This document shows, piece after piece, positions 1 through 64,000 of a stretch of 64,000 nucleotides of DNA. The stretch comes from Escherichia coli. GTDB taxonomy: Bacteria > Pseudomonadota > Gammaproteobacteria > Enterobacterales > Enterobacteriaceae. The translations under genes were made by a program, and so were the position numbers. The stretch is taken from NCBI RefSeq assembly GCF_003790525.1, contig NZ_CP033635.1; one strand, 5' to 3'. Positions within the stretch are counted from its first letter, which is position 1. Every line of letters starts with the position of its first letter. A model generated the notes under the pieces. The model saw nothing but the letters and a program-made list of their open reading frames with translations. It was not told where the DNA came from and searched no databases.

Positions 1-1
1 C

Positions 2-772
2 CTCGGCATCGAAGCGGGTAATGCCTTGCCGCTCGGTCAGGGCGTGTGGGCGGAGATTATTCGCAACCGGATGGCGAAAGAGGGGTTAATCAGCCTGATC
101 GATAACGCCGAAGGCGATAACGGCTGGTGTCTGGCGCTGGTTGAGCCGGATGGCGAACGCACTTTTATGTCATTCAGCGGTGTGGAAAATCAGTGGAATC
201 GCCAGTGGCTGGCGCGATTAACCGTTGCGCCTGGCAGCCTGCTCTATTTTTCCGGTTATCAACTGGCCTCGCCCTGCGGCGAATTGTTAGTGGAATGGCT
301 GGAAAAGCTGCAAGACGTGACGCCGTTTATCGATTTTGGCCCACGTATCGGCGATATCCCGGACGCATTACTGGCGCGGATCATGGCCTGTCGACCTTTA
401 GTATCACTCAATCGTCAAGAGGCTGAGATTGCCGCCGAACGTTTTGCTTTATCCGCAGAGATAACAACACTTGGCAAGCAATGGCAGGAGAAATCTGCCG
501 CGCCGTTGATCGTTCGTCTCGATAAAGAGGGTGCATGGTATTTCAGCAACGACGCTTCTGGCTGCATTCCGGCATTTCCAACGCAAGTTGTAGACACCAT
601 TGGGGCGGGCGACAGTCATGCAGGTGGCGTACTTGCCGGGCTGGCCTCTGGTCTGCCACTGGCGGATGCCGTATTACTGGGCAATGCAGTGGCGTCGTGG
701 GTTGTCGGGCATCGGGGCGGTGATTGTGCGCCAACGCGCGAGGAACTACTCCTCGCACACAAAAACGTATAG
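2..772 (+). CDS. yegV: PfkB-family sugar kinase, C-terminal part (5' end lies outside the window)
   Basis: ORF runs in frame from the window edge to the stop at 772; translation has the C-terminal PfkB/ribokinase-like GAGD motif; sits upstream of yegW-yegX-thiD as in K-12. Confidence 0.75.
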   Translation, partial: LGIEAGNALPLGQGVWAEIIRNRMAKEGLISLIDNAEGDNGWCLALVEPDGERTFMSFSGVENQWNRQWLARLTVAPGSLLYFSGYQLASPCGELLVEWLEKLQDVTPFIDFGPRIGDIPDALLARIMACRPLVSLNRQEAEIAAERFALSAEITTLGKQWQEKSAAPLIVRLDKEGAWYFSNDASGCIPAFPTQVVDTIGAGDSHAGGVLAGLASGLPLADAVLLGNAVASWVVGHRGGDCAPTREELLLAHKNV

Positions 773-1492
773 ATCGCTGCGACAGTGGCTAATGCTGTAC
801 TCAATAGGCCGTTGCTGTTGGTCAAGCGCCACTTGCTTGATCACCAGCACCGGTATTTTGCTATCTAACTGAATATGTGACTGAAACTCGGCATCCGGCA
901 TCCGGGCGCTAACGCGGGAACGTGTACGTTGTGGGTAAATGTGCTGGCTGCGGAAATAGTCATAAAGTGAAATCCCGATGGCATCAACATCATGAATTAA
1001 ATGCGCCGGAACCCACGATTCCTCAATCGATACCGCTTCTTCATCGACATAGCGAATACGCTTAAGCAAAAAGACATCACTTCCTGCTTCGACCGCCAGC
1101 TGCTGCGCGACTTCTTCGGGACATTTCACGACACGCTTGTTAACCCATAGCGTATCGGGCTTTTTCCCGCGCAATACCACCTGCTGAGAAAAACCTCGCG
1201 CTTCTTTCAACGAGTATTCGAAGATGTTGTTGATCTGCGTGCCGTAACCGCGCGAACGCGTCACCACACCCTCTTCTTCCAGCGCCTGCATCGCCTTGCG
1301 CACCGTAATGCGCGAAACGCCGGTTAACTGACTTAAATCACGCTCACCGGGCAAAATATTGCCATGCTCCAGCACCCCGCTGCGCACGGCATTTTTTACC
1401 GTTTCGGCAAACTTAATATAAAGCGGCGTGTTATCCGCAGCTAAAATACGCTCGTTCAGTTGGGCAATCAGCTGGGTATGCGCTTGTTCCAT
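746..1492 (-). CDS. yegW: GntR-family transcriptional regulator
   Basis: 248-aa ORF with an N-terminal GntR-type HTH (LPGERDLSQLTGVSRITVRKA) and C-terminal effector-binding region; position matches K-12 synteny. Confidence 0.85.
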   Translation of the reverse strand: MEQAHTQLIAQLNERILAADNTPLYIKFAETVKNAVRSGVLEHGNILPGERDLSQLTGVSRITVRKAMQALEEEGVVTRSRGYGTQINNIFEYSLKEARGFSQQVVLRGKKPDTLWVNKRVVKCPEEVAQQLAVEAGSDVFLLKRIRYVDEEAVSIEESWVPAHLIHDVDAIGISLYDYFRSQHIYPQRTRSRVSARMPDAEFQSHIQLDSKIPVLVIKQVALDQQQRPIEYSISHCRSDLYVFVCEE

Positions 1493-1543
1493 TTGTCTTT
1501 TTCCTGCCAGGGAGTCTGGTGGGAGTATATCACTGCTTCTTAT

Positions 1544-2371
1544 TTAAGGCGTTTCTTTAATCCCATCAACGAATCCCTGCAACTCCTCCACCGTGCCATT
1601 AAACACATTAAAATCCACCGGACCATTGATGCCATCTACCTGTCCACGGTCGGAATGCTGCCAGAAGCGCCAGGCCATTCCGTCATTGTCCGGACGACGT
1701 TGATAATAGTGAGCCACCCACCACGGATATTCATTAAAATAGCCCGCCAGATTCGTGTGATAAAAAACGGCTCCTGAGTAAATAATCGGCTTTTTTCCCG
1801 TGCGTTTTTCTACCATTTTTAGCCACTGACTTACCCGCTTGCGTAATTCTTTTGCCGATAATTTTCCCCGTTCTTCTACGTCCAGCACGGCAGGGAAATC
1901 GCCTTGTGAGAAATCCACCGTTTGCAGAAATAATCGCGCCTGAACTGAAGCGGATACCGACGGGGAGAAATAATGATACGCCCCACGCAGCATGCCATTT
2001 TCGCGGCTTAGTTGCCAGTTACGCGAAAAATAGGGGTCCACCAGCTTTTCGCCTTCCGTCGCCTTAATAAAAGCAAACTGTAAGCGGATACCGTTGTCGC
2101 GCATTTTTGCCACCCGCTGCCAGTCGATCCGCTCCTGCCAGCGCGAAACATCTATTCCGTGAATGGTATAACTGGCAGGAATGCGAATTGCGAAAGATTT
2201 AACCGGGCGATAACCGTAGAAGTGGATGTAGTCTTTAATCTGAACTGCTGTCGAATAGAAAAAATTCACCGTCTGACGCGGATAAATTGCAATGATGGAA
2301 ATTAGCCCAAGAACGCATAATAAAGCGGTGAATTTTTTTCGACTGGTGATTCTCAGCTGCATTGGTTTCAT
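1544..2371 (-). CDS. yegX: glycoside hydrolase family 25 (lysozyme-like) protein
   Basis: 275-aa ORF with signal/TM N-terminus and GH25-like body; position between yegW and thiD. Confidence 0.75.
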   Translation of the reverse strand: MKPMQLRITSRKKFTALLCVLGLISIIAIYPRQTVNFFYSTAVQIKDYIHFYGYRPVKSFAIRIPASYTIHGIDVSRWQERIDWQRVAKMRDNGIRLQFAFIKATEGEKLVDPYFSRNWQLSRENGMLRGAYHYFSPSVSASVQARLFLQTVDFSQGDFPAVLDVEERGKLSAKELRKRVSQWLKMVEKRTGKKPIIYSGAVFYHTNLAGYFNEYPWWVAHYYQRRPDNDGMAWRFWQHSDRGQVDGINGPVDFNVFNGTVEELQGFVDGIKETP

Positions 2372-2426
2372 CCCTGAATGTCAGTGCCAAAGACTGACAA
2401 TAACCAAAGCAGCTATAGTACGGTGC

Positions 2427-3227
2427 TCACCACCAGGCGTGGAAGTGGTGAACCGGACCAATACCGTGACCAACTTCCAGCATGTCGGCCTGGGCTAACG
2501 CCGATGAAAGCCAGCTTTTTGCCTCCTGTACGGTGTCAGCCCAGTTTGTATGGCGCGGGCGTAGTGCAGCCAACGCCGCAGAGAGTGTACAACCAGTGCC
2601 GTGGGTGTTTTTGGTCATAATGCGCGGTGCGGTAAACCGTTGTTCACCCTCGCGAGTAAACAGCCAGTCCGGGCTTTGCTCATCATCCAGATGACCACCT
2701 TTCATTAGCACTGCGCCACAGCCCATCGCCAACAGCGATCGCCCTTGTTCCAGCATTTCCTGTTCGTTGCGCGCGTGTGGCGCGTCGAGCAAGGCGGCAG
2801 CTTCGGGCAAGTTTGGCGTTATTAATGAAACCTGTGGCAATAATCGACTGCGCAGCGTAGCAACCGCCGAAGGTGAAAGCAGCGGATCGCCGCTTTTTGC
2901 CAGCATAACAGTGTCGAGTACCACGTTTTGGATCTGATAACGTTGCAACCGTTCTGCCACCGCTTCAACAATATCGGTTTCCGCCAACATACCGATTTTA
3001 GTGGTATCGATTCGCACATCGCTGAACACCGAATCGAGCTGGGCGGCGACAAAATCAGGCTCAATGCGATACACCGACTGTACGCCACGGGTATTTTGCG
3101 CCACCAGTGCAGTAATAACTGAGCAACCATAAGCGCCAAGTGCCGAGAAGGTTTTAAGATCGGCCTGAATCCCCGCACCACCACTCGGATCAGTACCGGC
3201 AATCGTCAGAGCGTTAATTCGTTTCAT
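2427..3227 (-). CDS. thiD: hydroxymethylpyrimidine/phosphomethylpyrimidine kinase
   Basis: 266-aa ORF beginning [27 protein letters not shown] (ThiD signature); 4-bp overlap with thiM stop indicates an operon. Confidence 0.9.
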
Positions 3228-4012
3228 GCCTGCACCTCCTGCGTCAATTGCCAGAGCGCATCAAGGAAATGTGGAACAAAACTGCCTGGCCCCTCGCTTC
3301 TGGCGACAGCGCGTTCTCCGGCTTGTTTCATCCAGTGACAGGCAGATGCGACATTTTCCAGCATATCGCCTGGTAAGGCACAACAGGCAGCGACAACCGC
3401 CGATAATGCACAGCCAGTTCCTACCACTTTGGTCATTAACGGATCGCCACCGTGAATACCAATGATACGATGTCCATCGGTAACATAATCCACCTCGCCA
3501 GTGACCACGACGATTGCGCCAGTTTCCCGTGCCAGTGTTTGTGCAGCGGGTATCGCGTTAGCTGCGGCGTCAGTGGTATCCACTCCCCGTCCGCCATTAG
3601 CAATGCCAGCTAATGCCATGATTTCCGAAGCATTACCACGTATCGCTGCCGGTTTAAAAGATAAAAGTTCATGACAAAAATGGCGGCGATAATCGAGCGC
3701 ACCCACCGCTACTGGATCAAGCGTCCAGGGTGTTTGAGAGCTTTTTGCTTGCTCAACGGCAGCACGCATCGCCTGTGCGCGTGGCTGCGTCAGTGTGCCA
3801 ACGTTAATCAACAAGGCACTGGCGATAGCCGCAAACTGACTGGCCTCTTCGGTTTCGATAACCATCGCTGGCGATGCACCGAGCGCCAGCAAGGTATTGG
3901 CGGTAAAGGTTTGCACCACATCATTGGTCATGCAGTGCACAAGAGGGGAATGTTGGTGAAAAAGGTGTAACGCGTGCGCAGATTGCGCTGAACCCAGCAG
4001 GTCGACTTGCAT
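3224..4012 (-). CDS. thiM: hydroxyethylthiazole kinase
   Basis: 262-aa ORF, ThiM-like throughout; immediately downstream of a TPP riboswitch. Confidence 0.9.
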
Positions 4013-4155
4013 AGTTTGCTCCTGCCATAACGTGAAGAAGCAATGACCTGGTGGTCCGTGACTTCCCTACGCTGGCATTATCCAGATCAGGTGATACGGG
4101 TATTTCTCAGCCTTCACGCAGAAGGGCACCCCGAGTCGTTTGGTTGCGATGATAA
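4013..4155 (-). promoter_or_regulatory. TPP (THI-box) riboswitch in the thiM 5' leader
   Basis: Minus-strand sequence reads ...CGGGGTGCCCTTCTGCGTGAAGGCTGAGAAATACCCGTATCACCTGATCTGGATAATGCCAGCGTAGGGAA..., the classical thiM THI-box aptamer, directly upstream of the thiM start. Confidence 0.85.
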
Positions 4156-4234
4156 ATCGCAGAGGAGGATGGTAATGTCCAGCGCACGCGTTGTAAACGA
4201 GGAAAAACGGCAGTTTTACAATCGCGTTAATAAA

Positions 4235-4507
4235 TTATTTGATATATGAATCCAGCACCTTCAGAACGACATCCAGATCTTCTTCACGTTTTAGCTCATC
4301 CCCCTGGTGAACGATGTGTTCCGTCAGATGACCTTTAATCACTTCCCGCATCAGACCGTTTACCGCGCCACGGATAGCAGCAATCTGTTGTAAAACTGCA
4401 GCGCATTCGTGCGGCTCGTCGAGCATTTTCTTGAGCGCCACGACCTGGCCCTGAATCTTACTGGCACGCGCTTTCAGTTTCTGTTTATCACGGATTGTAT
4501 GAGACAT
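4235..4507 (-). CDS. rcnR: Ni/Co-responsive transcriptional repressor (CsoR/RcnR family)
   Basis: 90-aa [24 protein letters not shown]...; divergent from rcnA. Confidence 0.9.
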
Positions 4508-4555
4508 GGCAACACCTGGTTAACAAGAATATGAAAAATCATAGCACTATTAATC

Positions 4556-4590
4556 TACTGGGGGGTAGTATCAGGTACTGGGGGGGAGTA
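4556..4590. promoter_or_regulatory. tandem RcnR operator sites (TACT-G6-N-AGTA) in the rcnR-rcnA divergent promoter
   Basis: Sequence TACTGGGGGGTAGTA (4556-4570) and TACTGGGGGGGAGTA (4576-4590) lie between the divergent rcnR and rcnA starts; matches the known RcnR recognition motif. Confidence 0.7.
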
Positions 4591-4627
4591 GAATCAGATT
4601 GCCGAATTAATACTAAGAATTATTATC

Positions 4628-5452
4628 ATGACCGAATTTACAACTCTTCTTCAGCAAGGAAACGCCTGGTTCTTCATCCCCAGCGCCATCTTACTTGGTG
4701 CGCTTCATGGCCTGGAACCAGGGCACTCAAAAACGATGATGGCGGCGTTTATCATCGCCATCAAAGGCACCATTAAACAGGCGGTGATGCTCGGACTGGC
4801 AGCAACCATTTCGCATACCGCGGTGGTCTGGTTGATTGCCTTTGGCGGGATGGTGATCAGTAAGCGCTTTACTGCTCAATCAGCAGAACCGTGGCTCCAG
4901 CTGATTTCCGCAGTGATCATTATTAGCACCGCGTTCTGGATGTTCTGGCGTACCTGGCGCGGCGAACGCAACTGGCTGGAGAATATGCACGGGCATGATT
5001 ATGAGCATCATCATCACGATCACGAAGATCACCACGACCATGGACATCATCACCATCACGAACATGGCGAGTATCAGGATGCCCATGCACGAGCCCATGC
5101 CAATGATATTAAACGACGCTTTGATGGTAGAGAGGTCACCAACTGGCAAATTTTGTTATTTGGCTTAACAGGTGGTCTTATCCCCTGTCCGGCAGCAATT
5201 ACCGTGCTGTTGATTTGCATTCAGTTGAAAGCCCTGACACTGGGCGCAACACTGGTCGTCAGTTTCAGCATTGGCCTGGCGTTAACGCTGGTCACCGTAG
5301 GCGTTGGCGCAGCAATCAGCGTTCAGCAGGTCGCAAAACGCTGGAGCGGATTTAACACTCTCGCTAAACGCGCCCCCTATTTTTCCAGTCTGTTGATTGG
5401 CTTAGTTGGTGTGTATATGGGCGTACATGGCTTCATGGGCATAATGCGATAA
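4628..5452 (+). CDS. rcnA: nickel/cobalt efflux permease
   Basis: 274-aa membrane protein with a histidine-rich loop (HDYEHHHHDHEDHHDHGHHHHHEH). Confidence 0.9.
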   Translation: MTEFTTLLQQGNAWFFIPSAILLGALHGLEPGHSKTMMAAFIIAIKGTIKQAVMLGLAATISHTAVVWLIAFGGMVISKRFTAQSAEPWLQLISAVIIISTAFWMFWRTWRGERNWLENMHGHDYEHHHHDHEDHHDHGHHHHHEHGEYQDAHARAHANDIKRRFDGREVTNWQILLFGLTGGLIPCPAAITVLLICIQLKALTLGATLVVSFSIGLALTLVTVGVGAAISVQQVAKRWSGFNTLAKRAPYFSSLLIGLVGVYMGVHGFMGIMR

Positions 5453-5670
5453 CTCAATCCTTTAGGCTTGCATGTTATCTTCAGCCCAGGATGATTCTTA
5501 AATCAGCTATTTCCGCTGACTCTCTGCTCGCTAAGGATGCTTTTAGGGCATCCTTTCATTTACACTTTTTACGAAATCATGGGATCACTAACAAAATATC
5601 GCTTGTCAGTTATATTGTATGGCAGGAAAGATATGCGACTGATATTACAGATCCCCAAAGTGGAGAGTTT

Positions 5671-6009
5671 ATGACCATTAAAAATAAGATGTTGCTGGGT
5701 GTGCTTTTGCTGGTTACCAGTGCCGCCTGGGCCGCACCAGCCACCGCGGGTTCGACCAATACCTCGGGAATTTCTAAGTATGAGTTAAGTAGTTTCATTG
5801 CTGACTTTAAGCATTTCAAACCAGGTGATACCGTCCCAGAGATGTACCGCACCGATGAGTACAACATTAAGCAGTGGCAGTTACGTAACCTGCCCGCGCC
5901 TGATGCCGGGACGCACTGGACCTATATGGGTGGCGCGTACGTGTTGATCAGCGACACCGACGGTAAAATCATTAAAGCCTACGACGGTGAGATTTTTTAT
6001 CATCGCTAA
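5671..6009 (+). CDS. rcnB: periplasmic protein modulating Ni/Co efflux
   Basis: In-frame ATG at 5671 gives MTIKNKMLLGVLLLVTSAAWA... with a signal peptide; the longer ORF from 5491 is judged an upstream in-frame extension. Confidence 0.8.
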   Translation: MTIKNKMLLGVLLLVTSAAWAAPATAGSTNTSGISKYELSSFIADFKHFKPGDTVPEMYRTDEYNIKQWQLRNLPAPDAGTHWTYMGGAYVLISDTDGKIIKAYDGEIFYHR

Positions 6010-6036
6010 AAAAATCCCCCTCATCATGAGGGGGAA
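6010..6036. terminator. intrinsic terminator hairpin between convergent rcnB and yehA
   Basis: Perfect hairpin CCCCCTCATCATGAGGGGG (6016-6034), flanked by an A-run on the plus strand (a T-run on the minus strand), so it most plausibly ends the minus-strand yeh operon and may also stop rcnB. Confidence 0.6.
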
Positions 6037-6090
6037 ATGCAGACACCTTGTTATTTTTTATTATTAGCCACTTGCTCGTCTTGCTTGTTA

Positions 6091-7125
6091 TTAGTCGTAT
6101 TTCACGTTGATTAATGCGGTTGCCTCCAGTGCGCCAGATTTAACTTTGTTTGTATCGTAGACGTAGTAACTGGCTGTTATCGGAATTGAAACCGTTGTAT
6201 CTGTAAGTTTTGACTTTGCCGCAATTTCTTTTAAATTTGTGTATCCTTTGCTGTTATCAGTGATATTTAAAAGTGTGACTGGCGAACCATTACTTTCAAG
6301 AATAAATCCTACGCCATTATCTTCCGCACCTTTCAGTATTGTGTTGCTGTTGGTTAACAAGTCAGAACTTGATAAATACACCTGCATTTTCCGTGATGTT
6401 TGATTTTGTTGACCTAATAAATTTTTACAACGCAGAATAATATCCCCTTTTTTACTATTTATTGTTGCTTTGTTACCTGTGGCTGGTAATTGTGAAACGG
6501 GAATACCCTCTAAAGTAATTAATAAATCGTCCGGTTTGCAGGTTGTGGTTATCGGGTTGTATGACAAGGTCAGATTAAAGGAATAGACACCTGCATTTTG
6601 TGCCAATGCATTTCTATAGCTATTTACACATGCATCCCATGACTTGCCACCTAATAAACACAGTAGAAATTGTACTGCGGCACTCCCGCGTGTCGATGAT
6701 GAAGCACTGGATAATGTCGCAACACCATTAATCATCACTGAACCGCCGCCCCCCGCAGAAACATTCACTTTTGCATTACTGGCCGCAGGTGTCACCGTTA
6801 CCGAATAACCATTGGTGAAACTGGTCTGATTATTTGACAACGTGATGTTATTTTTATTGGTCCATTCAAAATGTAAATTTAATTTAATGGTATCGTTATA
6901 AAGTCCAACAATAATATCCGACGGGCTCATAGGGGTGATAGTATTTGTACTCACGCATGACGAATCATTAAAATTATGCTCATATGTCGCCATTTGTGTT
7001 TGAGTAAGTGCAAAATCCCCCTGAACAACCAAGTTGTGCTGAACAGATAACTCACTATAACATGCCGCATAGCTCACAGGCATAACCATCATCATTAATA
7101 TAAATAGCATTATGCGAATTTCCAT
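6091..7125 (-). CDS. yehA: fimbrial adhesin-like subunit of a chaperone-usher fimbria
   Basis: 344-aa ORF with signal peptide; last gene of the yehDCBA operon order. Confidence 0.8.
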   Translation of the reverse strand: MEIRIMLFILMMMVMPVSYAACYSELSVQHNLVVQGDFALTQTQMATYEHNFNDSSCVSTNTITPMSPSDIIVGLYNDTIKLNLHFEWTNKNNITLSNNQTSFTNGYSVTVTPAASNAKVNVSAGGGGSVMINGVATLSSASSSTRGSAAVQFLLCLLGGKSWDACVNSYRNALAQNAGVYSFNLTLSYNPITTTCKPDDLLITLEGIPVSQLPATGNKATINSKKGDIILRCKNLLGQQNQTSRKMQVYLSSSDLLTNSNTILKGAEDNGVGFILESNGSPVTLLNITDNSKGYTNLKEIAAKSKLTDTTVSIPITASYYVYDTNKVKSGALEATALINVKYD

Positions 7126-7140
7126 AGAACCACCTGACTA

Positions 7141-9621
7141 TTACTGGCAAATATAATTTCTACTTTCATCAATCTCTTTACCGAAGGTGATTGTGCATGA
7201 AAGTCCTTGTTGCTTATCAATTGCTACATTAACCGATGGCGGTACTTCATTGGTGCGAATAAATAACTGGCTTCCCTGACCGACAACGCCAATATTATGA
7301 CCATGGATATCATTGACTTCATAACCAAACATTAATGGTTGCCCATCCGCTCTTAACGCTTTTATAAACCAGGGCTTGCGCTGATCGGTATCAAAATTAA
7401 CCAGTACAACCGCGCCGCGATAAGGGGCGGCAATTTTCCGGTTGCCACGTAATTCTGCTTCGCTATCGCTTTGCGACACATCCAGCATCAGGTGATTTTC
7501 CCGATAAGGTGTCATTCCGTCGTATACCACCACTCCATTACGGTTTGTTGTGCGATATTTTTGCCCATTGACATAAGCATCTTTAATTCCTGGGGCATTC
7601 ATCACAGCAAACGTTTCGGAAAGACGGTTCGCCAGATTAACGCCACCCGACCAGGCGACAATGCCCCCAGAAACACTGGCTCCAGCCTGTCGATAAGTAC
7701 TCGACTGACTATAACTGCCATTCACTGTCGCAACCGGCGCGTTCCAGGTCAAATTCGCCCCAGCTGTCGTTTCATTTCCCTGATGCTGATAACTCAGGTT
7801 GACCCCATAGTTAAACTGATCCCGGCTTCCAACGGTTCCTGATAATCCCGTATTATTTGAGGCAAACCCCTGATCATCAAACGTCGTTGAGTTAGACATA
7901 TATATTTGCCGACGAGGCGTCGTAACGTCATCACCCCAATCAAAGGGAATCGATATAAAAATATTAAATCGTTTCTCTTCATGATGATTCTCGTCATAAG
8001 CCTGGCTTGCCGCGAGGGTATAGCTTATCCGCCGCCAGTTATTGGAATAACTCAACTGATAATCCTTACTGCTGCCGCTACGTCCCCAGTAATCTCGCCA
8101 TAACGTACTTAAGGACACAGAACCCCAGCCTTCTGGCAATGACTGGCTCATATTGGCAGAAAAGCTATTTTTACGGCCAAAATCGTTCTGGTAATAATCG
8201 GCAATGTCATAGACATCGTTTTCATCACAGCGATAATTATCTTTATTGTTTGCCCAAACGTGATCATTAAATGTCCGGTAATCACGCGATGAATAACGCC
8301 AGGCCGCAAGACCAAAACGCGTCGACGTTTGGCTCACAAATTTGTTGTAGGCAATTTGATAACTTTGCCCGTCAAACACATCGCCGTTGTCTTGTTTACT
8401 ATGCGACTTAGTGGCATCGACGGAAATGGCACCAATGCGTGTATTCCAGCCAGTCCCCAAAGTAAACGCGTAATAATTATTCGCGACCATCGAGCCGCCA
8501 TACAGCGTCAATAAATTATTAAAACCATACTGATAACCCACCTGGACAAATTCACTTTGTTTGCTCGCCCCTTCAATATGGCTACGACCCGCCGCAAAAT
8601 CATATTTCGACACGCCGGGTTGCAGCATATTTGGCACCGCTGCATAAGGCACCAGATAGGTGGTTACCGAACCGTCCGCCTCTTTCACGCTGACATCAAG
8701 ATCTGCTCCACCACCGGCCAACTGCAAATCTGTAATCGCGAACGGGCCAGGAGGAACCTCTTTCTGATAAACGACAAAACCATTCTGTTCAATAGTTACC
8801 AGCGCGTTACTCTGAGCAATCCCCTGCACCCGTGGCGTAAAATTTTGTTTCGAGTTAGGCAACATCTGCATATCACGAAACAACCGCACACCTCTGAAGC
8901 GAACAGAATCAAAAATATCGCTTGATGTGTACATATCACCCACGCGAAGCGTGCCGAGAAGTTGGGCAAATCCACGTTCCAGATACAGGGTATTGCTTTT
9001 CCACACCCCTGGATTGTTATTTGTTTTACTGAAACTGGCATCAGAATGCAGTTGCCACCCCAGTAAATTTAACCCGCTGTTAAAACGTACATATGTACTC
9101 TTGTTATTACCCGACGCTTTATAGTCGCTGTAATACTGACTCAGATAATAAGAGGTATAAAACGCATTAATACCCCGCTCCCAGTTTTCCGGTGGAACAT
9201 AGCCACTTTCCAGTTCTTCCACCCAGGCCTGCGGGACACTGAAATCGAGACGAAAAACCCCGATATCCCAGGTATAGCTCCCACCCTGAACAAGTTGCTC
9301 AAATGTTAAACATTGCTTACCGCTGGCGAAGTTATCGCTATTAATGCCTAACCGCTTGATAACTTCTCTTGATAAACATGTTTCTTGCGGGTTGTCTTTA
9401 ACAATAATCTCATATTTCCCGCGCCATTGCTTATTGACATAAATATCGATGTCATACTGCCCCGGTAAGGGTTGATTATCATCAAGACGAATATTTGCAA
9501 CCTGCTGGTCTTTCATTCCACCTATCATAAAATGGGTATCAAAGGTTTCTTCAGCTGCATAAGCTTCAATGCCGAGCAATAACGCTACGATTGCTGATGC
9601 AAGTGGGGTCATTCTCAACAT
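7141..9621 (-). CDS. yehB: fimbrial outer-membrane usher
   Basis: ~826-aa usher-like protein; start placed at the MLRMTPLASAIVALLLGIEAYA signal peptide. Confidence 0.85.
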   Translation of the reverse strand: MLRMTPLASAIVALLLGIEAYAAEETFDTHFMIGGMKDQQVANIRLDDNQPLPGQYDIDIYVNKQWRGKYEIIVKDNPQETCLSREVIKRLGINSDNFASGKQCLTFEQLVQGGSYTWDIGVFRLDFSVPQAWVEELESGYVPPENWERGINAFYTSYYLSQYYSDYKASGNNKSTYVRFNSGLNLLGWQLHSDASFSKTNNNPGVWKSNTLYLERGFAQLLGTLRVGDMYTSSDIFDSVRFRGVRLFRDMQMLPNSKQNFTPRVQGIAQSNALVTIEQNGFVVYQKEVPPGPFAITDLQLAGGGADLDVSVKEADGSVTTYLVPYAAVPNMLQPGVSKYDFAAGRSHIEGASKQSEFVQVGYQYGFNNLLTLYGGSMVANNYYAFTLGTGWNTRIGAISVDATKSHSKQDNGDVFDGQSYQIAYNKFVSQTSTRFGLAAWRYSSRDYRTFNDHVWANNKDNYRCDENDVYDIADYYQNDFGRKNSFSANMSQSLPEGWGSVSLSTLWRDYWGRSGSSKDYQLSYSNNWRRISYTLAASQAYDENHHEEKRFNIFISIPFDWGDDVTTPRRQIYMSNSTTFDDQGFASNNTGLSGTVGSRDQFNYGVNLSYQHQGNETTAGANLTWNAPVATVNGSYSQSSTYRQAGASVSGGIVAWSGGVNLANRLSETFAVMNAPGIKDAYVNGQKYRTTNRNGVVVYDGMTPYRENHLMLDVSQSDSEAELRGNRKIAAPYRGAVVLVNFDTDQRKPWFIKALRADGQPLMFGYEVNDIHGHNIGVVGQGSQLFIRTNEVPPSVNVAIDKQQGLSCTITFGKEIDESRNYICQ

Positions 9622-9636
9622 AGGCAGCTCCTGCAA

Positions 9637-10311
9637 TTAAATTTTGTCACTAATATAGTTGCCATGGTCATCGATAATGGTCAGATGCCAGTTATTTGCA
9701 TTATTACTTTTGACATTAACACTCTGACTTTCTAAGGGGGCAATCATAATAGTTTCATAATTGACTTTGACATTATTAGCTTTGACATCCGAAATCGTCA
9801 CCCAATTAGCTGAGTCATTTTTTATCACCAAACCATTGCCACTGCGATTTACCAGCAATTTTTTAAATGTCGCTTTATTTACCGGAGCAATACCCGCTGG
9901 CCGGTAAAACAACTTAATTCTGTTTTGCATCGCAAACTTCAGTGCATTCTTACCTTCTTGCTCTGGACTATTTGGTGGAATATCCAGAACATTCAGATAA
10001 AAAATGCTTTCTTTATTAGTGGGCAGTTTATTCGGCATAATTTTGATTTTTACTTGCTGCCCGGAATTTGCCCCTATTTTTGCCACTGGTGGCGTTAACA
10101 TGAAAGGAACCTGAATTTTTTCTGGTGGTAATGACGTATCGCCATCATCAATCCACGCCTGCAGCAGCGAAGAACGGTTTCCCTGGTTCATCAACTGCAC
10201 CATCACTTCTTTATTTTCTGCCGGGTAAATAATGCGCGTCCCGTAGATAACAATTCCGGCATGTGCAGGAAGGACCATAGAAAAAATGAGTAAAGATAAT
10301 AATCCTTTCAT
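9637..10311 (-). CDS. yehC: periplasmic fimbrial chaperone
   Basis: PapD-like chaperone; start placed at MKGLLSLLIFSMVLPAHA. Confidence 0.85.
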   Translation of the reverse strand: MKGLLSLLIFSMVLPAHAGIVIYGTRIIYPAENKEVMVQLMNQGNRSSLLQAWIDDGDTSLPPEKIQVPFMLTPPVAKIGANSGQQVKIKIMPNKLPTNKESIFYLNVLDIPPNSPEQEGKNALKFAMQNRIKLFYRPAGIAPVNKATFKKLLVNRSGNGLVIKNDSANWVTISDVKANNVKVNYETIMIAPLESQSVNVKSNNANNWHLTIIDDHGNYISDKI

Positions 10312-10390
10312 TTTAATGCCTCTTAAATTAAAAGGCCGCCATGGGATAGCGGCCATGTTTATTACCTGGAGAAACTTACAATTTTATTTA

Positions 10391-10933
10391 TTAATCCTGC
10401 GCCACACGCATAACCAGAGAAGATAACACATCACCTGATTGCACTGAGTTATCTGTCAGTTTCAGGTATTTTGCTTTAAACGGAATAGCATATTGACCTT
10501 CCGCTGTTTTATAACTCTCAATGTTAAAAGGTGCAGAAACATCCAGGACATCGCTGTTATCACCTAAATAGAGATAGTAACCCACGGTATCGTTGCTACT
10601 GGCTATCGCCTTATCGTTACCGGTTATTTTATCGTTGGTAATCAACGAGAGTTTTACACCAGCAACTTCTTTCGGGCAGCTAATTTTTAACATGCTGCTG
10701 GTTACACCGACTGCATCATCATAGGTAGAATATTTAGCTTTACCTTCAAAGACACTGGTTGGTACAGTCGGCATATTAATACTTACTGAATCACCACCCG
10801 CTTCGAATTTACACGGAGATTCTGCAATATTCCCCTTAATAGTTAATGTTCCGGTATCAACGTCTGCAGCAAATACTCCAGCGCTCATAAAAAAAGAAGA
10901 AAAGACAGCGGCAGCAATAATTGAACGTTTCAT
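10391..10933 (-). CDS. yehD: major fimbrial subunit
   Basis: 180-aa fimbrial subunit with signal peptide; first gene of the operon, preceded by an AT-rich leader. Confidence 0.85.
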   Translation of the reverse strand: MKRSIIAAAVFSSFFMSAGVFAADVDTGTLTIKGNIAESPCKFEAGGDSVSINMPTVPTSVFEGKAKYSTYDDAVGVTSSMLKISCPKEVAGVKLSLITNDKITGNDKAIASSNDTVGYYLYLGDNSDVLDVSAPFNIESYKTAEGQYAIPFKAKYLKLTDNSVQSGDVLSSLVMRVAQD

Positions 10934-11156
10934 AATATGTTCCTTAATAAAATTTTATTTTTGGTTGTTAAGAGTCTGTATCTCTTGGAAACAAATTTCT
11001 CACATCAAAAAAGTTGCCGCAATGTAAACACATTGTTTTATTGATTTAAAACAAATTAACCATTGCAATATAAATACAAAAAACATTTAAGAGTATTAAC
11101 TATTTATCGCATCTATCAATTAATGTAGATTTATGTAAATGGTATTGTTGATATCA

Positions 11157-11195
11157 ATAAAAAAGCCGAAATCATTTATATAAATGATTTCGGCT
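11157..11195 (-). terminator. intrinsic terminator downstream of yehE
   Basis: Hairpin AGCCGAAATCATTT...AAATGATTTCGGCT followed on the minus strand by TTTTTTAT. Confidence 0.6.
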
Positions 11196-11226
11196 TTCTA
11201 AATGCAATTAAAATCAGGTTGCCAAA

Positions 11227-11508
11227 TTAATCGTAGCGATTTAACACGATTCGACGTTTGCTATCGCTACCTGCAACAACCACTTCTGTCGTTACACCTT
11301 TGACGGGCGAAGAAAACAGATGACGGGTGTCAACATTATACGTTAACTGACCACAATGCTGTTGAGGTTGACCATTAACCATAGCCATACTGCATGTTGG
11401 GGGACTGATCCTGCCATTAATCGCTAATGTGGCAGTCTCTGAAGAGAATGCGGGAGAAGCCAATCCATAGGCAAGAAAAATAATTCCTGACAGCCAATAC
11501 TTATTCAT
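11227..11508 (-). CDS. yehE: small secreted protein of unknown function
   Basis: 93-aa ORF with N-terminal signal peptide; position between the yeh fimbrial operon and mrp. Confidence 0.75.
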   Translation of the reverse strand: MNKYWLSGIIFLAYGLASPAFSSETATLAINGRISPPTCSMAMVNGQPQQHCGQLTYNVDTRHLFSSPVKGVTTEVVVAGSDSKRRIVLNRYD

Positions 11509-11770
11509 TGAACGTTATCCCTGTAGTAAAGGTTATGCCTGGATAGAATGAGTGCATAACAAACTATAGCTGTACATCCACTACACAGCCACGAAGGATG
11601 ATAATGAAGCATTGCCTGTATGATCAATCGACTTTGTAGAGTTTCGGACGAAGGTCCGCAGAATATTCGCAGTATTAAATAAGTGTTCATTAATGCGGCA
11701 AAAACTAATACACCGCATCAATGTAACATCTCTGCGGTGTATGAAGAATAACCAGAATGGTTAATAGGCG

Positions 11771-12880
11771 TTAGACCGCGCGGAAGGAAATCTCGCCTGG
11801 AATGACTTCACCCTGCCAGTAGAGCTGAGCTGCAACGCGGTCAGCCAGCTGGCGGTAGATAGCGGTAAATTCGCTCTCCGGACGGCTGATAACCGTTGGC
11901 GTACCTTTATCGAGATCCTCACGTAAGGAGATGTGTAACGGCATCTGCCCCAGCAGCTGTGTATGGTATTTTTCAGCCAGTTTCTCTGCACCACCGGTAC
12001 CGAAAATCGGTTCATGGTGACCACAGTTACTGCAAATATGCACACTCATGTTCTCGACAATACCGAGCACCGGAACCTCGACTTTCTCGAACATCACAAT
12101 GCCTTTTTTCGCATCGATCAGCGCGATGTCCTGCGGGGTGGTGACCACGACTGCACCGGTTACTGGAATGTTTTGCGCCAGCGTCAATTGAATGTCACCG
12201 GTGCCTGGCGGCATATCAAGCACCAGATAGTCGAGATCCGGCCACAAGGTTTCCTGCAACATCTGCATTAACGCCTTGCTCGCCATCGGTCCACGCCACA
12301 CCATCGCATTGTCGTCAGTGACCAGATAACCAATTGAATTGGTTGCCAGGCCATGAGACATAATCGGTGCCATATGGGTACCGTCCGGCGAAGTTGGACG
12401 CTGATTTTCTGCGCCCAACATTGTTGGGATTGATGGGCCGTAGATATCGGCGTCCAGAATGCCGACTTTCGCCCCTTCTGCCGCCAGCGCCAGTGCCAGG
12501 TTTACCGCCGTGGACGATTTACCCACGCCGCCTTTACCGGAACTCACCGCGATAATGTTCTTCACACCGTTAATTCCCGGCTGATTCTTCACGCGTTTCA
12601 GAGTGGCTATGTTATGCGACAGTTTCCAGTCGATAGCTTTCGCCCCGGTGATGCGCAGCAGTTCGGCGCTACATTGCTCTTTTAACTCTTCGAACGCGCT
12701 ATGCCAGACAAACGGCATAACCAGTTCCACATGCAACGTGTCGTCCATCCAGGCGACATGGTGCAACGCTTTCAGCGTGGTGAGGTTATGCTTCAGGGTT
12801 GGGTGCTGAAAATTGGCCAGTGTCCCGGCGACCATTGCGCGCAAGGCTTCTGGTGATTTGGCCTGGGATTGTTCGTTCAT
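11771..12880 (-). CDS. mrp: Fe-S cluster carrier ATPase (Mrp/ApbC/NBP35 family)
   Basis: Start placed at MNEQSQAKSPEALRAM...; deviant Walker A GKGGVGKSST present. Confidence 0.9.
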   Translation of the reverse strand: MNEQSQAKSPEALRAMVAGTLANFQHPTLKHNLTTLKALHHVAWMDDTLHVELVMPFVWHSAFEELKEQCSAELLRITGAKAIDWKLSHNIATLKRVKNQPGINGVKNIIAVSSGKGGVGKSSTAVNLALALAAEGAKVGILDADIYGPSIPTMLGAENQRPTSPDGTHMAPIMSHGLATNSIGYLVTDDNAMVWRGPMASKALMQMLQETLWPDLDYLVLDMPPGTGDIQLTLAQNIPVTGAVVVTTPQDIALIDAKKGIVMFEKVEVPVLGIVENMSVHICSNCGHHEPIFGTGGAEKLAEKYHTQLLGQMPLHISLREDLDKGTPTVISRPESEFTAIYRQLADRVAAQLYWQGEVIPGEISFRAV

Positions 12881-13011
12881 CCCGACTCCTTTTTTGTATA
12901 GATAAACCATCAGCTGATAGTTTACCTGAAGAATATAGAGAAGTACTTACTTAACATTTTCCCATTTGGTACTATCTAACCCCTTTTCACTATTAAGAAG
13001 TAATGCCTACT

Positions 13012-15045
13012 ATGACTCAAGTCGCGAAGAAAATTCTGGTGACGTGCGCACTGCCGTACGCTAACGGCTCAATCCACCTCGGCCATATGCTGGAGCACAT
13101 CCAGGCTGATGTCTGGGTCCGTTACCAGCGAATGCGCGGCCACGAGGTCAACTTCATCTGCGCCGACGATGCCCACGGTACACCGATCATGCTGAAAGCT
13201 CAGCAGCTTGGTATCACCCCGGAGCAGATGATTGGCGAAATGAGTCAGGAGCATCAGACTGATTTCGCAGGCTTTAACATCAGCTATGACAACTATCACT
13301 CGACGCACAGCGAAGAGAACCGCCAGTTGTCAGAACTTATCTACTCTCGCCTGAAAGAAAACGGTTTTATTAAAAACCGCACCATCTCTCAGCTGTACGA
13401 TCCGGAAAAAGGCATGTTCCTGCCGGACCGTTTTGTGAAAGGCACCTGCCCGAAATGTAAATCCCCGGATCAATACGGCGATAACTGCGAAGTCTGCGGC
13501 GCGACCTACAGCCCGACTGAACTGATCGAGCCGAAATCGGTGGTTTCTGGCGCTACGCCGGTAATGCGTGATTCTGAACACTTCTTCTTTGATCTGCCCT
13601 CTTTCAGCGAAATGTTGCAGGCATGGACCCGCAGCGGTGCGTTGCAGGAGCAGGTGGCAAATAAAATGCAGGAGTGGTTTGAATCTGGCCTGCAACAGTG
13701 GGATATCTCCCGCGACGCCCCTTACTTCGGTTTTGAAATTCCGAACGCGCCGGGCAAATATTTCTACGTCTGGCTGGACGCACCGATTGGCTACATGGGT
13801 TCTTTCAAGAATCTGTGCGACAAGCGCGGCGACAGCGTAAGCTTCGATGAATACTGGAAGAAAGACTCCACCGCCGAGCTGTACCACTTCATCGGTAAAG
13901 ATATTGTTTACTTCCACAGCCTGTTCTGGCCTGCCATGCTGGAAGGCAGCAACTTCCGCAAGCCGTCCAACCTGTTTGTTCATGGCTATGTGACGGTGAA
14001 CGGCGCAAAGATGTCCAAGTCTCGCGGCACCTTTATTAAAGCCAGCACCTGGCTGAATCATTTTGACGCAGACAGCCTGCGTTACTACTACACTGCGAAA
14101 CTCTCTTCGCGCATTGATGATATCGATCTCAACCTGGAAGATTTCGTTCAGCGTGTGAATGCCGATATCGTTAACAAAGTGGTTAACCTGGCCTCCCGTA
14201 ATGCGGGCTTTATCAACAAGCGTTTTGACGGCGTGCTGGCAAGCGAACTGGCTGACCCGCAGTTGTACAAAACCTTCACTGATGCCGCTGAAGTGATTGG
14301 TGAAGCGTGGGAAAGCCGTGAATTTGGTAAAGCCGTGCGCGAAATCATGGCGCTGGCTGATCTGGCTAACCGCTATGTCGATGAACAGGCTCCGTGGGTG
14401 GTGGCGAAACAGGAAGGCCGCGATGCCGACCTGCAGGCAATTTGCTCAATGGGCATCAACCTGTTCCGCGTGCTGATGACTTACCTGAAGCCGGTACTGC
14501 CGAAACTGACCGAGCGTGCAGAAGCATTCCTCAATACGGAACTGACCTGGGATGGTATCCAGCAACCGCTGCTGGGCCACAAAGTGAATCCGTTCAAGGC
14601 GCTGTATAACCGCATCGATATGAGGCAGGTTGAAGCACTGGTGGAAGCCTCTAAAGAAGAAGTAAAAGCCGCTGCCGCGCCGGTAACTGGCCCGCTGGCA
14701 GATGATCCGATTCAGGAAACCATCACCTTTGACGACTTCGCTAAAGTTGACCTGCGCGTGGCGCTGATTGAAAACGCAGAGTTTGTTGAAGGTTCTGACA
14801 AACTGCTGCGCCTGACGCTGGATCTCGGCGGTGAAAAACGCAATGTCTTCTCCGGTATTCGTTCTGCTTACCCGGATCCGCAGGCACTGATTGGTCGTCA
14901 CACCATTATGGTGGCTAACCTGGCACCACGTAAAATGCGCTTCGGTATCTCTGAAGGCATGGTGATGGCTGCCGGTCCTGGCGGGAAAGATATTTTCCTG
15001 CTAAGCCCGGATGCCGGTGCTAAACCGGGTCATCAGGTGAAATAA
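13012..15045 (+). CDS. metG: methionyl-tRNA synthetase
   Basis: 677-aa product starting [29 protein letters not shown] (HIGH motif) with KMSKS motif; divergent from mrp. Confidence 0.95.
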
Positions 15046-15052
15046 TCCCCCT

Positions 15053-15085
15053 TCAAGGCGCTGCATCGACAGCGCCTTTTCTTTA
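15053..15085 (+). terminator. intrinsic terminator after metG
   Basis: Hairpin AAGGCGCTGCATCGACAGCGCCTT followed by TTCTTTAT. Confidence 0.7.
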
Positions 15086-16715
15086 TAAATTCCTAAAGTT
15101 GTTTTCTTGCGATTTTGTCTCTCTCTAACCCGCATAAATACTGGTAGCATCTGCATTCAACTGGATAAAATTACAGGGATGCAGAATGAGACACTTTATC
15201 TATCAGGACGAAAAATCACATAAATTCAGGGCAGTTGAGCAACAGGGAAACGAGTTGCATATCAGTTGGGGAAAAGTTGGCACCAAAGGGCAAAGCCAGA
15301 TAAAAAGTTTTTCAGATGCTGCGGCAGCGGCAAAAGCGGAGCTTAAGCTGATTGCGGAGAAGGTGAAGAAGGGGTATGTGGAGCAAGCGAAGGATAATTC
15401 TTTGCAACCTTCCCAAACGGTAACGGGCTCTCTCAAGGTAGCGGACTTATCCACCATTATTCAGGAACAACCCTCTTTCGTAGCAGAAACCCGTGCGCCT
15501 GACAAAAATACAGATGCTGTTTTACCGTGGCTGGCGAAAGATATTGCTGTCGTTTTTCCGCCCGAAGTTGTACACACCACGTTAAGTCATCGCCGCTTTC
15601 CCGGAGTTCCTGTTCAGCAAGCAGACAAATTGCCCCAATTACGTCGCTTAGCCTGTAGTGTGTCGCAACGGGATAATAAAACAGCCACATTTGACTTCAG
15701 CGCCTGTTCTTTAGAATGGCAAAACACCGTCGCCCAGGCGATCAGTCAGATCGACGGCCTGAAAACAACACAGTTACCATCACCAGTAATGGCTGTACTC
15801 ACGGCACTTGAAATGAAATGCACAAGATATAAAGTGCGTGAGGATGTTATGGATCAGATCGTCCAGGAAGGCGGTCTGGAATATGCTACTGATGTAATAA
15901 TACACCTTCAACAGATTGATATTGAATGGGATTATGCGAATAATGTCATTATTATTCTGCCGTCTGGCATTGCACCTAGCTACTTGGAGCAATATTCCAG
16001 ATTTGAATGACGCCTACGTAAACATTTATCACTGACGGAAGAGTCTCTCTGGCAAAAATGTGCACAAAAACTTATTGCCGCAATTCCACATATTCCAGAA
16101 TGGCGGCAACCATTAATTGCTTTGTTATTACCCGAAAAACCAGAAATTGCACATGAAATTGCCCAGCGTCTACTGGGGCAAAAAAAATTACCCTCGCTTG
16201 AGTGGTTAAAAATAGTGGCGACTGATGAGCACATTCTTGCCTCATTAGAAAAATATCACGAACCATATGCCATTTTTGATGATTACTATTGTGGTGCGAT
16301 ATGGTCAGCCACCGTATTACAGGAGCAAGGTGTTGCAGCCCTGCCCCGATTTGCTCCCTATGCCGCAAGTGACTACTGCGCCGATGTGTTGCGTCATATC
16401 AATCATCCGTTCGCATTGACACTGCTTATACGTGTAGCCGGGCAAACTAAACGCTGTCACGATCGGATGACGAAAGCCATTGCTGCGTTCCCACATGCAG
16501 CAATGGCGGCACTGACGGAACTTCTTGGGCAAAAAGAAGAGAACAGTTGGCGCATTATGCTAATGACAATGCTTATCTCACAACCAGCACTGGCAGAACA
16601 GGTCATTCCCTGGCTCTCGACACCCGCAGTTGCCGTACTGAAATCATGCCAGCAACAACTGACACAGCCCTCAAACCATGCCAGCGCCGATCTACTGCCA
16701 GCCGTAGTAGTCTCC

Positions 16716-18054
16716 CATAAGCGCTAACTTAAGGGTTGTGGTATTACGCCTGATATGATTTAACGTGCCGATGAATTACTCTCACGATAACTGGTCAGCA
16801 ATTCTGGCCCATATTGGTAAGCCCGAAGAACTGGATACTTCGGCACGTAATGCCGGGGCTCTAACCCGCCGCCGCGAAATTCGTGATGCTGCAACTCTGC
16901 TACGTCTGGGGCTGGCTTACGGCCCCGGGGGGATGTCATTACGTGAAGTCACTGCATGGGCTCAGCTCCATGACGTTGCAACATTATCTGACGTGGCTCT
17001 CCTGAAGCGGCTGCGGAATGCCGCCGACTGGTTTGGCATACTTGCCGCACAAACACTTGCTGTACGCGCCGCAGTTACGGGTTGTACAAGCGGAAAGAGA
17101 TTGCGTCTTGTCGATGGAACAGCAATCAGTGCGCCCGGGGGCGGCAGCGCTGAATGGCGACTACATATGGGATATGATCCTCATACCTGTCAGTTCACTG
17201 ATTTTGAGCTAACCGACAGCAGAGACGCTGAACGGCTGGACCGATTTGCGCAAACGGCAGACGAGATACGCATTGCTGACCGGGGATTCGGTTCGCGTCC
17301 CGAATGTATCCGCTCACTTGCTTTTGGAGAAGCTGATTATATCGTCCGGGTTCACTGGCGAGGATTGCGCTGGTTAACTGCAGAAGGAATGCGCTTTGAC
17401 ATGATGGGTTTTCTGCGCGGGCTGGATTGCGGTAAGAACGGTGAAACCACTGTAATGATAGGCAATTCAGGTAATAAAAAAGCCGGAGCTCCCTTTCCGG
17501 CACGTCTCATTGCCGTATCACTTCCTCCCGAAAAAGCATTAATCAGTAAAACCCGACTGCTCAGCGAGAATCGTCGAAAAGGACGAGTAGTTCAGGCGGA
17601 AACGCTGGAAGCAGCGGGCCATGTGCTATTGCTAACATCATTACCGGAAGATGAATATTCAGCAGAGCAAGTGGCTGATTGTTACCGTCTGCGATGGCAA
17701 ATTGAACTGGCTTTTAAGCGGCTCAAAAGTTTGCTGCACCTGGATGCTTTGCGTGCAAAGGAACCTGAACTCGCGAAAGCGTGGATATTTGCTAATCTAC
17801 TCGCCGCATTTTTAATTGACGACATAATCCAGCCATCGCTGGATTTCCCCCCCAGAAGTGCCGGATCCGAAAAGAAGAACTAACTCGTTGTGGAGAATAA
17901 CAAAAATGGTCATCTGGAGCTTACAGGTGGCCATTCGTGGGACAGTATCCCTGACAGCCTACAAAACGCAATTGAAGAACGCGAGGCATCGTCTTAACGA
18001 GGCACCGAGGCGTCGCATTCTTCAGATGGTTCAACCCTTAAGTTAGCGCTTATG
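16716..18054 (+). mobile_element. IS186 (IS4 family) insertion sequence, 1339 bp, perfect 23-bp terminal inverted repeats, flanked by a 10-bp target duplication
   Basis: Left end CATAAGCGCTAACTTAAGGGTTG (16716-16738) is the exact inverted complement of the right end (18032-18054); direct repeat AGTAGTCTCC at 16706-16715 and 18055-18064. Confidence 0.85.
16771..17883 (+). CDS. insL: IS186 transposase (DDE, IS4 family)
   Basis: 370-aa product MNYSHDNWSAILAHIGKPEEL... recognised as the IS186 transposase; lies between the terminal inverted repeats. Confidence 0.85.
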   Translation: MNYSHDNWSAILAHIGKPEELDTSARNAGALTRRREIRDAATLLRLGLAYGPGGMSLREVTAWAQLHDVATLSDVALLKRLRNAADWFGILAAQTLAVRAAVTGCTSGKRLRLVDGTAISAPGGGSAEWRLHMGYDPHTCQFTDFELTDSRDAERLDRFAQTADEIRIADRGFGSRPECIRSLAFGEADYIVRVHWRGLRWLTAEGMRFDMMGFLRGLDCGKNGETTVMIGNSGNKKAGAPFPARLIAVSLPPEKALISKTRLLSENRRKGRVVQAETLEAAGHVLLLTSLPEDEYSAEQVADCYRLRWQIELAFKRLKSLLHLDALRAKEPELAKAWIFANLLAAFLIDDIIQPSLDFPPRSAGSEKKN

Positions 18055-20338
18055 AGTAGTCTCCCCTCCCTGGCTTTCGAAAAAGAAAAAATCGCCGATT
18101 CCGGTGCTGGATTTAGCGCCATTAGGCATTGAGCCAATCTGTTATCTGACAGAAGAAATCAGTAATCAACTTTTGGCGAAATATATCTGGTATTCAAAAC
18201 ACATCACGGTTAGCCATGAAGAAAGTACTACCAACCTGTTGGCAAGGATGGGTTTTCAACGACGGATCGCTGGTACATATATTAAAGCTCCCGAAGCGGT
18301 AGTTGAGGCATGGCTAAATGAAGATTATTCAACCTTACTAAGTGAATTTAAGGTGTTTCATTCACCTACCGGGCATTATTGGCAGTTGGGGATTTTGACA
18401 ACATTGCCGCTGGAGAAAGCAGTAAAAGCATGGAATGCCCTTACCCTATCTCCACATACCGATACCGAATACTCCATGTTACATTTTGGACTCAAAGGGT
18501 TACCTGGGTTAGTAAACTCACTTGCACGCTATCCACAAGAAGCCTTGCCCATCACGAATTACTTCGCAGCGAGTGAGCTGGCTCCTGCCGTCGCCCGTGC
18601 CTTCAACAAACTGAAAACGCTACGCGAAAACGCCCGTAGCTGGCTGTTGAAATACCCGGAACATGCCCTTACCGGCCTGCTGCCTGCGGCGCTCGGCAAA
18701 GCCGGTGAAGCACAGGATAACGCCCGCGCTGCCTTGCGTATGCTTACCGAAAACGGTCATCAGCCATTACTGCAAGAAATCGCCCGACGTTATAACCAGC
18801 CGGAAGTAACCGATGCGGTGAACGCTCTGCTTGCGCTCGATCCCTTAGATAATCACCCGACAAAAATCCCCACTCTTCCGGCCTTTTATCAGCCATCGCT
18901 CTGGACGCGCCCGGTATTAAAAGCAAATGCCCAATCACTGCCAGATAGCGCCCTCCTCCACCTCGGTGAAATGCTCCGCTTCCCTCAGGAAGAGGCTCTG
19001 TATCCGGGATTATTGCAGGTGAAAGACGTCTGTTCCGCCGACTCACTGGCGGGATTTGCCTGGGATCTGTTTACCGCCTGGCAGACCGCTGGCGCGCCGT
19101 CGAAAGAGAGTTGGGCGTTCACTGCGTTAGGCGTTCTCGGTAACGATGACACCGCCCGCAAACTGACGCCATTAATACGCGCCTGGCCTGGTGAATCCCA
19201 GCATAAACGCGCCACCGTTGGGTTGGATATTCTCGCTGCTATCGGTAGTGATATCGCCCTTATGCAGCTTAACGGCATCGCCCAGAAACTGAAATTCAAA
19301 GCATTACAGGAGCGGGCAAAAGAAAAAATTGCCGACATTGCCGAGAGCCGCGAACTCACGGTGGCGGAGCTTGAAGATCGGTTAGCACCGGATCTCGGTC
19401 TGGATGATAACGGTTCGCTGCTGCTGGATTTTGGCCCACGGCAGTTCACCGTCAGCTTTGATGAAACCTTAAAACCGTTTGTGCGTGATGTTTCCGGCAG
19501 CCGCCTGAAAGACCTGCCCAAACCGAACAAAAGCGATGATGAAACGCGGGCGAACGATGCGGTTAACCGCTACAAATTGCTGAAAAAAGATGCGCGTACC
19601 ATCGCCGCCCAGCAGGTAGCAAGGCTGGAATCCGCCATGTGCCTGCGCCGCCGCTGGTCGCTGGAAAACTTCCAGCTCTTCCTGGTTGAGCATCCGCTGG
19701 TTCGTCACTTAACCCGCCGTCTGATTTGGGGCGTTTATAGCGCCGAAAACCAGCTACTGGCTTGCTTTCGCGTAGCAGAAGATAACAGCTCCAGCACCGC
19801 TGACGATGATCTTTTCACCCTGCCGGAAGGCGATATCTCTATCGGCACTCCTCACGTTCTGGAAATATCACCAACGGATGCTGCCGCCTTTGGTCAGCTT
19901 TTTGCCGACTACGAACTGCTACCACCGTTCCGCCAGCTCGACCGTAACAGCTACGCCCTGACAGAAGCCGAGCGCAATGCCAGTGAACTGACCCGCTGGG
20001 CAGGCAGAAAATGCCCGAGTGGTCGGGTCATGGGGCTGGCGAATAAAGGCTGGATAAAGGGCGAACCACAGGATGGAGGCTGGATCGGATGGATGATCAA
20101 ACCTTTGGGTCGCTGGTCGTTAATCATGGAAATCGATGAAGGCTTTGCGGTAGGCATGTCGCCAGCCGAACTCAGCGCTGAGCAGCTCTTAAGCAAGCTG
20201 TGGCTATGGGAAGGCAAAGCAGAAAGATATGGCTGGGGGAGTAATTCAACACAGGAAGCGCAGTTCTCCGTAATCGATGCCATCACCGCCAGCGAGCTAA
20301 TTAACGATATTGAAGCCCTGTTTGAATAAGGAAAGAGC

Positions 20339-23300
20339 ATGGACAAGGAATTACCGTGGCTGGCGGATAACGCCCAACTGGAACTGAAATATAAAAAAGG
20401 CAAAACGCCGCTCAGTCATCGTCGCTGGCCGGGCGAACCAGTGTCCGTTATCACTGGAAGTCTCATCCAGACATTGGGTGATGAATTGCTACAAAAAGCT
20501 GAGAAGAAAAAAAACATTGTCTGGCGTTATGAGAATTTTTCACTGGAGTGGCAGTCCGCCATCACGCAGGCCATCAACTTGATCGGCGAACACAAACCCT
20601 CAATCCCGGCCCGGACAATGGCGGCGCTAGCCTGTATCGCGCAAAATGACAGCCAACAGTTGCTCGACGAAATCGTCCAACAAGAGGGGCTGGAATATGC
20701 GACTGAGGTGGTGATTGCACGCCAGTTTATTGCGCGGTGTTATGAGAGTGATCCTCTGGTAGTGACATTGCAGTATCAGGACGAGGATTATGGCTATGGT
20801 TATCGCTCAGAAACCTATAACGAATTCGATCTCCGACTGCGTAAGCATCTCTCTCTGGCAGAGGAAAGCTGCTGGCAGCGTTGCGCCGACAAACTCATTG
20901 CCGCACTACCAGGAATAACCAAAGTTCGCCGCCCTTTTATTGCGCTGATCCTCCCGGAAAAACCAGAAATAGCCAATGAGTTGGTAGGCCTTGAATGCCC
21001 GCGAACTCATTTTCATTCTAAGGAGTGGTTAAAAGTTGTTGCTAATGACCCCACAGCGGTGAGAAAACTCGAACACTACTGGAGCCAGGATATATTTAGC
21101 GATCGAGAAGCCAGCTACATGTCGCATGAAAACCACTTCGGCTACGCGGCCTGCGCCGCCCTTTTGCGCGAACAAGGACTGGCAGCCATTCCGCGCCTCG
21201 CGATGTATGCCCATAAAGAAGATTGCGGCAGTCTGCTGGTACAAATTAACCATCCGCAAGTCATCCGCACCTTGCTACTGGTGGCTGATAAAAACAAACC
21301 CAGCCTGCAACGTGTAGCTAAATACCATAAAAACTTCCCCCATGCGACGCTCGCCGCACTGGCAGAACTGCTGGCGTTAACAGAACCACCAGCCCGCCCT
21401 GGTTATCCAATCATCGAAGACAAAAAGCTGCCTGCACAGCAAAAAGCACGCGATGAATACTGGCGTACGCTGTTACAAACGCTGATGGCATCGCAGCCAC
21501 AACTGGCAGCAGAAGTGATGCCGTGGTTAAGTACTCAACCCCAGTCAGTGCTGAAGAGTTATTTATCGGCACCGCCCAAACCGGTTATTGATGGCACCGA
21601 TAACAGCAATCTGCCAGAAATCCTCGTTTCACCACCGTGGCGTAGTAAGAAAAAAATGACAGCTCCACGTCTTGATTTGGCACCGCTCGAATTAACTCCG
21701 CAAGTTTACTGGCAACCAGGCGAACAAGAGAGGCTTGCCGCCACTGAGCCTGCCCGTTATTTCAGCACGGAATCTCTTGCGCAACGCATGGAACAAAAAA
21801 GTGGACGAGTTGTATTACAGGAACTGGGTTTTGGGGATGATGTATGGCTGTTTCTGAATTATATACTCCCCGGAAAACTGGATGCTGCACGCAATTCACT
21901 CTTGTTCAGTGGCATTACTACCAGGGGCGGGTTGAAGAGATCCTGAATGGCTGGAACTCCCCGGAAGCACAATTAGCAGAACAGGCGCTCCGCAGCGGTC
22001 ACATAGAAGCGTTAATTAACATATGGGAAAATGACAACTACTCACATTATCGTCCGGAAAAGAGTGTCTGGAACCTGTATTTATTGGCACAGTTGCCGCG
22101 TGAGATGGCTTTGACCTTCTGGCTGCGTATCAATGAGAAAAAGCATCTGTTCGCGGGTGAGGACTATTTTCTCAGTATCCTCGGATTGGATGCGCTACCA
22201 GGTCTGCTGTTGGCTTTTTCACATCGTCCAAAAGAAACATTTCCGTTAATTTTAAATTTTGGCGCAACAGAACTGGCGCTGCCTGTTGCCCACGTCTGGC
22301 GACGTTTCGCGGCGCAGCGTGATCTGGCTCGCCAGTGGATTTTACAATGGCCGGAACATACGGCTAGTGCACTTATCCCTCTTGTCTTTACCAAACCCAG
22401 CGATAATAGCGAAGCCGCATTACTTGCCCTGCGTTTACTGTACGAACAGGGACATGGCGAATTGCTACAAACCGTGGCAAACCGCTGGCAGCGTACAGAT
22501 GTATGGTCTGCCCTGGAGCAGTTGCTTAAACAGGGTCCAATGGACATTTACCCGGCACGCATTCCAAAAGCCCCTGATTTCTGGCATCCGCAAATGTGGT
22601 CCAGGCCGCGCCTTATCACTAATAATCAAACTGTTACCAATGACGCTCTGGAAATTATCGGCGAAATGCTGCGCTTTACCCAGGGGGGACGTTTTTATAG
22701 CGGGCTGGAACAACTGAAAACGTTCTGCCAGCCACAAACGCTGGCAGCTTTTGCCTGGGATCTCTTCACTGCGTGGCAACAAGCTGGTGCCCCCGCAAAA
22801 GACAACTGGGCATTTCTGGCGTTAAGTCTCTTTGGTGACGAAAGCACGGCACGGGATCTGACGACACAGATCCTCGCCTGGCCACAAGAAGGCAAATCTG
22901 CCCGTGCTGTCAGCGGCCTGAACATCCTTACCCTGATGAATAATGATATGGCGCTGATACAGCTGCATCATATATCGCAACGGGCTAAATCCCGCCCCTT
23001 ACGTGATAACGCGGCGGAATTTCTTCAGGTGGTCGCAGAAAATCGCGGGCTAAGCCAGGAAGAGCTAGCGGACAGATTAGTCCCAACCCTGGGCCTTGAT
23101 GATCCGCAGGCGTTGAGTTTTGATTTTGGTCCCCGGCAGTTTACCGTTCGCTTCGATGAAAATCTCAACCCGGTTATCTTTGATCAGCAAAACGTTCGCC
23201 AGAAAAGCGTTCCCCGTTTGCGCGCCGATGACGATCAACTGAAAGCGCCCGAGGCACTGGCCCGACTAAAAGGGCTAAAAAAAGATGCTACTCAGGTGAG

Positions 23301-23970
23301 CAAAAACCTGCTCCCGCGTCTTGAAACGGCCCTACGTACCACCCGACGCTGGTCGCTGGCAGATTTTCATTCTCTGTTTGTTAATCATCCCTTTACCCGT
23401 CTGGTTACCCAGCGATTAATATGGGGGGTTTATCCGGCAAATGAACCGCGTTGTTTACTCAAAGCCTTTCGTGTGGCCGCAGAGGGGGAGTTCTGCAATG
23501 CGCAAGATGAGCCAATTGACCTGCCTGCGGACGCTCTGATTGGCATTGCCCACCCGTTAGAAATGACAGCAGAAATGCGCAGTGAATTTGCACAGCTTTT
23601 TGCCGATTACGAAATTATGCCGCCTTTTCGCCAGTTGTCGCGCCGCACGGTGCTGCTCACACCTGACGAGTCAACCAGTAACAGCCTGACTCGCTGGGAA
23701 GGTAAATCCGCTACCGTTGGGCAACTTATGGGAATGCGATACAAAGGCTGGGAGTCAGGCTATGAGGACGCATTTGTCTATAACCTGGGTGAGTACCGGC
23801 TGGTCCTTAAGTTTTCACCCGGTTTTAACCACTACAATGTTGATAGCAAAGCGCTAATGAGCTTCCGTTCTCTTCGAGTGTACCGTGACAATAAATCCGT
23901 CACTTTTGCCGAACTTGATGTGTTTGATTTGAGTGAGGCGTTAAGCGCACCTGACGTCATTTTCCATTAA
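20339..23970 (+). pseudogene. yehI: yehI-like DUF4132 gene split into two overlapping ORFs by a frameshift within 21841-21946
   Basis: ORFs 20339-21946 and 21844-23970 overlap in different frames and together are collinear with the molR paralogue. Confidence 0.65.
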
Positions 23971-24030
23971 AACACAGCGGGCAGTGATGCAACTGCCCGT
24001 TATCAACACGACTTACCAGCGGGGAAAGCG

Positions 24031-24348
24031 ATGATCGTGCAAAAAGAGCTGGTTGCTATTTACGATTATGAGGTCCCTGTACCTGAAGATCCGTTTTCCT
24101 TCAGACTTGAGATCCATAAATGCTCTGAATTATTTACAGGTTCCGTCTATCGACTGGAGCGATTCCGGCTACGTCCAACATTTCATCAACGTGATCGAGA
24201 AGATGCTGACCCGCTAATAAATGATGCGTTGATTTATATAAGAGATGAGTGTATTGATGAGCGGAAATTACGAGGTGAATCACCTGAAACTGTAATAGCA
24301 ATTTTTAATCGTGAACTACAGAATATATTCAACCAAGAAATAGAATAA
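24031..24348 (+). CDS. yehK: small protein of unknown function
   Basis: 105-aa ORF, AT-richer than its neighbours, at the K-12 yehK position. Confidence 0.65.
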   Translation: MIVQKELVAIYDYEVPVPEDPFSFRLEIHKCSELFTGSVYRLERFRLRPTFHQRDREDADPLINDALIYIRDECIDERKLRGESPETVIAIFNRELQNIFNQEIE

Positions 24349-24517
24349 TATACTCTAAATAATTCAAATTGGTCCGATCCGGCGCAACGTCCCAATGGCC
24401 TGGATTATAAATCTCATTATCTTAATTGCAACGGGGTCCAGCCGTGGTTATAATTCGTTCGTTGGAACACGATGTTGCACAGGCTGTGGTGTTAGGCCTG
24501 AAAATAGTAAATAAAAG

Positions 24518-24546
24518 AACCTGCCTCACCAGCAGGTTTTTTTATT
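24518..24546 (+). terminator. intrinsic terminator about 170 nt downstream of yehK
   Basis: Hairpin CCTGC-CTCACCA-GCAGG followed by TTTTTTTATTT. Confidence 0.65.
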
Positions 24547-24654
24547 TACTGTGATCTGCTTTCCAGATATTTTTCGCTCAAACAACTAATGCGCCAAACA
24601 TTTATTGCGCGTAAAATATCGTTTATTTCATTAATACATTTCAGGGATGAATAT

Positions 24655-25743
24655 ATGTCACCGCAGAATAATCATCTGCAGCGTCCGCCTGCTGCTGTGT
24701 TATACGCCGATGAACTGGCAAAATTAAAACAAAATGATAACGCACCTTGCCCGCCCGGTTGGCAGTTAAGTTTGCCTGCGGCCCGTGCTTTTATCCTTGG
24801 CGACGAAGCGCAAAATATCAGCCGTAAAGTGGTGATTAGCCCCTCCGCTGTCGAACGTATGTTAGTCACTCTTGCTACCGGCCGCGGTTTGATGTTGGTG
24901 GGGGAACCGGGTACCGCAAAATCTCTTCTTTCTGAATTACTGGCAACCGCTATTAGCGGCGATGCCGGGTTAACCATCCAGGGCGGGGCATCTACCACCG
25001 AAGATCAAATCAAGTATGGCTGGAACTACGCCCTGCTTATCAATCATGGTCCGTCAACGGAAGCGCTGGTCCCTGCCCCGCTTTATCAGGAAATGCGCGA
25101 CGGCAAAATCGTCCGTTTCGAAGAGATAACGCGTACACCGCTGGAAGTGCAGGACTGTCTGTTAGGTATGCTTTCTGACAGGGTGATGACGGTGCCGGAA
25201 CTCACTGGTGAAGCCAGTCAGCTCTATGCGCGAGAAGGCTTTAATATTATTGCCACTGCCAATACCCGCGATCGCGGCGTCAATGAAATGAGTGCTGCGC
25301 TAAAGCGTCGCTTCGATTTTGAAACGGTTTTTCCGATTATGGATTTCGCCCAGGAGTTGGAACTGGTCGCCAGTGCTTCGGCGCGTTTGCTGGCCCATAG
25401 CGGTATTCCGCATAAAGTGCCTGACGCGGTACTGGAATTACTGGTCCGCACCTTCCGCGATCTGCGTGCCAACGGCGAAAAGAAAACGTCAATGGATACA
25501 CTGACAGCGATTATGTCCACCGCTGAAGCCGTGAACGTGGCCCATGCTGTGGGCGTCCGCGCCTGGTTTTTAGCGAATCGCGCGGGGGAGCCTGCCGACC
25601 TGGTGGAATGTATTGCCGGAACCATCGTCAAAGATAACGAAGAAGATCGCGCGCGTCTGCGCCGTTACTTCGAACAGCGTGTCGCCACACATAAAGAAGC
25701 TCACTGGCAGGCTTATTATCAAGCCCGCCACCGCCTGCCGTGA
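24655..25743 (+). CDS. yehL: MoxR-like AAA+ ATPase
   Basis: 362-aa product from the ATG at 24655; Walker A LMLVGEPGTAKS. Confidence 0.85.
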   Translation: MSPQNNHLQRPPAAVLYADELAKLKQNDNAPCPPGWQLSLPAARAFILGDEAQNISRKVVISPSAVERMLVTLATGRGLMLVGEPGTAKSLLSELLATAISGDAGLTIQGGASTTEDQIKYGWNYALLINHGPSTEALVPAPLYQEMRDGKIVRFEEITRTPLEVQDCLLGMLSDRVMTVPELTGEASQLYAREGFNIIATANTRDRGVNEMSAALKRRFDFETVFPIMDFAQELELVASASARLLAHSGIPHKVPDAVLELLVRTFRDLRANGEKKTSMDTLTAIMSTAEAVNVAHAVGVRAWFLANRAGEPADLVECIAGTIVKDNEEDRARLRRYFEQRVATHKEAHWQAYYQARHRLP

Positions 25744-25753
25744 GGAAAGATGC

Positions 25754-28033
25754 ATGAGCGAGCCGTTAATTGTCGGCATCCGGCATCATAGTCCGGCCTG
25801 CGCCCGGCTGGTGAAATCGTTAATCGAAAGCCAGCGGCCACGATACGTGTTGATTGAAGGCCCGGCTGATTTTAATGACCGGGTAGACGAACTGTTTTTA
25901 GCCCACCAGCTTCCGGTAGCTATTTACAGTTATTGCCAGTATCAGGACGGTGCAGCCCCCGGGCGTGGTGCCTGGACGCCATTTGCTGAATTTTCGCCGG
26001 AGTGGCAGGCGCTACAAGCCGCACGTCGCATTCAGGCACAAACTTACTTCATCGATTTGCCTTGCTGGGCGCAGAGTGAAGAAGAGGACGATTCGCCTGA
26101 TACGCAAGATGAAAGCCAGGCCTTACTGCTGCGTGCCACCCGCATGGATAACAGCGATACCCTGTGGGATCACTTGTTCGAAGATGAAAGCCAGCAAACT
26201 GCATTACCCTCTGCGCTGGCGCACTATTTTGCCCAACTGCGGGGCGACGCCTCCGGCGATGCGCTCAATCGTCAGCGCGAAGCCTTTATGGCCCGCTGGA
26301 TTGGATGGGCGATGCAGCAAAATAATGGCGACGTGTTAGTTGTCTGCGGTGGCTGGCACGCTCCGGCACTGGCAAAGATGTGGCGCGAATGCCCTCAGAA
26401 AATTAACAAGCCAGAATTGCCCTCGCTGGCAGATGCCGTTACAGGTTGTTATCTCACACCCTACAGTGAAAAGCGCCTTGATGTGCTGGCAGGATACCTT
26501 TCAGGAATGCCTGCCCCGGTATGGCAAAACTGGTGCTGGCAGTGGGGCTTGCAGAAGGCCGGTGAACAACTGCTAAAAACTATCCTTACCCGTTTGCGCC
26601 AGCACAAATTGCCCGCTTCTACCGCGGATATGGCTGCCGCTCATCTGCATGCGATGGCGCTGGCACAGTTGCGCGGTCATACACTACCGTTACGCACTGA
26701 CTGGCTGGATGCCATAGCAGGCTCGCTGATTAAAGAAGCCCTGAACGCGCCGTTGCCGTGGAGCTATCGCGGCGTTATTCATCCCGATACCGATCCGATT
26801 CTGCTAACGTTGATAGACACATTAGCGGGTGACGGATTCGGTAAACTTGCCCCTTCTACGCCACAACCGCCTCTGCCAAAAGATGTCACCTGCGAACTGG
26901 AACGTACCGCAATCTCCCTTCCGGCGGAGCTTACCTTAAATCGCTTTACCCCCGATGGGCTGGCGCAAAGTCAGGTGTTACATCGGCTGGCAATACTGGA
27001 GATCCCTGGGATTGTACGCCAGCAGGGAAGTACACTGACACTTGCAGGCAACGGTGAAGAACGCTGGAAATTAACCCGCCCGCTTAGCCAGCATGCGGCA
27101 TTGATTGAGGCCGCCTGTTTTGGTGCCACACTCCAGGAAGCCGCACGCAATAAATTAGAAGCCGATATGCTGGACGCGGGCGGAATCGGCAGTATCACCA
27201 CATGTCTTAGCCAGGCGGCGTTAGCGGGTCTGGCGTCCTTCAGTCAACAATTACTGGAGCAACTCACACTATTAATCGCCCAGGAAAATCAATTTGCCGA
27301 AATGGGCCAGGCGCTGGAAGTGCTTTATGCCTTATGGCGGCTGGATGAAATTAGCGGTATGCAAGGCGCGCAGATATTACAAACGACGTTATGCGCGACT
27401 ATCGATCGCACGCTGTGGCTGTGTGAATCTAACGGCAGACCGGATGAAAAGGAGTTTCACGCTCACCTGCATAGCTGGCAAGCGCTTTGCCATATTCTGC
27501 GCGATCTACATAGCGGCGTTAATTTACCCGGCGTTTCTCTTTCTGCGGCGGTAGCCTTACTGGAGCGACGCAGTCAGGCAATTCATGCCCCGGCGCTGGA
27601 TCGCGGCGCGGCTCTTGGCGCACTAATGCGTCTGGAACATCCCAACGCCAGTGCCGAAGCGGCGCTGACGATGCTGGCGCAGTTATCCCCGGCACAATCT
27701 GGTGAGGCGCTGCACGGTTTGCTGGCGCTGGCCCGCCATCAACTGGCCTGTCAGCCGGCATTTATCGCCGGTTTCAGCAGTCATTTAAATCAACTGAGTG
27801 AAGCCGATTTTATTAACGCCCTGCCCGATTTACGCGCGGCGATGGCCTGGCTACCACCACTAGAACGCGGGACGCTGGCGCATCAGGTGCTTGAGCATTA
27901 TCAACTGGCGCAACTTCCCGTTTCGGCGCTGCAAATGCCGTTGCATTGTCCACCACAGGCCATTGCACATCATCAACAACTCGAACAGCAGGCACTGGCA
28001 TCGCTGCAAAACTGGGGAGTTTTCCATGTCTGA
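25754..28033 (+). CDS. yehM: large protein of unknown function, partner of the MoxR ATPase
   Basis: 759-aa ORF starting MSEPLIVGIRHHSPACARLV...; tightly linked to yehL and yehP. Confidence 0.8.
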   Translation: MSEPLIVGIRHHSPACARLVKSLIESQRPRYVLIEGPADFNDRVDELFLAHQLPVAIYSYCQYQDGAAPGRGAWTPFAEFSPEWQALQAARRIQAQTYFIDLPCWAQSEEEDDSPDTQDESQALLLRATRMDNSDTLWDHLFEDESQQTALPSALAHYFAQLRGDASGDALNRQREAFMARWIGWAMQQNNGDVLVVCGGWHAPALAKMWRECPQKINKPELPSLADAVTGCYLTPYSEKRLDVLAGYLSGMPAPVWQNWCWQWGLQKAGEQLLKTILTRLRQHKLPASTADMAAAHLHAMALAQLRGHTLPLRTDWLDAIAGSLIKEALNAPLPWSYRGVIHPDTDPILLTLIDTLAGDGFGKLAPSTPQPPLPKDVTCELERTAISLPAELTLNRFTPDGLAQSQVLHRLAILEIPGIVRQQGSTLTLAGNGEERWKLTRPLSQHAALIEAACFGATLQEAARNKLEADMLDAGGIGSITTCLSQAALAGLASFSQQLLEQLTLLIAQENQFAEMGQALEVLYALWRLDEISGMQGAQILQTTLCATIDRTLWLCESNGRPDEKEFHAHLHSWQALCHILRDLHSGVNLPGVSLSAAVALLERRSQAIHAPALDRGAALGALMRLEHPNASAEAALTMLAQLSPAQSGEALHGLLALARHQLACQPAFIAGFSSHLNQLSEADFINALPDLRAAMAWLPPLERGTLAHQVLEHYQLAQLPVSALQMPLHCPPQAIAHHQQLEQQALASLQNWGVFHV

Positions 28034-29162
28034 ACTGAACGATCTTCTGACCACCCGTGAGCTACAACGCTGGCGATTAATTCTTGGCGAAGCGGCAGAA
28101 ACGACGCTTTGTGGGCTGGATGACAACGCCCGGCAGATAGACCACGCGCTGGAGTGGCTGTATGGGCGCGATCCTGAACGGCTCCAGCGTGGTGAACGTT
28201 CCGGTGGATTAGGTGGCTCAAATCTCACCACCCCTGAGTGGATCAACAGTATTCACACGCTGTTTCCGCAGCAGGTGATTGAGCGGCTGGAAAGCGATGC
28301 CGTGCTGCGCTACGGCATTGAAGATGTGGTGACGAATCTCGACGTGCTGGAACGTATGCAGCCTTCTGAAAGCCTGCTACGCGCTGTTTTGCACACCAAA
28401 CATCTGATGAACCCCGAAGTACTGGCTGCCGCCCGCCGGATAGTGTGCCAGGTTGTTGAAGAAATTATGGCTCGACTGGCAAAGGAAGTTCGTCAGGCTT
28501 TTTCTGGTGTCCGCGATCGCCGTCGCCGTTCATTTATTCCACTGGCGCGAAACTTTGATTTCAAAAGTACTCTGCGCGCCAACCTGCAACACTGGCACCC
28601 GCAACACGGCAAGTTGTATATCGAATCCCCCCGCTTTAACAGCCGCATTAAACGCCAAAGCGAACAATGGCAACTGGTCTTACTGGTTGATCAAAGCGGA
28701 TCGATGGTTGACTCGGTGATCCACTCTGCGGTGATGGCGGCCTGTTTATGGCAGTTACCCGGCATTCGTACCCATCTGGTGGCGTTTGACACCAGCGTCG
28801 TTGATCTCACGGCAGACGTTGCTGATCCGGTAGAGTTATTAATGAAAGTACAACTGGGCGGCGGGACCAATATCGCCAGTGCCGTGGAGTATGGTCGGCA
28901 ACTTATTGAACAACCAGCAAAAAGCGTCATTATCCTCGTGAGCGATTTCTATGAAGGGGGTTCATCATCATTGCTGACGCATCAGGTGAAAAAGTGTGTC
29001 CAGAGCGGCGTCAAAGTGCTGGGACTGGCGGCGCTCGATAGCACCGCAACACCTTGCTATGACCGCGATATGGCCCAGGCGCTGGTTAATGTCGGCGCAC
29101 AAATAGCTGCCATGACACCGGGCGAACTGGCGGCCTGGCTTGCGGAGAATCTTCAGTCATGA
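28026..29162 (+). CDS. yehP: von Willebrand factor A (VWA) domain protein
   Basis: 378-aa product MSELNDLLTT...; MIDAS-like motif LLVDQSGSM; start overlaps the yehM stop by 8 nt. Confidence 0.85.
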   Translation: MSELNDLLTTRELQRWRLILGEAAETTLCGLDDNARQIDHALEWLYGRDPERLQRGERSGGLGGSNLTTPEWINSIHTLFPQQVIERLESDAVLRYGIEDVVTNLDVLERMQPSESLLRAVLHTKHLMNPEVLAAARRIVCQVVEEIMARLAKEVRQAFSGVRDRRRRSFIPLARNFDFKSTLRANLQHWHPQHGKLYIESPRFNSRIKRQSEQWQLVLLVDQSGSMVDSVIHSAVMAACLWQLPGIRTHLVAFDTSVVDLTADVADPVELLMKVQLGGGTNIASAVEYGRQLIEQPAKSVIILVSDFYEGGSSSLLTHQVKKCVQSGVKVLGLAALDSTATPCYDRDMAQALVNVGAQIAAMTPGELAAWLAENLQS

Positions 29163-31159
29163 ATTCACTACGTCCGGAATTATTAGAACTGACGCCGCAG
29201 GCCCTGACGGCGTTAAGCAATGCCGGTTTTGTTAAACGCAGTCTTAAGGAACTGGAAAATGGCAACGTCCCGGAAATCAGCCATAAGAACGGCGCTTTAA
29301 TCGCCACCTTCAGTGACGGTGTCCGTACCCAGCTGGCGAACGGTCAGGCACTGAAAGAGGCTCAATGCAGCTGCGGGGCCAACGGTATGTGCCGTCATCG
29401 CGTGATGCTGGTGTTAAGTTATCAACGACTTTGTGCCACCACTCAGTCTACGGAAAAAGAAGAAGAGTGGGATCCGGCAATCTGGCTGGAAGAACTGGCT
29501 ACCCTTCCCGATGCTACCCGCAAACGCGCACAGGCGCTGGTCGCTAAAGGCATCACCATTGAGTTGTTCTGTGCGCCGGGTGAAATTCCCTCTGCCCGCT
29601 TACCGATGAGCGATGTGCGTTTTTATTCCCGCAGCAGTATTCGTTTCGCCCGTTGTGATTGTATTGAAGGCACACTTTGCGAACATGTCGTACTGGCGGT
29701 ACAGGCCTTCGTCGAGGCCAAAGCGCAGCAAGTAGAATTTAACCATTTAATCTGGCAGATGCGCAGCGAACACGTCACATCATCTGACGATCCGTTTGCC
29801 AGCGAAGAAGGCAACGCGTGTCGTCAATATGTTCAGCAATTAAGCCAGACATTATGGCTTGGCGGCATCAGCCAGCCGCTCATCCATTACGAGGCAGCAT
29901 TCAACCGCGCATTGCAGGCGGCAGAGACCTGCAACTGGCGCTGGGTGAGTGAATCGCTACGGCAACTGCGCGCCAGCGTTGATGCCTTCCACGCCCGCGC
30001 CAGCCACTATAATGCCGGAGAATGCTTACATCAGCTTGCGGCATTAAACAGTCGATTAAATTGCGCACAAGAGATGGCCCGGCGCGACAGTATTGGTGAA
30101 GTTCCTCCTGTGCCGTGGCGCACGGTCGTTGGCTCTGGCATTGCCGGAGAAGCAAAGCTTGATCATCTGCGGCTGGTGTCTTTAGGTATGCGTTGCTGGC
30201 AGGATATTGAGCATTATGGTTTACGCATCTGGTTTACCGATCCCGACACCGGCAGTATTTTGCACCTTTCGCGCAGTTGGCCGCGAAGTGAACAGGAAAA
30301 CTCACCGGCAGCTACGCGTCGGCTGTTTAGTTTTCAGGCTGGCGCACTGGCGGGCGGGCAAATTGTTTCACAAGCAGCAAAACGCAGTGCCGATGGCGAG
30401 CTGCTGTTAGCTACCCGCAACCGCTTAAGCAGCGTTGTGCCGCTGTCGCCTGATGCCTGGCAAATGTTGAGCGCGCCGTTACGCCAGCCGGGCATTGTGG
30501 CTTTGCGGGAATATTTACGCCAGCGTCCCCCCGCCTGCATACGGCCTCTTAATCAGGTCGATAACTTATTTATTCTGCCGGTCGCTGAGTGTATTTCGCT
30601 CGGTTGGGACAGCAGCCGCCAGACGCTGGATGCGCAGGTCATTAGCGGCGAAGGGGAAGATAATGTGCTGACGTTATCATTACCAGCCTCAGCCAGCGCA
30701 CCTTATGCCGTTGAACGCATGGCGGCGCTTTTGCAACAAACAGACGACCCCGTGTGTCTGGTTTCTGGCTTTGTCAGTTTTGTTGAAGGGCAATTGACAC
30801 TGGAACCACGGGTGATGATGACAAAAACCCGTGCCTGGGCGCTGGACGCAGAAACTACGCCTGTGGCACCGCTACCTTCTGCCAGCGTTTTGCCTGTGCC
30901 GTCTACTGCTCATCAGTTGCTGATACGCTGCCAGGCGTTACTTATTCAACTGCTCCATAACGGCTGGCACTATCAGGAACAGAGTGCTATTGGTCAGGCA
31001 GAGTTGCTGGCGAATGACCTCACCGCGGTGGGTTTTTATCGGCTGGCACATGTGTTGGGACAATTTCGTAATACAGAAAGCGAGGCACGGGTAGAAGCAA
31101 TGAATAACGGTGTTTTGCTTTGCGAACAATTATTCCCCATGCTTCAGCAACAAGGATGA
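29159..31159 (+). CDS. yehQ: SWIM zinc-finger domain protein
   Basis: Two SWIM-like CxC...CxH motifs (CSCGANGMCRHRVMLV and CDCIEGTLCEHVVLAV); ATGA start/stop overlap with yehP. Confidence 0.8.
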   Translation: MNSLRPELLELTPQALTALSNAGFVKRSLKELENGNVPEISHKNGALIATFSDGVRTQLANGQALKEAQCSCGANGMCRHRVMLVLSYQRLCATTQSTEKEEEWDPAIWLEELATLPDATRKRAQALVAKGITIELFCAPGEIPSARLPMSDVRFYSRSSIRFARCDCIEGTLCEHVVLAVQAFVEAKAQQVEFNHLIWQMRSEHVTSSDDPFASEEGNACRQYVQQLSQTLWLGGISQPLIHYEAAFNRALQAAETCNWRWVSESLRQLRASVDAFHARASHYNAGECLHQLAALNSRLNCAQEMARRDSIGEVPPVPWRTVVGSGIAGEAKLDHLRLVSLGMRCWQDIEHYGLRIWFTDPDTGSILHLSRSWPRSEQENSPAATRRLFSFQAGALAGGQIVSQAAKRSADGELLLATRNRLSSVVPLSPDAWQMLSAPLRQPGIVALREYLRQRPPACIRPLNQVDNLFILPVAECISLGWDSSRQTLDAQVISGEGEDNVLTLSLPASASAPYAVERMAALLQQTDDPVCLVSGFVSFVEGQLTLEPRVMMTKTRAWALDAETTPVAPLPSASVLPVPSTAHQLLIRCQALLIQLLHNGWHYQEQSAIGQAELLANDLTAVGFYRLAHVLGQFRNTESEARVEAMNNGVLLCEQLFPMLQQQG

Positions 31160-31283
31160 AATAGTGTTTTTTACTAAGAGTTCTACTCCAGTTCCGGACT
31201 GCTCACGCCACGGTATTAGGCATATCCTATATAGCCCCTGGTGAGAGTCACCAGTTCCTTGATTAAATAAAATGGAGTTTTAC

Positions 31284-31745
31284 ATGAAGGCTTTCAATAA
31301 GCTGTTTTCCCTCGTTGTTGCATCTGTTCTGGTTTTCTCTCTTGCTGGCTGCGGTGACAAAGAAGAATCGAAGAAATTCAGCGCCAATCTGAACGGCACT
31401 GAAATTGCCATTACCTATGTCTACAAAGGTGACAAGGTGCTTAAGCAATCTTCTGAAACCAAAATTCAATTTGCCTCCATTGGTGCAACCACCAAAGAAG
31501 ATGCTGCCAAGACACTTGAGCCGTTAAGCGCCAAATACAAAAACATCGCGGGTGTTGAAGAAAAATTAACCTATACCGATACCTACGCGCAGGAAAACGT
31601 GACTATCGATATGGAAAAAGTGGATTTTAAAGCCCTGCAGGGTATTTCAGGAATCAACGTTTCTGCTGAAGATGCCAAAAAAGGTATCACTATGGCGCAA
31701 ATGGAACTGGTGATGAAAGCCGCTGGTTTTAAAGAAGTGAAATAA
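31284..31745 (+). CDS. yehR: lipoprotein (DUF1307 family)
   Basis: MKAFNKLFSLVVASVLVFSLAGC lipobox signal peptide. Confidence 0.85.
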   Translation: MKAFNKLFSLVVASVLVFSLAGCGDKEESKKFSANLNGTEIAITYVYKGDKVLKQSSETKIQFASIGATTKEDAAKTLEPLSAKYKNIAGVEEKLTYTDTYAQENVTIDMEKVDFKALQGISGINVSAEDAKKGITMAQMELVMKAAGFKEVK

Positions 31746-31749
31746 TCGG

Positions 31750-31787
31750 TTGGCGGTCATGCTCTAAACATGACCGCCAATTTTTTA
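31750..31787 (+). terminator. intrinsic terminator after yehR
   Basis: Hairpin TTGGCGGTCATG...CATGACCGCCAA followed by TTTTTT. Confidence 0.8.
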
Positions 31788-32255
31788 GCCTTTTTTCACA
31801 TGCTGGCGCGCTGCCAGTCCACGCAGAAAATAACGTAAAAATTGATCGCCGCATTCGCGGAAGTTTTTATGATCCGGTGCGCGCATCATCGCTGTAATTT
31901 CCGGCATCGAAACGCGGAACTGCTGTTCGGTGAGGATAGCCAGAATGTCATCGGTTTTCAGCGAAAACGCGATGCGTAATTTTTTCAGCACGATGTTGTT
32001 ATTAATGCGACGTTCCGGCTCCAGTGCCGGAGCAGACTCATCCTTGCCGCGTTTTTCATAAATCAGGCCATTGAGGAATGACGACAAAACAATGTCCGGA
32101 CAACGCTGAAAACCCTCTTCGTCTTCTTTACGTAGCCAGACGGCGATCTGTTCCGCGGTGGCTTCGACATTACCCAGCGCCAGAATACGCACCAGGTCAT
32201 TATTATTGGCTTTCAAAATGTAGCGCACGCTGCGCAGAATATCGTTACTTAGCAT
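31785..32255 (-). CDS. yehS: DUF1456 family protein
   Basis: 156-aa product starting MLSNDILRSVRYIL...; K-12 synteny. Confidence 0.8.
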   Translation of the reverse strand: MLSNDILRSVRYILKANNNDLVRILALGNVEATAEQIAVWLRKEDEEGFQRCPDIVLSSFLNGLIYEKRGKDESAPALEPERRINNNIVLKKLRIAFSLKTDDILAILTEQQFRVSMPEITAMMRAPDHKNFRECGDQFLRYFLRGLAARQHVKKG

Positions 32256-32301
32256 GAGGCCTTCAGGTGTTGATGAGGCAAAAAGCCATTTTAGCAGTCT
32301 T

Positions 32302-33021
32302 TTACAGGCCAATCGCCTCTTTTAAGCTTTTCAGATAACGGCGGCTGACCGGCACGGTTAAGCCATTACGCAAAATCAACTCGGCCTGGCCGTTATCTTC
32401 CAGACGAATCTCCTGTAAATGCGCGAGGTTAACCAGATACTGACGATGGCAGCGCAGTAGTGGTGTACGACTTTCCAGGGTACGTAATGTCAATTCGGTA
32501 AAGCCCTCTTTCCCTTCGTGGCTGGTAACGTAGACACCGCTCATCCGACTGCTGACAAATGCCACATCTTTCATTTGCAGCAAATAAATCCGACTATGCC
32601 CCGTACAAGGGATAAATTTCAGCGCCTGTTGATTTTCCGGTAACAGCGAAACATCCTGCTTGCTGCGCTCCTGACGCAATCGCGCCAGCGTTTTCTCCAG
32701 TCGCGCTTCATCAATTGGCTTCAGCAGATAATCAAAGGCATGTTCTTCAAAGGCTTTAATTGCGTATTCGTCAAACGCAGTGAGAAAAACAATATACGGG
32801 CGATGTTCCGGGTCAAGCATCCCCACCATTTCCAGACCACTGATGCGCGGCATCTGGATATCGAGAAACAGCACATCCGGGCGCAGTTTATGCACCGCGC
32901 CGATCCCTTCCACGGCGTTTGAACACTCTCCAACGATTTCAATATCGCTCTGCTCCTGCAAAAATACACGCAGGTTCTCCCGTGCTAACGGTTCATCATC
33001 GACAATTAAGACTTTAATCAT
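32302..33021 (-). CDS. btsR: LytTR-family two-component response regulator
   Basis: Product [16 protein letters not shown]... with receiver and LytTR domains; 4-bp overlap with the upstream kinase gene. Confidence 0.9.
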
Positions 33022-34703
33022 GCCTCGTCCCTCCATGGTAGTCGTAACGTTATTCGGGTGTAACTATCAGGCTCACAGGCGACGCTTATTCCATAGTCAT
33101 CGCCAAACCGTTCACGTAAACGCTTATCCACCAGATTCATCCCCAGCCCACTGGCATTGGTTACCGGTTGATACAAACCGGCATTGTCTTCGATCTCCAG
33201 CATCAAATGTTGCCCCTCACGTCGGGCGCTGATTGCCACTCGCCCTGTATCCAGCAGTTGTGATGTCCCATGTTTAATGGCGTTTTCCACTATCGGTTGC
33301 AGGGTAAACGCGGGCAATTGCTGCTGGGATAATTCTTGCGGAATAGCAATGTTGACCTGCAACCGCGACTGGAAGCGCGCCTTTTCAATTTGCAGATAAG
33401 CATTCACATGTTCAATTTCGTCGGCGAGAGTAACAAACTCCGAAGGCCGCTTTAAGTTTTTGCGGAAAAAAGTGGAAAGATACTGCACCAGCTGGCTGGC
33501 CTGTTCGCTGTCGCGGCGGATCACCGCTTTAATGGTGTTAAGCGCATTAAACAAAAAATGGGGATTCACCTGGGCGTGAAGCAGTTTGATCTCTGACTGG
33601 GTGAGCATCGCTTTTTGCCGCTCATATTGCCCGGCAAGGATCTGCGCCGAAAGCAATTGCGCAATCCCCTCACCCAACGTGCGGTTGATTGAACTGAATA
33701 AACGGTTTTTGGCTTCATACAATTTGATGGTGCCCATCACCCGCTGATTTTCACCACGCAACGGAATTACCAGCGTCGACCCCAGTTTGCATTGCGGATG
33801 CAAAGAGCAACGGTAAGGTACTTCGTTGCCATCAGCGTAGACCACTTCACCGGTTTCAATCGCTTTTAAAGTATAAGTTGAAGAAATCGGTTTGCCGGGT
33901 AAATGGTGGTCGTCACCAATTCCGGTAAAGGCCAGCAATTTCTCTCGATCGGTAATCGCGACTGCACCAATATCCAGTTCCTGATACAGCACCTGAGCCA
34001 CTTTCATGCTGTTCTCTTCGTTAAACCCCTGGCGCAAAATGCCTTCCGTCGAGGCTGCCACTTTCAGCGCAGTGGCAGAAAAAGCCGAAGTGTATTTTTC
34101 AAACATCGCGCGTTTATCGAGCAATATACGCATAAACAGCGCCGCGCCGACGGTATTGGTGACCATCATTGGCGCAGCAATATTACTCACCAGACGCACC
34201 GCATCTTCATAAGGTCGGGCGATCGCAAGGATGATCAGCATTTGCACCATTTCAGCGACGAACGTGACGGCACCGGCGGTAATGGGGTTAAAGACTTTAT
34301 CAGTGCGCCCGCGGCGGATCAGGATGCTGTGTACCAGGCCACCGAGTAATCCTTCAACGATGGTCGAGATCATGCAACTTAACGCGGTCATGCCCCCCAT
34401 CGAATATCGATGTAAGCCGCCGGTCAGCCCAACCAGCCCACCGACGACCGGACCGCCGAGTAAGCCGCCCATTACCGCGCCTATCGCACGGGTATTGGCA
34501 ATAGAATCGTCAATGTGCAACCCAAACCAGGTGCCCATGATGCAGAAGATGGAAAAGACGATGTAGCAGAGAAATTTATGCGGCAGACGAACCGTGACCT
34601 GCATTAACGGTATGAATAATGGCGTTTTACTCATTAACCATGCAATGACTAAAAAAACGCACATCTGCTGAAGCAGCAGCAACACCAGATTAAAATCGTA
34701 CAT
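33018..34703 (-). CDS. btsS: LytS-type sensor histidine kinase (pyruvate-sensing BtsS/YehU)
   Basis: 561-aa multi-TM N-terminus, GAF and histidine kinase regions ([14 protein letters not shown]). Confidence 0.9.
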
Positions 34704-34924
34704 ACCCGCAAACCACACTTCCCTTTAAAACGCGTAACATACATTGCCTGCGTTTAACTTTCTTTGAACTCTTGCAGAAAAATGAGAATTCGTGAGTACG
34801 ATCACTCAAAATCGCCTGGCAAAAATAAAATCACCCTATAGATGCACAAAAAACGGGCAAAACTACCTGGTTCGCAAAACTGCGTCTAAAGTTAAACCGG
34901 GACCTCGCGAGCAAGGGTGAGACG

Positions 34925-35656
34925 ATGGCGCTTTACACAATTGGTGAAGTGGCGTTGCTTTGTGATATTAATCCTGTCACGTTACGCGCGTGGCAGAGGC
35001 GTTACGGATTGCTGAAACCGCAACGGACAGACGGCGGTCATCGGCTGTTCAACGATGCCGATATTGACCGGATCCGCGAGATCAAACGCTGGATCGACAA
35101 CGGCGTGCAGGTCAGCAAAGTTAAAATGCTGCTCAGTAATGAAAATGTTGATGTGCAGAACGGCTGGCGCGATCAGCAAGAAACATTACTGACTTACCTG
35201 CAAAGCGGCAATCTACATAGCCTGCGAACGTGGATCAAAGAGCGCGGTCAGGATTACCCCGCCCAGACACTCACCACACATCTGTTTATTCCTCTGCGCC
35301 GACGGCTTCAGTGCCAACAACCGACTCTCCAGGCGCTGCTGGCGATCCTCGACGGCGTACTGATCAACTACATCGCCATTTGTCTGGCTTCGGCACGTAA
35401 AAAACAGGGTAAAGATGCGCTGGTGGTTGGCTGGAATATTCAGGATACCACCCGTCTGTGGCTGGAGGGCTGGATTGCCAGTCAACAAGGATGGCGCATT
35501 GATGTCCTCGCCCACTCGCTCAATCAACTACGCCCTGAACTATTCGAAGGCCGTACATTGCTGGTGTGGTGCGATGAAAATCGAACCTCCGCCCAACAGC
35601 AGCAACTCACCAGTTGGCAAGAACAAGGCCATGATATTTTCCCACTCGGCATTTAA
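34925..35656 (+). CDS. mlrA: MerR-family transcriptional regulator
   Basis: 243-aa product MALYTIGEVALLCDINPVTLRAWQRRYGLL (MerR HTH). Confidence 0.85.
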   Translation: MALYTIGEVALLCDINPVTLRAWQRRYGLLKPQRTDGGHRLFNDADIDRIREIKRWIDNGVQVSKVKMLLSNENVDVQNGWRDQQETLLTYLQSGNLHSLRTWIKERGQDYPAQTLTTHLFIPLRRRLQCQQPTLQALLAILDGVLINYIAICLASARKKQGKDALVVGWNIQDTTRLWLEGWIASQQGWRIDVLAHSLNQLRPELFEGRTLLVWCDENRTSAQQQQLTSWQEQGHDIFPLGI

Positions 35657-35715
35657 TGATTCGTTAACAAATGCGCTTTACTGTACAATCCTTTCGTTAA
35701 CATAAGGAGTGCATT

Positions 35716-35823
35716 ATGCGCATAGCTAAAATTGGGGTCATCGCCCTGTTCCTGTTTATGGCGTTAGGCGGAATTGGTGGCGTCATGCTCGCAGGTTATA
35801 CCTTTATTTTGCGTGCTGGCTAA
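35716..35823 (+). CDS. yohO: small membrane protein (35 aa)
   Basis: ATG at 35716 gives [35 protein letters not shown], preceded by AAGGAG; its 3' end overlaps the convergent yehW stop. Confidence 0.6.
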
Positions 35824-36535
35824 GCGCCTGCACCAGCCTTTCAAACAGGCGGTCTGCGATGATCGCCGCCAGTGCCACCAGTAACGCCCCCTGGATCACA
35901 TACGCGGTATTAAATCCGCTAAGCCCGATGATGATGGGCGTACCCAGCGTGCTGGCCCCTACCGCTGAGGCGATCGTCGCCGTACCAATGTTGATAATCA
36001 CCGAAGTTCGCACGCCCGCCAGAATCACCGGAGCCGCCAGCGGTAGCTCGACCTTACGCAGTCGCTGACCACGACTCATTCCCATACCTTTCGCAACTTC
36101 TGTCACGCTGGCATCAATCGCTCCCAGCCCGGCAAGTGTCGCCTGCAGGACGGGCAGCACACCGTAAAGGATCAAGGCGATAATCGCTGGTTGCAGACCA
36201 AAGCCGATCACCGGAACGGCGATCGCCAGCACTGCGACGGGCGGAAAAGTCTGTCCAACGGCGGCAATAGTTTCCACCAGTGGGCGAAATTCCGCGCCCC
36301 ACGGGCGAGTGACAGCAATTCCGGCACCAGTGCCAATGATCACCGCAAACAAACTCGAAATTCCCACCAGCCAGAAATGAGCCAGTGCCAGAGCTGCAAA
36401 ACTTTCTTGCTGATAAACGGGTCGTGGCAGTTGTGGGAACAAGGCAGCAAACAGCGGCTGGCTGTAAGGCAGCCAGAAAATCAGCGCCACAAACAGAGCA
36501 ATGAGCCAGAACAGCGGATCGCGCAACATCTTCAT
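35804..36535 (-). CDS. yehW: osmoprotectant ABC transporter permease
   Basis: 243-aa multi-TM permease; last gene of the osmF-yehYXW operon. Confidence 0.85.
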
Positions 36536-36539
36536 ACGC

Positions 36540-37466
36540 TTACGCCTCCACCAGCAGATCCTGAAAATGCAGCGTGCCGCAAGGCTGGCCCTGCATGTTC
36601 ACCACCGGCAGCACCTCGCATCCCCGCGCAACAAACAGAGAGAGCGCATCGCGTAGCGTCATCTCTTCTGCCAGTGCCTCACCATCTGCTCGTTCTTCGC
36701 GACGCACGTAATCCGCCACACTACGTAACGAAAGCAGGCGCACACCCAGTTCACTACGTCCAAAAAACTGGCGGACAAAATCATTCGCCGGACGAGTCAG
36801 CATCGTCAGCGGATTGCCCTGCTGCACTACTTCACCGTGATCCATCAATACCAGATGTTCTGCCAGCCGTAGCGCCTCATCAATATCATGAGTGACCAGC
36901 ACAATGGTACGCCCCAGCAAACGGTGAATGCGCGTCATCTCTTGTTGCAACGCGCCGCGCGTTACCGGGTCCAGTGCGCCAAAAGGTTCATCCATCAGTA
37001 AGACTTGCGGATCGGCAGCCAGTGCACGCGCCACTCCCACACGTTGCTGCTGACCACCGGAAAGCTGATGCGGATAACGCTCACGCAAATTTGACTCCAG
37101 CCCCAGTAGCGCCATTAATTCGTCGATACGATCGTCAATCCGCGCCCGCGACCATTTTTGTAATTGCGGCACGGTAGCGATGTTTTGCGCCACGCTCCAG
37201 TGGGGGAACAGGCCAATAGATTGAATGGCATAGCCCATCCGGCGGCGCAACTCCAGTACTGGCAGCGAGCGAATTTCTTCTCCGGCAAAGCGGATCACTC
37301 CGCTGTCATGCTCCACCAGGCGGTTAATCATTTTCAGGGTGGTGGATTTGCCGGAGCCAGATGTGCCAATCAGCACCGAAAAACTCCCTTCCTGAAAATT
37401 GAGATTGAGATCGTTAACGGCTTTTTGTGCGCCGAACAGTTTGCTGACATGGCTAAATTCAATCAT
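36540..37466 (-). CDS. yehX: osmoprotectant ABC transporter ATP-binding protein
   Basis: Walker [13 protein letters not shown] signature LSGGQQQRV and Walker [12 protein letters not shown]. Confidence 0.9.
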
Positions 37467-38616
37467 TACGTTTCACCTTCAGCAGTGCGATAAGCAAATC
37501 GAACAGCGCGTCGGTAAGCACCGCCAGAACAATTACCGGGATCACCCCCAGCAACACTAAATCAATGGCGCTGCTTAGCAGCCCCTGGAAAACCAGCGCA
37601 CCAAAACCGCCTGCGCCGATTAACGCCGCAATCACCGCCATACTTACAGTTTGCACCATCACCACCCGCAGGCTGCGCAGAAATACCGGTAACGCCAGTG
37701 GTAACTGAACATGCAGGAATCGCCGCGCCCCGCTCATGCCCATCGCTCTGGCGCTCTCCAGCACATCGCGCGGGATCTGGTTCAAGCCGACTACCACGCC
37801 GCGCACCAGCGGCAGCAAGGCATAGAGCACCAGCGCAATCAGTGCGGGTGTCATTCCGGTTCCTGCTATGCCGAGCTTCCCCAGCCACGGAAAGGCCGTC
37901 ACCAGCGCGGCAAGCGGCGCAATCAACAGGCCAAAGAGCGCCACCGAAGGCACGGTCTGAATGACATTGAGCAGAGAAAAAATTGCCCCCTGCCGAGCAG
38001 TGGAAAAGTAGCACCAGATGCCCAACGGCACACCAATCACTAACGCAGGCAGCACCGCACCAAACAGCAACGTCAGATGTTGTGCCAGCGCGTCGTCAAA
38101 CACATCCTGACGGTTGGCGTATTCTTTCATTAGTGAGAGATCGTTAAGCGTGCCGGAGTACAGCAACCACAGCGGAATAATGGCAATCTGCATATGCAAC
38201 AACCAGCGCCACAGCGGATGCGTGGAGATTCGGCGGATGGCATCGCTACAGGCCAGCAATGCCAGCGCCGCAGCCAGCCAGAAACCACTGCCGAGGCTGG
38301 TACGCGCCAGCGCACTGCCATTTTGCGCCAGTTGGGTCGCCGCCTTTCCAGCTCCCCACACCAGCAATACGAAGACGAATTGCGCCAGAATGAGTGCACA
38401 AATGCTGCCTTTTTTACCGGGAATAAAACAGGCCGTCAGCCAGGCGCAACCAACGCCCACCAGCATCCAGATCGTTTGCGGCCACAGCTGCCAGAGATGA
38501 CGCCCCTCACCCGAAACTAAACGATTAGGCGCGTAACTGATAAACGGCAGCGCCGCTGCGATTGCCGTCAGCAACAGCAGCAGCGCCAGAACAGGATTAA
38601 TACGGAAATAAGTCAC
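37459..38616 (-). CDS. yehY: osmoprotectant ABC transporter permease
   Basis: 385-aa multi-TM permease; 8-bp overlap with yehX. Confidence 0.85.
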
Positions 38617-38622
38617 GGGAAA

Positions 38623-39540
38623 TTACTTCGTCCACCCTTTTTGTTTCAGGTAGTCGGCAGCCACTTTTTTGGCATCCAGTCCTTCCACAGCAATGCTGGC
38701 ATTCAGTTGCTGCAATGTTTTTGCATCGAGGCTGGCGAAGACTGGCTGTAGCCACTGTGCCATTTGCGGATACTCCCTCAACACCGACTCACGCACCACT
38801 GGTGCAGGCGCGTAGATAGGTTGCACACCTTGCGGATCGCTTAAGGTTTGTAGCCCCAGCGCCGCGACCGGACCGTCAGTGCCGTAAGCCATTGCGGCAT
38901 TAACGCCAGAAGTTTGCTGGGCAGCGGCTTTAATCGTTACCGCCGTGTCGCCACCAGCCAGTGACAGCAACTGATCCTGACCGAGCTTAAAGCCATAGGC
39001 TTTTTCAAAGGCGGGTAACGCATCGGCGCGTTCGATAAACTCTGCCGAGGCTGCCAGTTTGAAGGTGCCGCCCTCTTTCAGATAACGACTCAGGTCAGCA
39101 AGCGAAGTGAGTTTGTTTTTCTCTGCCACATCCTGACGCACGGCGATGGTCCAGGTGTTATTCGCTGGTGCGGGCGTCAGCCAGATTAACTTGTTTTGCT
39201 CTGCATCGAGTTTTTTGACTTTCTCGTAGCCTTGCCCGGCATTTTTCCACACCGCATCGTTTTCATCTTTAAAGAAGAACGCCCCATTGCCGGTATATTC
39301 CGGATAGATATCCAGTTCACCAGAGGTGATCGCCCCGCGCACCACAGGAGTCGTTCCCAGTTGCACTTTATTGACCGTTGGTACGCCGTGACTTTCGAGT
39401 ACCTGCAAGATGATGTTGCCGAGCAGCGCGCCTTCGGTATCGATTTTTGAACCGACTTTAACGGGGGAAGCCGCGTGCAGCGGCAGGCTCACGGCTGCCA
39501 ACAAAACCAGTGAACCTGCCCAGACCTTTGAGAGTGGCAT
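38623..39540 (-). CDS. osmF: periplasmic osmoprotectant-binding protein
   Basis: 305-aa product with signal peptide MPLSKVWAGSLVLLAAVSLPLHA; first gene of the operon. Confidence 0.85.
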   Translation of the reverse strand: MPLSKVWAGSLVLLAAVSLPLHAASPVKVGSKIDTEGALLGNIILQVLESHGVPTVNKVQLGTTPVVRGAITSGELDIYPEYTGNGAFFFKDENDAVWKNAGQGYEKVKKLDAEQNKLIWLTPAPANNTWTIAVRQDVAEKNKLTSLADLSRYLKEGGTFKLAASAEFIERADALPAFEKAYGFKLGQDQLLSLAGGDTAVTIKAAAQQTSGVNAAMAYGTDGPVAALGLQTLSDPQGVQPIYAPAPVVRESVLREYPQMAQWLQPVFASLDAKTLQQLNASIAVEGLDAKKVAADYLKQKGWTK

Positions 39541-39683
39541 GATGCTTTCCTCATTCTTTTACTGTTGTTTTCAGCGAATTAAGAGAAAAGCATAGTTGAT
39601 AATGGCGGGATTAGCCTGAGCGGACGGATTCAGTTGCAGAATCAGATAAATACTTAAGAGGCATATTCGGTCCGGCGTTTCCT

Positions 39684-39720
39684 GCCGGATGCGGCGCGAG
39701 CGCCTTATCCGGCCTACAAA
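39684..39720. repeat. REP (repetitive extragenic palindrome) element
   Basis: GCCGGATGCGGCGCGAGCGCCTTATCCGGCCTACA matches the E. coli REP consensus. Confidence 0.6.
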
Positions 39721-39786
39721 GTGCGAAAATTCAGCAAGTTAAGATAATCAGGCAAAGGGCGCAAACGTCGCGCCCTTACTAAAGCA

Positions 39787-42084
39787 TTACAGCAACTCAA
39801 ACTCGCCTTTCTTAACGCGTGCGGAATCAGTGCCGATAAAGACATTGAACATGCCAGGCTCGGCGTCATATTTCATCTGTTGATTCCAGAACTTCAGCGC
39901 CTCGATATCAATCGGGAAGCTGACGGTCTGAGTTTCGCCCGGCTTCAGGGTGATTTTCTCAAAGCCTTTCAGCTGCTTCACTGGACGGCTCATGGAAGCC
40001 GTCACATCCTGCAAGTACATCTGCACTACCGTGGCCCCTTCGCGTTTACCGGTGTTCGTCACCTGCACGCTGGCCGTCACTTTGCCGTCACGCTTCATGG
40101 TCGGCGCAGAAAGTTTCACATCAGAGACGGTGAAAGTGGTATAGCTCAGACCATAGCCGAACGGATAAAGCGCCCCGTTAGCTTCATCAAAATAACGCGA
40201 AGTGTATTTGTTCGGCTTGTCGGCATTATACGGACGACCGGTATTCAGATGGCTGTAGTACACCGGGATCTGCCCGACAGAACGCGGGAAGGACATCGGC
40301 AGCTTGCCGGACGGGTTGTAATCGCCAAACAATACATCGGCAATTGCATTACCGCCTTCAGTCCCCGCAAACCAGGTTTCCAGAATCGCATCAGCCTGCT
40401 GATCTTCTTTCACCAGCGCCAGCGGACGCCCGTTCATCAGCACCAGCACCAGCGGTTTACCGGTGGCTTTCAGCGCCGCAATCAAGTCACGTTGGCTTTG
40501 CGGAATAGTGATATCGGTCCGGCTGGAGGCTTCGTGCGCCATCCCCTGTGCTTCACCGACCACAGCCACCACCACATCAGATTGTTTCGCGGTCTGCACC
40601 GCTTCATCAATCATCTCTTGCGGCGAGCGCGGATCGACTTTGACCGCTTCTTCATACTGATTCAGGAAATCGATAATGCCTTTGTCACTGGTGACGTTCG
40701 CCCCTTTGGCGTACAGCACTTTACCGTTTTCACCGACGGCATTTTTAATCCCGGTCAGTACGGTCACGGATTGATCGGCAACACCGGCTGCGGACCAGCT
40801 GCCCATCACGTCACGTTTACTGTCCGCCAGTGGCCCAACCACCGCAATGGTGGCTGATTTTTTCAGCGGTAACGTTTCGAGACGGTTTTTCAGCAACACC
40901 AGGCTTTCGCGCGCCACTTCACGCGCTTCTTTACGGTGCAGGCGGCTTTCGGCATTGGTATCCACCGGGTCAGACTCTTTCGGCCCCAAATGGCTGTATG
41001 GGTCGTTAAACAACCCCATATCATATTTAACGTTCAGTACATGGCGGGCAGCATCGTCCAGCTCTGCCATCGTCACTTTGCCGGATTTGATCAACCCAGG
41101 CAGATACTTCGAGTAGTACTCGTCGCTCATGCTCATGTTGATTCCGGATTTCAGCGCCACGCGCACCGCATCTTCCGGGTCTGCCGCCGTGCCATGTTTA
41201 ATCAGCTCTTTGATTGCACCGTGATCGGAAACGGTGATGCCTTTAAAGCCCCACTGGTCGCGCAGAACATCTTTCAGCAGCCAGGAATCGGAGGTGGCTG
41301 GCGTGCCGTTCAGCGAGTTCAGCGCCACCATCACCGCGCCGCTGCCTGCGTCCAGCCCCGCTTTGTACGGCGGCATATAATCATTAAACAGGCGCTGCGG
41401 ACTCATATCGACGGTGTTGTACTCTTTACCGCCTTCTACCGCGCCGTATGCGGCAAAGTGTTTGACGCTGGTCATCACCGAGTAGCGATCTGCCGGGCTT
41501 TTACCCTGCATCGCTTCCACCATGGTTTTACCCATTGTTGAGGTGAGATACGTATCTTCGCCAAAACCTTCGGAAGCACGTCCCCAGCGCGGATCGCGCG
41601 AGACATCGACCATCGGTGCCCAGGTCATATTCAGGCCATCATCTGCCGCTTCATAAGCAGAGACACGTCCGACCGTTTTCACTGCATCGAGGTTAAAAGA
41701 CGAGGCCAGACCGAGGCTAATCGGGAACACCGTGCGCTGACCGTGCAGCACGTCGTAAGCAAAGAAAAGAGGAATTTTCAGGCGGCTTAATTCCATCACC
41801 TGATCCTGCATGGCGCGGATATCCTGACGGGTTACGGTGTTGAAAATCGCCCCAACCTGACCGTCTTTGATCATCTCGCGGATCGCCTCTTTCGGGTTAT
41901 CCGGGCCGACGCTGATTAAGCGCAGCTGACCAATTTTCTCATCAACTGTCATTTTCTTAAGCAGTTCGGTGACGAACGCATCCCGCGCTTCGGGCGTTAA
42001 TGGATGGTTGCCGAATAAATCATCCGCCAGTGCTGGCTGCAGGGCCAGACTCACCGCGATTCCTACTGAACATAGCCATTTCAT
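39787..42084 (-). CDS. bglX: periplasmic beta-glucosidase (glycoside hydrolase family 3)
   Basis: 765-aa product starting MKWLCSVGIAVSLALQPALA. Confidence 0.9.
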   Translation of the reverse strand: MKWLCSVGIAVSLALQPALADDLFGNHPLTPEARDAFVTELLKKMTVDEKIGQLRLISVGPDNPKEAIREMIKDGQVGAIFNTVTRQDIRAMQDQVMELSRLKIPLFFAYDVLHGQRTVFPISLGLASSFNLDAVKTVGRVSAYEAADDGLNMTWAPMVDVSRDPRWGRASEGFGEDTYLTSTMGKTMVEAMQGKSPADRYSVMTSVKHFAAYGAVEGGKEYNTVDMSPQRLFNDYMPPYKAGLDAGSGAVMVALNSLNGTPATSDSWLLKDVLRDQWGFKGITVSDHGAIKELIKHGTAADPEDAVRVALKSGINMSMSDEYYSKYLPGLIKSGKVTMAELDDAARHVLNVKYDMGLFNDPYSHLGPKESDPVDTNAESRLHRKEAREVARESLVLLKNRLETLPLKKSATIAVVGPLADSKRDVMGSWSAAGVADQSVTVLTGIKNAVGENGKVLYAKGANVTSDKGIIDFLNQYEEAVKVDPRSPQEMIDEAVQTAKQSDVVVAVVGEAQGMAHEASSRTDITIPQSQRDLIAALKATGKPLVLVLMNGRPLALVKEDQQADAILETWFAGTEGGNAIADVLFGDYNPSGKLPMSFPRSVGQIPVYYSHLNTGRPYNADKPNKYTSRYFDEANGALYPFGYGLSYTTFTVSDVKLSAPTMKRDGKVTASVQVTNTGKREGATVVQMYLQDVTASMSRPVKQLKGFEKITLKPGETQTVSFPIDIEALKFWNQQMKYDAEPGMFNVFIGTDSARVKKGEFELL

Positions 42085-42279
42085 ATGGATTTTTCTTCCT
42101 TTGTTGCCCGACGTGGCAGCGAAAATGGTGCAAAAACCGTAGTTTGCCATAAGCATGATGGAGAGAGAAAAAGAATGCTCAGTTTATTGTCTGAATTTTC
42201 AAAATATTCACTCGCTGAATTGTTATACAAGGCGCTATTCTAGTTTGTGATATTTTTTCGCCACCACAAGGAGTGGAAA

Positions 42280-64000: not shown

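Follow-up and report, generated by a model that had tools for sequence, protein, structure and literature searches.

What occupies the spacer between rcnR and thiM in Escherichia coli, and how does it control the genes that follow? We addressed this question in a stretch of 64,000 nucleotides of contig NZ_CP033635.1 (RefSeq assembly GCF_003790525.1), hereafter called the window, where the track of open reading frames leaves the spacer blank. The original prediction had placed there, at 4013-4155 on the minus strand, the TPP riboswitch of the thiM leader, as an RNA element that the ORF track does not capture, and had proposed a scan with the Rfam model RF00059 as its check. We ran cmscan on the whole window against Rfam 15 with gathering thresholds, and obtained three matches in all. 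The sole TPP match is on the predicted strand and in the predicted place, with a score of 71.2 bits for a gathering score of 54.3. The alignment spans the model in full length (positions 1-105 of 105), with an E-value of 5.1e-12 that refers to both strands of the 64 kb and 4227 families. The features of the locus are listed in Table 1.

Table 1. Features of the thiM locus. Positions are those of the window, except in the last three lines, where they are those of loci in other genomes.
Feature	Position	Strand	Evidence or remark
thiD, HMP/HMP-P kinase, second gene of the operon	2427-3227	-	TIGR00097, 362 bits (cut-off 204.95)
thiM, hydroxyethylthiazole kinase	3224-4012	-	TIGR00694, 341 bits (cut-off 256.4); AUG at 4012-4010
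thiM codons 20-34, region of Rho-dependent termination	3911-3955	-	Coordinates derived from PMC5499598; identical to MG1655
Shine-Dalgarno (SD) region AGGAGCAA	4016-4023	-	Core GGAG at 4019-4022, nt 126-129 of the literature
Anti-SD UUGCUUCU	4036-4043	-	Core CUUC at 4037-4040, nt 108-111 of the literature (PMC1920254)
TPP riboswitch aptamer (THI element)	4047-4143	-	RF00059, 71.2 bits; RefSeq annotation
Switching strand GGGAAGUCA	4059-4067	-	3' strands of P4 and P1 if TPP-bound; partner of the anti-SD without TPP
GAAATACCCGTAT, putative attB	4094-4106		Inside the aptamer; unoccupied in the window
5'-terminal leader hairpin, GCGAU/AUCGC stem	4145-4161	-	Predicted; outside the Rfam model
Promoter-like site, TTTACA / 17-nt spacer / TACCAT	4169-4197	-	Sigma-70-like consensus scan alone
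RcnR, upstream of the leader	4235-4507	-	NCBIfam; same strand as thiM
RcnA	4628-5452	+	NCBIfam
Locus occupied by the ~15-kb element, L003	3150-3170		
Locus occupied by the ~15-kb element, L005	34159-49500		
Locus occupied by the ~15-kb element, L006	19100-34280		

The genes around the match are those expected of this riboswitch. ThiM and ThiD were named by NCBIfam models of the equivalog type, both above their cut-offs, which bears out the claim that thiMD lie downstream. Their coordinates overlap by 4 nt, and this fits one operon. The gene order, rcnA / rcnR-thiM-thiD-yegX, is the one annotated in MG1655 and in a RefSeq genome whose leader is identical. On the minus strand, 34 nt separate the end of the aptamer from the thiM AUG downstream. 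The predicted interval takes in the aptamer and the full expression platform, down to the base that precedes the AUG. Outside of it are the predicted promoter, upstream, and a published Rho-dependent segment, downstream and inside thiM.

We also read the minus strand of positions 3800-4400 directly. Within the aptamer, helices P1 to P5 fall inside 4060-4137. Of the 22 pairs taken over from the Rfam alignment, 21 are standard, the remaining one being C-A, and the structure with P1, P2, P3, P4 and P5 evaluates to -17.1 kcal/mol. The P3a hairpin, which is optional and variable in the RF00059 model, is absent from the cmscan alignment of the aptamer. Both the ligand-pocket motif CUGAGA that follows P3 and the ACCUGAUC..GG.UAAU.CC..GCGUAGGGAA arm equal the consensus letter for letter, in the alignment as in the direct reading, and the ACCUGAUCUGGAUAAUGCCAGCGUAGGGAA arm agrees with the consensus in the cmscan alignment. 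In the RefSeq genome with the identical leader, the annotation "TPP riboswitch" is on the same 97 nt as the Rfam match. The score, the helices, the motifs and the gene context confirm that this element is a TPP riboswitch. We put at about 0.97 the probability that the thiMD mRNA has its 5' leader, with the thiM TPP riboswitch, in the region from 4013 to about 4162 on the minus strand.

The aptamer had been described as matching the classical one almost base for base, which understates the resemblance. Direct comparison showed that the whole 222-nt spacer between rcnR and thiM (4013-4234) is identical to that of E. coli K-12 MG1655. The two sequences are identical from 4507 down to 3777, with the first difference at 3776, and between rcnR and the end of thiD they differ at 13 of 2081 positions, all in the coding region of thiMD. 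The K-12 riboswitch has the same neighbours (rcnR upstream, thiM-thiD-yegX downstream) and the same predicted alternative pairings, with no difference within the leader. The element of the window is therefore the textbook riboswitch itself, and it was rightly called known biology: its sequence is that of the K-12 copy used in the textbook experiments. We take the K-12 thiM aptamer to be the one crystallised with TPP in 2006. The binding of TPP by the MG1655 thiM RNA and the ensuing conformational change are experimentally established (PMC1920254; PMC5499598), and are expected to hold for the identical sequence of the window. The leader is also widespread in the species. Of 5426 complete E. coli genomes, 5424 contain a match to a 311-nt query spanning it; for 4727 of these, 80% or more of the query is covered at a single place. 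Among the matches listed, every one spanning the aptamer bears a "riboswitch" annotation.

Upstream of the aptamer, the promoter-like site has 9 of 12 matches to the consensus, in a scan that found 3 sites in a region of 800 nt where 1.2 are expected. This predicted site implies that transcription of the leader would start near 4162. The hairpin predicted at the 5' end of the leader is seen in the free fold as well as in the fold where the aptamer is enforced. On the minus strand, the stretch 4198-4234, which separates the stop codon of rcnR (4235) from the promoter-like site, showed no terminator-like structure. Hence, transcription of rcnR may read through into the thiM leader.

To describe the expression platform, we folded the RNA from 4162 to 3983 twice, once freely and once with the aptamer pairs of Rfam enforced. 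In the enforced fold, UUGCUUCU (4043-4036) pairs with AGGAGCAA (4023-4016), and the SD has a mean pairing probability of 0.99, up from 0.54 in the free ensemble. In the free minimum free energy fold, the anti-SD region (4042-4035) pairs with the GGGAAG.CA of the aptamer (4067-4059). These positions can be related to the literature by subtracting the published nucleotide number from 4148, and the switching strand thus corresponds to nt 83-86 (PMC1920254). Chemical probing without TPP found nt 71-86 paired with nt 108-125, the anti-SD with nt 83-86, and the SD at nt 126-129, and the SD was modified solely when TPP was missing (PMC1920254). Our alternative pairings agree position by position with this probing, with one discrepancy left. 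The SD is still 0.54 paired in the free ensemble, through weak alternative contacts, so the contrast obtained in silico is partial. Taken together with the probing of the identical sequence, the folds argue for a translational platform that would sequester the SD by means of mutually exclusive pairings.

An unconstrained minimum free energy fold of 3990-4170 was discarded, and the folds that begin at the predicted start near 4162 were preferred to it. It began upstream of the likely transcription start, and in it the SD was paired with a CCUCC that is probably in the promoter. The unconstrained fold of this region is no more stable than that of shuffled sequence (z = -0.72), and a thermodynamic prediction alone would thus have missed the thiM element. 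Stabilities close to those of shuffled sequence are usual for bistable switches.

These elements can be assembled in a mechanism. At low TPP, the anti-SD region (4023-4042) would be paired with the aptamer's 3' half (4059-4077), the SD would stay free and thiM would be translated. When TPP is bound, the formation of P1 to P5 would release the anti-SD, which would pair with the SD region and block the binding of the ribosome. The untranslated thiM mRNA would then be exposed to RNases and to Rho, with termination in codons 20-34, such that thiM and thiD would fall together. Our computations showed what the aptamer is and where it lies, which genes surround it, the identity with MG1655 and, in silico, the two exclusive pairings; TPP binding, the accessibility of the SD and the Rho step come from experiments on the identical MG1655 sequence. 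We regard a two-state SD switch followed by a step of Rho termination and mRNA decay as almost certainly the overall mode of action.

The original prediction called this riboswitch translational. This stands for the primary level of control, since the SD switch was reproduced by constrained folding. It does not stand for the sole level, because Rho termination and mRNA decay follow (PMC5499598; PMC11487190). One might have supposed that the riboswitch acts on the initiation of translation alone, with no part at the level of transcription or of the mRNA. The leader is indeed devoid of sites resembling intrinsic terminators, early work described strictly translational control, as recounted in PMC5499598, and fusions that comprise only the leader give translational control only (PMC11487190). 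Yet, transcriptional fusions with at least 34 codons of thiM are repressed by TPP (PMC5499598; PMC11487190), the mRNA-level effect requires at least these 34 codons (PMC11487190, in summary), and the mRNAs of thiM and thiD both drop with TPP (PMC5499598; PMC11487190). In MG1655-derived strains, Bastet et al. mapped the Rho-dependent termination triggered by TPP-induced translational repression between codons 20 and 34 of thiM, and reported that TPP may be sensed during as well as after transcription (PMC5499598). The window equals MG1655 across the Rho segment, and the published data thus concern an identical sequence. Control of translation initiation alone is therefore very improbable. The control of thiMD in the window is expected, from this identity, to be translational first, with a dependent layer of transcription termination and mRNA decay that reaches thiD.

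Related systems differ in how this second layer is reached. The tbpA (thiB) and thiC riboswitches of E. coli, which share the aptamer class and the ligand of thiM and precede different operons, also couple translational repression to control at the level of the mRNA (PMC11487190). In thiC the target of Rho is within the riboswitch domain and in tbpA 12 codons suffice, whereas the coding sequence required in thiM spans 34 codons (PMC11487190). The terminator-type TPP riboswitches of Bacillus and other Firmicutes belong to the same aptamer family, RF00059, and have a platform made of an intrinsic terminator and an antiterminator. Given the common aptamer class, one could imagine that the thiM leader attenuates transcription by means of an intrinsic terminator, as many TPP riboswitches of Bacillus do. 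However, no site with a stem and a T-run is present in 3900-4700 on either strand, the sequence that follows the aptamer holds the anti-SD/SD pairing instead, and the absence of a Rho-independent terminator is also reported in PMC5499598. Attenuation of this type is excluded because there is no terminator.

The idea of a fortuitous or decayed resemblance, with a conservation due to something else, such as the ATG-started 68-aa ORF that overlaps the element at 4043-4249 on the plus strand, is excluded by the E-value (5e-12 over the full-length model) and by the identity to an experimentally characterised sequence; that ORF is unannotated both in MG1655 and in the RefSeq genome with the identical leader, and such sizes are common by chance, the first 8 kb being overlapped by 32 ORFs of 60 aa or more. 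The ORF, antisense to the riboswitch and to the thiM promoter region, is probably spurious.

The locus is not uniform across the species. In strain ST648, similarity to the window breaks off within the aptamer, and a gene for a tyrosine integrase follows directly. More generally, 76 of the 5426 complete E. coli genomes, of diverse origin, have an element of ~15 kb inside the aptamer, with a junction identity of 90-100%. The two junctions of the element have (AA)GAAATACCCGTAT in common, which corresponds to 4094-4106 in the window. In ST648 the annotated genes of the element are an integrase, an HTH regulator, a primase, an SSB, a major capsid protein, an HK97 prohead protease, a portal, a head-tail connector, an HNH protein and the small and large terminases, with thiM-thiD at the far end. 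The gene order is the same in the SMS-3-5 element, and in both RefSeq annotates neither a tail nor a holin gene. Capsid-forming PICI (cfPICI) are defined by an integrase, a regulator, a primase, a capsid, a protease, a portal, a head-tail connector, an HNH protein and the two terminases, small and large, in ~14 kb, and by the absence of tail and holin genes (PMC10085698). The annotation names of the ST648 and SMS-3-5 elements list all the cfPICI genes and neither tail nor holin, in about 15 kb. Going by annotation names alone, the element would thus fit a cfPICI satellite.

The chances seem roughly even that a family of capsid-encoding phage satellites of ~15 kb has its attachment site, empty in the window, at 4094-4106, with a riboswitch as the target of integration in the manner of tRNA genes. 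A literature search of incomplete coverage found no paper linking thiM to the integration of satellites. If this reading is true, the aptamer is split wherever the site is occupied; its 5' half and the thiM promoter would be directed into the integrase gene, and thiMD, with only the 3' half, would lose its promoter and the sensing of TPP. In the occupied genomes, the thiM promoter, followed by the aptamer's 5' half, immediately precedes an integrase gene that points the same way. The remnant next to thiM consists of the 3' half only and scores 35.1 bits, under the gathering score; RefSeq annotates no riboswitch at this remnant in ST648 and SMS-3-5. A simple consensus scan, which gives a weak negative, found no promoter-like site at all in the 850 nt that precede thiM in ST648. 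When the split leader of ST648 is folded, the anti-SD still pairs with the aptamer remnant (0.94), and the pairing of the SD (0.64-0.77) results from ad hoc contacts and depends on the assumed 5' end.

A second variant was found in O157:H7 strain PV15-279, where an insert of ~2.2 kb (L002, 730-3003) lies between rcnR and the aptamer, with a junction that corresponds to 4146 in the window. This junction is common to 468 of the 5426 genomes. Everything upstream of the equivalent of 4146, including the promoter-like site of K-12 and the 5' hairpin, is replaced by this insert, whose coding content is one outer membrane protein, one hypothetical protein and an HTH-like fragment. The aptamer and the expression platform, with its SD switch, are unchanged. 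The same type of consensus scan, again a weak negative, found no promoter-like site in the orientation of thiM in the upstream sequence of this variant. The split by the satellite-like element and the upstream replacement suggest that E. coli strains differ naturally in the way thiMD is driven and controlled, or in whether it is at all. The verdict for the riboswitch of the window is independent of both.

Elsewhere in the window, the plus strand of 24468-24543 has a full-length match to the OrzO-P antitoxin sRNA (RF02083, 99.9 bits for a gathering score of 60), which indicates a zor/orz type I toxin-antitoxin locus. A full-length match to the Peptidase-S11 RNA motif (RF03039, 72.8 bits for a gathering score of 34.8), on the minus strand of 44971-45051, is a candidate cis-regulatory element.

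The riboswitch of the window is already known, real and ordinary, and it brings no new biology because its sequence is identical to that of the most studied copy. Its value is one of correct annotation, as a real cis-regulatory RNA fills the stretch between rcnR and thiM that the ORF track left blank. For E. coli, it explains how abundant TPP shuts off thiMD, which serves the salvage of thiazole and pyrimidine for vitamin B1. The mobile elements that split the aptamer or displace the promoter in other lineages of E. coli could be of modest interest for research on the choice of integration sites and on how riboswitch control is lost in nature.

What the first reader, a model, noticed from the sequence alone, without database searches (positions are those of the whole stretch)
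4556..4590. Tandem G-tract inverted repeats in the rcnR-rcnA intergenic region
Two near-identical TACT-G6/7-N-AGTA sites 5 bp apart sit between the divergent rcnR and rcnA starts, matching the known RcnR operator. The poly-G tracts are unusual and could in principle act as slippage-prone sequences.
Basis: partly seen in the sequence, partly recalled or inferred. Interest (0 to 1): 0.25.

Follow-up and report, generated by a model that had tools for sequence, protein, structure and literature searches.

The report
Known RcnR nickel/cobalt repressor operator
The two G-rich inverted repeats between rcnR and rcnA are the published binding sites of the nickel/cobalt-sensing repressor RcnR in E. coli; they are ordinary and already characterised, and their G-runs are held at a fixed length rather than acting as a slippage switch.

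Summary
TACTGGGGGGTAGTA lies at 4556-4570 and TACTGGGGGGGAGTA at 4576-4590, 5 bp apart, between divergent rcnR (4235-4507, -) and rcnA (4628-5452, +). Both fit the published RcnR operator TACT-G6-N-AGTA, of which two copies are reported in this intergenic region. The stretch is identical to E. coli K-12.

Published transcription start sites map to window 4601 and 4580 (rcnA) and 4530 (rcnR). The sites therefore cover the core of the rcnA promoter and the -35 region and upstream DNA of the rcnR promoter.

Across 80 species, 153 of 158 sites keep a 7-nt gap between ACT and AGT. The sites carry about 1.95-1.99 bits per position, against 0.4-0.5 in the flanks.

The slippage idea is only weakly supported. 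About 82% of 5,345 E. coli genomes carry the exact 90-nt sequence and at most about 5% show a ±1 G-run change. These changes are mostly in the G7 run, and several carriers are O111 or O121:H19 strains. That rate is higher than at a coding C6 control (0.37%), but the tract is not hypervariable.

Verdict: already known, low interest.

The parts
4556..4570 (+). RcnR operator site 1, TACT-G6-T-AGTA. It lies at -45 to -31 of the major rcnA start and -26 to -40 of the rcnR start.
   Evidence: for the sequence. for the published consensus; 1.95 bits per position across 64 species.
4571..4575 (+). 5-bp spacer TCAGG. Its length is conserved and its sequence is not, except for a leading T.
   Evidence: 69 of 79 neighbouring site pairs are 20 bp start-to-start; spacer 0.95 bits per position.
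4576..4590 (+). RcnR operator site 2, TACT-G7-AGTA (that is, G6 with N=G). It lies at -25 to -11 of the major rcnA start and -46 to -60 of the rcnR start.
   Evidence: 1.99 bits per position.
4589..4594 (+). Inferred -10 hexamer TAGAAT of the major rcnA promoter. It overlaps the last two bases of site 2.
   Evidence: The published TSS at window 4601 puts this hexamer at -12 to -7. A TAnnnT hexamer sits at this position in 62 of 64 species.
4601..4601 (+). Major rcnA transcription start (25 reads; 27-nt leader).
   Evidence: Kim et al. 2012 supplement, NC_000913.2 position 2183912, mapped by exact 51-mer match.
4580..4580 (+). Minor rcnA transcription start (12 reads). It is the first G of the G7 run.
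   Evidence: Kim et al. 2012 supplement, position 2183891.
4538..4546 (-). Inferred extended -10 element TGcTATGAT of the rcnR promoter.
   Evidence: The published rcnR TSS maps to window 4530 on the - strand. The hexamer assignment is my inference from that position.
4530..4530 (-). rcnR transcription start (11 reads; 23-nt leader).
   Evidence: Kim et al. 2012 supplement, position 2183841.
4235..4507 (-). rcnR, the Ni(II)/Co(II)-responsive repressor that binds the sites.
   Evidence: NF011613, 197 bits, full length. RefSeq annotation.
4628..5452 (+). rcnA, the Ni/Co efflux pump, which is the repressed target.
   Evidence: NF007454, 558 bits..
5671..6009 (+). rcnB, the accessory periplasmic subunit, downstream of rcnA.
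   Evidence: RefSeq annotation at colinear K-12 coordinates.

Best explanation
These are the two tandem type-1 operator sites of RcnR, a CsoR/RcnR-family metal sensor. Metal-free RcnR tetramers bind each TACT-G6-N-AGTA site. The AT-rich inverted half-sites are contacted in the minor groove, and the unbroken G-run gives the DNA an A-like shape that is read indirectly (published). The sites lie at -45 to -31 and -25 to -11 of the main rcnA start. They lie at -26 to -40 and -46 to -60 of the divergent rcnR start. Occupied sites therefore block RNA polymerase at rcnA and also repress rcnR itself. That it works by occlusion is my inference from the positions; that both genes are repressed through a shared operator is published. 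Ni(II) or Co(II) binding releases RcnR, and the RcnAB efflux system is expressed. The G-runs are a structural part of the operator, and their length is under purifying selection. They are not a slippage switch.
For: The sequence matches the published consensus exactly at both sites (literature). It is identical to the K-12 sequence on which the published work was done (H36 DH10B, 100% over 95 nt; exact 51-mer matches to MG1655). The neighbouring genes are rcnR and rcnA. The published TSS coordinates place both promoters over or next to the sites. Among 80 species from Escherichia to Vibrio, 79 loci have at least one site and 61 have exactly two. 153 of 158 sites keep the 7-nt inner spacing, and 69 of 79 adjacent pairs keep the 20-bp register. 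Information content is 1.95 and 1.99 bits in the sites against 0.41 and 0.54 in the flanks. The same tandem operator travels with rcnR-rcnA on an IncHI2 plasmid. A 62%-identical Ralstonia homologue has a single TACT-AG6-AGTA site.
Against: No result argues against the operator assignment. Three caveats apply. I could not read Iwig & Chivers 2009 or Blaha et al. 2011 directly, so the binding data are taken from papers that cite them. The -10 and -35 assignments are inferred from TSS positions, and the -35-like hexamer TAGTAT is poor. The TSS read counts are low (11-25).
Confidence: 0.96

Rival explanations
1. The G-runs are slippage-prone simple repeats that act as a contingency (phase-variation) switch. 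Gain or loss of a G would change operator geometry. Because the G7 run lies between the -35-like and -10 hexamers of the rcnA promoter, it would also change the spacer from 17 bp to 16 or 18 bp, toggling efflux expression.
For: All five single-base indels inspected in the intergenic region fall in the G-runs. Among 5,345 E. coli genomes the counts for variants written [site 1 run, site 2 run] are: [6,6] 60-118, [6,8] 25-93, [7,7] 25-27 and [5,7] 17. The longer run varies more. The rate exceeds that of a coding C6 control in btsS: 4 of 1,081 (0.37%) against about 0.95% at site 1 (p about 0.05) and 1.9-4.6% at site 2 (p<1e-4). Strains labelled O111 recur among the G6 carriers and strains labelled O121/O121:H19 among the G8 carriers, from several laboratories. 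This suggests real, inherited alleles.
Against: The runs are only 6-7 nt, shorter than typical contingency tracts (my knowledge). 82% of genomes have the exact 90-mer and at most about 5% differ in run length. Across 80 species, 97% of sites keep the same inner length, and substitutions inside the run preserve the spacing. The scattered ±1 calls are not independent events, and some could be homopolymer errors in long-read or 454 assemblies. No G7 coding control was available in the window.
Confidence: 0.03
2. The G-runs form a G-quadruplex or other non-B DNA or RNA structure that regulates transcription independently of RcnR.
For: Two G-runs lie on the same strand 13 nt apart. Published circular dichroism shows A-like character for the operator.
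Against: There are only two G-runs, so a stable three-tetrad quadruplex would need four. The region lies upstream of the major rcnA start (4601) and of the rcnR start (4530), so it is largely untranscribed. The conserved flanking TACT/AGTA half-sites are explained by protein binding, not by a quadruplex.
Confidence: 0.01

Closest known systems
E. coli K-12 RcnR operator (tandem type-1 CsoR/RcnR-family sites, TACT-G6-N-AGTA; Iwig & Chivers 2009; Blaha et al. 2011)
   Same: The sequence, position, spacing and flanking genes are identical. The window matches K-12 at 100% over the operator and its flanks.
   Different: Nothing differs at the operator. The window is a non-K-12 E. coli strain, about 99.2% identical elsewhere.
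Type-2 CsoR operators (for example Streptomyces lividans and B. subtilis CsoR)
   Same: They are G/C-tract pseudopalindromes with AT-rich GTA-containing dyads. They are bound by tetrameric all-helical repressors, and recognition depends on A-like DNA shape.
   Different: Type-2 sites have two short G/C tracts separated by 2-4 bases, about 11 bp between the inverted repeats, and bind two tetramers per site. Here there is one unbroken G6/G7 run, 7 nt between half-sites, and one tetramer per site.
Homopolymer tracts in promoter spacers of phase-variable genes (for example Neisseria porA/opc and Bordetella fim; from my knowledge)
   Same: A G-run lies between the -35-like and -10 elements of rcnA, so a ±1 change would alter spacer length.
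   Different: The tract is short (7 nt). Its length is conserved within and between species. It serves as a repressor recognition element.

Membership tests
RcnR operator (type-1 CsoR/RcnR-family site) | TACT and AGTA inverted half-sites flanking an unbroken G6 run plus one base (7-nt inner segment) | tested here: met
   Both sites match with 0 mismatches.
RcnR operator (type-1 CsoR/RcnR-family site) | Two tandem copies in the divergent rcnR-rcnA intergenic region | tested here: met
   The sites are at 4556-4570 and 4576-4590, between rcnR (ends at 4507) and rcnA (starts at 4628).
RcnR operator (type-1 CsoR/RcnR-family site) | The adjacent gene encodes an RcnR orthologue | tested here: met
   NF011613 equivalog, 197 bits against a cutoff of 138, full length. 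RefSeq protein WP_000019944.1.
RcnR operator (type-1 CsoR/RcnR-family site) | Overlap with the regulated promoters | tested here: met
   Published TSSs map to 4601, 4580 and 4530. The sites cover -45 to -11 of rcnA and -26 to -60 of rcnR.
RcnR operator (type-1 CsoR/RcnR-family site) | Evolutionary conservation of the site with the gene pair | tested here: met
   79 of 80 species loci have at least one site. 153 of 158 sites have the 7-nt inner spacing. The site is also present on an IncHI2 plasmid.
RcnR operator (type-1 CsoR/RcnR-family site) | Direct, metal-reversible binding of RcnR to this DNA | not testable with these tools
   Published for the identical K-12 sequence, as cited. The primary paper is not held.
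Simple-sequence contingency (phase-variation) locus | Frequent tract-length polymorphism among closely related strains | tested here: not met
   82% of genomes have the exact 90-mer and at most about 5% have a ±1 change. O111- and O121-labelled strains recur among the carriers.
Simple-sequence contingency (phase-variation) locus | Tract length unconstrained between species | tested here: not met
   97% of 158 sites in 80 species have the same inner length.
Simple-sequence contingency (phase-variation) locus | Indel rate elevated over comparable tracts elsewhere | tested here: inconclusive
   Site 1 shows 0.95% against 0.37% at the coding C6 control (p about 0.05). Site 2 shows 1.9-4.6%, but no G7 control exists, and clonal inheritance and assembly errors confound the counts.
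Simple-sequence contingency (phase-variation) locus | Reversible ON/OFF expression | not testable with these tools
   This needs reporter assays.
G-quadruplex-forming element | Four or more G-runs within a short span on one strand | tested here: not met
   Only two G-runs are present at 4560-4565 and 4580-4586.

The most novel reading that the evidence does not exclude
Rare natural alleles of the operator may act as heritable tuning mutations. They would shift the Ni/Co efflux set-point in particular lineages by changing both RcnR site geometry and the rcnA promoter spacer length. The alleles seen are G7 to G6 in strains labelled O111 and a few O157:H7 strains, G7 to G8 in strains labelled O121/O121:H19, and 20-bp or 23-bp duplications that create a third site in strains 8E and WW2. 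The three-site form echoes the fixed three-site arrangement in Kosakonia and Phytobacter.
Probability: 0.12. Interest if true: 0.35.

Novelty: already known. Interest (0 to 1): 0.1.

Why it matters
This is the textbook control element of nickel/cobalt efflux in E. coli, and it is already used as a part in cobalt-inducible expression circuits. Confirming it adds nothing new in kind. Two modest additions come from this work. First, the 7-nt inner spacing and the 20-bp register are nearly invariant across Enterobacterales and on IncHI2 plasmids, which supports shape- and spacing-based recognition. Second, there is now a small catalogue of natural ±1 and three-site alleles that could be used to test how G-run length affects RcnR binding.

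Tried and rejected
- **Primary paper:** reading Iwig & Chivers 2009 directly failed because it is not held. I relied on citing papers instead.
- **Promoter scan:** the consensus scan proposed TTGCCG/TATTAT for rcnA and TTAACC/TACAAT for rcnR. Neither fits the published TSSs, so both were rejected.
- **rcnR -10 guess:** my first guess was TAGATT overlapping site 1. It was rejected in favour of the extended -10 TGcTATGAT once the TSS at 4530 was found.
- **G7 control:** the only other 7-run in the window (C7 at 17847-17853) lies in an IS4-family transposase and is unsuitable. I used a coding C6 in btsS instead.
- **Counting limits:** the '>=99% identity' band can include non-full-length 100% alignments. 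In one search the band held 26 records but only 17 were full-length exact. Variant counts are therefore given as ranges.
- **G-quadruplex reading:** rejected from the sequence, because only two G-runs are present.

Full report
**Observation.**
The sequence is exactly as described. TACTGGGGGGTAGTA lies at 4556-4570, followed by TCAGG, then TACTGGGGGGGAGTA at 4576-4590. The repeat finder reports these as one direct-repeat family of two 15-nt copies, 93% identical and 20 bp start-to-start. The pattern TACTGGGGGGNAGTA has two exact matches in the 64-kb window. With up to two mismatches there are three matches against 0.14 expected, and no shuffle reached three. Only ten G/C runs of 6 or more exist in the window, and two of them lie here.

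The flanking ORFs are rcnR (4235-4507, minus strand; NF011613, 197 bits against a cutoff of 138) and rcnA (4628-5452, plus strand; NF007454, 558 bits). RefSeq annotation of colinear E. coli records agrees and adds rcnB downstream.

**What it is.**
The literature held in the library is explicit. [quoted passage not shown] The operator is described as a tandem of two type-1 CsoR/RcnR-family sites, with one tetramer bound per site. Binding involves minor-groove contacts at the TACT/AGTA repeats, and the unbroken G-tract is read through its A-form-like shape (PMC3902906; PMC7105576). All of these cite Iwig & Chivers 2009 and Blaha et al. 2011, which I could not open.

The window is 100% identical to K-12 DH10B over 95 nt around the operator (H36). 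It also contains exact copies of three 51-mers from MG1655. The published binding data therefore apply to this very sequence.

**How it sits on the promoters.**
A genome-wide TSS study (Kim et al. 2012, PMC3415461, supplement file 2) lists the following starts:
- an rcnR start at NC_000913.2 position 2183841 (minus strand, 23-nt leader, 11 reads);
- an rcnA start at 2183891 (48-nt leader, 12 reads);
- an rcnA start at 2183912 (27-nt leader, 25 reads).

Exact matching of the listed upstream 51-mers maps these to window 4530 (minus), 4580 and 4601.

Relative to the major rcnA start at 4601, site 1 covers -45 to -31 and site 2 covers -25 to -11. The hexamer TAGAAT (4589-4594) sits at -12 to -7 and overlaps the AGTA of site 2. 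A TAnnnT hexamer is present at that position in 62 of 64 species.

Relative to the rcnR start, TGcTATGAT (4546 to 4538, minus strand) reads as an extended -10 element. Site 1 lies at -26 to -40 and site 2 at -46 to -60.

Repression of rcnA, and autoregulation of rcnR, by polymerase occlusion is my inference from these positions. Repression of both genes through a shared operator is the published conclusion (title of Blaha et al. 2011, cited). The generic promoter scan gave hits that do not fit the mapped starts, and I disregard them.

**Conservation.**
A scan of one genome per species returned 80 loci encoding RcnR relatives at 76-100% identity, from Escherichia to Morganella and Vibrio.
- **Sites per locus.** 61 loci have two sites. 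Nine have three, in Kosakonia, Phytobacter and relatives, with an extra AACT-G7-AGTT upstream. Nine have one, including Morganella, Edwardsiella anguillarum and Erwinia psidii. One has none.
- **Inner spacing.** Of 158 sites, 153 have exactly 7 nt between ACT and AGT. Substitutions inside the run (AGGGGGT, GGGGGAT, GGGAGGT, CGGGGGT) preserve that spacing.
- **Register.** 69 of 79 neighbouring pairs keep the 20-bp register.
- **The 'N' position.** It is site-specific: T in the site nearer rcnR and G in the site nearer rcnA.
- **Orientation.** All G-runs found lie on the rcnA coding strand.
- **Information content.** It is 1.95 and 1.99 bits per position in the sites, against 0.41 and 0.54 in the flanks and 0.95 in the spacer.

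The same tandem operator accompanies a 92%-identical rcnR on an IncHI2 mcr plasmid. About 411 plasmids carry an rcnR of that identity class. A 62%-identical Ralstonia homologue, divergent from rcnA, has a single TACT-AGGGGGG-AGTA site. A 58%-identical Halomonas homologue upstream of dmeF has two degenerate 7-nt-spaced sites 24 bp apart.

**The slippage idea.**
I measured G-run length variation in 5,426 complete E. coli genomes using 90-nt queries (window 4531-4620) carrying each variant. Variants are written [site 1 run, site 2 run].

| Variant | Genomes with exact match |
|---|---|
| [6,7] reference | 4,387 of 5,345 matching genomes (82%) |
| [6,6] | 60-118 |
| [6,8] | 25-93 |
| [7,7] | 25-27 |
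| [5,7] | 17 |

The ranges arise because the '>=99%' identity band can include non-full-length 100% alignments.

Every single-base indel I inspected falls in a G-run: E15, DTU-1, O111 SF4-1, 51008369SK1 and SCPM-O-B-9504.

As a baseline I used a coding C6 run in btsS (34393-34398). It gave 1,077 reference matches and 2 + 2 variants, or 0.37%. Site 1 shows about 0.95% (Fisher p about 0.05-0.06). Site 2 shows 1.9-4.6% (p<1e-4).

Some of the variation looks inherited rather than erroneous. Strains labelled O111 from several laboratories carry G6, and strains labelled O121 or O121:H19 carry G8. Other carriers are scattered, including K-12 derivatives such as ER2683. These could be assembly errors or new mutations, and that cannot be settled without the reads.

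The G7 run lies between TAGTAT (4566-4571) and TAGAAT (4589-4594). A ±1 change would therefore also alter the presumed promoter spacer from 17 bp to 16 or 18 bp.

Overall the G-runs are the indel hot spots of this region, and a few ±1 alleles persist. However, the length is fixed in about 95% of strains and 97% of sites across species. This indicates purifying selection on operator geometry, not a contingency switch.

**Comparison and verdict.**
The element meets every sequence-level criterion of the published RcnR operator. Direct binding cannot be tested here but is published for the identical sequence. It fails the tests for a phase-variable simple-sequence locus and for a G-quadruplex element.

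It is already known and of low interest. The only modestly new material is the cross-species rule (7-nt inner spacing and 20-bp register) and the catalogue of natural ±1 and three-site alleles.

Noticed in passing
window 4614-4628: A second conserved element, the palindrome TAAGAATTATTATCA, abuts the rcnA ATG. It appears as (A/G)AGAATnATT(C/A)TC in most Enterobacteriaceae and on the IncHI2 plasmid. By my recollection it matches the Fur 7-1-7 box TGATAATnATTATCA at 12 of 14 positions. rcnA is listed in the Fur-2 iModulon (PMC10164565), and Koch et al. 2007 link RcnRA to iron.
   Followed up: partly
L011 (Escherichia whittamii) 1380-1440; window 4508-4521 and 4658-4671: In the E. whittamii representative genome the rcnR start codon is fused directly to rcnA codon 10 or so. 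This is a 150-bp deletion between two 14-nt imperfect direct repeats (GGCAACACCTGGTT and GGAAACGCCTGGTT). It removes the operator, both promoters and the rcnA start. It rests on a single assembly and has not been verified.
   Followed up: partly
L001 (E. coli WW2) 401-543; L089 (E. coli O111:H8 8E) 1583-1721: Natural duplications create a third RcnR site. In WW2 a 23-bp duplication repeats site 2. In 8E a 20-bp duplication repeats site 1, on a G6 site-2 background. Kosakonia and Phytobacter carry a fixed third site, AACT-G7-AGTT.
   Followed up: partly
L003 (E. coli ETEC4085) about 512-912: An IS5-family element is inserted a few bases upstream of the rcnA start codon, leaving the operator intact but separating it from rcnA.
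   Followed up: no
window 4580: The minor published rcnA TSS is the first G of the G7 run. A start inside a homopolymer could allow reiterative transcription. This is untested and the read support is low.
   Followed up: no
window 16716-18055 and 49380-50765: There are two insertions relative to K-12 DH10B. The first carries a 372-aa IS4-family transposase ORF (16765-17883; NF033592, 133 bits) and lies inside the DUF4132 (molR-like) pseudogene region. The second was not examined. Elsewhere the window is about 99.2% identical to K-12, so it comes from a different E. coli strain.
   Followed up: partly
window 4047-4143 (- strand): A TPP riboswitch upstream of thiM-thiD lies just downstream of rcnR, according to RefSeq annotation at colinear coordinates.
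   Followed up: no
window 4530: The commonest E. coli polymorphism near the operator is T to C at 4530, seen for example in O157:H7. It coincides with the mapped rcnR TSS. Leaving this position out of the query raised the exact-match count from 3,736 to 4,387 genomes.
   Followed up: no

What the first reader, a model, noticed from the sequence alone, without database searches (positions are those of the whole stretch)
10934..11226. AT-rich leader of the cryptic yehDCBA chaperone-usher fimbrial operon
The ~290 bp upstream of yehD is extremely AT-rich with A/T tracts, typical of H-NS-silenced fimbrial promoters. The operon (major subunit, chaperone, usher, adhesin-like subunit) appears intact, so it is a potentially expressible cryptic adhesin.
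Basis: partly seen in the sequence, partly recalled or inferred. Interest (0 to 1): 0.2.

Follow-up and report, generated by a model that had tools for sequence, protein, structure and literature searches.

The report
Known H-NS-silenced yehD fimbrial promoter region

Summary
Confirmed, and already known. Window 10934-11226 is the 293-bp gap between yehE (stop at 11227) and yehD (ATG at 10933) on the minus strand of an E. coli chromosome. It differs from K-12 at 2 positions. Its GC is 24.6% against 50.5% for the window, the lowest 0.07% of equal-sized windows. yehD, yehC, yehB and yehA are full length with no frameshifts.

Published K-12 work covers the interpretation:
- H-NS binds this region, and it is a catalogued "promoter island".
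- The locus lies in a silenced protein-occupancy domain.
- The operon is cryptic but functional when forced.
- SlyA and BolA overproduction raise its transcripts.
- ArcA represses it; the published ArcA site is found exactly at window 11011-11053.

The region is not a uniform leader. It has three parts:
1. The yehE intrinsic terminator (11159-11199), supported by compensatory changes.
2. An 85-bp distal stretch that evolves at about the rate of third codon positions.
3. A 111-bp core (10964-11074), 93% identical across Escherichia. Its peak at 11013-11057 is 82-93% identical to Citrobacter and coincides with the ArcA site.

A/T tracts are no more frequent than the composition predicts. I found no invertible switch and no GATC sites. 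The transcription start is still unmapped.

The parts
10934..11226 (-). yehE-yehD intergenic region (the finding): 293 bp, 24.6% GC
   Evidence: It differs from K-12 at 2 positions: one substitution and one extra A.
11159..11199 (-). yehE intrinsic terminator. The GC-anchored stem is 11165-11194, and it contains a perfect 36-nt palindrome at 11162-11197. The T6 run is at 11159-11164.
   Evidence: RNA fold gives an 18-bp stem with a z-score of -5.85 against shuffles. The palindrome matches itself on the opposite strand. Compensatory changes occur in 4 of 18 pairs within Escherichia and in 8 of 18 pairs when Citrobacter is added. The simple terminator scan did not flag it, probably because the upstream A-run pairs with the T-run; that reason is my inference.
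11075..11158 (-). Distal variable AT-rich stretch (about 21% GC), fast-evolving. This is the likeliest part to act as a generic H-NS binding platform.
   Evidence: Mean pairwise identity is 69% across 11 Escherichia sequences. Third codon positions of yehD and yehE are 70% and 74%. The best-scoring sigma-70-like site of this strain (TTGATA 11119 / AATACT 11097) lies here but is not conserved.
10964..11074 (-). Conserved regulatory core (111 bp, 28% GC)
   Evidence: Mean pairwise identity is 93% across Escherichia, above the 86% for all sites of the yehD coding sequence. The cross-genus peak at 11013-11057 is 82-93% identical between Escherichia and Citrobacter-type loci.
11011..11053 (+). Published ArcA-P binding site with three direct repeats
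   Evidence: The sequence AAGTTGCCGCAATGTAAACACATTGTTTTATTGATTTAAAACA, from the supplement of PMC3798270, matches the window exactly. That paper reports yehDCBA 5.4-fold higher in an arcA mutant. An ArcA genomic SELEX study also lists YehD (PMC6134199).
11021..11050 (-). Candidate core promoter (inference only): -35 TTTAAA at 11050-11045, 18-bp spacer, -10 TACATT at 11026-11021
   Evidence: Position-weight scan. The -10 hexamer is invariant in 11 of 11 Escherichia sequences and the -35 in 10 of 11. Both are kept in the Citrobacter-type loci. The candidate lies inside the ArcA site. No transcription start has been mapped; the PMC3798270 supplement says 'no TSS'.
10994..11022 (-). Alternative candidate promoter (inference only): -35 TTGCGG at 11022-11017, 17-bp spacer, extended -10 TGaGAAATT at 11002-10994
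   Evidence: Invariant in 11 of 11 Escherichia sequences, but both hexamers are weak (3 of 6 matches each).
10940..10945 (-). yehD ribosome-binding site AAGGAA, ending 6 nt upstream of the ATG
   Evidence: Read directly. AAGGA is invariant in all aligned sequences.
10391..10933 (-). yehD, major fimbrial subunit (180 aa)
   Evidence: Identical to the K-12 protein. Pfam Fimbrial domain. Best NCBIfam match is 'fimbrial protein YehD', at 113 bits, below that model's curated cut-off of 136.
9637..10311 (-). yehC, periplasmic chaperone (224 aa)
   Evidence: Identical to the K-12 protein. Pfam PapD_N and PapD_C.
7141..9621 (-). yehB, outer-membrane usher (826 aa)
   Evidence: Full length, with 11 missense differences from K-12. 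Pfam PapC_N, Usher and PapC_C.
6091..7125 (-). yehA, adhesin-like two-domain subunit (344 aa)
   Evidence: Full length, with 7 missense differences from K-12. Pfam Fimbrial domain at residues 184-344.
11227..11508 (-). yehE, a DUF2574 protein (93 aa); the upstream neighbour whose terminator occupies the distal end of the finding
   Evidence: Identical to the K-12 protein. Pfam DUF2574, E = 1.6e-52. Linked to yehD in Citrobacter in the same orientation and in Superficieibacter in the divergent orientation.

Best explanation
The region is the regulatory gap in front of the ancestral Yeh (gamma-4, Stc-type) chaperone-usher fimbrial operon of E. coli.

Read in the direction of transcription (minus strand), it has four parts:
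1. The intrinsic terminator that ends yehE.
2. About 85 bp of very AT-rich, freely evolving DNA.
3. A 111-bp core conserved across Escherichia and, at its centre, into Citrobacter.
4. The yehD ribosome-binding site.

The proposed mechanism is as follows.
- H-NS coats the AT-rich gap and the low-GC operon (42% GC) and keeps transcription low. Published ChIP in K-12 shows the binding; I infer it for this strain from near-identity.
- ArcA-P binds three direct repeats at 11011-11053 and adds repression under anaerobic conditions. The site and the derepression are published for K-12; here I only confirmed the exact site sequence. That the site overlaps the promoter is my inference.
- Overproduced SlyA and BolA raise the transcript. 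The SlyA authors suggest H-NS antagonism for the cryptic fimbrial operons. Direct binding of SlyA at yehD was not among the promoters they tested.
- The promoter most likely lies in the conserved core. The best conserved candidate is TTTAAA-18-TACATT at 11050-11021. This is inference, because no start site is mapped.

The operon downstream is intact, so fimbriae can be made once silencing is relieved.
For: Identity and anatomy
- The window matches the K-12 locus rcnB-yehABCD-yehE-apbC-metG.
- GC is 24.6%, the lowest 0.07% of equal-sized windows.
- The operon is intact with the expected domains.
- The terminator hairpin has z = -5.85 and compensatory changes in 8 of 18 pairs.
- Pairwise identity is 69% in the distal zone and 93% in the core, against 70% at yehD third codon positions.
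- The Citrobacter comparison peaks at 11013-11057.

Published function in K-12
- H-NS binding and the SlyA response (PMC5797941).
- Promoter-island listing with H-NS binding (PMC3661553).
- Static silenced protein-occupancy domain (bioRxiv 10.1101/2024.06.20.599902).
- ArcA site and 5.4-fold derepression (PMC3798270; exact match), plus an ArcA genomic SELEX listing (PMC6134199).
- BolA overproduction raises yehD and yehC (PMC4337573).
- Yeh fimbriae were seen by electron microscopy when expressed from a tet promoter (PMC7098969).
- Yeh is core-associated and intact in 92% of the strains surveyed (PMC3559732).
Against: - No H-NS, ArcA or expression data exist for this strain. Everything functional is carried over from K-12 by sequence identity.
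- The ArcA ChIP-seq peak was found in only one of two replicates.
- The H-NS high-affinity motif TCGATAAATT has only three 8-of-10 matches in the gap. The window-wide count (79) is not clearly above chance (65 +/- 7).
- A/T tracts and sigma-70-like sites are no more frequent than the composition predicts.
- Loss of the silenced occupancy domain does not by itself induce yehDCBA. A plasmid yehD-GFP fusion was weak and was not among the four reporters chosen for a robust SlyA response (PMC7417354). Relief of H-NS alone is therefore probably not sufficient.
- The promoter position is unmapped.
Confidence: 0.85

Rival explanations
1. The gap is an internal spacer of a five-gene yehEDCBA operon. 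On this reading yehD is transcribed mainly by read-through from a promoter upstream of yehE, and the hairpin acts as a leaky attenuator that sets the yehE:yehD ratio rather than as an operon boundary.
For: - One group refers to the locus as 'yehEDCBA'.
- The O157:H7 Yeh expression clone that made visible fimbriae started at the yehE ATG, spanning ECs2914-2918.
- yehE and yehD are adjacent and co-oriented in Escherichia and Citrobacter.
- One Citrobacter hairpin lacks a good T-run.
Against: - The hairpin is a canonical strong terminator, with a 13-bp GC-anchored stem plus T6, kept by compensatory changes.
- A 111-bp conserved block with an ArcA site lies downstream of it. That fits an independent promoter better than a spacer.
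- In Superficieibacter the yehE homologue points away from yehD, yet parts of the core motif are kept in front of yehD.
- The ArcA and SlyA studies treat yehDCBA as the unit.
- In CFT073 an IS200C sits between the terminator and the core.
Confidence: 0.2
2. The region is a phase-variation switch. It would be either an invertible promoter segment flanked by the 15-nt inverted repeats at 11036-11050 and 11148-11162 (fimS-like), or a Dam/Lrp methylation switch (pap-like).
For: - A 15-nt, 87% complementary inverted repeat flanks a 97-bp segment that holds a promoter-like site.
- Phase variation of this kind is well established for the fim and pap fimbrial operons (background knowledge).
Against: - A query built with the segment inverted found no genome among 5,426 with the inverted form. 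The best match was 100% coverage at only 82% identity, which is the uninverted allele forced through.
- One arm and most of the segment lie in the non-conserved distal zone.
- No recombinase gene is annotated in the 13.8 kb around the locus in K-12.
- There are no GATC sites in the gap.
Confidence: 0.02
3. The AT-richness is a passive by-product of weak selection and mutational bias in a spacer, with no regulatory content.
For: - The distal 85 bp evolve at about the rate of third codon positions.
- Motif and tract counts do not exceed what the composition predicts.
Against: - The core is 93% conserved across the genus and up to 93% identical to Citrobacter, well above third codon positions.
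- Low GC (25-33%) is kept in the Citrobacter-type gaps.
- Protein binding in K-12 is published.
Confidence: 0.05
4. The gap hides an unannotated small RNA or small protein gene that accounts for the conserved block.
For: - Six ORFs of 20-35 codons overlap the gap.
- The core is more conserved than the flanking genes.
Against: - Rfam gives only sub-threshold chance hits, all on the palindrome.
- The longest ORF (10937-11044, plus strand) loses its start codon in strain E69 and crosses 1-2-nt indels in the ribosome-binding-site spacer.
- The two substitutions in the one small candidate stem of the core (AAGAG/CTCTT) break pairs rather than compensate.
Confidence: 0.03

Closest known systems
The yehD/yehE intergenic region of E. 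coli K-12 MG1655 ('promoter island' 2190229_357; regulatory region of yehDCBA)
   Same: It is the same locus with the same neighbours. The 293-bp gap differs by one substitution and one extra A. The ArcA site sequence is identical.
   Different: The host is not K-12. This strain carries an IS4-family insertion at 16716-18055 and an accessory gene at about 62 kb. YehB has 11 and YehA 7 amino-acid differences from K-12.
Other cryptic, H-NS-repressed chaperone-usher operon promoters of E. coli (yad, elf/ycb, sfm)
   Same: All have AT-rich upstream regions and poor expression in the laboratory. All are repressed by H-NS and raised by SlyA overproduction. The yadN and sfmA upstream regions are also described as promoter islands in the same paper.
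   Different: The SlyA paper showed SlyA binding by gel shift at the shared ssuE-elfA intergenic region, but yehD was not among the promoters tested. The yeh gap additionally carries a published ArcA site. It begins with the terminator of a co-oriented upstream gene rather than sharing a divergent promoter region with a neighbour.
Salmonella stc and Citrobacter yeh-type operons (orthologous gamma-4 fimbriae at the same locus)
   Same: Wurpel et al. report the same locus in Escherichia, Salmonella and Citrobacter (PMC3559732). In Citrobacter I confirmed the order apbC-yehE-gap-yehD-yehC-yehB, a 275-bp gap with 29% GC, a terminator hairpin and the conserved central motif.
   Different: The distal zone and the hairpin sequence are unrelated in primary sequence. 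I could not retrieve Salmonella sequence with the searches available, so that comparison is untested.
fimS and pap regulatory regions (phase-variable fimbrial switches)
   Same: All are AT-rich upstream regions of chaperone-usher operons. H-NS acting on fim and pap is background knowledge, not tested here.
   Different: Here there is no recombinase, no inverted allele in 5,426 genomes and no GATC site. This region does not work like either switch.

Membership tests
Chaperone-usher fimbrial operon (Yeh type) | Major pilin subunit with a Fimbrial domain, placed first in the operon | tested here: met
   YehD has Pfam PF00419 above the curated threshold. Its best NCBIfam match is 'fimbrial protein YehD', at 113 bits, below that model's cut-off of 136. 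It is 100% identical to K-12 YehD.
Chaperone-usher fimbrial operon (Yeh type) | PapD-like periplasmic chaperone and PapC-like usher, both full length | tested here: met
   YehC has PapD_N and PapD_C. YehB has PapC_N, Usher (E = 1e-196) and PapC_C. Both match K-12 lengths with no frameshift.
Chaperone-usher fimbrial operon (Yeh type) | Fixed chromosomal position between rcnB and yehE-apbC-metG | tested here: met
   The annotated K-12 region aligns colinearly with the window at 99.3% identity.
Chaperone-usher fimbrial operon (Yeh type) | Usher falls in the gamma-4 clade | not tested
   Taken from PMC7098969. No usher tree was built here.
H-NS-silenced (xenogeneic-silencing type) promoter region | AT content far above the genome average | tested here: met
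   24.6% GC against 50.5% for the window, the lowest 0.07% of equal-sized windows. The operon itself has 42% GC.
H-NS-silenced (xenogeneic-silencing type) promoter region | H-NS occupancy in vivo | not testable with these tools
   Published for K-12: listed as H-NS-bound in the Kahramanoglou and Oshima data sets. Carried over to this strain by the near-identical sequence.
H-NS-silenced (xenogeneic-silencing type) promoter region | Derepression when hns is removed | not testable with these tools
   Korea et al. 2010, as summarised in PMC5797941. The original paper is not in the held library.
H-NS-silenced (xenogeneic-silencing type) promoter region | High-affinity nucleation motif TCGATAAATT | tested here: inconclusive
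   Three 8-of-10 matches lie in or at the edge of the gap (11101, 11112, 11225) and none is better. The window-wide count of 79 compares with 65 +/- 7 by chance.
H-NS-silenced (xenogeneic-silencing type) promoter region | Excess of A/T tracts beyond what composition gives | tested here: not met
   Nine tracts observed against 7.2 +/- 2.3 in shuffles. This is not a strict requirement for H-NS binding.
Promoter island (Panyukov and Ozoline) | At least 8 PlatProm-predicted start points per 100 bp over at least 300 bp | not testable with these tools
   The locus is listed as island 2190229_357, yehD(-)/yehE(-). PlatProm is not available here. The simple hexamer scan found 3 sites against 3.9 +/- 2.0 in composition-matched shuffles.
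Rho-independent terminator (for the hairpin at 11159-11199) | Stable stem-loop directly followed by a T-run, just downstream of a stop codon on the same strand | tested here: met
   The hairpin core starts 32 nt after the yehE stop codon. It has a 13-bp GC-anchored stem (18 bp in all), a 4-nt loop and a T6 run. The z-score is -5.85. Compensatory changes occur in 8 of 18 pairs. Termination itself was not assayed.
ArcA-P operator | Direct repeats matching the ArcA box, with ArcA occupancy and an arcA-dependent expression change | tested here: met
   The sequence criterion is met by an exact match to the published 43-bp site. Occupancy (one replicate only) and the 5.4-fold derepression are published for K-12, not tested here.
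Invertible fimbrial switch (fimS type) | Both orientations occur in natural genomes and a site-specific recombinase is nearby | tested here: not met
   No inverted allele in 5,426 genomes. No recombinase is annotated in the 13.8-kb neighbourhood.
Dam/Lrp methylation switch (pap type) | Two GATC sites within the regulatory region | tested here: not met
   No GATC between 10934 and 11226.

The most novel reading that the evidence does not exclude
The 111-bp core (10964-11074) is more conserved than the genes around it. Its centre survives into Citrobacter, and partly into Superficieibacter. Only part of it is explained by the published ArcA site. The stretch downstream of that site (about 10964-11010, GATGTGAGAAATTTGTTTCCAAGAGATACAGACTCTTAACAA) is 92-97% identical across Escherichia in 20-column windows and has no assigned function. 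It could hold the operator of a dedicated, still unknown regulator, or a 5'-leader element, that supplies the natural inducing signal for Yeh fimbriae. That signal has never been identified.
Probability: 0.3. Interest if true: 0.3.

Novelty: already known. Interest (0 to 1): 0.1.

Why it matters
It matters little beyond correct annotation. The locus, its silencing by H-NS, its ArcA site and the functionality of the operon are all published for K-12, and this strain's gap differs from K-12 at only 2 positions.

The modest added value is an anatomical map. It separates the yehE terminator and a freely evolving AT-rich stretch from a strongly conserved core. That map tells anyone looking for the natural inducing signal of Yeh fimbriae which roughly 110 bp to mutate or use as bait.

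Tried and rejected
- **Rfam, permissive scan of 5500-13500.** Only sub-threshold chance hits, to eukaryotic miRNA and snoRNA models on the palindrome.
- **Second copy per genome.** The search reported a median of 2 places per genome. This is the 36-nt perfect palindrome matching itself on the opposite strand, not a repeat elsewhere.
- **Invertible-switch hypothesis.** Tested with an artificial inverted query; no inverted allele was found.
- **Pap-like Dam switch.** No GATC sites.
- **Small ORFs in the gap.** Not conserved.
- **H-NS motif search.** Uninformative.
- **Highest-scoring sigma-70-like site in this strain (11119/11097).** Rejected as the main promoter because it is lost in the other Escherichia lineages compared.
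- **YehE against solved structures.** No hit. YehE against YehD by BLASTP was not significant.
- **Primary papers.** Low et al. 2006, Korea et al. 2010 and Thomason et al. 2015 are not in the held library. No mapped yehD start site was found in the literature search.
- **Salmonella stc upstream sequence.** Neither the genome scan nor the protein search reached Salmonella.

Full report
**What the sequence shows**

The window is an E. coli chromosome segment. An 801-bp query around the finding matches 5,413 of 5,426 complete E. coli genomes. It is 99.8% identical to K-12 derivatives, and the annotated features under the match are yehE and yehD.

The K-12 annotation gives the order rcnR-rcnA-rcnB, then yehA-yehB-yehC-yehD-yehE-apbC on the opposite strand, then metG. 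The window aligns colinearly with it at 99.3%.

The finding's coordinates (10934-11226) are exactly the gap between the yehD start codon (10933, minus strand) and the yehE stop codon (11227).

**Checking the observation**

- The gap is 293 bp with 24.6% GC, against 50.5% for the window. Only 0.07% of 293-nt windows are as low.
- The adjacent yehE-apbC gap has 40% GC, and the yehABCD genes have 39-45%.
- The only comparable trough lies at about 61.9 kb. It sits inside an accessory pentapeptide-repeat gene present in 1,128 of 5,426 genomes.
Shuffles of the same composition give 7.2 +/- 2.3, so they add nothing beyond the composition.
- The operon is intact. YehD and YehC are identical to K-12. 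YehB and YehA have the K-12 length with 11 and 7 missense differences. The Pfam domains are those of a pilin, a PapD-type chaperone, a PapC-type usher and a two-domain adhesin-like subunit.

**Anatomy of the gap**

I aligned the gap from 11 Escherichia sequences. These were this window, K-12, a CFT073-like allele (MS8345), O157:H7, further E. coli, E. albertii, E. whittamii and two unnamed Escherichia species. The sequences came, and the alignment is. It shows that the gap is not a uniform leader.

1. **The yehE terminator (11159-11199).** The end next to yehE holds a hairpin: a 13-bp GC-anchored stem (18 bp with the flanking A-U pairs), a 4-nt loop and a T6 run.
   - It folds far better than shuffled sequence (z = -5.85).
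   - It contains a perfect 36-nt palindrome. That palindrome explains why the searches reported two "places" per genome.
   - Compensatory substitutions keep it paired: 4 of 18 pairs within Escherichia and 8 of 18 once Citrobacter is added.
   - The first 67 bases of the "leader" therefore belong to the upstream gene.
2. **The distal variable stretch (11075-11158).** It has about 21% GC and 69% mean pairwise identity. Third codon positions of yehD and yehE are 70% and 74%. This stretch appears to evolve freely while staying AT-rich.
3. **The conserved core (10964-11074).** It is 93% identical on average, above the 86% for all sites of the yehD coding sequence.

I then recovered three Citrobacter-type loci, whose YehD is 64-67% identical. 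Two of them show the full order apbC-yehE-gap-yehD-yehC-yehB; the third contig is cut within yehE. Their gaps have 25-33% GC and each has a terminator hairpin of unrelated sequence. A conservation peak of 82-93% falls at window 11013-11057.

A Superficieibacter genome (YehD 61% identical) has its yehE homologue in the divergent orientation. It still keeps TTTAAATCAATAAAACA, ACATTG and CTTAACAA in front of yehD.

**What is already published**

- Curran et al. list yehDCBA as a cryptic chaperone-usher operon raised 3.6-fold by SlyA overproduction. They mark it as H-NS-bound in the Kahramanoglou and Oshima data sets (PMC5797941).
- The same paper summarises Korea et al. 2010: seven such operons are poorly expressed, six are functional when driven constitutively, yeh expression enhances biofilm formation, and H-NS represses it.
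- Panyukov and Ozoline list "2190229_357 yehD(-)/yehE(-)" among 78 promoter islands. These are regions with dense predicted start points that bind RNA polymerase and H-NS yet give almost no full-length transcript (PMC3661553).
- A 2024 preprint places yehEDCBA in a static silenced protein-occupancy domain. It notes that loss of the domain does not by itself induce yehDCBA.
- Park et al. report yehDCBA 5.4-fold derepressed in an arcA mutant. They give a 43-bp ArcA-P site with three direct repeats and state "no TSS" (PMC3798270 supplement). That site matches the window exactly at 11011-11053, which is the cross-genus conservation peak. An independent ArcA genomic SELEX study also lists YehD.
- BolA overproduction raises yehD and yehC.
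- Wurpel et al. class Yeh as core-associated, intact in 92% of strains, and orthologous to Salmonella Stc at the same locus.
- Yeh fimbriae of O157:H7 were visualised when expressed from a tet promoter. Low et al. 2006 are cited there for native promoter activity in static LB, higher at 28 C.
- A plasmid yehD-GFP fusion was weak in wild type and was not among the four reporters chosen for a robust SlyA response.

**How it most likely works**

H-NS coats the AT-rich gap and the low-GC operon. This is shown for K-12 and inferred here from near-identity.

ArcA-P adds repression through the site at 11011-11053. The site and the effect are published. That it overlaps the promoter is my inference.

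A simple sigma-70 weight-matrix scan finds only two candidates conserved across Escherichia:
- TTTAAA-18-TACATT at 11050-11021, which lies inside the ArcA site and is kept in Citrobacter.
- TTGCGG-17-TGaGAAATT at 11022-10994.

The best-scoring site in this strain (11119/11097) lies in the variable zone and is lost in the other Escherichia lineages compared. I put only about 35% on the first candidate, because no start site is mapped and promoter-like hexamers are no commoner here than the composition predicts.

**Rivals**

- **Five-gene yehEDCBA unit with the hairpin as attenuator.** This is not excluded as a contributing route. The strong, covarying terminator, the conserved core downstream of it and the divergent yehE in Superficieibacter argue for an independent yehD promoter.
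- **Invertible switch.** Tested and rejected. A query with the 97-bp segment between the 15-nt inverted repeats flipped found no inverted allele in 5,426 genomes, and no recombinase is nearby.
- **Pap-like Dam switch.** Excluded, because there are no GATC sites.
- **Hidden RNA or small ORF.** No support.

**Verdict**

The distal 67 nt are the yehE terminator. The tracts are not an independent signal. ArcA, and probably further inputs, act besides H-NS.

Everything essential is already in the literature, so novelty is "already known" and interest is low. The one open point is what the unassigned, highly conserved part of the core (about 10964-11010) does.

Noticed in passing
L002 about 1690-2400 (CFT073); insertion point corresponds to window about 11158/11159: In CFT073 an IS200C element (tnpA annotated) sits between the T-run of the yehE terminator and the yehD regulatory DNA, lengthening the gap to 1,005 bp. 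At most 43 of 5,326 genomes have a split or partial gap, so the insertion is rare.
   Followed up: partly
window 16716-18055: This 1.34-kb segment is absent from K-12. It encodes a 372-aa IS4-family transposase (ORF 16765-17883) and lies in the region K-12 annotates as a frameshifted DUF4132 pseudogene. The two alignment blocks overlap by 11 bp, which looks like a target-site duplication (IS186-like).
   Followed up: partly
window 61500-63900: This is the only other stretch as AT-rich as the finding (minimum 23.9% GC at 61914-62206). It lies in an accessory pentapeptide-repeat protein gene found in only 1,128 of 5,426 E. coli genomes and absent from K-12.
   Followed up: partly
window 11227-11508 (yehE): YehE (DUF2574, 93 aa) opens with a signal-peptide-like N-terminus (my reading, not tested) followed by 'TATLAINGRISPPTC', which resembles the N-terminal strand of fimbrial subunits. 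The DUF2574 model weakly hits YehD residues 1-44 (E = 7.8e-4). The gene stays linked to yehD in Citrobacter and, in divergent orientation, in Superficieibacter. It has no relative among solved structures and its role is unknown.
   Followed up: partly
L010 (O157:H7) compared with L008 and L006: The O157:H7 yeh allele is strongly diverged from K-12: YehE 70% and YehD 86% amino-acid identity, gap 80%. By eye its gap is almost identical to that of Escherichia sp. E1V33 and close to E. whittamii. This suggests an old allelic lineage or exchange between lineages.
   Followed up: no
window 11559-11600 and 11194-11226: A few E. coli genomes keep only short perfect fragments of the locus: 42 nt in NZ_CM132250.1 and 33 nt in NZ_CM184323.1. 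This suggests that they carry deletions removing yeh.
   Followed up: no
window 11566-11592 (minus strand) and 11598-11627: The yehE-apbC gap holds a terminator-like hairpin and, just upstream of it, a sigma-70-like site (TTGATC-18-TATCAT). These are possibly the apbC terminator and the yehE promoter.
   Followed up: no
protein hits P0009-P0092: Shigella flexneri carries many 174-aa and shorter YehD variants. In S. flexneri 2457T yehC and yehA are annotated as pseudogenes (PMC6854044), so the operon is decaying in that lineage.
   Followed up: no

What the first reader, a model, noticed from the sequence alone, without database searches (positions are those of the whole stretch)
15186..23970. 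Both WGR/DUF4132 paralogues beside yehLMPQ (molR and yehI) are inactivated in this sequence
molR and yehI are large paralogous genes directly upstream of yehK-yehLMPQ. Here molR carries an in-frame TGA at 16008-16010 and an IS186 insertion, and yehI is split by a frameshift in 21841-21946. Loss of both partners suggests the associated system is dispensable or counter-selected in this lineage, typical of decaying accessory or conflict modules.
Basis: partly seen in the sequence, partly recalled or inferred. Interest (0 to 1): 0.55.

Follow-up and report, generated by a model that had tools for sequence, protein, structure and literature searches.

The report
Two broken DUF4132 genes beside yehLMPQ
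In this E. coli sequence both large DUF4132 genes (molR and yehI) next to the intact yehLMPQ operon are genuinely broken, by an old stop codon also found in K-12, a rare 1-bp deletion and an IS186 insertion at a hot spot; this is ordinary sporadic gene decay in a dispensable locus of unknown function.

Summary
All three lesions are real. (1) molR codon 275 is TTA>TGA at 16008-16010. The allele occurs in 710 of 5,426 complete E. coli genomes, including K-12 MG1655, where the gene is already annotated as yehF plus pseudogene yehH. (2) An IS186 copy (16716-18054, 100% identical to K-12 IS186A) with a 10-bp target duplication splits molR at codon 510. The same site and duplication are used in other genomes in both orientations and on both TTA and TGA backgrounds, so it is an insertion hot spot. 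(3) yehI has a 1-bp deletion (TTT>TT, 21902-21903, codon 522), shared with only one complete genome, TUM9803. No other coding indel appears in about 48 kb, so an assembly error is unlikely.

yehK and yehLMPQ are intact. Only MolR has a WGR domain; YehI does not. The locus is near-universal in E. coli (5,420 of 5,426 genomes) and under purifying selection (dN/dS 0.05-0.24), yet 6 of 14 sampled genomes carry some lesion in it. No protein matches a PADLOC defence family.

Dispensability is supported. Counter-selection, accessory status and a conflict role are not shown. Each lesion is already annotated in a public record, so interest is low.

The parts
15186..16010 (+). molR 5' fragment (equivalent to K-12 yehF, 274 codons, WGR domain at aa 6-69), ending at the premature TGA at 16008-16010 (TTA>TGA, codon 275)
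16011..16715 (+). molR codons 276-510, same frame, up to the IS insertion point. The last 10 bases (16706-16715, AGTAGTCTCC) are the left copy of the target duplication.
16716..18054 (+). IS186 (RefSeq name: IS4-like element IS421 family), 1,339 bp, 23-bp terminal inverted repeats, transposase ORF about 16771-17883. 100% identical to IS186A of K-12 MG1655.
18055..18064 (+). right copy of the 10-bp target-site duplication AGTAGTCTCC
18065..20329 (+). molR 3' fragment (codons 511-1264): alpha-solenoid plus DUF4132 (aa 478-663 of this fragment, about nt 19496-20053)
20339..23970 (+). yehI, 3,632 nt, broken by a 1-bp deletion (TTT>TT at 21902-21903, codon 522). N-terminal ORF 20339..21946; C-terminal ORF 21844..23970 in another frame. 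DUF4132 lies in the C-terminal part.
24031..24348 (+). yehK, intact (105 aa)
24655..25743 (+). yehL, MoxR-type AAA+ ATPase, intact (362 aa)
25754..28033 (+). yehM, DUF5682 protein, intact (759 aa)
28026..29162 (+). yehP, vWA-domain protein, intact (378 aa)
29159..31159 (+). yehQ, SWIM-like zinc-finger protein, intact at 666 aa (K-12 has an amber at codon 615)

Best explanation
Three independent loss-of-function mutations of different ages have left this strain with no full-length DUF4132 protein, while the neighbouring yehK-yehLMPQ genes stay intact.

The inferred order is as follows. (i) An old nonsense allele in molR (TTA>TGA, codon 275) circulates in about 13% of sequenced E. coli, including K-12. 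(ii) A recent 1-bp deletion arose in yehI and is shared only with strain TUM9803. (iii) An IS186 copy then landed, privately to this strain, in the already dead molR at a sequence-specific IS186 hot spot.

All three lesions lie upstream of the conserved DUF4132 domain, so neither paralogue can make that domain as part of a full-length protein.

MolR and YehI belong to a widespread five-gene module: a MoxR AAA+ ATPase (YehL), DUF5682 (YehM), a vWA protein (YehP), a SWIM-like protein (YehQ) and a (WGR-)solenoid-DUF4132 protein. By analogy with RavA-ViaA and NorQ-NorD, YehL and YehP probably form an ATP-driven remodelling pair. The large HEAT/ARM-like DUF4132 proteins would be its scaffold, adaptor or client subunits. 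That part is inference.

Losing both paralogues most likely leaves the ATPase core without its partner, giving a functionally silent module. It reflects sporadic decay of a locus that is conserved but conditionally dispensable, not selection against it.
For: Lesions.

Age and frequency: the TGA is in 710 of 5,426 genomes, including MG1655, where the gene is annotated as yehF plus pseudogene yehH. The yehI deletion is in 1 of 5,426, TUM9803, where it is annotated 'frameshifted'. The IS junction in this orientation is in 5 of 5,426; the two checked at codon 275 (VL7S7, Res13) carry TTA, and none of the five matched the window at 100%. TUM9803 has the TGA and the deletion but no IS.

Hot spot: the site and the 10-bp duplication are identical in both orientations and on both TTA and TGA backgrounds. 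A lon-promoter hot spot for IS186 is documented (PMC3861542, citing saiSree 2001).

Assembly quality: there is no other coding indel in about 48 kb against TUM9803 and K-12.

Core intact: yehK, L, M, P and Q are full length.

Module: WGR and DUF4132 Pfam hits. Conserved AAA_5-DUF5682-WGR/DUF4132-VWA-~650 aa clusters occur around two distant homologues. YehL is the type of a MoxR subfamily (PMC3893208). The AF2 model (pLDDT 93.8) is an alpha-solenoid plus alpha/beta domains with no enzyme-like match.

Selection: dN/dS is 0.013 for metG, 0.047 for yehL, 0.065 for yehP, 0.13 for yehM, 0.20 for yehI and 0.24 for molR. Lesions occur in 6 of 14 sampled genomes.
Against: There are no reads, so the yehI deletion rests on two assemblies whose independence I cannot verify.

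The k-mer survey could miss the same deletion on diverged flanks.

The order of events is inferred from allele frequencies, not from a phylogeny.

The function of the module is unknown. The adaptor role for DUF4132 and 'silent without it' are inferences from gene neighbourhood and fold only.

Fragments might retain activity. K-12 annotates the 274-aa WGR fragment YehF as a protein. The yehI C-terminal ORF has its own ATG at 21844, preceded by GGGGAT.

Fourteen genomes are too few to separate neutral decay from weak selection for loss.
Confidence: 0.7

Rival explanations
1. Adaptive loss. The DUF4132 proteins, or the whole module, are costly or harmful in some niches, for example a self-targeting or phage-exploited conflict system, and are repeatedly knocked out by selection.
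For: There are many independent lesions across lineages. They include the TGA in 710 genomes; other frameshifts and stops in yehI and yehM; a yehI-yehM deletion; two of three paralogues plus yehM broken in O157:H7; and IS186 in molR, yehL and yehM. TnMB1860 sits in this region in the expanding ST131 L1a lineage. The paralogues evolve faster (dN/dS 0.20-0.24) and molR has twice the dS of its neighbours.
Against: dN/dS is well below 1 for every gene, and the locus is kept in 5,420 of 5,426 genomes. The recurrent IS site is explained by IS186 target specificity, with both orientations giving the identical duplication. The IS here hit an already dead gene. There is no PADLOC match. These are long genes, so they are large mutational targets.
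Confidence: 0.15
2. Sequencing or assembly artefact. The TGA and/or the 1-bp deletion are errors, leaving only the IS insertion as real.
For: The deletion is in a short T run (TTT>TT) and occurs in only one other complete genome. No reads are available.
Against: The TGA is in 710 complete genomes, including the K-12 reference. The deletion is independently present and annotated in TUM9803. The window has no other coding indels in about 48 kb against two close relatives. A 3-base run is not a typical homopolymer error site.
Confidence: 0.04
3. The split genes are still functional. The fragments (WGR-only YehF-like protein, the yehI N- and C-terminal halves, or UGA read-through at the weak TGA-C context) still supply enough activity, so the system is remodelled rather than lost.
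For: K-12 RefSeq annotates the 274-aa fragment as protein YehF. The stop context is TGA-C. The yehI C-terminal ORF starts at an ATG at 21844 with a G-rich stretch upstream and contains the whole DUF4132 domain.
Against: In this window the IS interrupts molR downstream of the TGA, so read-through cannot restore it. No evidence of expression was obtained. The predicted fold is one continuous solenoid, so halves are unlikely to assemble. In the 65-sequence family alignment most members are full-length single chains of 1,100-1,300 aa.
Confidence: 0.1

Closest known systems
K-12 MG1655 molR pseudogene (yehF b2115 plus yehH b4499)
   Same: It has the identical TTA>TGA nonsense allele at codon 275. 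The molR-yehI haplotype is nearly identical: one SNP plus the lesions.
   Different: K-12 has an extra +G frameshift in yehH and an amber in yehQ, but an intact yehI and no IS186 here. The window has an intact yehQ, the IS186 insertion and the yehI deletion.
E. coli TUM9803 (NZ_CP135671.1) molR/yehI pseudogenes
   Same: It carries the same TGA and the same 1-bp deletion in yehI. It differs from the window at 3 bases in 16.7 kb upstream of the IS insertion point and is identical across molR-yehI.
   Different: It has no IS186 in molR. It diverges from the window beyond about 28 kb and lacks the yohP-IS110-lysO junction.
IS186 hot-spot insertions (lon promoter type)
   Same: An identical IS186 element inserts repeatedly at exactly one site, in both orientations, with a 10-bp duplication. 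Hot-spot behaviour is documented for lon.
   Different: The target here (CCGT|AGTAGTCTCC|CCTCCC) is inside a coding gene. I could not read the paper that gives the published consensus target sequence, so no comparison with it was made.
MoxR AAA+ / vWA chaperone pairs (RavA-ViaA, NorQ-NorD, CbbQ-CbbO)
   Same: YehL is a MoxR-family AAA+ ATPase encoded next to a vWA protein (YehP). YehL names one of the seven MoxR subfamilies.
   Different: The module has three further conserved partners: DUF5682, a SWIM-like protein and WGR-solenoid-DUF4132. No client or function is known and nothing was tested biochemically.
ST131 L1a disruption of the 'DUF4132 region' by TnMB1860
   Same: The same metG/DUF4132/yeh region is broken by a mobile element in a natural lineage (PMC9334617).
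   Different: The element is different (a resistance transposon, not IS186), and the background is a three-paralogue B2 strain.

Membership tests
IS186 (IS4 family; RefSeq 'IS421 family') | An element of about 1.34 kb that is near-identical to reference IS186 | tested here: met
   1,339 of 1,339 bases identical to IS186A of MG1655
IS186 (IS4 family; RefSeq 'IS421 family') | Terminal inverted repeats and a flanking direct target duplication | tested here: met
   23-bp inverted repeats CATAAGCGCTAACTTAAGGGTTG and the 10-bp duplication AGTAGTCTCC
IS186 (IS4 family; RefSeq 'IS421 family') | An intact transposase ORF | tested here: met
   ORF 16765..17883. The same sequence is annotated as IS421-family transposase WP_001300563.1 in RefSeq.
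WGR + DUF4132 proteins (MolR type) | An N-terminal WGR domain (PF05406) | tested here: met
   MolR aa 6-69, E 1.7e-18. For YehI this feature is not met: no WGR hit, and the protein starts at MolR residue 110.
WGR + DUF4132 proteins (MolR type) | A C-terminal DUF4132 domain (PF13569) | tested here: met
   MolR E 4.6e-50 and YehI E 4.6e-47. In the window both domains lie downstream of the lesions.
Pseudogene (loss of the full-length product) | A premature stop, frameshift or insertion relative to intact orthologues | tested here: met
   Alignment with intact alleles. RefSeq flags the same lesions as 'internal stop' and 'frameshifted' in TUM9803.
Pseudogene (loss of the full-length product) | No functional product made from the fragments | not testable with these tools
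   No expression or read data are available.
MoxR-vWA module, YehL subfamily | A MoxR AAA+ ATPase gene adjacent to a vWA gene | tested here: met
   yehL and yehP are intact. RefSeq product names, weak NCBIfam hits and AAA_5 / VWA_CoxE Pfam families in distant clusters.
MoxR-vWA module, YehL subfamily | Conserved linkage of the DUF4132 protein with the ATPase, DUF5682, vWA and SWIM-like genes | tested here: met
   Two of three distant homologues lie in the same five-gene cluster, with permuted gene order. The third stands alone.
MoxR-vWA module, YehL subfamily | ATP-dependent remodelling of a defined client | not testable with these tools
   No client is known. This is inference from RavA-ViaA and NorQ-NorD.
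Known or candidate anti-phage defence systems (PADLOC-DB 2.0) | At least one component matching a defence-system HMM | tested here: not met
   No families at E<=0.01 for YehI, YehK, YehL, YehM, YehP or YehQ.
Accessory (variable) genomic module | Patchy presence across the species, or a mobile context | tested here: not met
   The locus matches in 5,420 of 5,426 complete genomes and lay between metG and yehR in every genome inspected. Only the paralogue number (2 or 3) and the zor-orz insert vary.

The most novel reading that the evidence does not exclude
The YehLMPQ plus (WGR-)DUF4132 cluster is an uncharacterised, phylogenetically widespread five-component MoxR-vWA machine. In this reading the large solenoid DUF4132 proteins are fast-evolving sensor or adaptor subunits that vary in copy number (two or three paralogues in the E. 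coli genomes inspected). Nucleic-acid-binding-type modules (WGR, SWIM) would fit a surveillance or conflict role. This strain and TUM9803 would then be natural 'all adaptors lost, core intact' mutants, and recurrent adaptor loss would be a route of escape from the system's cost.
Probability: 0.15. Interest if true: 0.6.

Novelty: already known. Interest (0 to 1): 0.2.

Why it matters
It matters little on its own. The molR stop is the long-annotated K-12 allele, and the other two lesions are routine strain-level events that public annotation already flags in other genomes.

There are three modest points of value. This haplotype is a natural double null for the DUF4132 partners with an intact YehLMPQ core, which could help anyone trying to assign a function to this conserved but unstudied MoxR-vWA module. 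molR codon 510 is a precise IS186 hot spot, used independently in both orientations. The locus also shows that frequent tip-level pseudogenes can coexist with species-wide retention and purifying selection, which warns against reading 'two pseudogenes' as evidence of a decaying conflict island.

Tried and rejected
PADLOC scan of YehI, K, L, M, P and Q gave no hits.

NCBIfam gave nothing for YehI, YehK, YehM or YehQ. It gave only weak sub-threshold AAA and vWA hits for YehL and YehP.

A PDB sequence search with YehI and YehM gave no hits at E<=1.

The Aravind-lab paper on NTP-dependent conflict systems (PMC7159879) does not mention SWIM, WGR, YehL, YehM or DUF5682, so this module is not one of the systems described there.

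Literature searches for DUF4132 and the yeh genes returned almost nothing functional.

The search for homologous proteins returned only E. coli orthologues. The representative search was needed to reach distant relatives.

The saiSree 2001 paper with the IS186 consensus target could not be read, so the site was not compared with the published consensus.

I considered an excess of IS186 across the whole cluster. I rejected any claim because the counts are clonal and not clearly above a uniform expectation.

The source genome was not identified. No RefSeq complete genome combines all three lesions.
Full report
**What is in the sequence**

The region lies between metG (13003-15045) and yehR. It has the gene order metG - molR - yehI - yehK - yehL - yehM - yehP - yehQ seen in annotated E. 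coli genomes.

molR starts at 15186. Its frame ends at a TGA at 16008-16010 and then continues in the same frame until 16715. There a 1,339-bp element begins, ending at 18054. The element has 23-bp terminal inverted repeats and is flanked by a 10-bp direct duplication, AGTAGTCTCC, at 16706-16715 and 18055-18064. It is 100% identical to IS186A of K-12 MG1655.

Removing the element and one duplication copy restores a 3,795-nt gene with a single internal stop at codon 275. Alignment with other alleles shows that the stop is a T>G change at 16009, TTA(Leu)>TGA.

yehI (20339-23970) is 3,632 nt against 3,633 nt for intact alleles. One T of a TTT run is missing at 21902-21903, codon 522. This splits the gene into ORFs 20339..21946 and 21844..23970.

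**Corrections to the description**

MolR and YehI are true paralogues, 37% identical over about 1,184 residues. Only MolR has the N-terminal WGR domain (aa 6-69, E 1.7e-18). YehI begins at the equivalent of MolR residue 110 and has only DUF4132.

All three lesions lie upstream of the DUF4132 domains. yehK, yehL, yehM, yehP and yehQ are full length in the window. K-12, by contrast, has an amber at yehQ codon 615.

**Are the point lesions errors?**

I searched all 5,426 complete RefSeq E. coli genomes with short queries designed so that every 28-base seed must span the variant.

- The TGA allele is present in 710 genomes. These include MG1655, where the gene is already annotated as yehF (the 274-aa WGR fragment) plus the pseudogene yehH.
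- The yehI deletion allele is present in exactly one genome, TUM9803. RefSeq annotates that genome's yehI as 'frameshifted' and its molR as 'internal stop'.
- Against TUM9803 and K-12, the window shows no other indel inside a coding region over about 48 kb of alignable sequence. The assembly is therefore not indel-prone.

The TGA is certainly real. The deletion is very probably real, although only reads could prove it.

**The IS insertion**

The same junction in the same orientation occurs in 5 of 5,426 genomes. Eight more match only the flank plus the 23-bp inverted repeat.

Two of those eight were inspected: G1/2, and ETEC1703 (which carries the TGA). In both, IS186 sits at exactly the same position with the identical 10-bp duplication but in the opposite orientation. 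VL7S7 and Res13 (TTA background) have it in the window's orientation.

Both orientations, on both the TTA and TGA backgrounds, mean several independent insertions at one site. That makes it an IS186 hot spot, as is documented for the lon promoter. IS186 also interrupts yehL or yehM in other genomes.

In the window the IS landed in a gene that already carried the TGA, so it says nothing about selection.

**Order of events (inferred)**

The allele frequencies are 710 genomes for the TGA, 1 for the deletion and 0 for the full combination. TUM9803 has the TGA and the deletion but not the IS. The most economical order is therefore TGA, then the yehI deletion, then IS186.

**Population context**

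The molR-yehI segment matches in 5,420 of 5,426 genomes, and in 4,083 of them one match covers at least 80% of the query. In every genome inspected it sat at the same chromosomal site. It is a core locus, not an accessory one.

I took 14 genomes at even steps down the similarity ranking.

- Eight have every large gene intact.
- The other six carry the K-12-type TGA; a different yehI frameshift; a yehI nonsense; a yehM nonsense; a deletion fusing yehI to yehM; and, in O157:H7, two of three paralogues broken plus a yehM nonsense.
- None of the 14 had lost all of its DUF4132 paralogues.
- Four of the 14 (47538, B36, E105 and O157:H7 MB9-1) carry a third paralogue between metG and molR.

For intact alleles, pairwise Nei-Gojobori dN/dS is 0.013 for metG, 0.047 for yehL, 0.065 for yehP, 0.13 for yehM, 0.20 for yehI and 0.24 for molR. 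molR has about twice the dS of its neighbours.

The module is therefore under purifying selection across the species. The DUF4132 paralogues are the least constrained parts, and breakage is frequent at the tips of the tree. The literature adds that the ST131 L1a lineage carries the blaCTX-M-15 transposon TnMB1860 in this 'DUF4132 region' (PMC9334617).

**What the module is**

- YehL is the type member of one of the seven MoxR AAA+ subfamilies (PMC3893208), and YehP is a vWA protein.
- The DUF4132 family is large: 5,955 clusters at 50% identity with E<=0.001.
- Two of three distant members examined lie in the same five-gene cluster, made of AAA_5, DUF5682, WGR-DUF4132, VWA and a protein of about 650 aa. 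Gene order is permuted between them. The third member stands alone.
- A high-confidence AlphaFold model of the C-terminal 754 residues of MolR (pLDDT 93.8, pTM 0.87) shows a HEAT/ARM-like alpha-solenoid followed by alpha/beta domains.
- No component matches PADLOC, NCBIfam gives no function, and no relative has a solved structure.

My working model is inference. YehL and YehP form an ATP-driven remodelling pair like RavA-ViaA or NorQ-NorD. The DUF4132 solenoid proteins are their scaffold, adaptor or client subunits. Without either paralogue the intact core is probably idle.

**Verdict on the interpretation**

'Dispensable' is supported. 'Counter-selected', 'accessory' and 'conflict module' are not. 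The locus is core, is under purifying selection and is absent from defence catalogues. The IS event is explained by target preference in an already dead gene.

Each lesion is already annotated in a public record (K-12, TUM9803, and VL7S7 and others). Only the combination is new, and it is a rare one: no complete RefSeq genome combines all three.

**Other things seen in the window**

- An OrzO-P antitoxin sRNA match without its ZorO/ZorP toxin genes lies in the yehK-yehL spacer.
- An IS110-family element joins yohP to lysO-hcp-hcr-poxB. K-12 and TUM9803 have dusC downstream of yohP instead. The junction is shared by 97 complete genomes, including SMS-3-5.

Noticed in passing
window 24468-24543 (+), in the yehK-yehL spacer 24349-24654: A full-length OrzO-P antitoxin sRNA match (Rfam RF02083, 99.9 bits against a gathering score of 60) with a promoter-like site just upstream (24426-24454). 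No ZorO/ZorP toxin ORF is present. The spacer equals the last 292 bp of the 1.24-kb O157:H7 spacer, which holds two 29-aa toxin genes and two Orz copies. K-12 has the same orphan copy, although Fozo et al. 2010 describe the zor-orz loci as absent from MG1655.
   Followed up: partly
window about 49381-50764 and 50971-63296: An IS110-family transposase element (ORF 49654..50679, minus strand) joins yohP to lysO-hcp-hcr-poxB-ltaE and onward. In K-12 and TUM9803, dusC and yohJK follow yohP instead. From memory of the K-12 map, the hcp-poxB genes lie near 0.9 Mb and yohP near 2.24 Mb, which suggests a large inversion roughly symmetric about the terminus. The junction is 100% identical in 97 complete genomes, including SMS-3-5, so it is a lineage arrangement and not a misassembly.
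   Followed up: partly
L017-L020 (loci from other genomes), between metG and yehI: Four of the 14 sampled genomes carry three DUF4132 paralogues rather than two, with an extra gene of about 3.8 kb directly after metG. In O157:H7 MB9-1 the first has an internal stop, the second is broken into WGR and DUF4132 fragments, and yehM has an internal stop. Strain 47538 has a deletion fusing yehI to yehM.
   Followed up: partly
L004 (K-12 MG1655): yehH at the equivalent of window 19379; yehQ codon 615: Besides the shared TGA, K-12 has a +G frameshift in the molR 3' part and a GAG>TAG amber that truncates YehQ to 614 aa. The laboratory reference therefore lacks a full-length MolR and has a shortened YehQ.
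   Followed up: yes
window 28000-30000 and 42000-49400, compared with TUM9803 and K-12: SNP density is mosaic. There are 3 differences from TUM9803 in the first 16.7 kb, but 11-29 per kb in blocks at 28-30 kb (yehP/yehQ) and 42-49 kb. This indicates recombination tracts; the molR-yehI haplotype is K-12-like while the flanks are not.
   Followed up: no
window 44971-45051 (-) and 4047-4143 (-): Expected cis-regulatory RNAs: the Peptidase-S11 leader upstream of pbpG and the TPP riboswitch upstream of thiM. Both are also present in K-12.
   Followed up: no
[not shown]
   Followed up: no

What the first reader, a model, noticed from the sequence alone, without database searches (positions are those of the whole stretch)
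21841..21946. Frameshift splitting yehI into two overlapping ORFs
Frame A continues to the TGA at 21944-21946; frame B is closed by a TGA at 21838-21840 and open from 21844 onward. The shift must therefore lie in this ~100-bp overlap, which contains short C, A and G runs. yehI is intact in K-12 as I recall, so this is either a strain-specific inactivating indel or a homopolymer sequencing error.
Basis: partly seen in the sequence, partly recalled or inferred. Interest (0 to 1): 0.4.

Follow-up and report, generated by a model that had tools for sequence, protein, structure and literature searches.

The report
One-base deletion inactivating yehI
The E. coli gene yehI, whose function is unknown, is broken here by the loss of a single T; the same deletion appears in dozens of independent assemblies, so it is a real but ordinary lineage-specific pseudogene and not a sequencing error.

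Summary
ORF A (20339-21946, 535 aa) and ORF B (21844-23970, 708 aa) overlap by about 100 nt and together make up yehI, which is 1210 aa when intact. The cause is one missing T: intact alleles read CTC-TTT-GTT at codon 522, and the window reads CTCTTGTT (TT at 21902-21903). The other 3.7 kb is identical to a very common intact allele (WP_000356822.1). Among 5,426 complete E. coli genomes only strain TUM9803 shares the deletion, and NCBI's PGAP pipeline already annotates yehI there as a "frameshifted" pseudogene. The window is not TUM9803. The exact 535-aa truncated product is recorded on 45 contigs from NCBI, SRA-derived (Logan) and ENA assemblies, and five fetched loci carry the same DNA deletion. 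About 47 other genes in the window show no frameshift or premature stop. This rules out a sequencing error. The overlap has no slippery heptamer and no long homopolymer, so programmed recoding is very unlikely. The truncated product lacks the C-terminal DUF4132 domain. The upstream paralogue yehH/molR is also dead (internal stop plus an IS421 insertion). Verdict: a real, recent, lineage-restricted loss-of-function allele of a frequently disrupted locus. Low interest.

The parts
20339..23970 (+). yehI pseudogene: the whole gene, 3632 bp here against 3633 bp when intact
   Evidence: 100% identical over 20300-24000 to TUM9803, where PGAP annotates 'yehI, DUF4132 domain-containing protein YehI, frameshifted'. 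It differs from the intact allele WP_000356822.1 (L002) only by the missing T, and from K-12 yehI by one SNP (20919) plus the missing T.
20339..21946 (+). ORF A: 521 native YehI residues plus 14 out-of-frame residues (LFSGITTRGGLKRS), then TGA. The 535-aa product has no Pfam domain.
   Evidence: The exact product P0001 is on 45 contigs in the public collection.
21902..21903 (+). Mutation site: TT where intact alleles have TTT (codon 522, Phe). This is a 1-bp deletion.
   Evidence: first difference from the left at 21904, last difference from the right at 21901; gap at 21901-21903 against L002, L006 and K-12.
21944..21946 (+). Premature TGA stop reached in the shifted frame
21844..23970 (+). 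ORF B: the native frame of YehI residues 523-1210, preceded by 20 non-native codons starting at an ATG. A weak Shine-Dalgarno-like GGGGA lies 6 nt upstream. Gene callers in other assemblies start it at the TTG at 22084 (628 aa).
23197..23751 (+). DUF4132 domain (PF13569), now separated from the N-terminal 43% of the protein
   Evidence: residues 452-636 of ORF B, which are residues 954-1138 of the intact protein; E = 1e-47
15186..20329 (+). Upstream paralogue yehH/molR (WGR + DUF4132), also a pseudogene: internal TGA at 16008-16010 and an IS421 insertion at 16717-18054

Best explanation
yehI in this strain is a genuine pseudogene. It was created by a recent spontaneous 1-bp deletion (TTT to TT at codon 522) in an otherwise unchanged copy of a very common intact allele. 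Translation from the normal start shifts frame after residue 521, reads 14 wrong codons and stops at 21944-21946. The result is a 535-aa fragment without the C-terminal DUF4132 domain. The remaining ~2 kb is probably untranslated or poorly translated. The allele is inherited within a lineage and also occurs on more than one chromosomal background. Shown here: the deletion, its exact position, its recurrence in independent assemblies, and the loss of the domain from the product. Inferred: loss of function, origin by replication slippage or a simple deletion, and possible polarity on the downstream genes yehK and yehLMPQ.
For: (1) A single 1-nt gap is the only difference from the intact allele over 3.7 kb. 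(2) TUM9803 carries the identical deletion and PGAP flags it as frameshifted. The window is a different genome: relative to TUM9803 it has an IS421 insertion, 199 mismatches between 18-49 kb and a different right-hand junction. (3) The exact 535-aa product, which only this deletion can generate, is on 45 contigs, and the index lists it in 66 blocks from NCBI, Logan and ENA. Five fetched loci (L007-L011) all contain the deleted DNA string and none contains the intact string. (4) Forty-seven other genes of the window align to reference alleles with 0 gaps and 0 internal stops, so the assembly is not error-prone. (5) One carrier (L011) has a second 1-bp deletion at 23277 in the C-terminal part, as expected for decay after inactivation. 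(6) DUF4132 lies entirely downstream of the shift. (7) The locus is often disrupted in E. coli: yehI has IS3, IS1A and ISVsa5 insertions in other complete genomes, yehH is a pseudogene in K-12 (PMC3950696), and TnMB1860 disrupts the metG/DUF4132/yeh region in 184 ST131 isolates (PMC9334617).
Against: No reads were available for the window's own assembly, so this particular record is not independently verified at the site. Its 100% identity to L010 over 9,969 bp including the site makes an error very unlikely. Loss of function is inferred and not measured: YehI has no known function, and ORF B has an in-frame ATG with a weak Shine-Dalgarno-like motif, so a C-terminal polypeptide could still be made. 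The one metagenomic carrier with divergent flanks (L009) could be an assembly chimera and not a recombinant.
Confidence: 0.93

Rival explanations
1. Sequencing or assembly error: a homopolymer miscall, with the real genome having an intact yehI.
For: Single-base indels in runs are the classic long-read and 454 error. The window's source genome is not among the 5,426 RefSeq complete genomes, so its quality cannot be looked up.
Against: The identical deletion is present in TUM9803, two NCBI draft assemblies, assemblies of two SRA runs and an ENA metagenome, and the exact truncated product is on 45 contigs. The run is only 3 nt long. No other gene in the 64 kb has an indel.
Confidence: 0.02
2. 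Functional split gene: the N-terminal 521 residues and a separately initiated C-terminal DUF4132 polypeptide (from the ATG at 21844 or a later start) are both made and still work together.
For: ORF B has an in-frame ATG at 21844, inside the overlap, with GGGGA 6 nt upstream. The rest of the gene is still sequence-perfect.
Against: Sequence perfection is explained by the youth of the mutation (0 other differences from the parent allele). One carrier has already gained a second frameshift in ORF B (L011). Whether any relative of YehI occurs naturally as a split gene was not examined. The paralogue yehH is also dead in the same strain, which suggests the whole module is dispensable. There are no expression data.
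Confidence: 0.04
3. Programmed recoding: a -1 ribosomal frameshift or transcriptional slippage restores full-length YehI.
For: The two ORFs overlap, and going from frame A to frame B needs a -1 shift, which is the commoner programmed type in bacteria. A +1 frameshift hot spot has been reported in the neighbouring gene yehP (PMC2790909), but that is a different gene and a different direction.
Against: There is no X XXY YYZ heptamer in any frame in 21841-21946, and no homopolymer is longer than 4 nt. The arrangement is absent from 4,206 of the 4,208 complete genomes with a match at this site, where the gene is a single ORF. It is therefore a derived, rare state and not a conserved recoding signal.
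Confidence: 0.01

Closest known systems
yehI pseudogene of E. coli TUM9803 (NZ_CP135671.1, locus RS166_RS10185, PGAP note 'frameshifted')
   Same: Identical 3,701-bp sequence including the same missing T.
   Different: Different chromosome context. TUM9803 lacks the IS421 insertion in yehH, differs at 199 positions between 18-49 kb, and does not have the yohP/IS110/lysO junction.
Intact YehI (b2118; WP_000356817.1 in K-12 MG1655; WP_000356822.1 in many strains), a 1210-aa DUF4132 protein of unknown function
   Same: Same gene and the same neighbours (metG-yehH-yehI-yehK-yehLMPQ). It is 100% identical to the WP_000356822.1 allele apart from the deletion.
   Different: The window allele is truncated after residue 521 and loses DUF4132.
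molR/yehH pseudogene of K-12 and other disruptions of the metG/DUF4132/yeh region
   Same: These show the same kind of decay of a large DUF4132 gene in the same cluster. K-12 yehH is 'frameshifted; internal stop' (PMC3950696 lists it as 'disrupted in K12'). TnMB1860 disrupts the region in ST131 sublineage L1a (PMC9334617). yehI carries IS insertions in other complete genomes.
   Different: Those are different mutations (a stop codon, IS elements, a transposon), and mostly in the paralogue. Here the lesion is a point deletion in yehI itself.

Membership tests
Frameshift pseudogene (disabled copy of a gene that is intact in relatives) | An indel that is not a multiple of 3, relative to intact orthologues, producing a premature stop | tested here: met
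   1-nt gap at 21901-21903 against L002, L006 and K-12; stop at 21944-21946
Frameshift pseudogene (disabled copy of a gene that is intact in relatives) | The lesion is real, that is, reproducible in independent sequence data | tested here: met
   TUM9803 plus 5 fetched loci from NCBI, Logan and ENA; product on 45 contigs
Frameshift pseudogene (disabled copy of a gene that is intact in relatives) | Loss of function or expression of the full-length product | not testable with these tools
   Needs proteomics or a phenotype. Only loss of the DUF4132 domain from the ORF A product is shown.
DUF4132 (PF13569) protein YehI | Significant match to the PF13569 profile, plus orthologous position between yehH and yehK | tested here: met
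   E = 1e-47 against a curated cut-off of 27 bits; synteny
Programmed -1 ribosomal frameshift | Slippery heptamer X XXY YYZ in the overlap | tested here: not met
   None in any frame in 21841-21946
Programmed -1 ribosomal frameshift | Two-ORF arrangement conserved among homologues | tested here: not met
   Only 1 full-length exact match (TUM9803) among 4,208 complete genomes with a match at this site; all but two align with the extra T or another difference
Transcriptional slippage site | Long A or T homopolymer (usually 8 nt or more) in the overlap | tested here: not met
   The longest run is 4 nt
Known anti-phage defence proteins (PADLOC-DB v2) | Profile match of YehI, YehK, YehL or YehH | tested here: not met
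   0 families at E <= 0.01 for all four proteins

The most novel reading that the evidence does not exclude
The deletion may not be neutral decay. It could be a selected loss-of-function allele: together with the dead paralogue yehH it removes both DUF4132 proteins from the yeh cluster (a MoxR-type ATPase, a VWA protein and a SWIM zinc-finger protein). It may also have spread between E. coli backgrounds by homologous recombination. The window is a mosaic: about 42 kb of K-12/TUM9803-like DNA carrying the allele is joined to DNA identical to the KFu014/SMS-3-5 type. A metagenomic carrier, L009, likewise shows the allele inside a ~6.5-kb tract identical to the window and flanked by divergent sequence.
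Probability: 0.08. Interest if true: 0.3.

Novelty: already known. Interest (0 to 1): 0.07.

Why it matters
It matters little. The result is useful mainly as an annotation decision: call yehI a pseudogene here, not two genes and not an assembly error. It adds one more example that the metG-yehH-yehI region is a dispensable, frequently disrupted part of the E. coli chromosome. The allele could serve as a lineage marker. Because YehI has no known function, natural knock-outs such as this one, here combined with a dead yehH, could be used as ready-made strains for phenotyping the yeh cluster.

Tried and rejected
1. I first assumed the window was TUM9803, because yehI matched at 100%. I rejected this when the 25-kb query covered only 95% of TUM9803 and direct alignment showed an extra IS plus 199 mismatches.

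2. I looked for the source genome among the 5,426 complete RefSeq genomes using three larger queries. No record matched at 100% over the full length.

3. The second record in the '>=99%' band of the 80-bp search was never identified. It is not a full-length exact match, since it was not ranked second, so I treated it as a partial alignment.

4. The exact look-up of the 708-aa ORF B product found nothing. Gene callers start that ORF at the TTG at 22084 (628 aa).

5. A PADLOC scan of YehI, YehK, YehL and YehH for a defence-system link gave no hits.

6. Literature: the bare term 'yehI' returned only unrelated papers. Targeted searches gave context only: zor-orz type I toxins in the yehI-yehL intergenic region of O157 (PMC2887945), molR regulation by BglJ-RcsB (PMC3950696), TnMB1860 in the DUF4132 region (PMC9334617) and a yehP +1 frameshift hot spot (PMC2790909). 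None describes this deletion. Two papers mention TUM9803, and neither states its lineage: one uses it as the reference genome for comparing ST550 and ST1308 genomes, the other places it in a phylogenetic cluster with other clinical isolates.

7. I considered programmed frameshifting and transcriptional slippage and rejected both on sequence grounds.

8. Structure prediction and deep homology searches were not run. They would not change the verdict on the frameshift.

Full report
**Observation**

The window contains two overlapping same-strand ORFs, 20339..21946 (535 aa) and 21844..23970 (708 aa). Frame A ends at the TGA at 21944-21946. Frame B is closed by the TGA at 21838-21840 and open from 21841, with an ATG at 21844.

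**Identity of the gene**

A megablast of 20300-24000 against 5,426 complete E. coli genomes hits 5,330 of them. The annotated feature is yehI, 'DUF4132 domain-containing protein YehI'.

- Intact copies are 3,633 bp (1210 aa), for example in strain 203740 (WP_000356822.1) and in K-12 MG1655 (WP_000356817.1).
- Pfam finds a single domain, DUF4132 (PF13569), at residues 954-1138 of the intact protein.
- The gene sits in the usual order metG - yehH(molR) - yehI - yehK - yehL - yehM - yehP - yehQ.

**The lesion**

Direct comparison with the intact allele shows one difference in 3.7 kb. Intact alleles read ...AAT TCA CTC TTT GTT CAG TGG... and the window reads ...AAT TCA CTC TTG TTC AGT GG... One T of a T3 run (codon 522, Phe) is missing, leaving TT at 21902-21903.

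After 521 native residues the ribosome reads 14 out-of-frame codons (LFSGITTRGGLKRS) and stops.

**Real mutation or sequencing error?**

- An 80-bp query centred on the site finds 4,208 complete genomes. Only one, TUM9803 (NZ_CP135671.1), matches exactly over the full length, and the rest listed carry the extra T. PGAP annotates TUM9803 yehI as a pseudogene, 'frameshifted'.
- The window is not TUM9803. It has an extra 1,338-bp IS421 insertion at 16717-18054, 199 mismatches to TUM9803 between 18 and 49 kb, and a different right-hand end.
- The exact 535-aa product, whose C-terminal tail can only arise from this deletion, is in the public protein collection on 45 contigs from NCBI, Logan and ENA. 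The contig index lists it in 66 blocks.
- Five loci were fetched: two NCBI draft assemblies, assemblies of two SRA runs and an ENA metagenome scaffold. All contain the deleted DNA string and none contains the intact one. One of them, L010 (GCA_022972455.1), is 100% identical to the window over 9,969 bp.
- Forty-seven other genes across the 64 kb align to reference alleles with no gaps and no internal stops, so the assembly is not indel-prone.

A sequencing error is therefore excluded for practical purposes.

**Age and spread**

The deletion is therefore a recent derivative of a very common allele.

Carriers differ in the state of the neighbouring yehH:

- internal stop only (L007, L008, TUM9803);
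- internal stop plus IS421 (the window; L010 and L011 end inside the IS, upstream of which the stop lies);
- an intact 1264-aa yehH on a divergent flank in the metagenome scaffold L009, where only about 6.5 kb around the deletion is identical to the window.

L009 may be a recombinant or an assembly chimera. One carrier (L011) has a second 1-bp deletion at 23277, which is consistent with continuing decay.

**Recoding rivals**

Going from frame A to frame B needs a -1 shift. The overlap 21841-21946 contains no X XXY YYZ heptamer in any frame, and no homopolymer is longer than 4 nt. The two-ORF state is a rare derived state and is not conserved. Programmed frameshifting and transcriptional slippage are not supported.

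Independent translation of ORF B from the ATG at 21844 cannot be excluded, because a weak GGGGA motif lies 6 nt upstream. There is no evidence for it.

**Context**

- The upstream paralogue yehH/molR (WGR + DUF4132) is also inactivated here, by a TGA at 16008-16010 (TTA in the intact allele of L009) and by IS421. The internal stop is shared with K-12, whose yehH is a well-known pseudogene ('disrupted in K12', PMC3950696).
- The region is often disrupted in E. coli. IS3, IS1A and ISVsa5 insertions in yehI are visible in other complete genomes. The blaCTX-M-15 transposon TnMB1860 disrupts the metG/DUF4132/yeh region in 184 ST131 isolates (PMC9334617).
- yehK, yehL, yehM, yehP and yehQ are intact in the window.
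- None of YehI, YehK, YehL or YehH matches a PADLOC defence model.

**Verdict**

A sequencing error is wrong.

This is an ordinary, already-annotated kind of frameshift pseudogene in a gene of unknown function at a decay-prone locus. Novelty: already known. Interest is low.

The only mildly interesting extension is whether the loss of both DUF4132 paralogues is selected and whether the allele moves by recombination. The evidence for movement is that the window is a mosaic: it is K-12/TUM9803-like to about 42 kb and identical to KFu014 from about 43 kb onward.

Noticed in passing
window 16717-18054: A 1,338-bp insertion carrying an IS4-family IS421 (IS186-like) transposase (ORF 16765-17883) with an 11-bp target duplication AGTAGTCTCCC, inside yehH/molR. 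The same insertion site is present in NZ_LR883012, VL7S7, O121 strain 201805972 and the O9:H10 Res13 strains, but not in TUM9803 or K-12.
   Followed up: partly
window 16008-16010: Internal TGA in yehH/molR (TTA in the intact allele of L009). It is shared with K-12 MG1655 and TUM9803, so it predates both the IS insertion and the yehI deletion.
   Followed up: partly
window ~42100-43000 (bglX/dld): Sharp recombination breakpoint. To the left, the window is ~100% identical to TUM9803/K-12-type DNA and only 93-97% to KFu014. To the right (43-64 kb) it has 0 mismatches to KFu014 and is 97-98% identical to TUM9803.
   Followed up: partly
window 49654-50679 and flanks (49069-51918): An IS110-family transposase sits at a junction between yohP and lysO-hcp-hcr-poxB, loci that I recall (not tested here) lie far apart on the K-12 map. 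This rearranged arrangement is shared with SMS-3-5, KFu014 and only about 85 of 5,426 complete genomes.
   Followed up: partly
window 62058-63296 (- strand): A pentapeptide-repeat protein gene annotated as an incomplete pseudogene in the identical KFu014 sequence.
   Followed up: no
L011 (SRR23191208), position equivalent to window 23277: A second 1-bp deletion in the C-terminal half of yehI in one carrier of the T deletion. It splits ORF B into 404-aa and 224-aa products.
   Followed up: partly
L009 (ENA ERZ28617925 metagenome scaffold): The T deletion sits in a ~6.5-kb tract identical to the window (about 16010-22590), flanked by 1-2% divergent sequence and an intact 1264-aa yehH. This is either a recombinant haplotype or a chimeric metagenome assembly.
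   Followed up: no
window 24349-24654 (yehK-yehL intergenic): The intergenic region is short (~0.3 kb), as in K-12, so the zor-orz type I toxin-antitoxin repeats described between yehI and yehL in O157:H7 (PMC2887945) appear to be absent here.
   Followed up: no
protein cluster containing P0001: In the 90% clustering, the truncated YehI fragment is grouped with YehL MoxR ATPases under a 468-aa Logan representative. This looks like a clustering artefact, perhaps through a fused or chimeric representative.
   Followed up: no

What the first reader, a model, noticed from the sequence alone, without database searches (positions are those of the whole stretch)
24349..24546. About 170-nt noncoding segment ending in a strong terminator between yehK and yehL
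yehK stops at 24348 but the only intrinsic terminator (CCTGC-CTCACCA-GCAGG + T7) is at 24518-24546. The intervening sequence has no plausible ORF and contains short self-complementary segments (e.g. GGTCCGATCCGGCGCAACGTCCCAATGGCC). This could be a structured 3' UTR or an independent small RNA sharing the terminator.
Basis: inference. Interest (0 to 1): 0.3.

Follow-up and report, generated by a model that had tools for sequence, protein, structure and literature searches.

The report
Orphan OrzP antitoxin small RNA gene
The stretch between yehK and yehL is the already published leftover of a toxin-antitoxin locus: the toxin genes were deleted and only the small antitoxin RNA gene (orzP, called OrzPmg in E. 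coli K-12) survives with its own promoter and terminator.

Summary
The segment is real and noncoding, but it is not a yehK 3' UTR. Its last ~84 nt (24461-24544, +) are a full-length match to Rfam RF02083, OrzO-P (99.9 bits; threshold 60). They are 100% identical to orzP of E. coli O157:H7 and have their own sigma-70 promoter and intrinsic terminator. The first ~112 nt are DNA-level relics: a TTCAA deletion junction, the first 29 nt of the zorP toxin 5' UTR on the minus strand, and the divergent zorP promoter. This part folds no better than shuffled sequence.

The toxin ORF and the Orz pairing site are gone. The yehK-yehL region is base-for-base E. coli K-12 MG1655. A 2024 mSystems paper (PMC11264685) already described this "orz-only" locus, named the RNA OrzPmg and detected it by northern blot. 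Published Term-seq places a 3' end at window 24544.

My counts agree: 1838 of 5426 complete genomes carry this junction and 3398 carry zor.

One small addition: a single genome (Z1323CEC0014) holds a tandem zorO-orzO-zorP-orzP haplotype. Removing 933 bp between two TTCAA repeats from it reproduces the window (3 mismatches in 2106 bp).

What the orphan RNA does remains open. Verdict: already known, low interest.

The parts
24031..24348 (+). yehK coding sequence (context; upstream neighbour)
   Evidence: ORF list. Identical to K-12 b4541.
24349..24362 (.). yehK-proximal spacer kept to the left of the deletion
   Evidence: Collinear with the left flank of intact loci (...CTCTAAATAA in L013).
24363..24367 (.). 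TTCAA: the surviving copy of the 5-bp direct repeat at the deletion junction
   Evidence: In L013, TTCAA occurs at 1528 and 2461. Deleting the 933 bp between the two copies reproduces the window. The 40-nt junction is found in 1838 of 5426 genomes.
24368..24396 (-). Fossil of the zorP toxin mRNA: the first 29 nt of its 5' UTR (+1 = 24396)
   Evidence: Alignment to the O157:H7 and L013 zorP leaders. The +1 position is placed from the 174-nt UTR (AUG at +175). PMC11264685 reports that 27-29 nt are retained.
24404..24409 (-). -10 hexamer (TATAAT on the minus strand) of the fossil zorP promoter
   Evidence: Promoter scan: TTGCAA-16-TATAAT, 10 of 12 matches. Identical to the promoter of the intact zorP copy in L013.
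24426..24431 (.). Palindromic TTGCAA: a -35 hexamer shared by the divergent zorP and orzP promoters
   Evidence: The same hexamer is called as -35 on both strands.
24449..24454 (+). -10 hexamer TATAAT of the orzP promoter
   Evidence: Promoter scan: TTGCAA-17-TATAAT. 100% identical to O157:H7 orzP upstream DNA.
24461..24544 (+). OrzP (OrzPmg) antitoxin small RNA, about 84 nt
   Evidence: Rfam RF02083: 99.9 bits, model positions 1-76 match 24468-24543. The 5' end is inferred from -10 spacing and the start of the pairing region. The 3' end at 24544 comes from Term-seq. Northern blots show ~85 nt (Fozo 2010) and detection in MG1655. Folding z = -3.59.
24461..24480 (+). 5' target-pairing region of OrzP; specificity triplet V1 = ACG at 24469-24471
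   Evidence: Direct-repeat relation to the zorP leader in intact loci. V1 is ACG in OrzP and GAA in OrzO (Wen 2014). Duplex with L013 zorP mRNA at +59..+103: -55.4 kcal/mol, against a null of -31.6 +/- 4.8.
24510..24546 (+). Intrinsic terminator: G+C core hairpin 24518-24538, U7 at 24537-24543, A/U-extended stem
   Evidence: Fold. Rfam consensus stem. Nearly invariant in 11 Orz sequences (9 identical over this span; single substitutions in L007 and the first L009 copy). Term-seq 3' end. Also scored as a minus-strand terminator.
24655..25743 (+). yehL (MoxR-type AAA+ ATPase; context; downstream neighbour)
   Evidence: K-12 annotation b2119 mapped with an offset of 2179941. ORF list.

Best explanation
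Window 24349-24546 is the 'orz-only' form of the Escherichia zor-orz type I toxin-antitoxin locus, identical to the locus in E. coli K-12 MG1655.

Anatomy:
- An independent sRNA gene, orzP (OrzPmg), lies at ~24461-24544 on the plus strand.
- It is transcribed from its own sigma-70 promoter: -35 TTGCAA at 24426-24431 and -10 TATAAT at 24449-24454.
- It ends at the intrinsic terminator at 24518-24543.
- Upstream lies a fossil of the divergent toxin gene on the minus strand. The fossil comprises the zorP promoter (-10 at 24409-24404, sharing the palindromic -35) and only the first 29 nt of the zorP 5' UTR (24396-24368).
- The fossil abuts a TTCAA deletion junction 15 nt after the yehK stop codon.

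Origin (inferred from a reconstruction): one 933-bp deletion between two TTCAA direct repeats in a tandem zorO-orzO-zorP-orzP ancestor. It removed both toxin ORFs, orzO and the Orz-binding site of zorP.

Mechanism in intact loci (shown for OrzO/zorO in the literature, inferred for OrzP): the single-stranded 5' ~20 nt of Orz pair with the toxin leader at about +83..+102. This is the 'exposed after processing' standby region. Pairing blocks translation and triggers RNase III-dependent decay, and does not need Hfq.

In this genome the RNA is still made, but it has no cognate target in cis. No toxin gene is detectable in the window. Its most likely status is an expressed relic that is idle unless a zorP gene enters the cell. 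That last step is inference.
For: Identity of the sRNA:
- Rfam RF02083 matches full length at 99.9 bits, against a gathering score of 60.
- Positions 24402-24546 are 100% identical to O157:H7 orzP and its promoter.
- Divergent promoters are found on both strands.
- The sRNA folds with z = -3.59.

Loss of the toxin:
- No ZorO-like ORF occurs in any frame of the 64-kb window.
- No site complementary to OrzP nt 1-20 with 3 or fewer mismatches exists apart from its own gene.

Identity with K-12:
- Window 24031-24660 is an exact substring of MG1655.

Literature:
- PMC11264685 describes orz-only loci in ~30% of genomes with 27-29 nt of zor UTR retained. It names OrzPmg and shows a northern blot in MG1655 against a deletion strain.
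- Term-seq places a 3' end at window 24544.
- The sRNAs are ~85 nt.
- Repression is RNase III-dependent and Hfq-independent, and V1 sets specificity.
- The UTR is 174 nt, is processed by removal of 28 nt, and has an EAP region at +73..+102.

Population counts:
- The junction occurs in 1838 of 5426 genomes and zor DNA in 3398. The sum is 5236, equal to all genomes with any match.

Origin:
- The in-silico 933-bp TTCAA-TTCAA deletion of L013 matches the window with 3 mismatches in 2106 bp and none in the intergenic region.
- Intact loci occur in E. whittamii and another Escherichia species, so the intact state is ancestral.
- The OrzP x zorP duplex is -55.4 kcal/mol at +59..+103, against a null of -31.6 +/- 4.8.
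Against: - The 5' end of the sRNA (24461) is inferred from promoter spacing and the pairing region. I could not read the primer-extension figure or the dRNA-seq tables.
- OrzP-zorP repression has not itself been shown. The experiments used OrzO-zorO, and OrzP does not repress zorO.
- 'Idle relic' is not proven. The RNA is still expressed, and its promoter and pairing region were unchanged in all 10 variant orz-only haplotypes sampled. The 2024 authors raise a toxin-independent role.
- I could search only 64 kb of this genome for targets.
- The pre-deletion haplotype exists in only 1 of 5426 genomes, so a recombinant or assembly artefact cannot be fully excluded.
- A second orz-only type (AST215: orphan orzO plus an intact pair) has a junction at the homologous position. 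Deletions there may therefore recur.
Confidence: 0.85

Rival explanations
1. The orphan OrzP is kept because it still does something without its toxin. It might neutralise zorP genes that arrive by recombination or on plasmids (anti-addiction immunity). Or it might act in trans on other mRNAs through its free 5' end.
For: - The RNA is expressed in MG1655.
- The promoter and sRNA are 100% identical to O157:H7 orzP, so it would pair with incoming zorP.
- 0 of 20 pairing-region positions varied among 10 variant orz-only haplotypes.
- The orz-only state is common, at 34% of genomes.
- zor-orz copies do occur on plasmids: 4 places, and one plasmid is reported.
- The 2024 authors raise this possibility.
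Against: - Variant-site density in OrzP (5 of 86) is no lower than in the flanking noncoding DNA (2 of 48, 3 of 64, 3 of 108).
- One haplotype carries a 1-nt deletion in the terminator stem.
- High identity is expected anyway if the deletion is young. Half of the orz-only genomes are identical across the whole spacer.
- No complementary site was found in the window, and neighbouring mRNAs give duplex energies within the null.
- No phenotype has been published.
Confidence: 0.2
2. The segment is a structured 3' UTR of yehK, or a 3'-UTR-derived sRNA cut from the yehK transcript.
For: - yehK has no terminator of its own before 24518. Read-through from yehK would therefore end at the same hairpin and contain the OrzP sequence.
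Against: - A near-consensus promoter sits directly upstream of the sRNA.
- The sRNA belongs to a family with mapped independent transcription starts.
- The same sRNA with the same promoter is found about 1 kb from yehK in tandem loci.
- Positions 24349-24460 have no structure beyond chance.
- Term-seq classes the 3' end as 'orphan'.
Confidence: 0.03
3. The K-12-type locus did not arise by one TTCAA-TTCAA deletion. It arose either by repeated independent deletions at a hotspot or by deletion of zorO followed by collapse of the tandem repeat. On this view Z1323CEC0014 is a secondary recombinant.
For: - AST215 has a deletion junction at the homologous position of the zorO copy and still keeps an intact downstream pair.
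- The putative ancestral haplotype is seen in only 1 of 5426 genomes.
Against: - Re-insertion by homologous recombination would need both crossovers within about 10 nt of the junction to keep A24358, C24365 and the bases 24396T, 24399C and 24401T. All of these are present in L013.
- 1827 of 1838 junctions are at least 99% identical.
- The reconstruction leaves 0 mismatches in the intergenic region.
Confidence: 0.15
4. The segment encodes a small protein, for example the 39-aa ORF at 24395-24514 with a hydrophobic N-terminus.
For: An ATG-initiated ORF is present.
Against: - It has no family match.
- No Shine-Dalgarno sequence is visible upstream.
- Its ATG depends on T24396, which is C in other orz-only haplotypes and in O157:H7.
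- It starts upstream of the orzP transcription start and overlaps the sRNA.
Confidence: 0.01

Closest known systems
OrzP of the zorP-orzP pair in E. coli O157:H7 EDL933 (Rfam RF02083), and its K-12 copy OrzPmg (PMC11264685)
   Same: The sRNA and its promoter have identical sequence. The position is the same, next to yehL. The terminator, the V1 triplet ACG and the ~85-nt size all match. The yehK-yehL stretch of the window (24031-24660) is base-for-base the MG1655 sequence.
   Different: Compared with O157:H7, the cognate zorP toxin ORF and pairing site, and the whole zorO-orzO pair, are absent. Compared with OrzPmg there is no difference.
OrzO-zorO, the experimentally characterised paralogue (Wen 2014, Wen 2017)
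   Same: Same family, same divergent arrangement, same 5'-end pairing to the toxin leader, same terminator.
   Different: The V1 triplet is GAA rather than ACG, and the middle region differs (18 of 84 positions). OrzP does not repress zorO.
IstR-1/tisB and OhsC/shoB type I systems of E. coli
   Same: The antitoxin sRNA is encoded divergently from the toxin, not antisense to it. It pairs with a short stretch of a long, processed 5' UTR that serves as a ribosome standby site.
   Different: The sequences are unrelated. In K-12 those toxins are still present, so the antitoxins are not orphans.
Zorya (ZorABCD) anti-phage defence system
   Same: Only the three letters 'Zor'.
   Different: Unrelated. 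Zorya is a multi-protein membrane complex. zor-orz is a 29-aa peptide plus an sRNA. This statement rests on my own knowledge and was not tested here.

Membership tests
OrzO-P antitoxin sRNA (Rfam RF02083) | Sequence and structure match to the family covariance model above its gathering score | tested here: met
   99.9 bits against a gathering score of 60. E = 7.5e-17. Model positions 1-76 match window 24468-24543.
OrzO-P antitoxin sRNA (Rfam RF02083) | Own sigma-70 promoter, oriented divergently from a zor promoter | tested here: met
   TTGCAA-17-TATAAT on the plus strand and TTGCAA-16-TATAAT on the minus strand, sharing one hexamer. Identical to O157:H7.
OrzO-P antitoxin sRNA (Rfam RF02083) | Rho-independent terminator giving an RNA of about 85 nt | tested here: met
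   Hairpin plus U7. Term-seq 3' end at 24544. Reported size ~85 nt.
OrzO-P antitoxin sRNA (Rfam RF02083) | 5' region complementary to the leader of a neighbouring zor mRNA | tested here: not met
   The pairing region is intact (24461-24480), but the complementary site is deleted. The only match in 64 kb is the gene itself. The site is present at +83..+102 in the pre-deletion haplotype. This unmet feature concerns the locus, not the RNA's family membership.
OrzO-P antitoxin sRNA (Rfam RF02083) | The RNA is actually expressed | not testable with these tools
   Literature only: a northern blot in MG1655 against the orzPmg deletion and Term-seq.
Complete type I toxin-antitoxin system (zor-orz) | A 29-aa hydrophobic Zor toxin ORF with a ~174-nt leader | tested here: not met
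   No ZorO-like ORF in any of the six frames of the window, allowing up to 6 substitutions in the 22-aa core. Only 29 nt of the leader remain.
Complete type I toxin-antitoxin system (zor-orz) | A cognate antitoxin sRNA | tested here: met
3' UTR-derived or structured 3' UTR element of yehK | No promoter of its own; the RNA is made from the upstream mRNA | tested here: not met
   A near-consensus promoter lies 7 nt upstream of the sRNA 5' end. The same unit occurs far from yehK in tandem loci.
3' UTR-derived or structured 3' UTR element of yehK | Stable structure across the whole 170-nt segment | tested here: not met
   Positions 24349-24460 fold with z = +1.19. Only the sRNA part is structured.
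Hfq-dependent trans-acting sRNA | Hfq binding and Hfq-dependent regulation | not testable with these tools
   OrzO represses zorO in an hfq deletion strain (Wen 2014). The RIL-seq supplements are not held.

The most novel reading that the evidence does not exclude
The orphan OrzP is not a dead relic. It could be maintained as immunity against zorP genes arriving by recombination or on plasmids, or it could have trans targets of its own. In addition, the intact fossil zorP promoter has lost its terminator and may now drive an antisense transcript across yehK. None of these readings is excluded by my data, and none is supported beyond expression of the RNA and conservation of the promoters.
Probability: 0.15. 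Interest if true: 0.5.

Novelty: already known. Interest (0 to 1): 0.15.

Why it matters
As a discovery it matters little. The sRNA family has been known since 2010, and the K-12 orphan copy (OrzPmg) was described and detected in 2024.

It is still useful for annotation. RefSeq K-12 and the other genomes I inspected list nothing between yehK and yehL, so the region looks empty although it holds an expressed sRNA gene.

The open question is whether a type I antitoxin can have a life without its toxin. It is testable here because a third of E. coli genomes are natural toxin-deletion mutants.

The reconstruction of the deletion gives a defined ancestral and derived pair for such tests. It is a 933-bp loss between TTCAA repeats, with one surviving pre-deletion haplotype.

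Tried and rejected
- **Post-deletion decay at the zor start site: rejected.** I first read the K-12-specific bases 24396T, 24399C and 24401T as decay after the deletion. The same bases occur in the intact zorP copy of Z1323CEC0014.
- **Test for purifying selection on orphan OrzP: inconclusive.** I sampled 10 variant orz-only haplotypes. The sample is small and the allele is young. OrzP has 5 variant sites in 86 nt, no fewer than its flanks.
- **Covariation support for the Orz structure: none obtainable.** The terminator shows only two single-nucleotide variants among 11 sequences and no covarying pair, and the middle region is not structurally conserved.
- **Trans-target scan of the whole 64-kb window with duplexfold plus shuffles: timed out**. 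I replaced it with a mismatch search and local duplex tests against a random-piece null.
- **Antisense transcript from the fossil zorP promoter: no evidence either way.** No minus-strand Term-seq 3' ends are listed for K-12 2203800-2204299.
- **Data I could not reach.** The dRNA-seq tables (Thomason 2015) and the RIL-seq supplements (Melamed 2016, 2020) are not held.
- **Weak Rfam hits: dismissed.** The Thr, Trp and Phe leader, STnc370 and minus-strand OrzO-P hits all align only to the terminator hairpin and fall below their gathering scores.
- **39-aa ORF: rejected**.

Full report
**Observation.** yehK is the ORF 24031-24348 and yehL starts at 24655. The spacer is therefore 306 nt, as in K-12. 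It can be extended to AACCTGC/GCAGGTT at 24518-24538. The simple scan reports it only on the minus strand, because the flanking A- and T-runs lengthen the stem. No other plus-strand terminator-like site lies in the spacer.

One sub-claim does not hold. The upstream 112 nt (24349-24460), which contain the quoted 'self-complementary' stretch, fold no better than shuffles (z = +1.19; 175 of 200 shuffles fold at least as well). The last 86 nt fold at -28.3 kcal/mol with z = -3.59.

**What it is.** A scan of 23500-25500 against Rfam gave a full-length match to RF02083 at 24468-24543 on the plus strand: 99.9 bits against a gathering score of 60, E = 7.5e-17. RF02083 is the OrzO-P RNA antitoxin family. 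All other hits were below threshold and aligned only to the terminator.

Directly upstream is a near-consensus promoter, TTGCAA-17-TATAAT at 24426-24454. A second promoter, TTGCAA-16-TATAAT, runs the other way at 24431-24404. The two share the palindromic hexamer TTGCAA as -35.

In E. coli O157:H7 the same yehK-yehL spacer is 1.2 kb. It holds two tandem modules:
- zorO, a 29-aa ORF (MDTLTQKLTVLIAVLELLVALLRLIDLLK), on the minus strand with orzO on the plus strand;
- zorP on the minus strand with orzP on the plus strand.

Alignment shows that window 24402-24546 is 100% identical to the O157:H7 orzP promoter and gene. The specificity triplet V1 is ACG at 24469-24471, the OrzP type.

To the left, homology to the zorP leader continues only to 24368. 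This is 29 nt counted from the transcription start equivalent at 24396, which I placed using the published 174-nt leader. The sequence then jumps to the DNA that follows the yehK stop codon. The toxin ORF, its terminator, the Orz-binding site and the whole zorO-orzO module are missing.

No ZorO-like ORF exists in any frame of the 64-kb window. The only sequence complementary to OrzP nt 1-20 with 3 or fewer mismatches is the gene's own opposite strand.

**Already published.** Window 24031-24660 is an exact substring of MG1655. Elsewhere the window differs from MG1655 by 0.27% and by an IS insertion.

Fozo et al. 2010 found the two ~85-nt sRNAs in EDL933 and stated that the locus is absent from MG1655. 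Wen et al. 2014 repeated that statement.

The 2024 mSystems paper PMC11264685 corrected it:
- about 30% of 2212 E. coli assemblies are 'orz-only';
- they keep 27-29 nt of the zor 5' UTR;
- 96% of them are orzP-like;
- the MG1655 copy is 100% identical to EDL933 orzP;
- the authors named it OrzPmg and detected it by northern blot in MG1655 but not in a deletion strain.

Term-seq data for MG1655 (Adams 2021, supplementary files) list 'orphan' plus-strand 3' ends at two positions. With an offset of 2179941, 2204485 maps to window 24544, right after the U7 tract. The other, 2204446, maps to window 24505, inside the sRNA.

RefSeq annotates nothing in this spacer in K-12 or in the other genomes I inspected.

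**Independent population check.** I searched 5426 complete E. coli genomes.
- A 40-nt query centred on the junction (24348-24387) hits 1838 genomes. Each has one chromosomal place, and 1827 are at least 99% identical.
- A 276-nt query for the zorP ORF plus leader hits 3398 genomes, with a median of 2 and a maximum of 4 places.
- The two classes sum to 5236. That is exactly the number of genomes with any match to window 24300-24660.
- This leaves 190 genomes (3.5%) with neither.

These fractions (34%, 63%, 3.5%) agree with the paper's figures of about 30%, 67% and 3%.

Outside E. coli, the conserved 3' half of orz matched two species representatives exactly: E. whittamii with two pairs and Escherichia sp. 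MOD1-EC7003 with one pair. All had intact ZorO ORFs. The intact state is therefore ancestral and the orz-only state is derived.

**How the orphan arose (a new detail).** Intact loci usually read ...CTCTAGATAATTCAAGTCGC... after yehK and ...GGACTT(G/A)AAAT... in the zor leader. The window has A at 24358 and TTCAA at the junction.

A search for an intact left flank carrying that A found 6 genomes. One of them is strain Z1323CEC0014 (NZ_CP148426.1, locus L013). It carries a tandem zorO-orzO-zorP-orzP locus whose zorP leader reads GGACTTCAAATTGGTCC... It also contains the K-12-specific bases 24396T, 24399C and 24401T.

Deleting in silico the 933 bp between its two TTCAA copies (L013 1528 and 2461) gives a sequence with only 3 mismatches to the window over 2106 bp. 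None of the mismatches is in the intergenic region. This leader variant is unique among the 5426 genomes.

The simplest reading is a single deletion between 5-bp direct repeats that removed zorO, orzO and zorP at once. On this reading Z1323CEC0014 is a rare survivor of the ancestral haplotype.

The main text of the 2024 paper does not mention direct repeats or microhomology at the junction.

A caution: strain AST215 has a junction at the homologous position of the zorO copy and keeps an intact downstream pair. Deletions here may therefore recur.

**Mechanism.** The following steps are shown in the literature for OrzO/zorO:
- the sRNA's 5' end pairs with about 18 nt of the toxin leader;
- repression needs RNase III and does not need Hfq;
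- the V1 triplet sets specificity, and OrzP does not repress zorO;
- the leader is processed by removal of its first 28 nt, which opens the +73..+102 'EAP' standby region where Orz binds.

The following is inferred for OrzP. In the pre-deletion haplotype, OrzP nt 1-43 form a duplex with zorP mRNA +59..+103 at -55.4 kcal/mol. Random 200-nt pieces of the window give -31.6 +/- 4.8, with a minimum of -45.4.

The same pairing is supported by matched variation between leader and sRNA in the O, P and Q types (GGTACGAAA, GGA(C/A)CACGA and G(A/G)G(T/G)CGCCA).

In the window the partner is gone. The putative fossil-promoter transcript, yehK mRNA and the yehL 5' region all give energies within the null. 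I therefore take OrzP here to be an expressed antitoxin without a resident target.

**Is the orphan under selection?** A spread sample of 60 ranked hits showed 21 orz-only genomes. Eleven of them were identical to the window over 24331-24654.

In 10 variant haplotypes that I fetched, distinct variant sites were distributed as follows:
- 5 of 86 in OrzP, with none in the 20-nt pairing region;
- 2 of 48 in the junction and leader remnant;
- 3 of 64 in the promoter region;
- 3 of 108 in the downstream spacer.

One haplotype has a 1-nt deletion in the terminator stem. No extra constraint on the sRNA is visible, but the sample is small and the allele is young, so the test is inconclusive.

No covariation is available either: the terminator shows only two single-nucleotide variants across 11 Orz sequences, and no predicted pair covaries.

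**Verdict.** 'Structured 3' UTR' is not supported. The feature is the known OrzPmg/orzP orphan antitoxin. Novelty is 'already known' and interest is low. The remaining open question is whether the orphan RNA has a toxin-independent role, and whether the terminator-less fossil zorP promoter now reads antisense into yehK. My tools could not decide either point. No minus-strand Term-seq ends are listed there, and the dRNA-seq and RIL-seq tables are not held.

Noticed in passing
window 16717-18054 (flanks 16706-16716 and 18055-18065): A 1338-bp IS4-family insertion sequence sits inside the yehH pseudogene relative to K-12 MG1655. From memory it looks like IS186. It encodes a 372-aa transposase at 16765-17883 (NF033592, 133 bits). 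Its terminal inverted repeats are CATAAGCGCTAACTTAAGGGTTG, and it is flanked by an 11-bp target duplication AGTAGTCTCCC. Outside it, the window is 99.73% identical to MG1655 over 14 kb, so the source is a close relative of MG1655 and not MG1655 itself.
   Followed up: partly
window 24426-24431: TTGCAA is its own reverse complement. It is called as the -35 hexamer of both divergent promoters (orzP and fossil zorP), so the two promoters share one hexamer.
   Followed up: no
window 24363-24396 (minus strand, zorP leader +1..+34): The DNA deletion ends at leader position +29 (or +30..+34 if the repeat is counted). This is right next to the RNA processing site that removes the first 28 nt of the zorO leader (Wen 2017). 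What survives is therefore almost exactly the piece that is normally clipped off. This is probably coincidence, since both sites lie in an A/U-rich stretch.
   Followed up: partly
window 24404-24431 and leftwards to about 23978 (minus strand): The fossil zorP promoter is identical to that of an intact zorP copy (L013), but its terminator has been deleted. If it fires, transcription would run antisense across all of yehK. The next minus-strand terminator-like hairpin is at 23999-23978. No minus-strand Term-seq 3' ends are listed for this stretch.
   Followed up: partly
window 24505: Published Term-seq lists a second plus-strand 3' end inside OrzP, at K-12 2204446. It would give a ~45-nt 5' fragment carrying the pairing region. 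It could be a processing or decay product.
   Followed up: no
L009 (NZ_AP043621.1, strain AST215) 332-1245: This strain has a '1.5-copy' arrangement: yehK, then the same kind of junction, then an orphan orzO, then an intact zor/orzP pair. The first-copy toxin was lost at the position homologous to the window's junction.
   Followed up: partly
L002 1050-1140 and L003 1050-1220 (between yehK and zor in strains Br_54_kylling and N53): Extra repeat-like DNA, absent from the window, lies between yehK and the zor terminator. It contains ...CCCCAGGAGCTTACTAAAGTAAGTGACAGGGGTGAACGA..., which from memory resembles an ERIC/IRU element. Not tested.
   Followed up: no
L001-L003, L005, L006, L009 (yeh cluster in other strains): Several genes of the yehI-yehK-yehL-yehM cluster are annotated as pseudogenes in different strains. 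yehK is frameshifted or has an internal stop in Br_54_kylling, N53 and AST215. yehI is a pseudogene in WCHEC020032 and UID2404240040. yehM has an internal stop in an O157:H7 strain.
   Followed up: no
window 24395-24514 (+): This 39-aa ORF (MAWIINLIILIATGSS...) has a hydrophobic start. Its ATG exists only because of T24396, which is C in other orz-only haplotypes and in O157:H7. It has no family match.
   Followed up: yes
L021 (NZ_AP045781.1, strain 23CRST022): This orz-only allele has 1-nt deletions in the A-run (24501) and in the 3' arm of the terminator stem (24535). It may be an example of the orphan gene starting to decay.
   Followed up: no

Follow-up and report, generated by a model that had tools for sequence, protein, structure and literature searches.

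We analyzed a window of 64,000 nt of E. coli DNA (contig NZ_CP033635.1), which contains the metG–molR–yehI–yehK–yehLMPQ–yehR region. The following features are discussed here:

15161..15176, + strand: putative LexA (SOS) box-like site, CTG-N10-CAG, CTGGATAAAATTACAG, 10 nt before the molR start codon
15186..20329, + strand: molR, a WGR–DUF4132 paralogue, here a pseudogene with fragmented ORFs
16717..18055, + strand: IS4-family (IS186-like) insertion in molR, about 1,338 bp, a segment absent from locus L001
20339..23970, + strand: yehI, second DUF4132 paralogue (HEAT-like repeats plus DUF4132), frameshifted into two ORFs in different frames
24031..24348, + strand: yehK, a 105-aa ORF outside the conserved cassette
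24426..24454, + strand: sigma-70-like promoter candidate for yehLMPQ, TTGCAA-17-TATAAT, from a consensus scan of the yehK–yehL spacer
24518..24538, no strand assigned: terminator-like G+C-rich hairpin flanked by T/A runs, between the molR–yehI–yehK unit and yehLMPQ
24655-25743, + strand: yehL, 362 aa, MoxR-class AAA+ ATPase (AAA_5, YehL subfamily)
25754-28033, + strand: yehM, 759 aa, DUF5682
28026-29162, + strand: yehP, 378 aa, VWA_CoxE protein
29159-31159, + strand: yehQ, 666 aa, SWIM module(s), four-helix bundles and OB-like beta-barrels

An earlier sequence-only reading had described yehLMPQ as a tightly packed, translationally coupled operon with no assigned function. Re-reading the window, we found all its sequence details right: the four ORFs are intact at the coordinates it gave, and the overlaps between yehM and yehP (ATGTCTGA at 28026-28033) and between yehP and yehQ (ATGA at 29159-29162) are exact, while 10 nt separate yehL from yehM. 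A literature search likewise returned no functional paper on yehLMPQ. This annotated locus occupies a fixed, near-core chromosomal position, carried by 5202 of 5426 complete E. coli genomes (about 96%, presence being counted at 80% coverage or more) with 90-99% identity, and the cassette is also syntenic with yehR in Klebsiella.

The yehK–yehL spacer is AT-rich (38.6% GC) and has been reported to contain an H-NS binding region; hns/stpA mutants show raised yehL/yehM expression (PMC3686432). The terminator scan calls the hairpin on the − strand; on the + strand TTTTTTTATTT comes after it. In E. coli the cassette is thus in two parts: molR–yehI–yehK, with the LexA box, and yehLMPQ, an operon silenced by H-NS.

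Both DUF4132 genes, molR and yehI, are broken in this strain. Besides its frameshifts, molR carries the IS element, whose transposase ORF (16765-17883) matches NF033592 at 1e-38 and whose inverted repeats and target duplication GTAGTCTCCC are visible; the annotation of strain 203740 likewise has the gene as a frameshifted DUF4132 pseudogene, and in K-12 it has been reported as disrupted (PMC3950696). The yehI frameshift is a 1-nt deletion near 21902 (TTT in L001, TT here). Moreover, IS elements interrupt yehM and yehL in other E. coli strains (H2, H3), and a resistance transposon lies within the DUF4132 region of an ST131 sublineage (PMC9334617). Together with H-NS silencing, this decay could mean that the E. 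coli locus, in this strain especially, is a silenced relic without current function, whatever its ancestral role. We consider this distinctly improbable: the single-base deletion in yehI could be a sequencing error, all four yehLMPQ genes are undamaged in the window and have coupled starts, and the retention and identity values given above argue that the LMPQ part, at least, is still under selection.

The MoxR AAA+, VWA and SWIM assignments of the sequence-only reading hold in Pfam searches. YehL (AAA_5, 7.9e-35) has the Walker A motif GEPGTAKS at aa 83-90, invariant among homologues together with FEE at the Walker B position, N203 and several arginines. Its nearest solved relatives are the AAA modules of midasin/Rea1 (4e-9), and it matches GvpN weakly. 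The subfamily is not new, as YehL is the type member of one of seven named MoxR subfamilies (PMC3893208). YehP (VWA_CoxE, 2e-72) combines a conserved N-terminal domain of 150 aa with a complete MIDAS, including DQSGSM at aa 222-227, in which D222, S224, S226, T256 and D307 are invariant among homologues. Identity to homologues is 60-86% for YehL and 54-79% for YehP, and even in Actinobacteria reaches 60-65% and 57-61%, respectively.

YehM had been described as having no nameable motif, which is not so: it matches DUF5682 (7.9e-98), and its N-terminus (about aa 1-260) is predicted to be a TIKI/TraB/ChaN-like alpha/beta domain, that is, a hydrolase fold, followed by a helical HEAT/ARM-like solenoid of roughly 500 residues. 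A His/Glu/Arg residue set is invariant among homologues, and its His/Glu residues may correspond to a putative 2His/2Glu site. Searches detected no sequence-profile relationship between YehM and the TIKI/TraB/PrgY/ChaN/EreA superfamily (Tiki, RRSP, erythromycin esterases, HopBA1), from which YehM also differs in its fused solenoid and its location in an AAA+/VWA operon. YehQ has two CxC..CxH motifs, at aa 70-80 and 166-176, with SWIM matches of 1.3e-3 and 0.21; the first ligand set is invariant among homologues, whereas the second is retained in only 26-27 of 49 sequences. Its predicted folds comprise a SWIM module, four-helix bundles and OB-like barrels at about aa 331-560. As for the DUF4132 proteins, the MolR N-terminus matches PDB 2ra8 at 1.7e-15 and the PARP3 WGR domain weakly, an orthologous Edaphovirga protein matches Pfam WGR (1.6e-18) and DUF4132, and an intact YehI orthologue matches DUF4132 at 4.7e-47 and has HEAT-like repeats. 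WGR has been termed a DNA-binding domain (PMC7824862), and the WGR, SWIM and OB-like domains of the cassette are of nucleic-acid-binding type, so that, judging from their folds alone, they would bind DNA.

We then compared 80 YehM-containing loci of other species, from gamma- and beta-Proteobacteria, Myxococcota and Actinomycetota. Co-conservation of yehLMPQ, which had been set beforehand as a test, came out strongly, with YehL in 80/80, YehP in 77/80 and YehQ in 75/80 loci. In 72 of the 80, the cluster is immediately preceded, in the same orientation, by one to three DUF4132 genes, usually with a WGR domain, which is fused to DUF4132 in 48 of the 72. The order, (WGR–)DUF4132 ×1–3, AAA_5, DUF5682, VWA, SWIM, is fixed and on a single strand in nearly all loci, and Bacillus mycoides and Streptomyces have genes annotated for the same five products, again in this order. 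YehM–YehP fusion proteins also occur (P0229, P0261). A yehK homologue is found in a single locus, from Escherichia, and among the 80 loci no other neighbouring family was conserved beyond genus level. The coupled yehLMPQ unit of the sequence-only reading therefore stands, but the conserved unit is larger and includes the DUF4132 genes, so molR and yehI had been overlooked. The five families form one conserved unit from E. coli to Bacillus and actinomycetes. In Myxococcota and Actinobacteria, YehL and YehP remain 54-65% identical to the E. coli proteins, while YehM, YehQ and YehI fall to 22-40%. The invariance of the YehL Walker A and FEE, the YehP MIDAS and the YehM His/Glu/Arg set shows that catalytic and adaptor sites are under selection.

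The promoters of the cassette were also informative. PMC6590174 (Table 1) gives molR as one of the E. coli genes under LexA control for which an SOS box is known; the box is present here at 15161-15176, and an Intestinirhabdus locus (L007) has a box, CTGGATGTATGCACAG, at the equivalent position. The regions upstream of the cassette in the Serratia, Erwinia, beta-proteobacterial, Xanthomonadales and Myxococcota loci yielded no LexA-type box. Counting against a damage model, the E. coli box precedes molR and not yehL, and the hairpin and the H-NS-silenced promoter lie between the two units. For Actinobacteria we used the PafBC damage-promoter motif tGTCgg(N10)tA(N3)T (PMC8635444), counting sense-orientation matches in the 500 nt that precede DUF4132 or yehL-like genes. 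This gave 22 predicted sites in 20 of 39 actinobacterial loci from 9 genera, with 0.27 expected and only 8 matches in the other 1.56 Mb; the Poisson P of about 3e-34 treats the loci as independent and overstates their independence, because they are phylogenetically related. A Cheo-like box in Bacillus did not reach significance on its own. In Deinococcus, mitomycin C induces both DRA0166 (DUF4132) and DR2173 (WGR), which are under DdrO/IrrE control (PMC8533742). This regulatory evidence points to a DNA-damage response rather than a conflict system, and is compatible with a damage-triggered defence role. Damage regulons also include toxins and prophage/defence genes, so being induced by damage need not mean a role in repair.

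The sequence-only reading had pointed to the recurrence of MoxR–VWA modules in conflict and stress systems. In an anti-phage or anti-mobile-element conflict system, the WGR–DUF4132 proteins would sense foreign or damaged nucleic acid, MoxR–VWA would license activation, and YehM would be a TIKI-like peptidase effector that cuts a protein of the host or the phage, perhaps in abortive infection. MoxR–vWA cores recur among NTP-dependent conflict systems (PMC7159879), the TIKI superfamily includes the toxins/effectors RRSP and HopBA1 (PMC6254334), and the variable number and fast evolution of the DUF4132 proteins against a constant motor is a sensor-like pattern. The cassette has been termed horizontally acquired (PMC2790909), its distribution is patchy with clear horizontal transfer (for example, a Propionibacteriaceae locus groups with proteobacterial loci), and its H-NS silencing and repeated decay in E. 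coli would fit as well, as would the damage-responsive WYL-type control described for phage-defence mechanisms (PMC10693628). However, none of 5027 PADLOC models matched the cassette proteins, no conserved defence-island neighbourhood appeared in the 80 loci, and YehM homologues are rare on plasmids (39/72,556 records, mostly megaplasmids) and almost absent from phages (1/50,697). The near-core E. coli locus and its synteny in Klebsiella also speak against it, as does the conservation of YehL and YehP across phyla, which equals that of core housekeeping proteins and is unusual for defence genes. On these tests the conflict assignment is not supported, and we regard such a role as rather unlikely.

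Closer to the motor itself, the characterized MoxR–VWA pairs RavA–ViaA, NorQ–NorD, CbbQ–CbbO and CoxD–CoxE act as maturation or cofactor-insertion chaperones and are typically encoded beside their client. As in Yeh, their MoxR-class AAA+ gene adjoins a VWA gene with intact MIDAS. Yeh could likewise serve a metalloenzyme, which would make the historical molybdate label of molR a real metal link, in line with YehP belonging to the CoxE VWA family, YehL being a named MoxR subfamily with an AAA_5 domain like the CbbQ/NorQ/GvpN group, the resemblance of the YehM fold to the haem-binding protein ChaN, and the general description of these pairs as target-remodelling and metal-insertion machines (PMC3893208, PMC13036017, PMC9976466). 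This seems very unlikely to us. Unlike those pairs, Yeh has three more obligatory partners (YehM, YehQ and the WGR–DUF4132 proteins), whose domains are WGR, SWIM and OB-type rather than metal-trafficking; a client enzyme gene adjoining the cassette is conserved in none of the 80 loci; and LexA, PafBC or DdrO-type regulation points to DNA damage and is unexpected for a cofactor pathway. Moreover, Deinococcus molybdenum-metabolism genes did not respond alongside the DUF4132 and WGR genes (PMC8533742).

Other systems share parts of the design. The ternary MoxR–vWA–beta-propeller conflict systems (Kaur et al. 2020, PMC7159879) have a MoxR–vWA core with large accessory proteins and, like Yeh, occur mainly in soil bacteria with large genomes, among them actinomycetes and myxobacteria. 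The match of YehL to their bpMoxR model is no more than marginal (E 0.0024 over 50 residues), searches of the Yeh cassette gave no beta-propeller, VMAP or effector-associated domain, and by occurrence counts that paper mentions neither SWIM nor WGR. In a jumbo-phage pair, too, a peptidase-type domain accompanies a MoxR ATPase and its vWA co-chaperone, and remodelling is proposed to be coupled with proteolytic processing there (PMC7824862). Its metallopeptidase–vWA fusion parallels the YehM–YehP fusions, but the two cases differ in peptidase fold, in partners and in context, which for the phage is virion assembly.

Rea1/Midasin, from eukaryotic ribosome assembly, provides the best solved-structure matches to YehL and likewise joins AAA_5 to a MIDAS/VWA element, which takes hold of a partner and passes on the force that pulls it out. 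In midasin, six AAA modules are fused in one chain of about 4,900 residues, which acts on pre-60S particles, whereas YehL and YehP are separate small proteins, and we saw no ribosome link for the Yeh cassette. In eukaryotic DNA–protein crosslink repair, the AAA+ unfoldase Cdc48/p97 is linked to damage and cooperates with SPRTN/Wss1, a protease that depends on DNA. The Yeh domain set could do a job of this type, as a functional analogy with no homology.

Our best reading, which we find plausible although somewhat short of probable, is a damage-inducible MoxR–VWA machine that remodels or proteolyses DNA-associated substrates. Its five components would be the yehLMPQ products as the motor half and the upstream WGR–HEAT–DUF4132 proteins, MolR and YehI, as the other half. 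In such a machine, the WGR–DUF4132 protein(s) and the SWIM/OB protein YehQ would bind a nucleic-acid-associated substrate arising after genome damage, and YehM would contribute a HEAT-like scaffold and a TIKI/TraB-type hydrolase active site, probably a peptidase. YehP would dock on this complex via its MIDAS and couple it to the YehL AAA+ hexamer, whose ATP hydrolysis would remodel or extract the substrate, or present it for cleavage. As both DUF4132 genes are inactivated here, the five-part machine is probably incomplete in this strain. In conclusion, both the domains of the cassette and its damage-responsive promoters suggest that it plays a so far undescribed part in the genome-damage response.

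The genes yehL, yehM, yehP and yehQ are uninterrupted open reading frames in the window, as a sequence-only reading of this DNA had claimed, and they occupy the following positions:

24655-25743, + strand, yehL
25754-28033, + strand, yehM
28026-29162, + strand, yehP
29159-31159, + strand, yehQ

The gap from yehL to yehM measures 10 nt, and the two start/stop overlaps described for the following genes, ATGTCTGA at 28026-28033 and ATGA at 29159-29162, are both exact. The motifs reported for the products were also found, namely GEPGTAKS from residue 83 of YehL, DQSGSM from residue 222 of YehP and the CxC..CxH pair of YehQ (CSCGANGMCRH and CDCIEGTLCEH), and the MoxR, VWA and SWIM domain calls agree with Pfam AAA_5, VWA_CoxE and SWIM. 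The identity of this 6.5-kb segment to yehL-yehM-yehP-yehQ reaches 99.6%, and 5202 of the 5426 complete E. coli genomes cover at least 80% of it, the annotated gene order being metG, a DUF4132 pseudogene (molR), yehI, yehK, yehLMPQ, yehR, yehS and btsRS. The yeh locus has been disrupted repeatedly. In other E. coli genomes (NZ_OY754357.1 and NZ_LR883012.1) IS903B or IS421 lies inside the yehLMPQ segment, and the resistance transposon TnMB1860 has been described in the DUF4132 region of an ST131 sublineage (PMC9334617). We also noticed an exact copy of GTGGAGTATGGTCGGC, a hot spot of +1 ribosomal frameshifting described in PMC2790909, at 28884-28899 inside yehP; since the residues that it encodes are conserved in YehP, constraint on the protein may be all that keeps the site conserved among E. 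coli strains.

Relatives of YehM numbered 2247 among 50%-identity cluster representatives and at least 553 when a single genome was scanned for each species. Our sample consisted of 80 loci, each with flanks of 10 kb, and covered Enterobacterales, Xanthomonadales, Betaproteobacteria, Myxococcota and Actinomycetota; homologues were counted per locus by iterative searches over all ORFs of the sample.

Homologues of Yeh proteins in the 80 sampled loci
YehL: 80 of 80 loci
YehP: 77 of 80 loci, two genes 3' of the yehL-like gene
YehQ: 75 of 80 loci
YehI-like DUF4132: 72 of 80 loci (129 ORFs)
YehK: 1 of 80 loci
YehR: 2 of 80 loci

In almost all of these loci the genes lie on a single strand in the fixed order DUF4132 (one to three copies), L, M, P, Q, and the cassette proteins of other species align end to end with their E. 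coli counterparts. The neighbours grouped as a yehLMPQ cluster are indeed co-conserved over the 80 loci; the linkage stands, but the extent of four genes was too narrow, as molR and yehI belong to the cluster too. No flanking family was common to the loci beyond genus-level synteny, and therefore the limits of the module correspond to exactly five families. The same neighbourhoods bear on a possible role in metallo-enzyme maturation. A conserved client enzyme next to the cassette, as looked for in systems of the CoxD/E and NorQ/D type, was not found in the 80 loci; such a role lacks a conserved client and seems very improbable to us.

Plasmids also carry the five annotated products in the same order, one of them from Bacillus mycoides and linear ones from Streptomyces, and a more distant variant of the cassette in Rhizobium and Hymenobacter has DUF5691 instead of DUF4132 and the SWIM component first. 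This variant, SWIM-DUF5691-AAA-DUF5682-VWA, spans 5113-12448 of locus L082 (Rhizobium etli plasmid) and 4183-12422 of locus L083 (Hymenobacter plasmid), the latter with one annotated 1009-aa DUF5691 protein and no separate SWIM gene. A relationship of DUF5691 to YehQ or YehI was considered and found no support beyond the common SWIM region. Two distant cluster representatives, P0229 and P0261 (about 1180 aa), are natural-looking full-length YehM-YehP fusions, while the near-identical E. coli "fusions" P0001, P0003, P0010 and P0013 look like assembly or gene-calling artefacts. On a plasmid of Rhodococcus sp. USK13 (L086, 8196-9293), a lone and apparently split DUF4132 gene without AAA, DUF5682, VWA or SWIM partners lies a few kb from a JetD-containing Wadjet anti-plasmid system and a GIY-YIG nuclease gene.

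To our knowledge, MoxR ATPases number only two in E. coli. Of the seven MoxR subfamilies, one has YehL as its type member (PMC3893208). This subfamily has had its name since 2006 with no function assigned; YehL is now placed in a fixed five-family module found in at least four phyla. It matches Pfam AAA_5 (7.9e-35) and has the Walker A, acidic Walker B, sensor and arginine residues of an AAA_5/MoxR-type module, with GEPGTAKS, F155-E156-E157, N203, R205 and R218/R219 invariant in 35 homologues. Among solved structures, the AAA modules of midasin/Rea1 come nearest to it in sequence, and an NCBIfam scan gave only weak GvpN, MadB and McrB matches. YehP matches VWA_CoxE (2e-72), and none of its MIDAS residues (D222, S224, S226, T256 and D307) varies among 34 sequences. 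YehL and YehP share 54-86% identity with their homologues and still 54-65% in Myxococcota and Actinobacteria, whereas the identity of YehM, YehQ and YehI goes down to 22-40% in those same loci. As judged from these alignments, the YehL ATPase and the predicted YehP MIDAS adaptor are under extreme constraint.

YehM had been described as a protein with no motif that could be named, which no longer holds, as Pfam gives DUF5682 (7.9e-98); it is the only family returned, with no TraB/Tiki family. In the structural model, the N-terminal domain adopts the TIKI/TraB/ChaN/EreA fold (alpha/beta, with a parallel beta-sheet core as in TraB, ChaN, HopBA1 and Ere). Residues R10, H11, E35, H51, E83, D101, R175, E176, M179, G199 and H202 are invariant in 69 of 69 sequences, and H11, H12, E35, H51, E83, E176 and H202, all invariant or nearly so, lie at strand ends of the model and are candidates for the published catalytic 2His/2Glu residues. 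The modelled YehM shows a hydrolase-like fold with invariant polar residues and a helical scaffold, and we infer that it is a putative active hydrolase. A 69-sequence YehM profile retrieved no TIKI-family chain from the PDB at E<=10, Foldseek with the full-length model found nothing significant in the PDB, and sequence searches of solved structures with YehM, YehP, YehQ and YehI gave no match. Coiled-coil matches of the YehM profile were discarded as spurious.

YehQ has two weak SWIM matches in Pfam and contains the CxCxnCxH zinc-binding signature of SWIM proteins; the first SWIM is invariant, and the second is without ligands in about half of the family. Its model (pLDDT 92.2) contains four-helix bundles and, beside the SWIM module, OB-type domains. 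The DUF4132 proteins have about 1200 residues with a very conserved C-terminal 400, and a profile search of solved structures with YehI gave only HEAT-like repeats. An N-terminal WGR domain, regarded as DNA-binding (PMC7824862), was found on DUF4132 proteins in 48 of 72 loci, with a Pfam WGR match of 1.6e-18 on one such protein, and the N-terminal part of MolR gave a match to 2ra8 and a weak one to the WGR of PARP3. The reading of molR as a molybdate regulator was set aside, since its domain content and neighbourhood give no support to it.

We also looked at the promoters of the cassette, starting from one predicted site in the window:

15161-15176, LexA-box-like CTG-N10-CAG, CTGGATAAAATTACAG, 10 nt 5' of the molR ATG

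The molR gene has been listed as LexA-regulated, with a known SOS box (PMC6590174), and a box stands in the equivalent place in Intestinirhabdus. The strict form CTGT-N8-ACAG has no match anywhere in the 64-kb window, and no LexA-like site was read in the yehK-yehL spacer. In Deinococcus radiodurans, DRA0166 (DUF4132) and DR2173 (WGR) are controlled by DdrO/IrrE and induced by mitomycin C (PMC8533742). These E. coli and Deinococcus cases prompted a search of the actinobacterial loci for the PafBC motif, tGTCgg(N10)tA(N3)T (PMC8635444). The 500 nt preceding the DUF4132 or yehL-like genes contain 22 sense-strand matches, which fall in 20 of 39 actinobacterial loci from nine genera (Actinomadura, Lentzea, Spirillospora, Actinophytocola, Catellatospora, Herbidospora, Actinokineospora, Salinispora and Pseudonocardia), compared with 8 matches in 1.56 Mb on both strands outside the upstream zones. 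Against the 22 observed, 0.27 would be expected (Poisson P about 3e-34, a value inflated by the relatedness of the loci). The motif is kept across genera although the spacer sequences differ; at these 20 loci the cassette carries the predicted promoter motif of the PafBC (RecA-NDp) DNA-damage regulon.

A search for LexA-type sites upstream of the cassette was negative in the Serratia, Erwinia, beta-proteobacterial, Xanthomonadales and Myxococcota loci; an excess of CTG-N10-CAG matches was rejected as operators, since they are GC-rich coding sequence where the DUF4132 gene ends. In Bacillus mycoides p322, a Cheo/DinR-like box with one mismatch, AAACGTATGTTCG (5709-5721 of locus L085), precedes the DUF4132 gene of a complete cassette by about 145 nt and is the sole such site in the promoter region; it is not statistically significant on its own. 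Damage-type promoter signals are shown in three lineages and would link the module to three separate circuits that regulate the response to DNA damage.

In this strain, molR is a pseudogene that is additionally interrupted by an insertion sequence, and yehI is altered as well:

16717-18055, IS4-family (IS186-like) element in molR, absent from E. coli strain 203740
16765-17883, IS186-like transposase ORF, 372 aa
20339-23970, yehI, frameshifted at about codon 521 by the loss of 1 nt near 21902 (TT, against TTT in strain 203740)

The element has inverted repeats CATAAGCGCTAACTTAAGGGTTG and a target duplication GTAGTCTCCC, and the yehI deletion could either mark a genuine pseudogene or be an error in sequencing the homopolymer. 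The yehK gene and a terminator-like hairpin (24518-24538) lie between molR-yehI and yehLMPQ, and this split arrangement of E. coli looks derived. The yehK-yehL spacer (24349-24654) has 306 nt as in MG1655 and lacks the z3289/z3290 repeats, which in most E. coli form type I toxin-antitoxin repeats with sRNAs in a 1.2-kb spacer (PMC2887945). A separate promoter region, AT-rich and bound by H-NS, precedes yehLMPQ, which is released from repression in hns/stpA mutants (PMC3686432), and BglJ-RcsB also activates the molR promoter (PMC3950696). As both DUF4132 genes are broken and yehLMPQ is silenced by H-NS, the five-part machine is probably incomplete here, despite intact L, M, P and Q. That the cassette is a mere relic, a reading limited to E. 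coli, seems improbable to us.

The main rival is a conflict system triggered by damage or infection. The precedent of MoxR-vWA systems, the sensor-like variability of DUF4132, the existence of toxins in the TIKI family, the patchy distribution of the cassette and its silencing by H-NS would all suit such a system. On the contrary, PADLOC-DB v2 returned zero families at E<=0.01 for YehK, L, M, P and Q, the locus is near-core and fixed in E. coli, the cassette is rare on plasmids and phages, and no conserved defence neighbourhood was found; we consider this explanation unlikely, although it deserves serious attention. The MoxR-vWA-beta-propeller conflict systems differ from the cassette, as bpMoxR matches YehL only at E 0.0024 over 50 residues and the Yeh ATPase is accompanied by DUF5682, SWIM and DUF4132 instead of a propeller. 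Six PHROG families (phrog_20839, 36295, 30700, 33984, 31592 and 29006) are essentially identical to chromosomal E. coli YehI/K/M/P/Q; they are singleton-like and of unknown function. We did not take them as evidence of a phage origin; they probably reflect host DNA captured in prophage predictions, which fits the single phage record matched by YehM homologues.

The MoxR/VWA pairing, the MoxR subfamily of YehL, the Pfam DUF assignments and the molR SOS box are already known. In the searchable literature we found neither the five-family cassette, nor fold assignments for YehM and YehQ, nor the WGR-DUF4132 partnership, nor an association of the PafBC motif with the cassette. Literature searches turned up no study on the function of yehLMPQ, of DUF5682 or of the cassette, in agreement with the claim that the operon has no assigned function.

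Our preferred reading, which we advance tentatively as a real possibility, is that yehLMPQ and the DUF4132 proteins form a DNA-damage-inducible MoxR-VWA remodelling machine. One or more WGR-DUF4132 proteins, together with YehQ, would recognise a nucleic-acid-associated substrate arising after genome damage; YehM would scaffold the complex and supply a peptidase or esterase site; the YehP MIDAS would couple this assembly to the YehL hexamer, which would remodel or extract the substrate. A bolder version, to which we give a small chance, is a widespread AAA+-driven, DNA-targeted protease under LexA, PafBC or DdrO control according to the lineage, in which WGR-DUF4132 and SWIM/OB subunits would pick out lesions or nucleoprotein complexes that are trapped, and YehL/YehP would pass them to the TIKI-type site of YehM. 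If true, this cassette would be a bacterial functional counterpart of the p97-SPRTN-type removal of DNA-stuck proteins.

A search for a phenotype may be misdirected in K-12-like strains in which molR or yehI is broken. The models now give putative fold-level identities to YehM and YehQ, two subunits previously listed as "unknown", and an orphan operon becomes a testable hypothesis, that of a new damage-response machine or of a damage-triggered defence.
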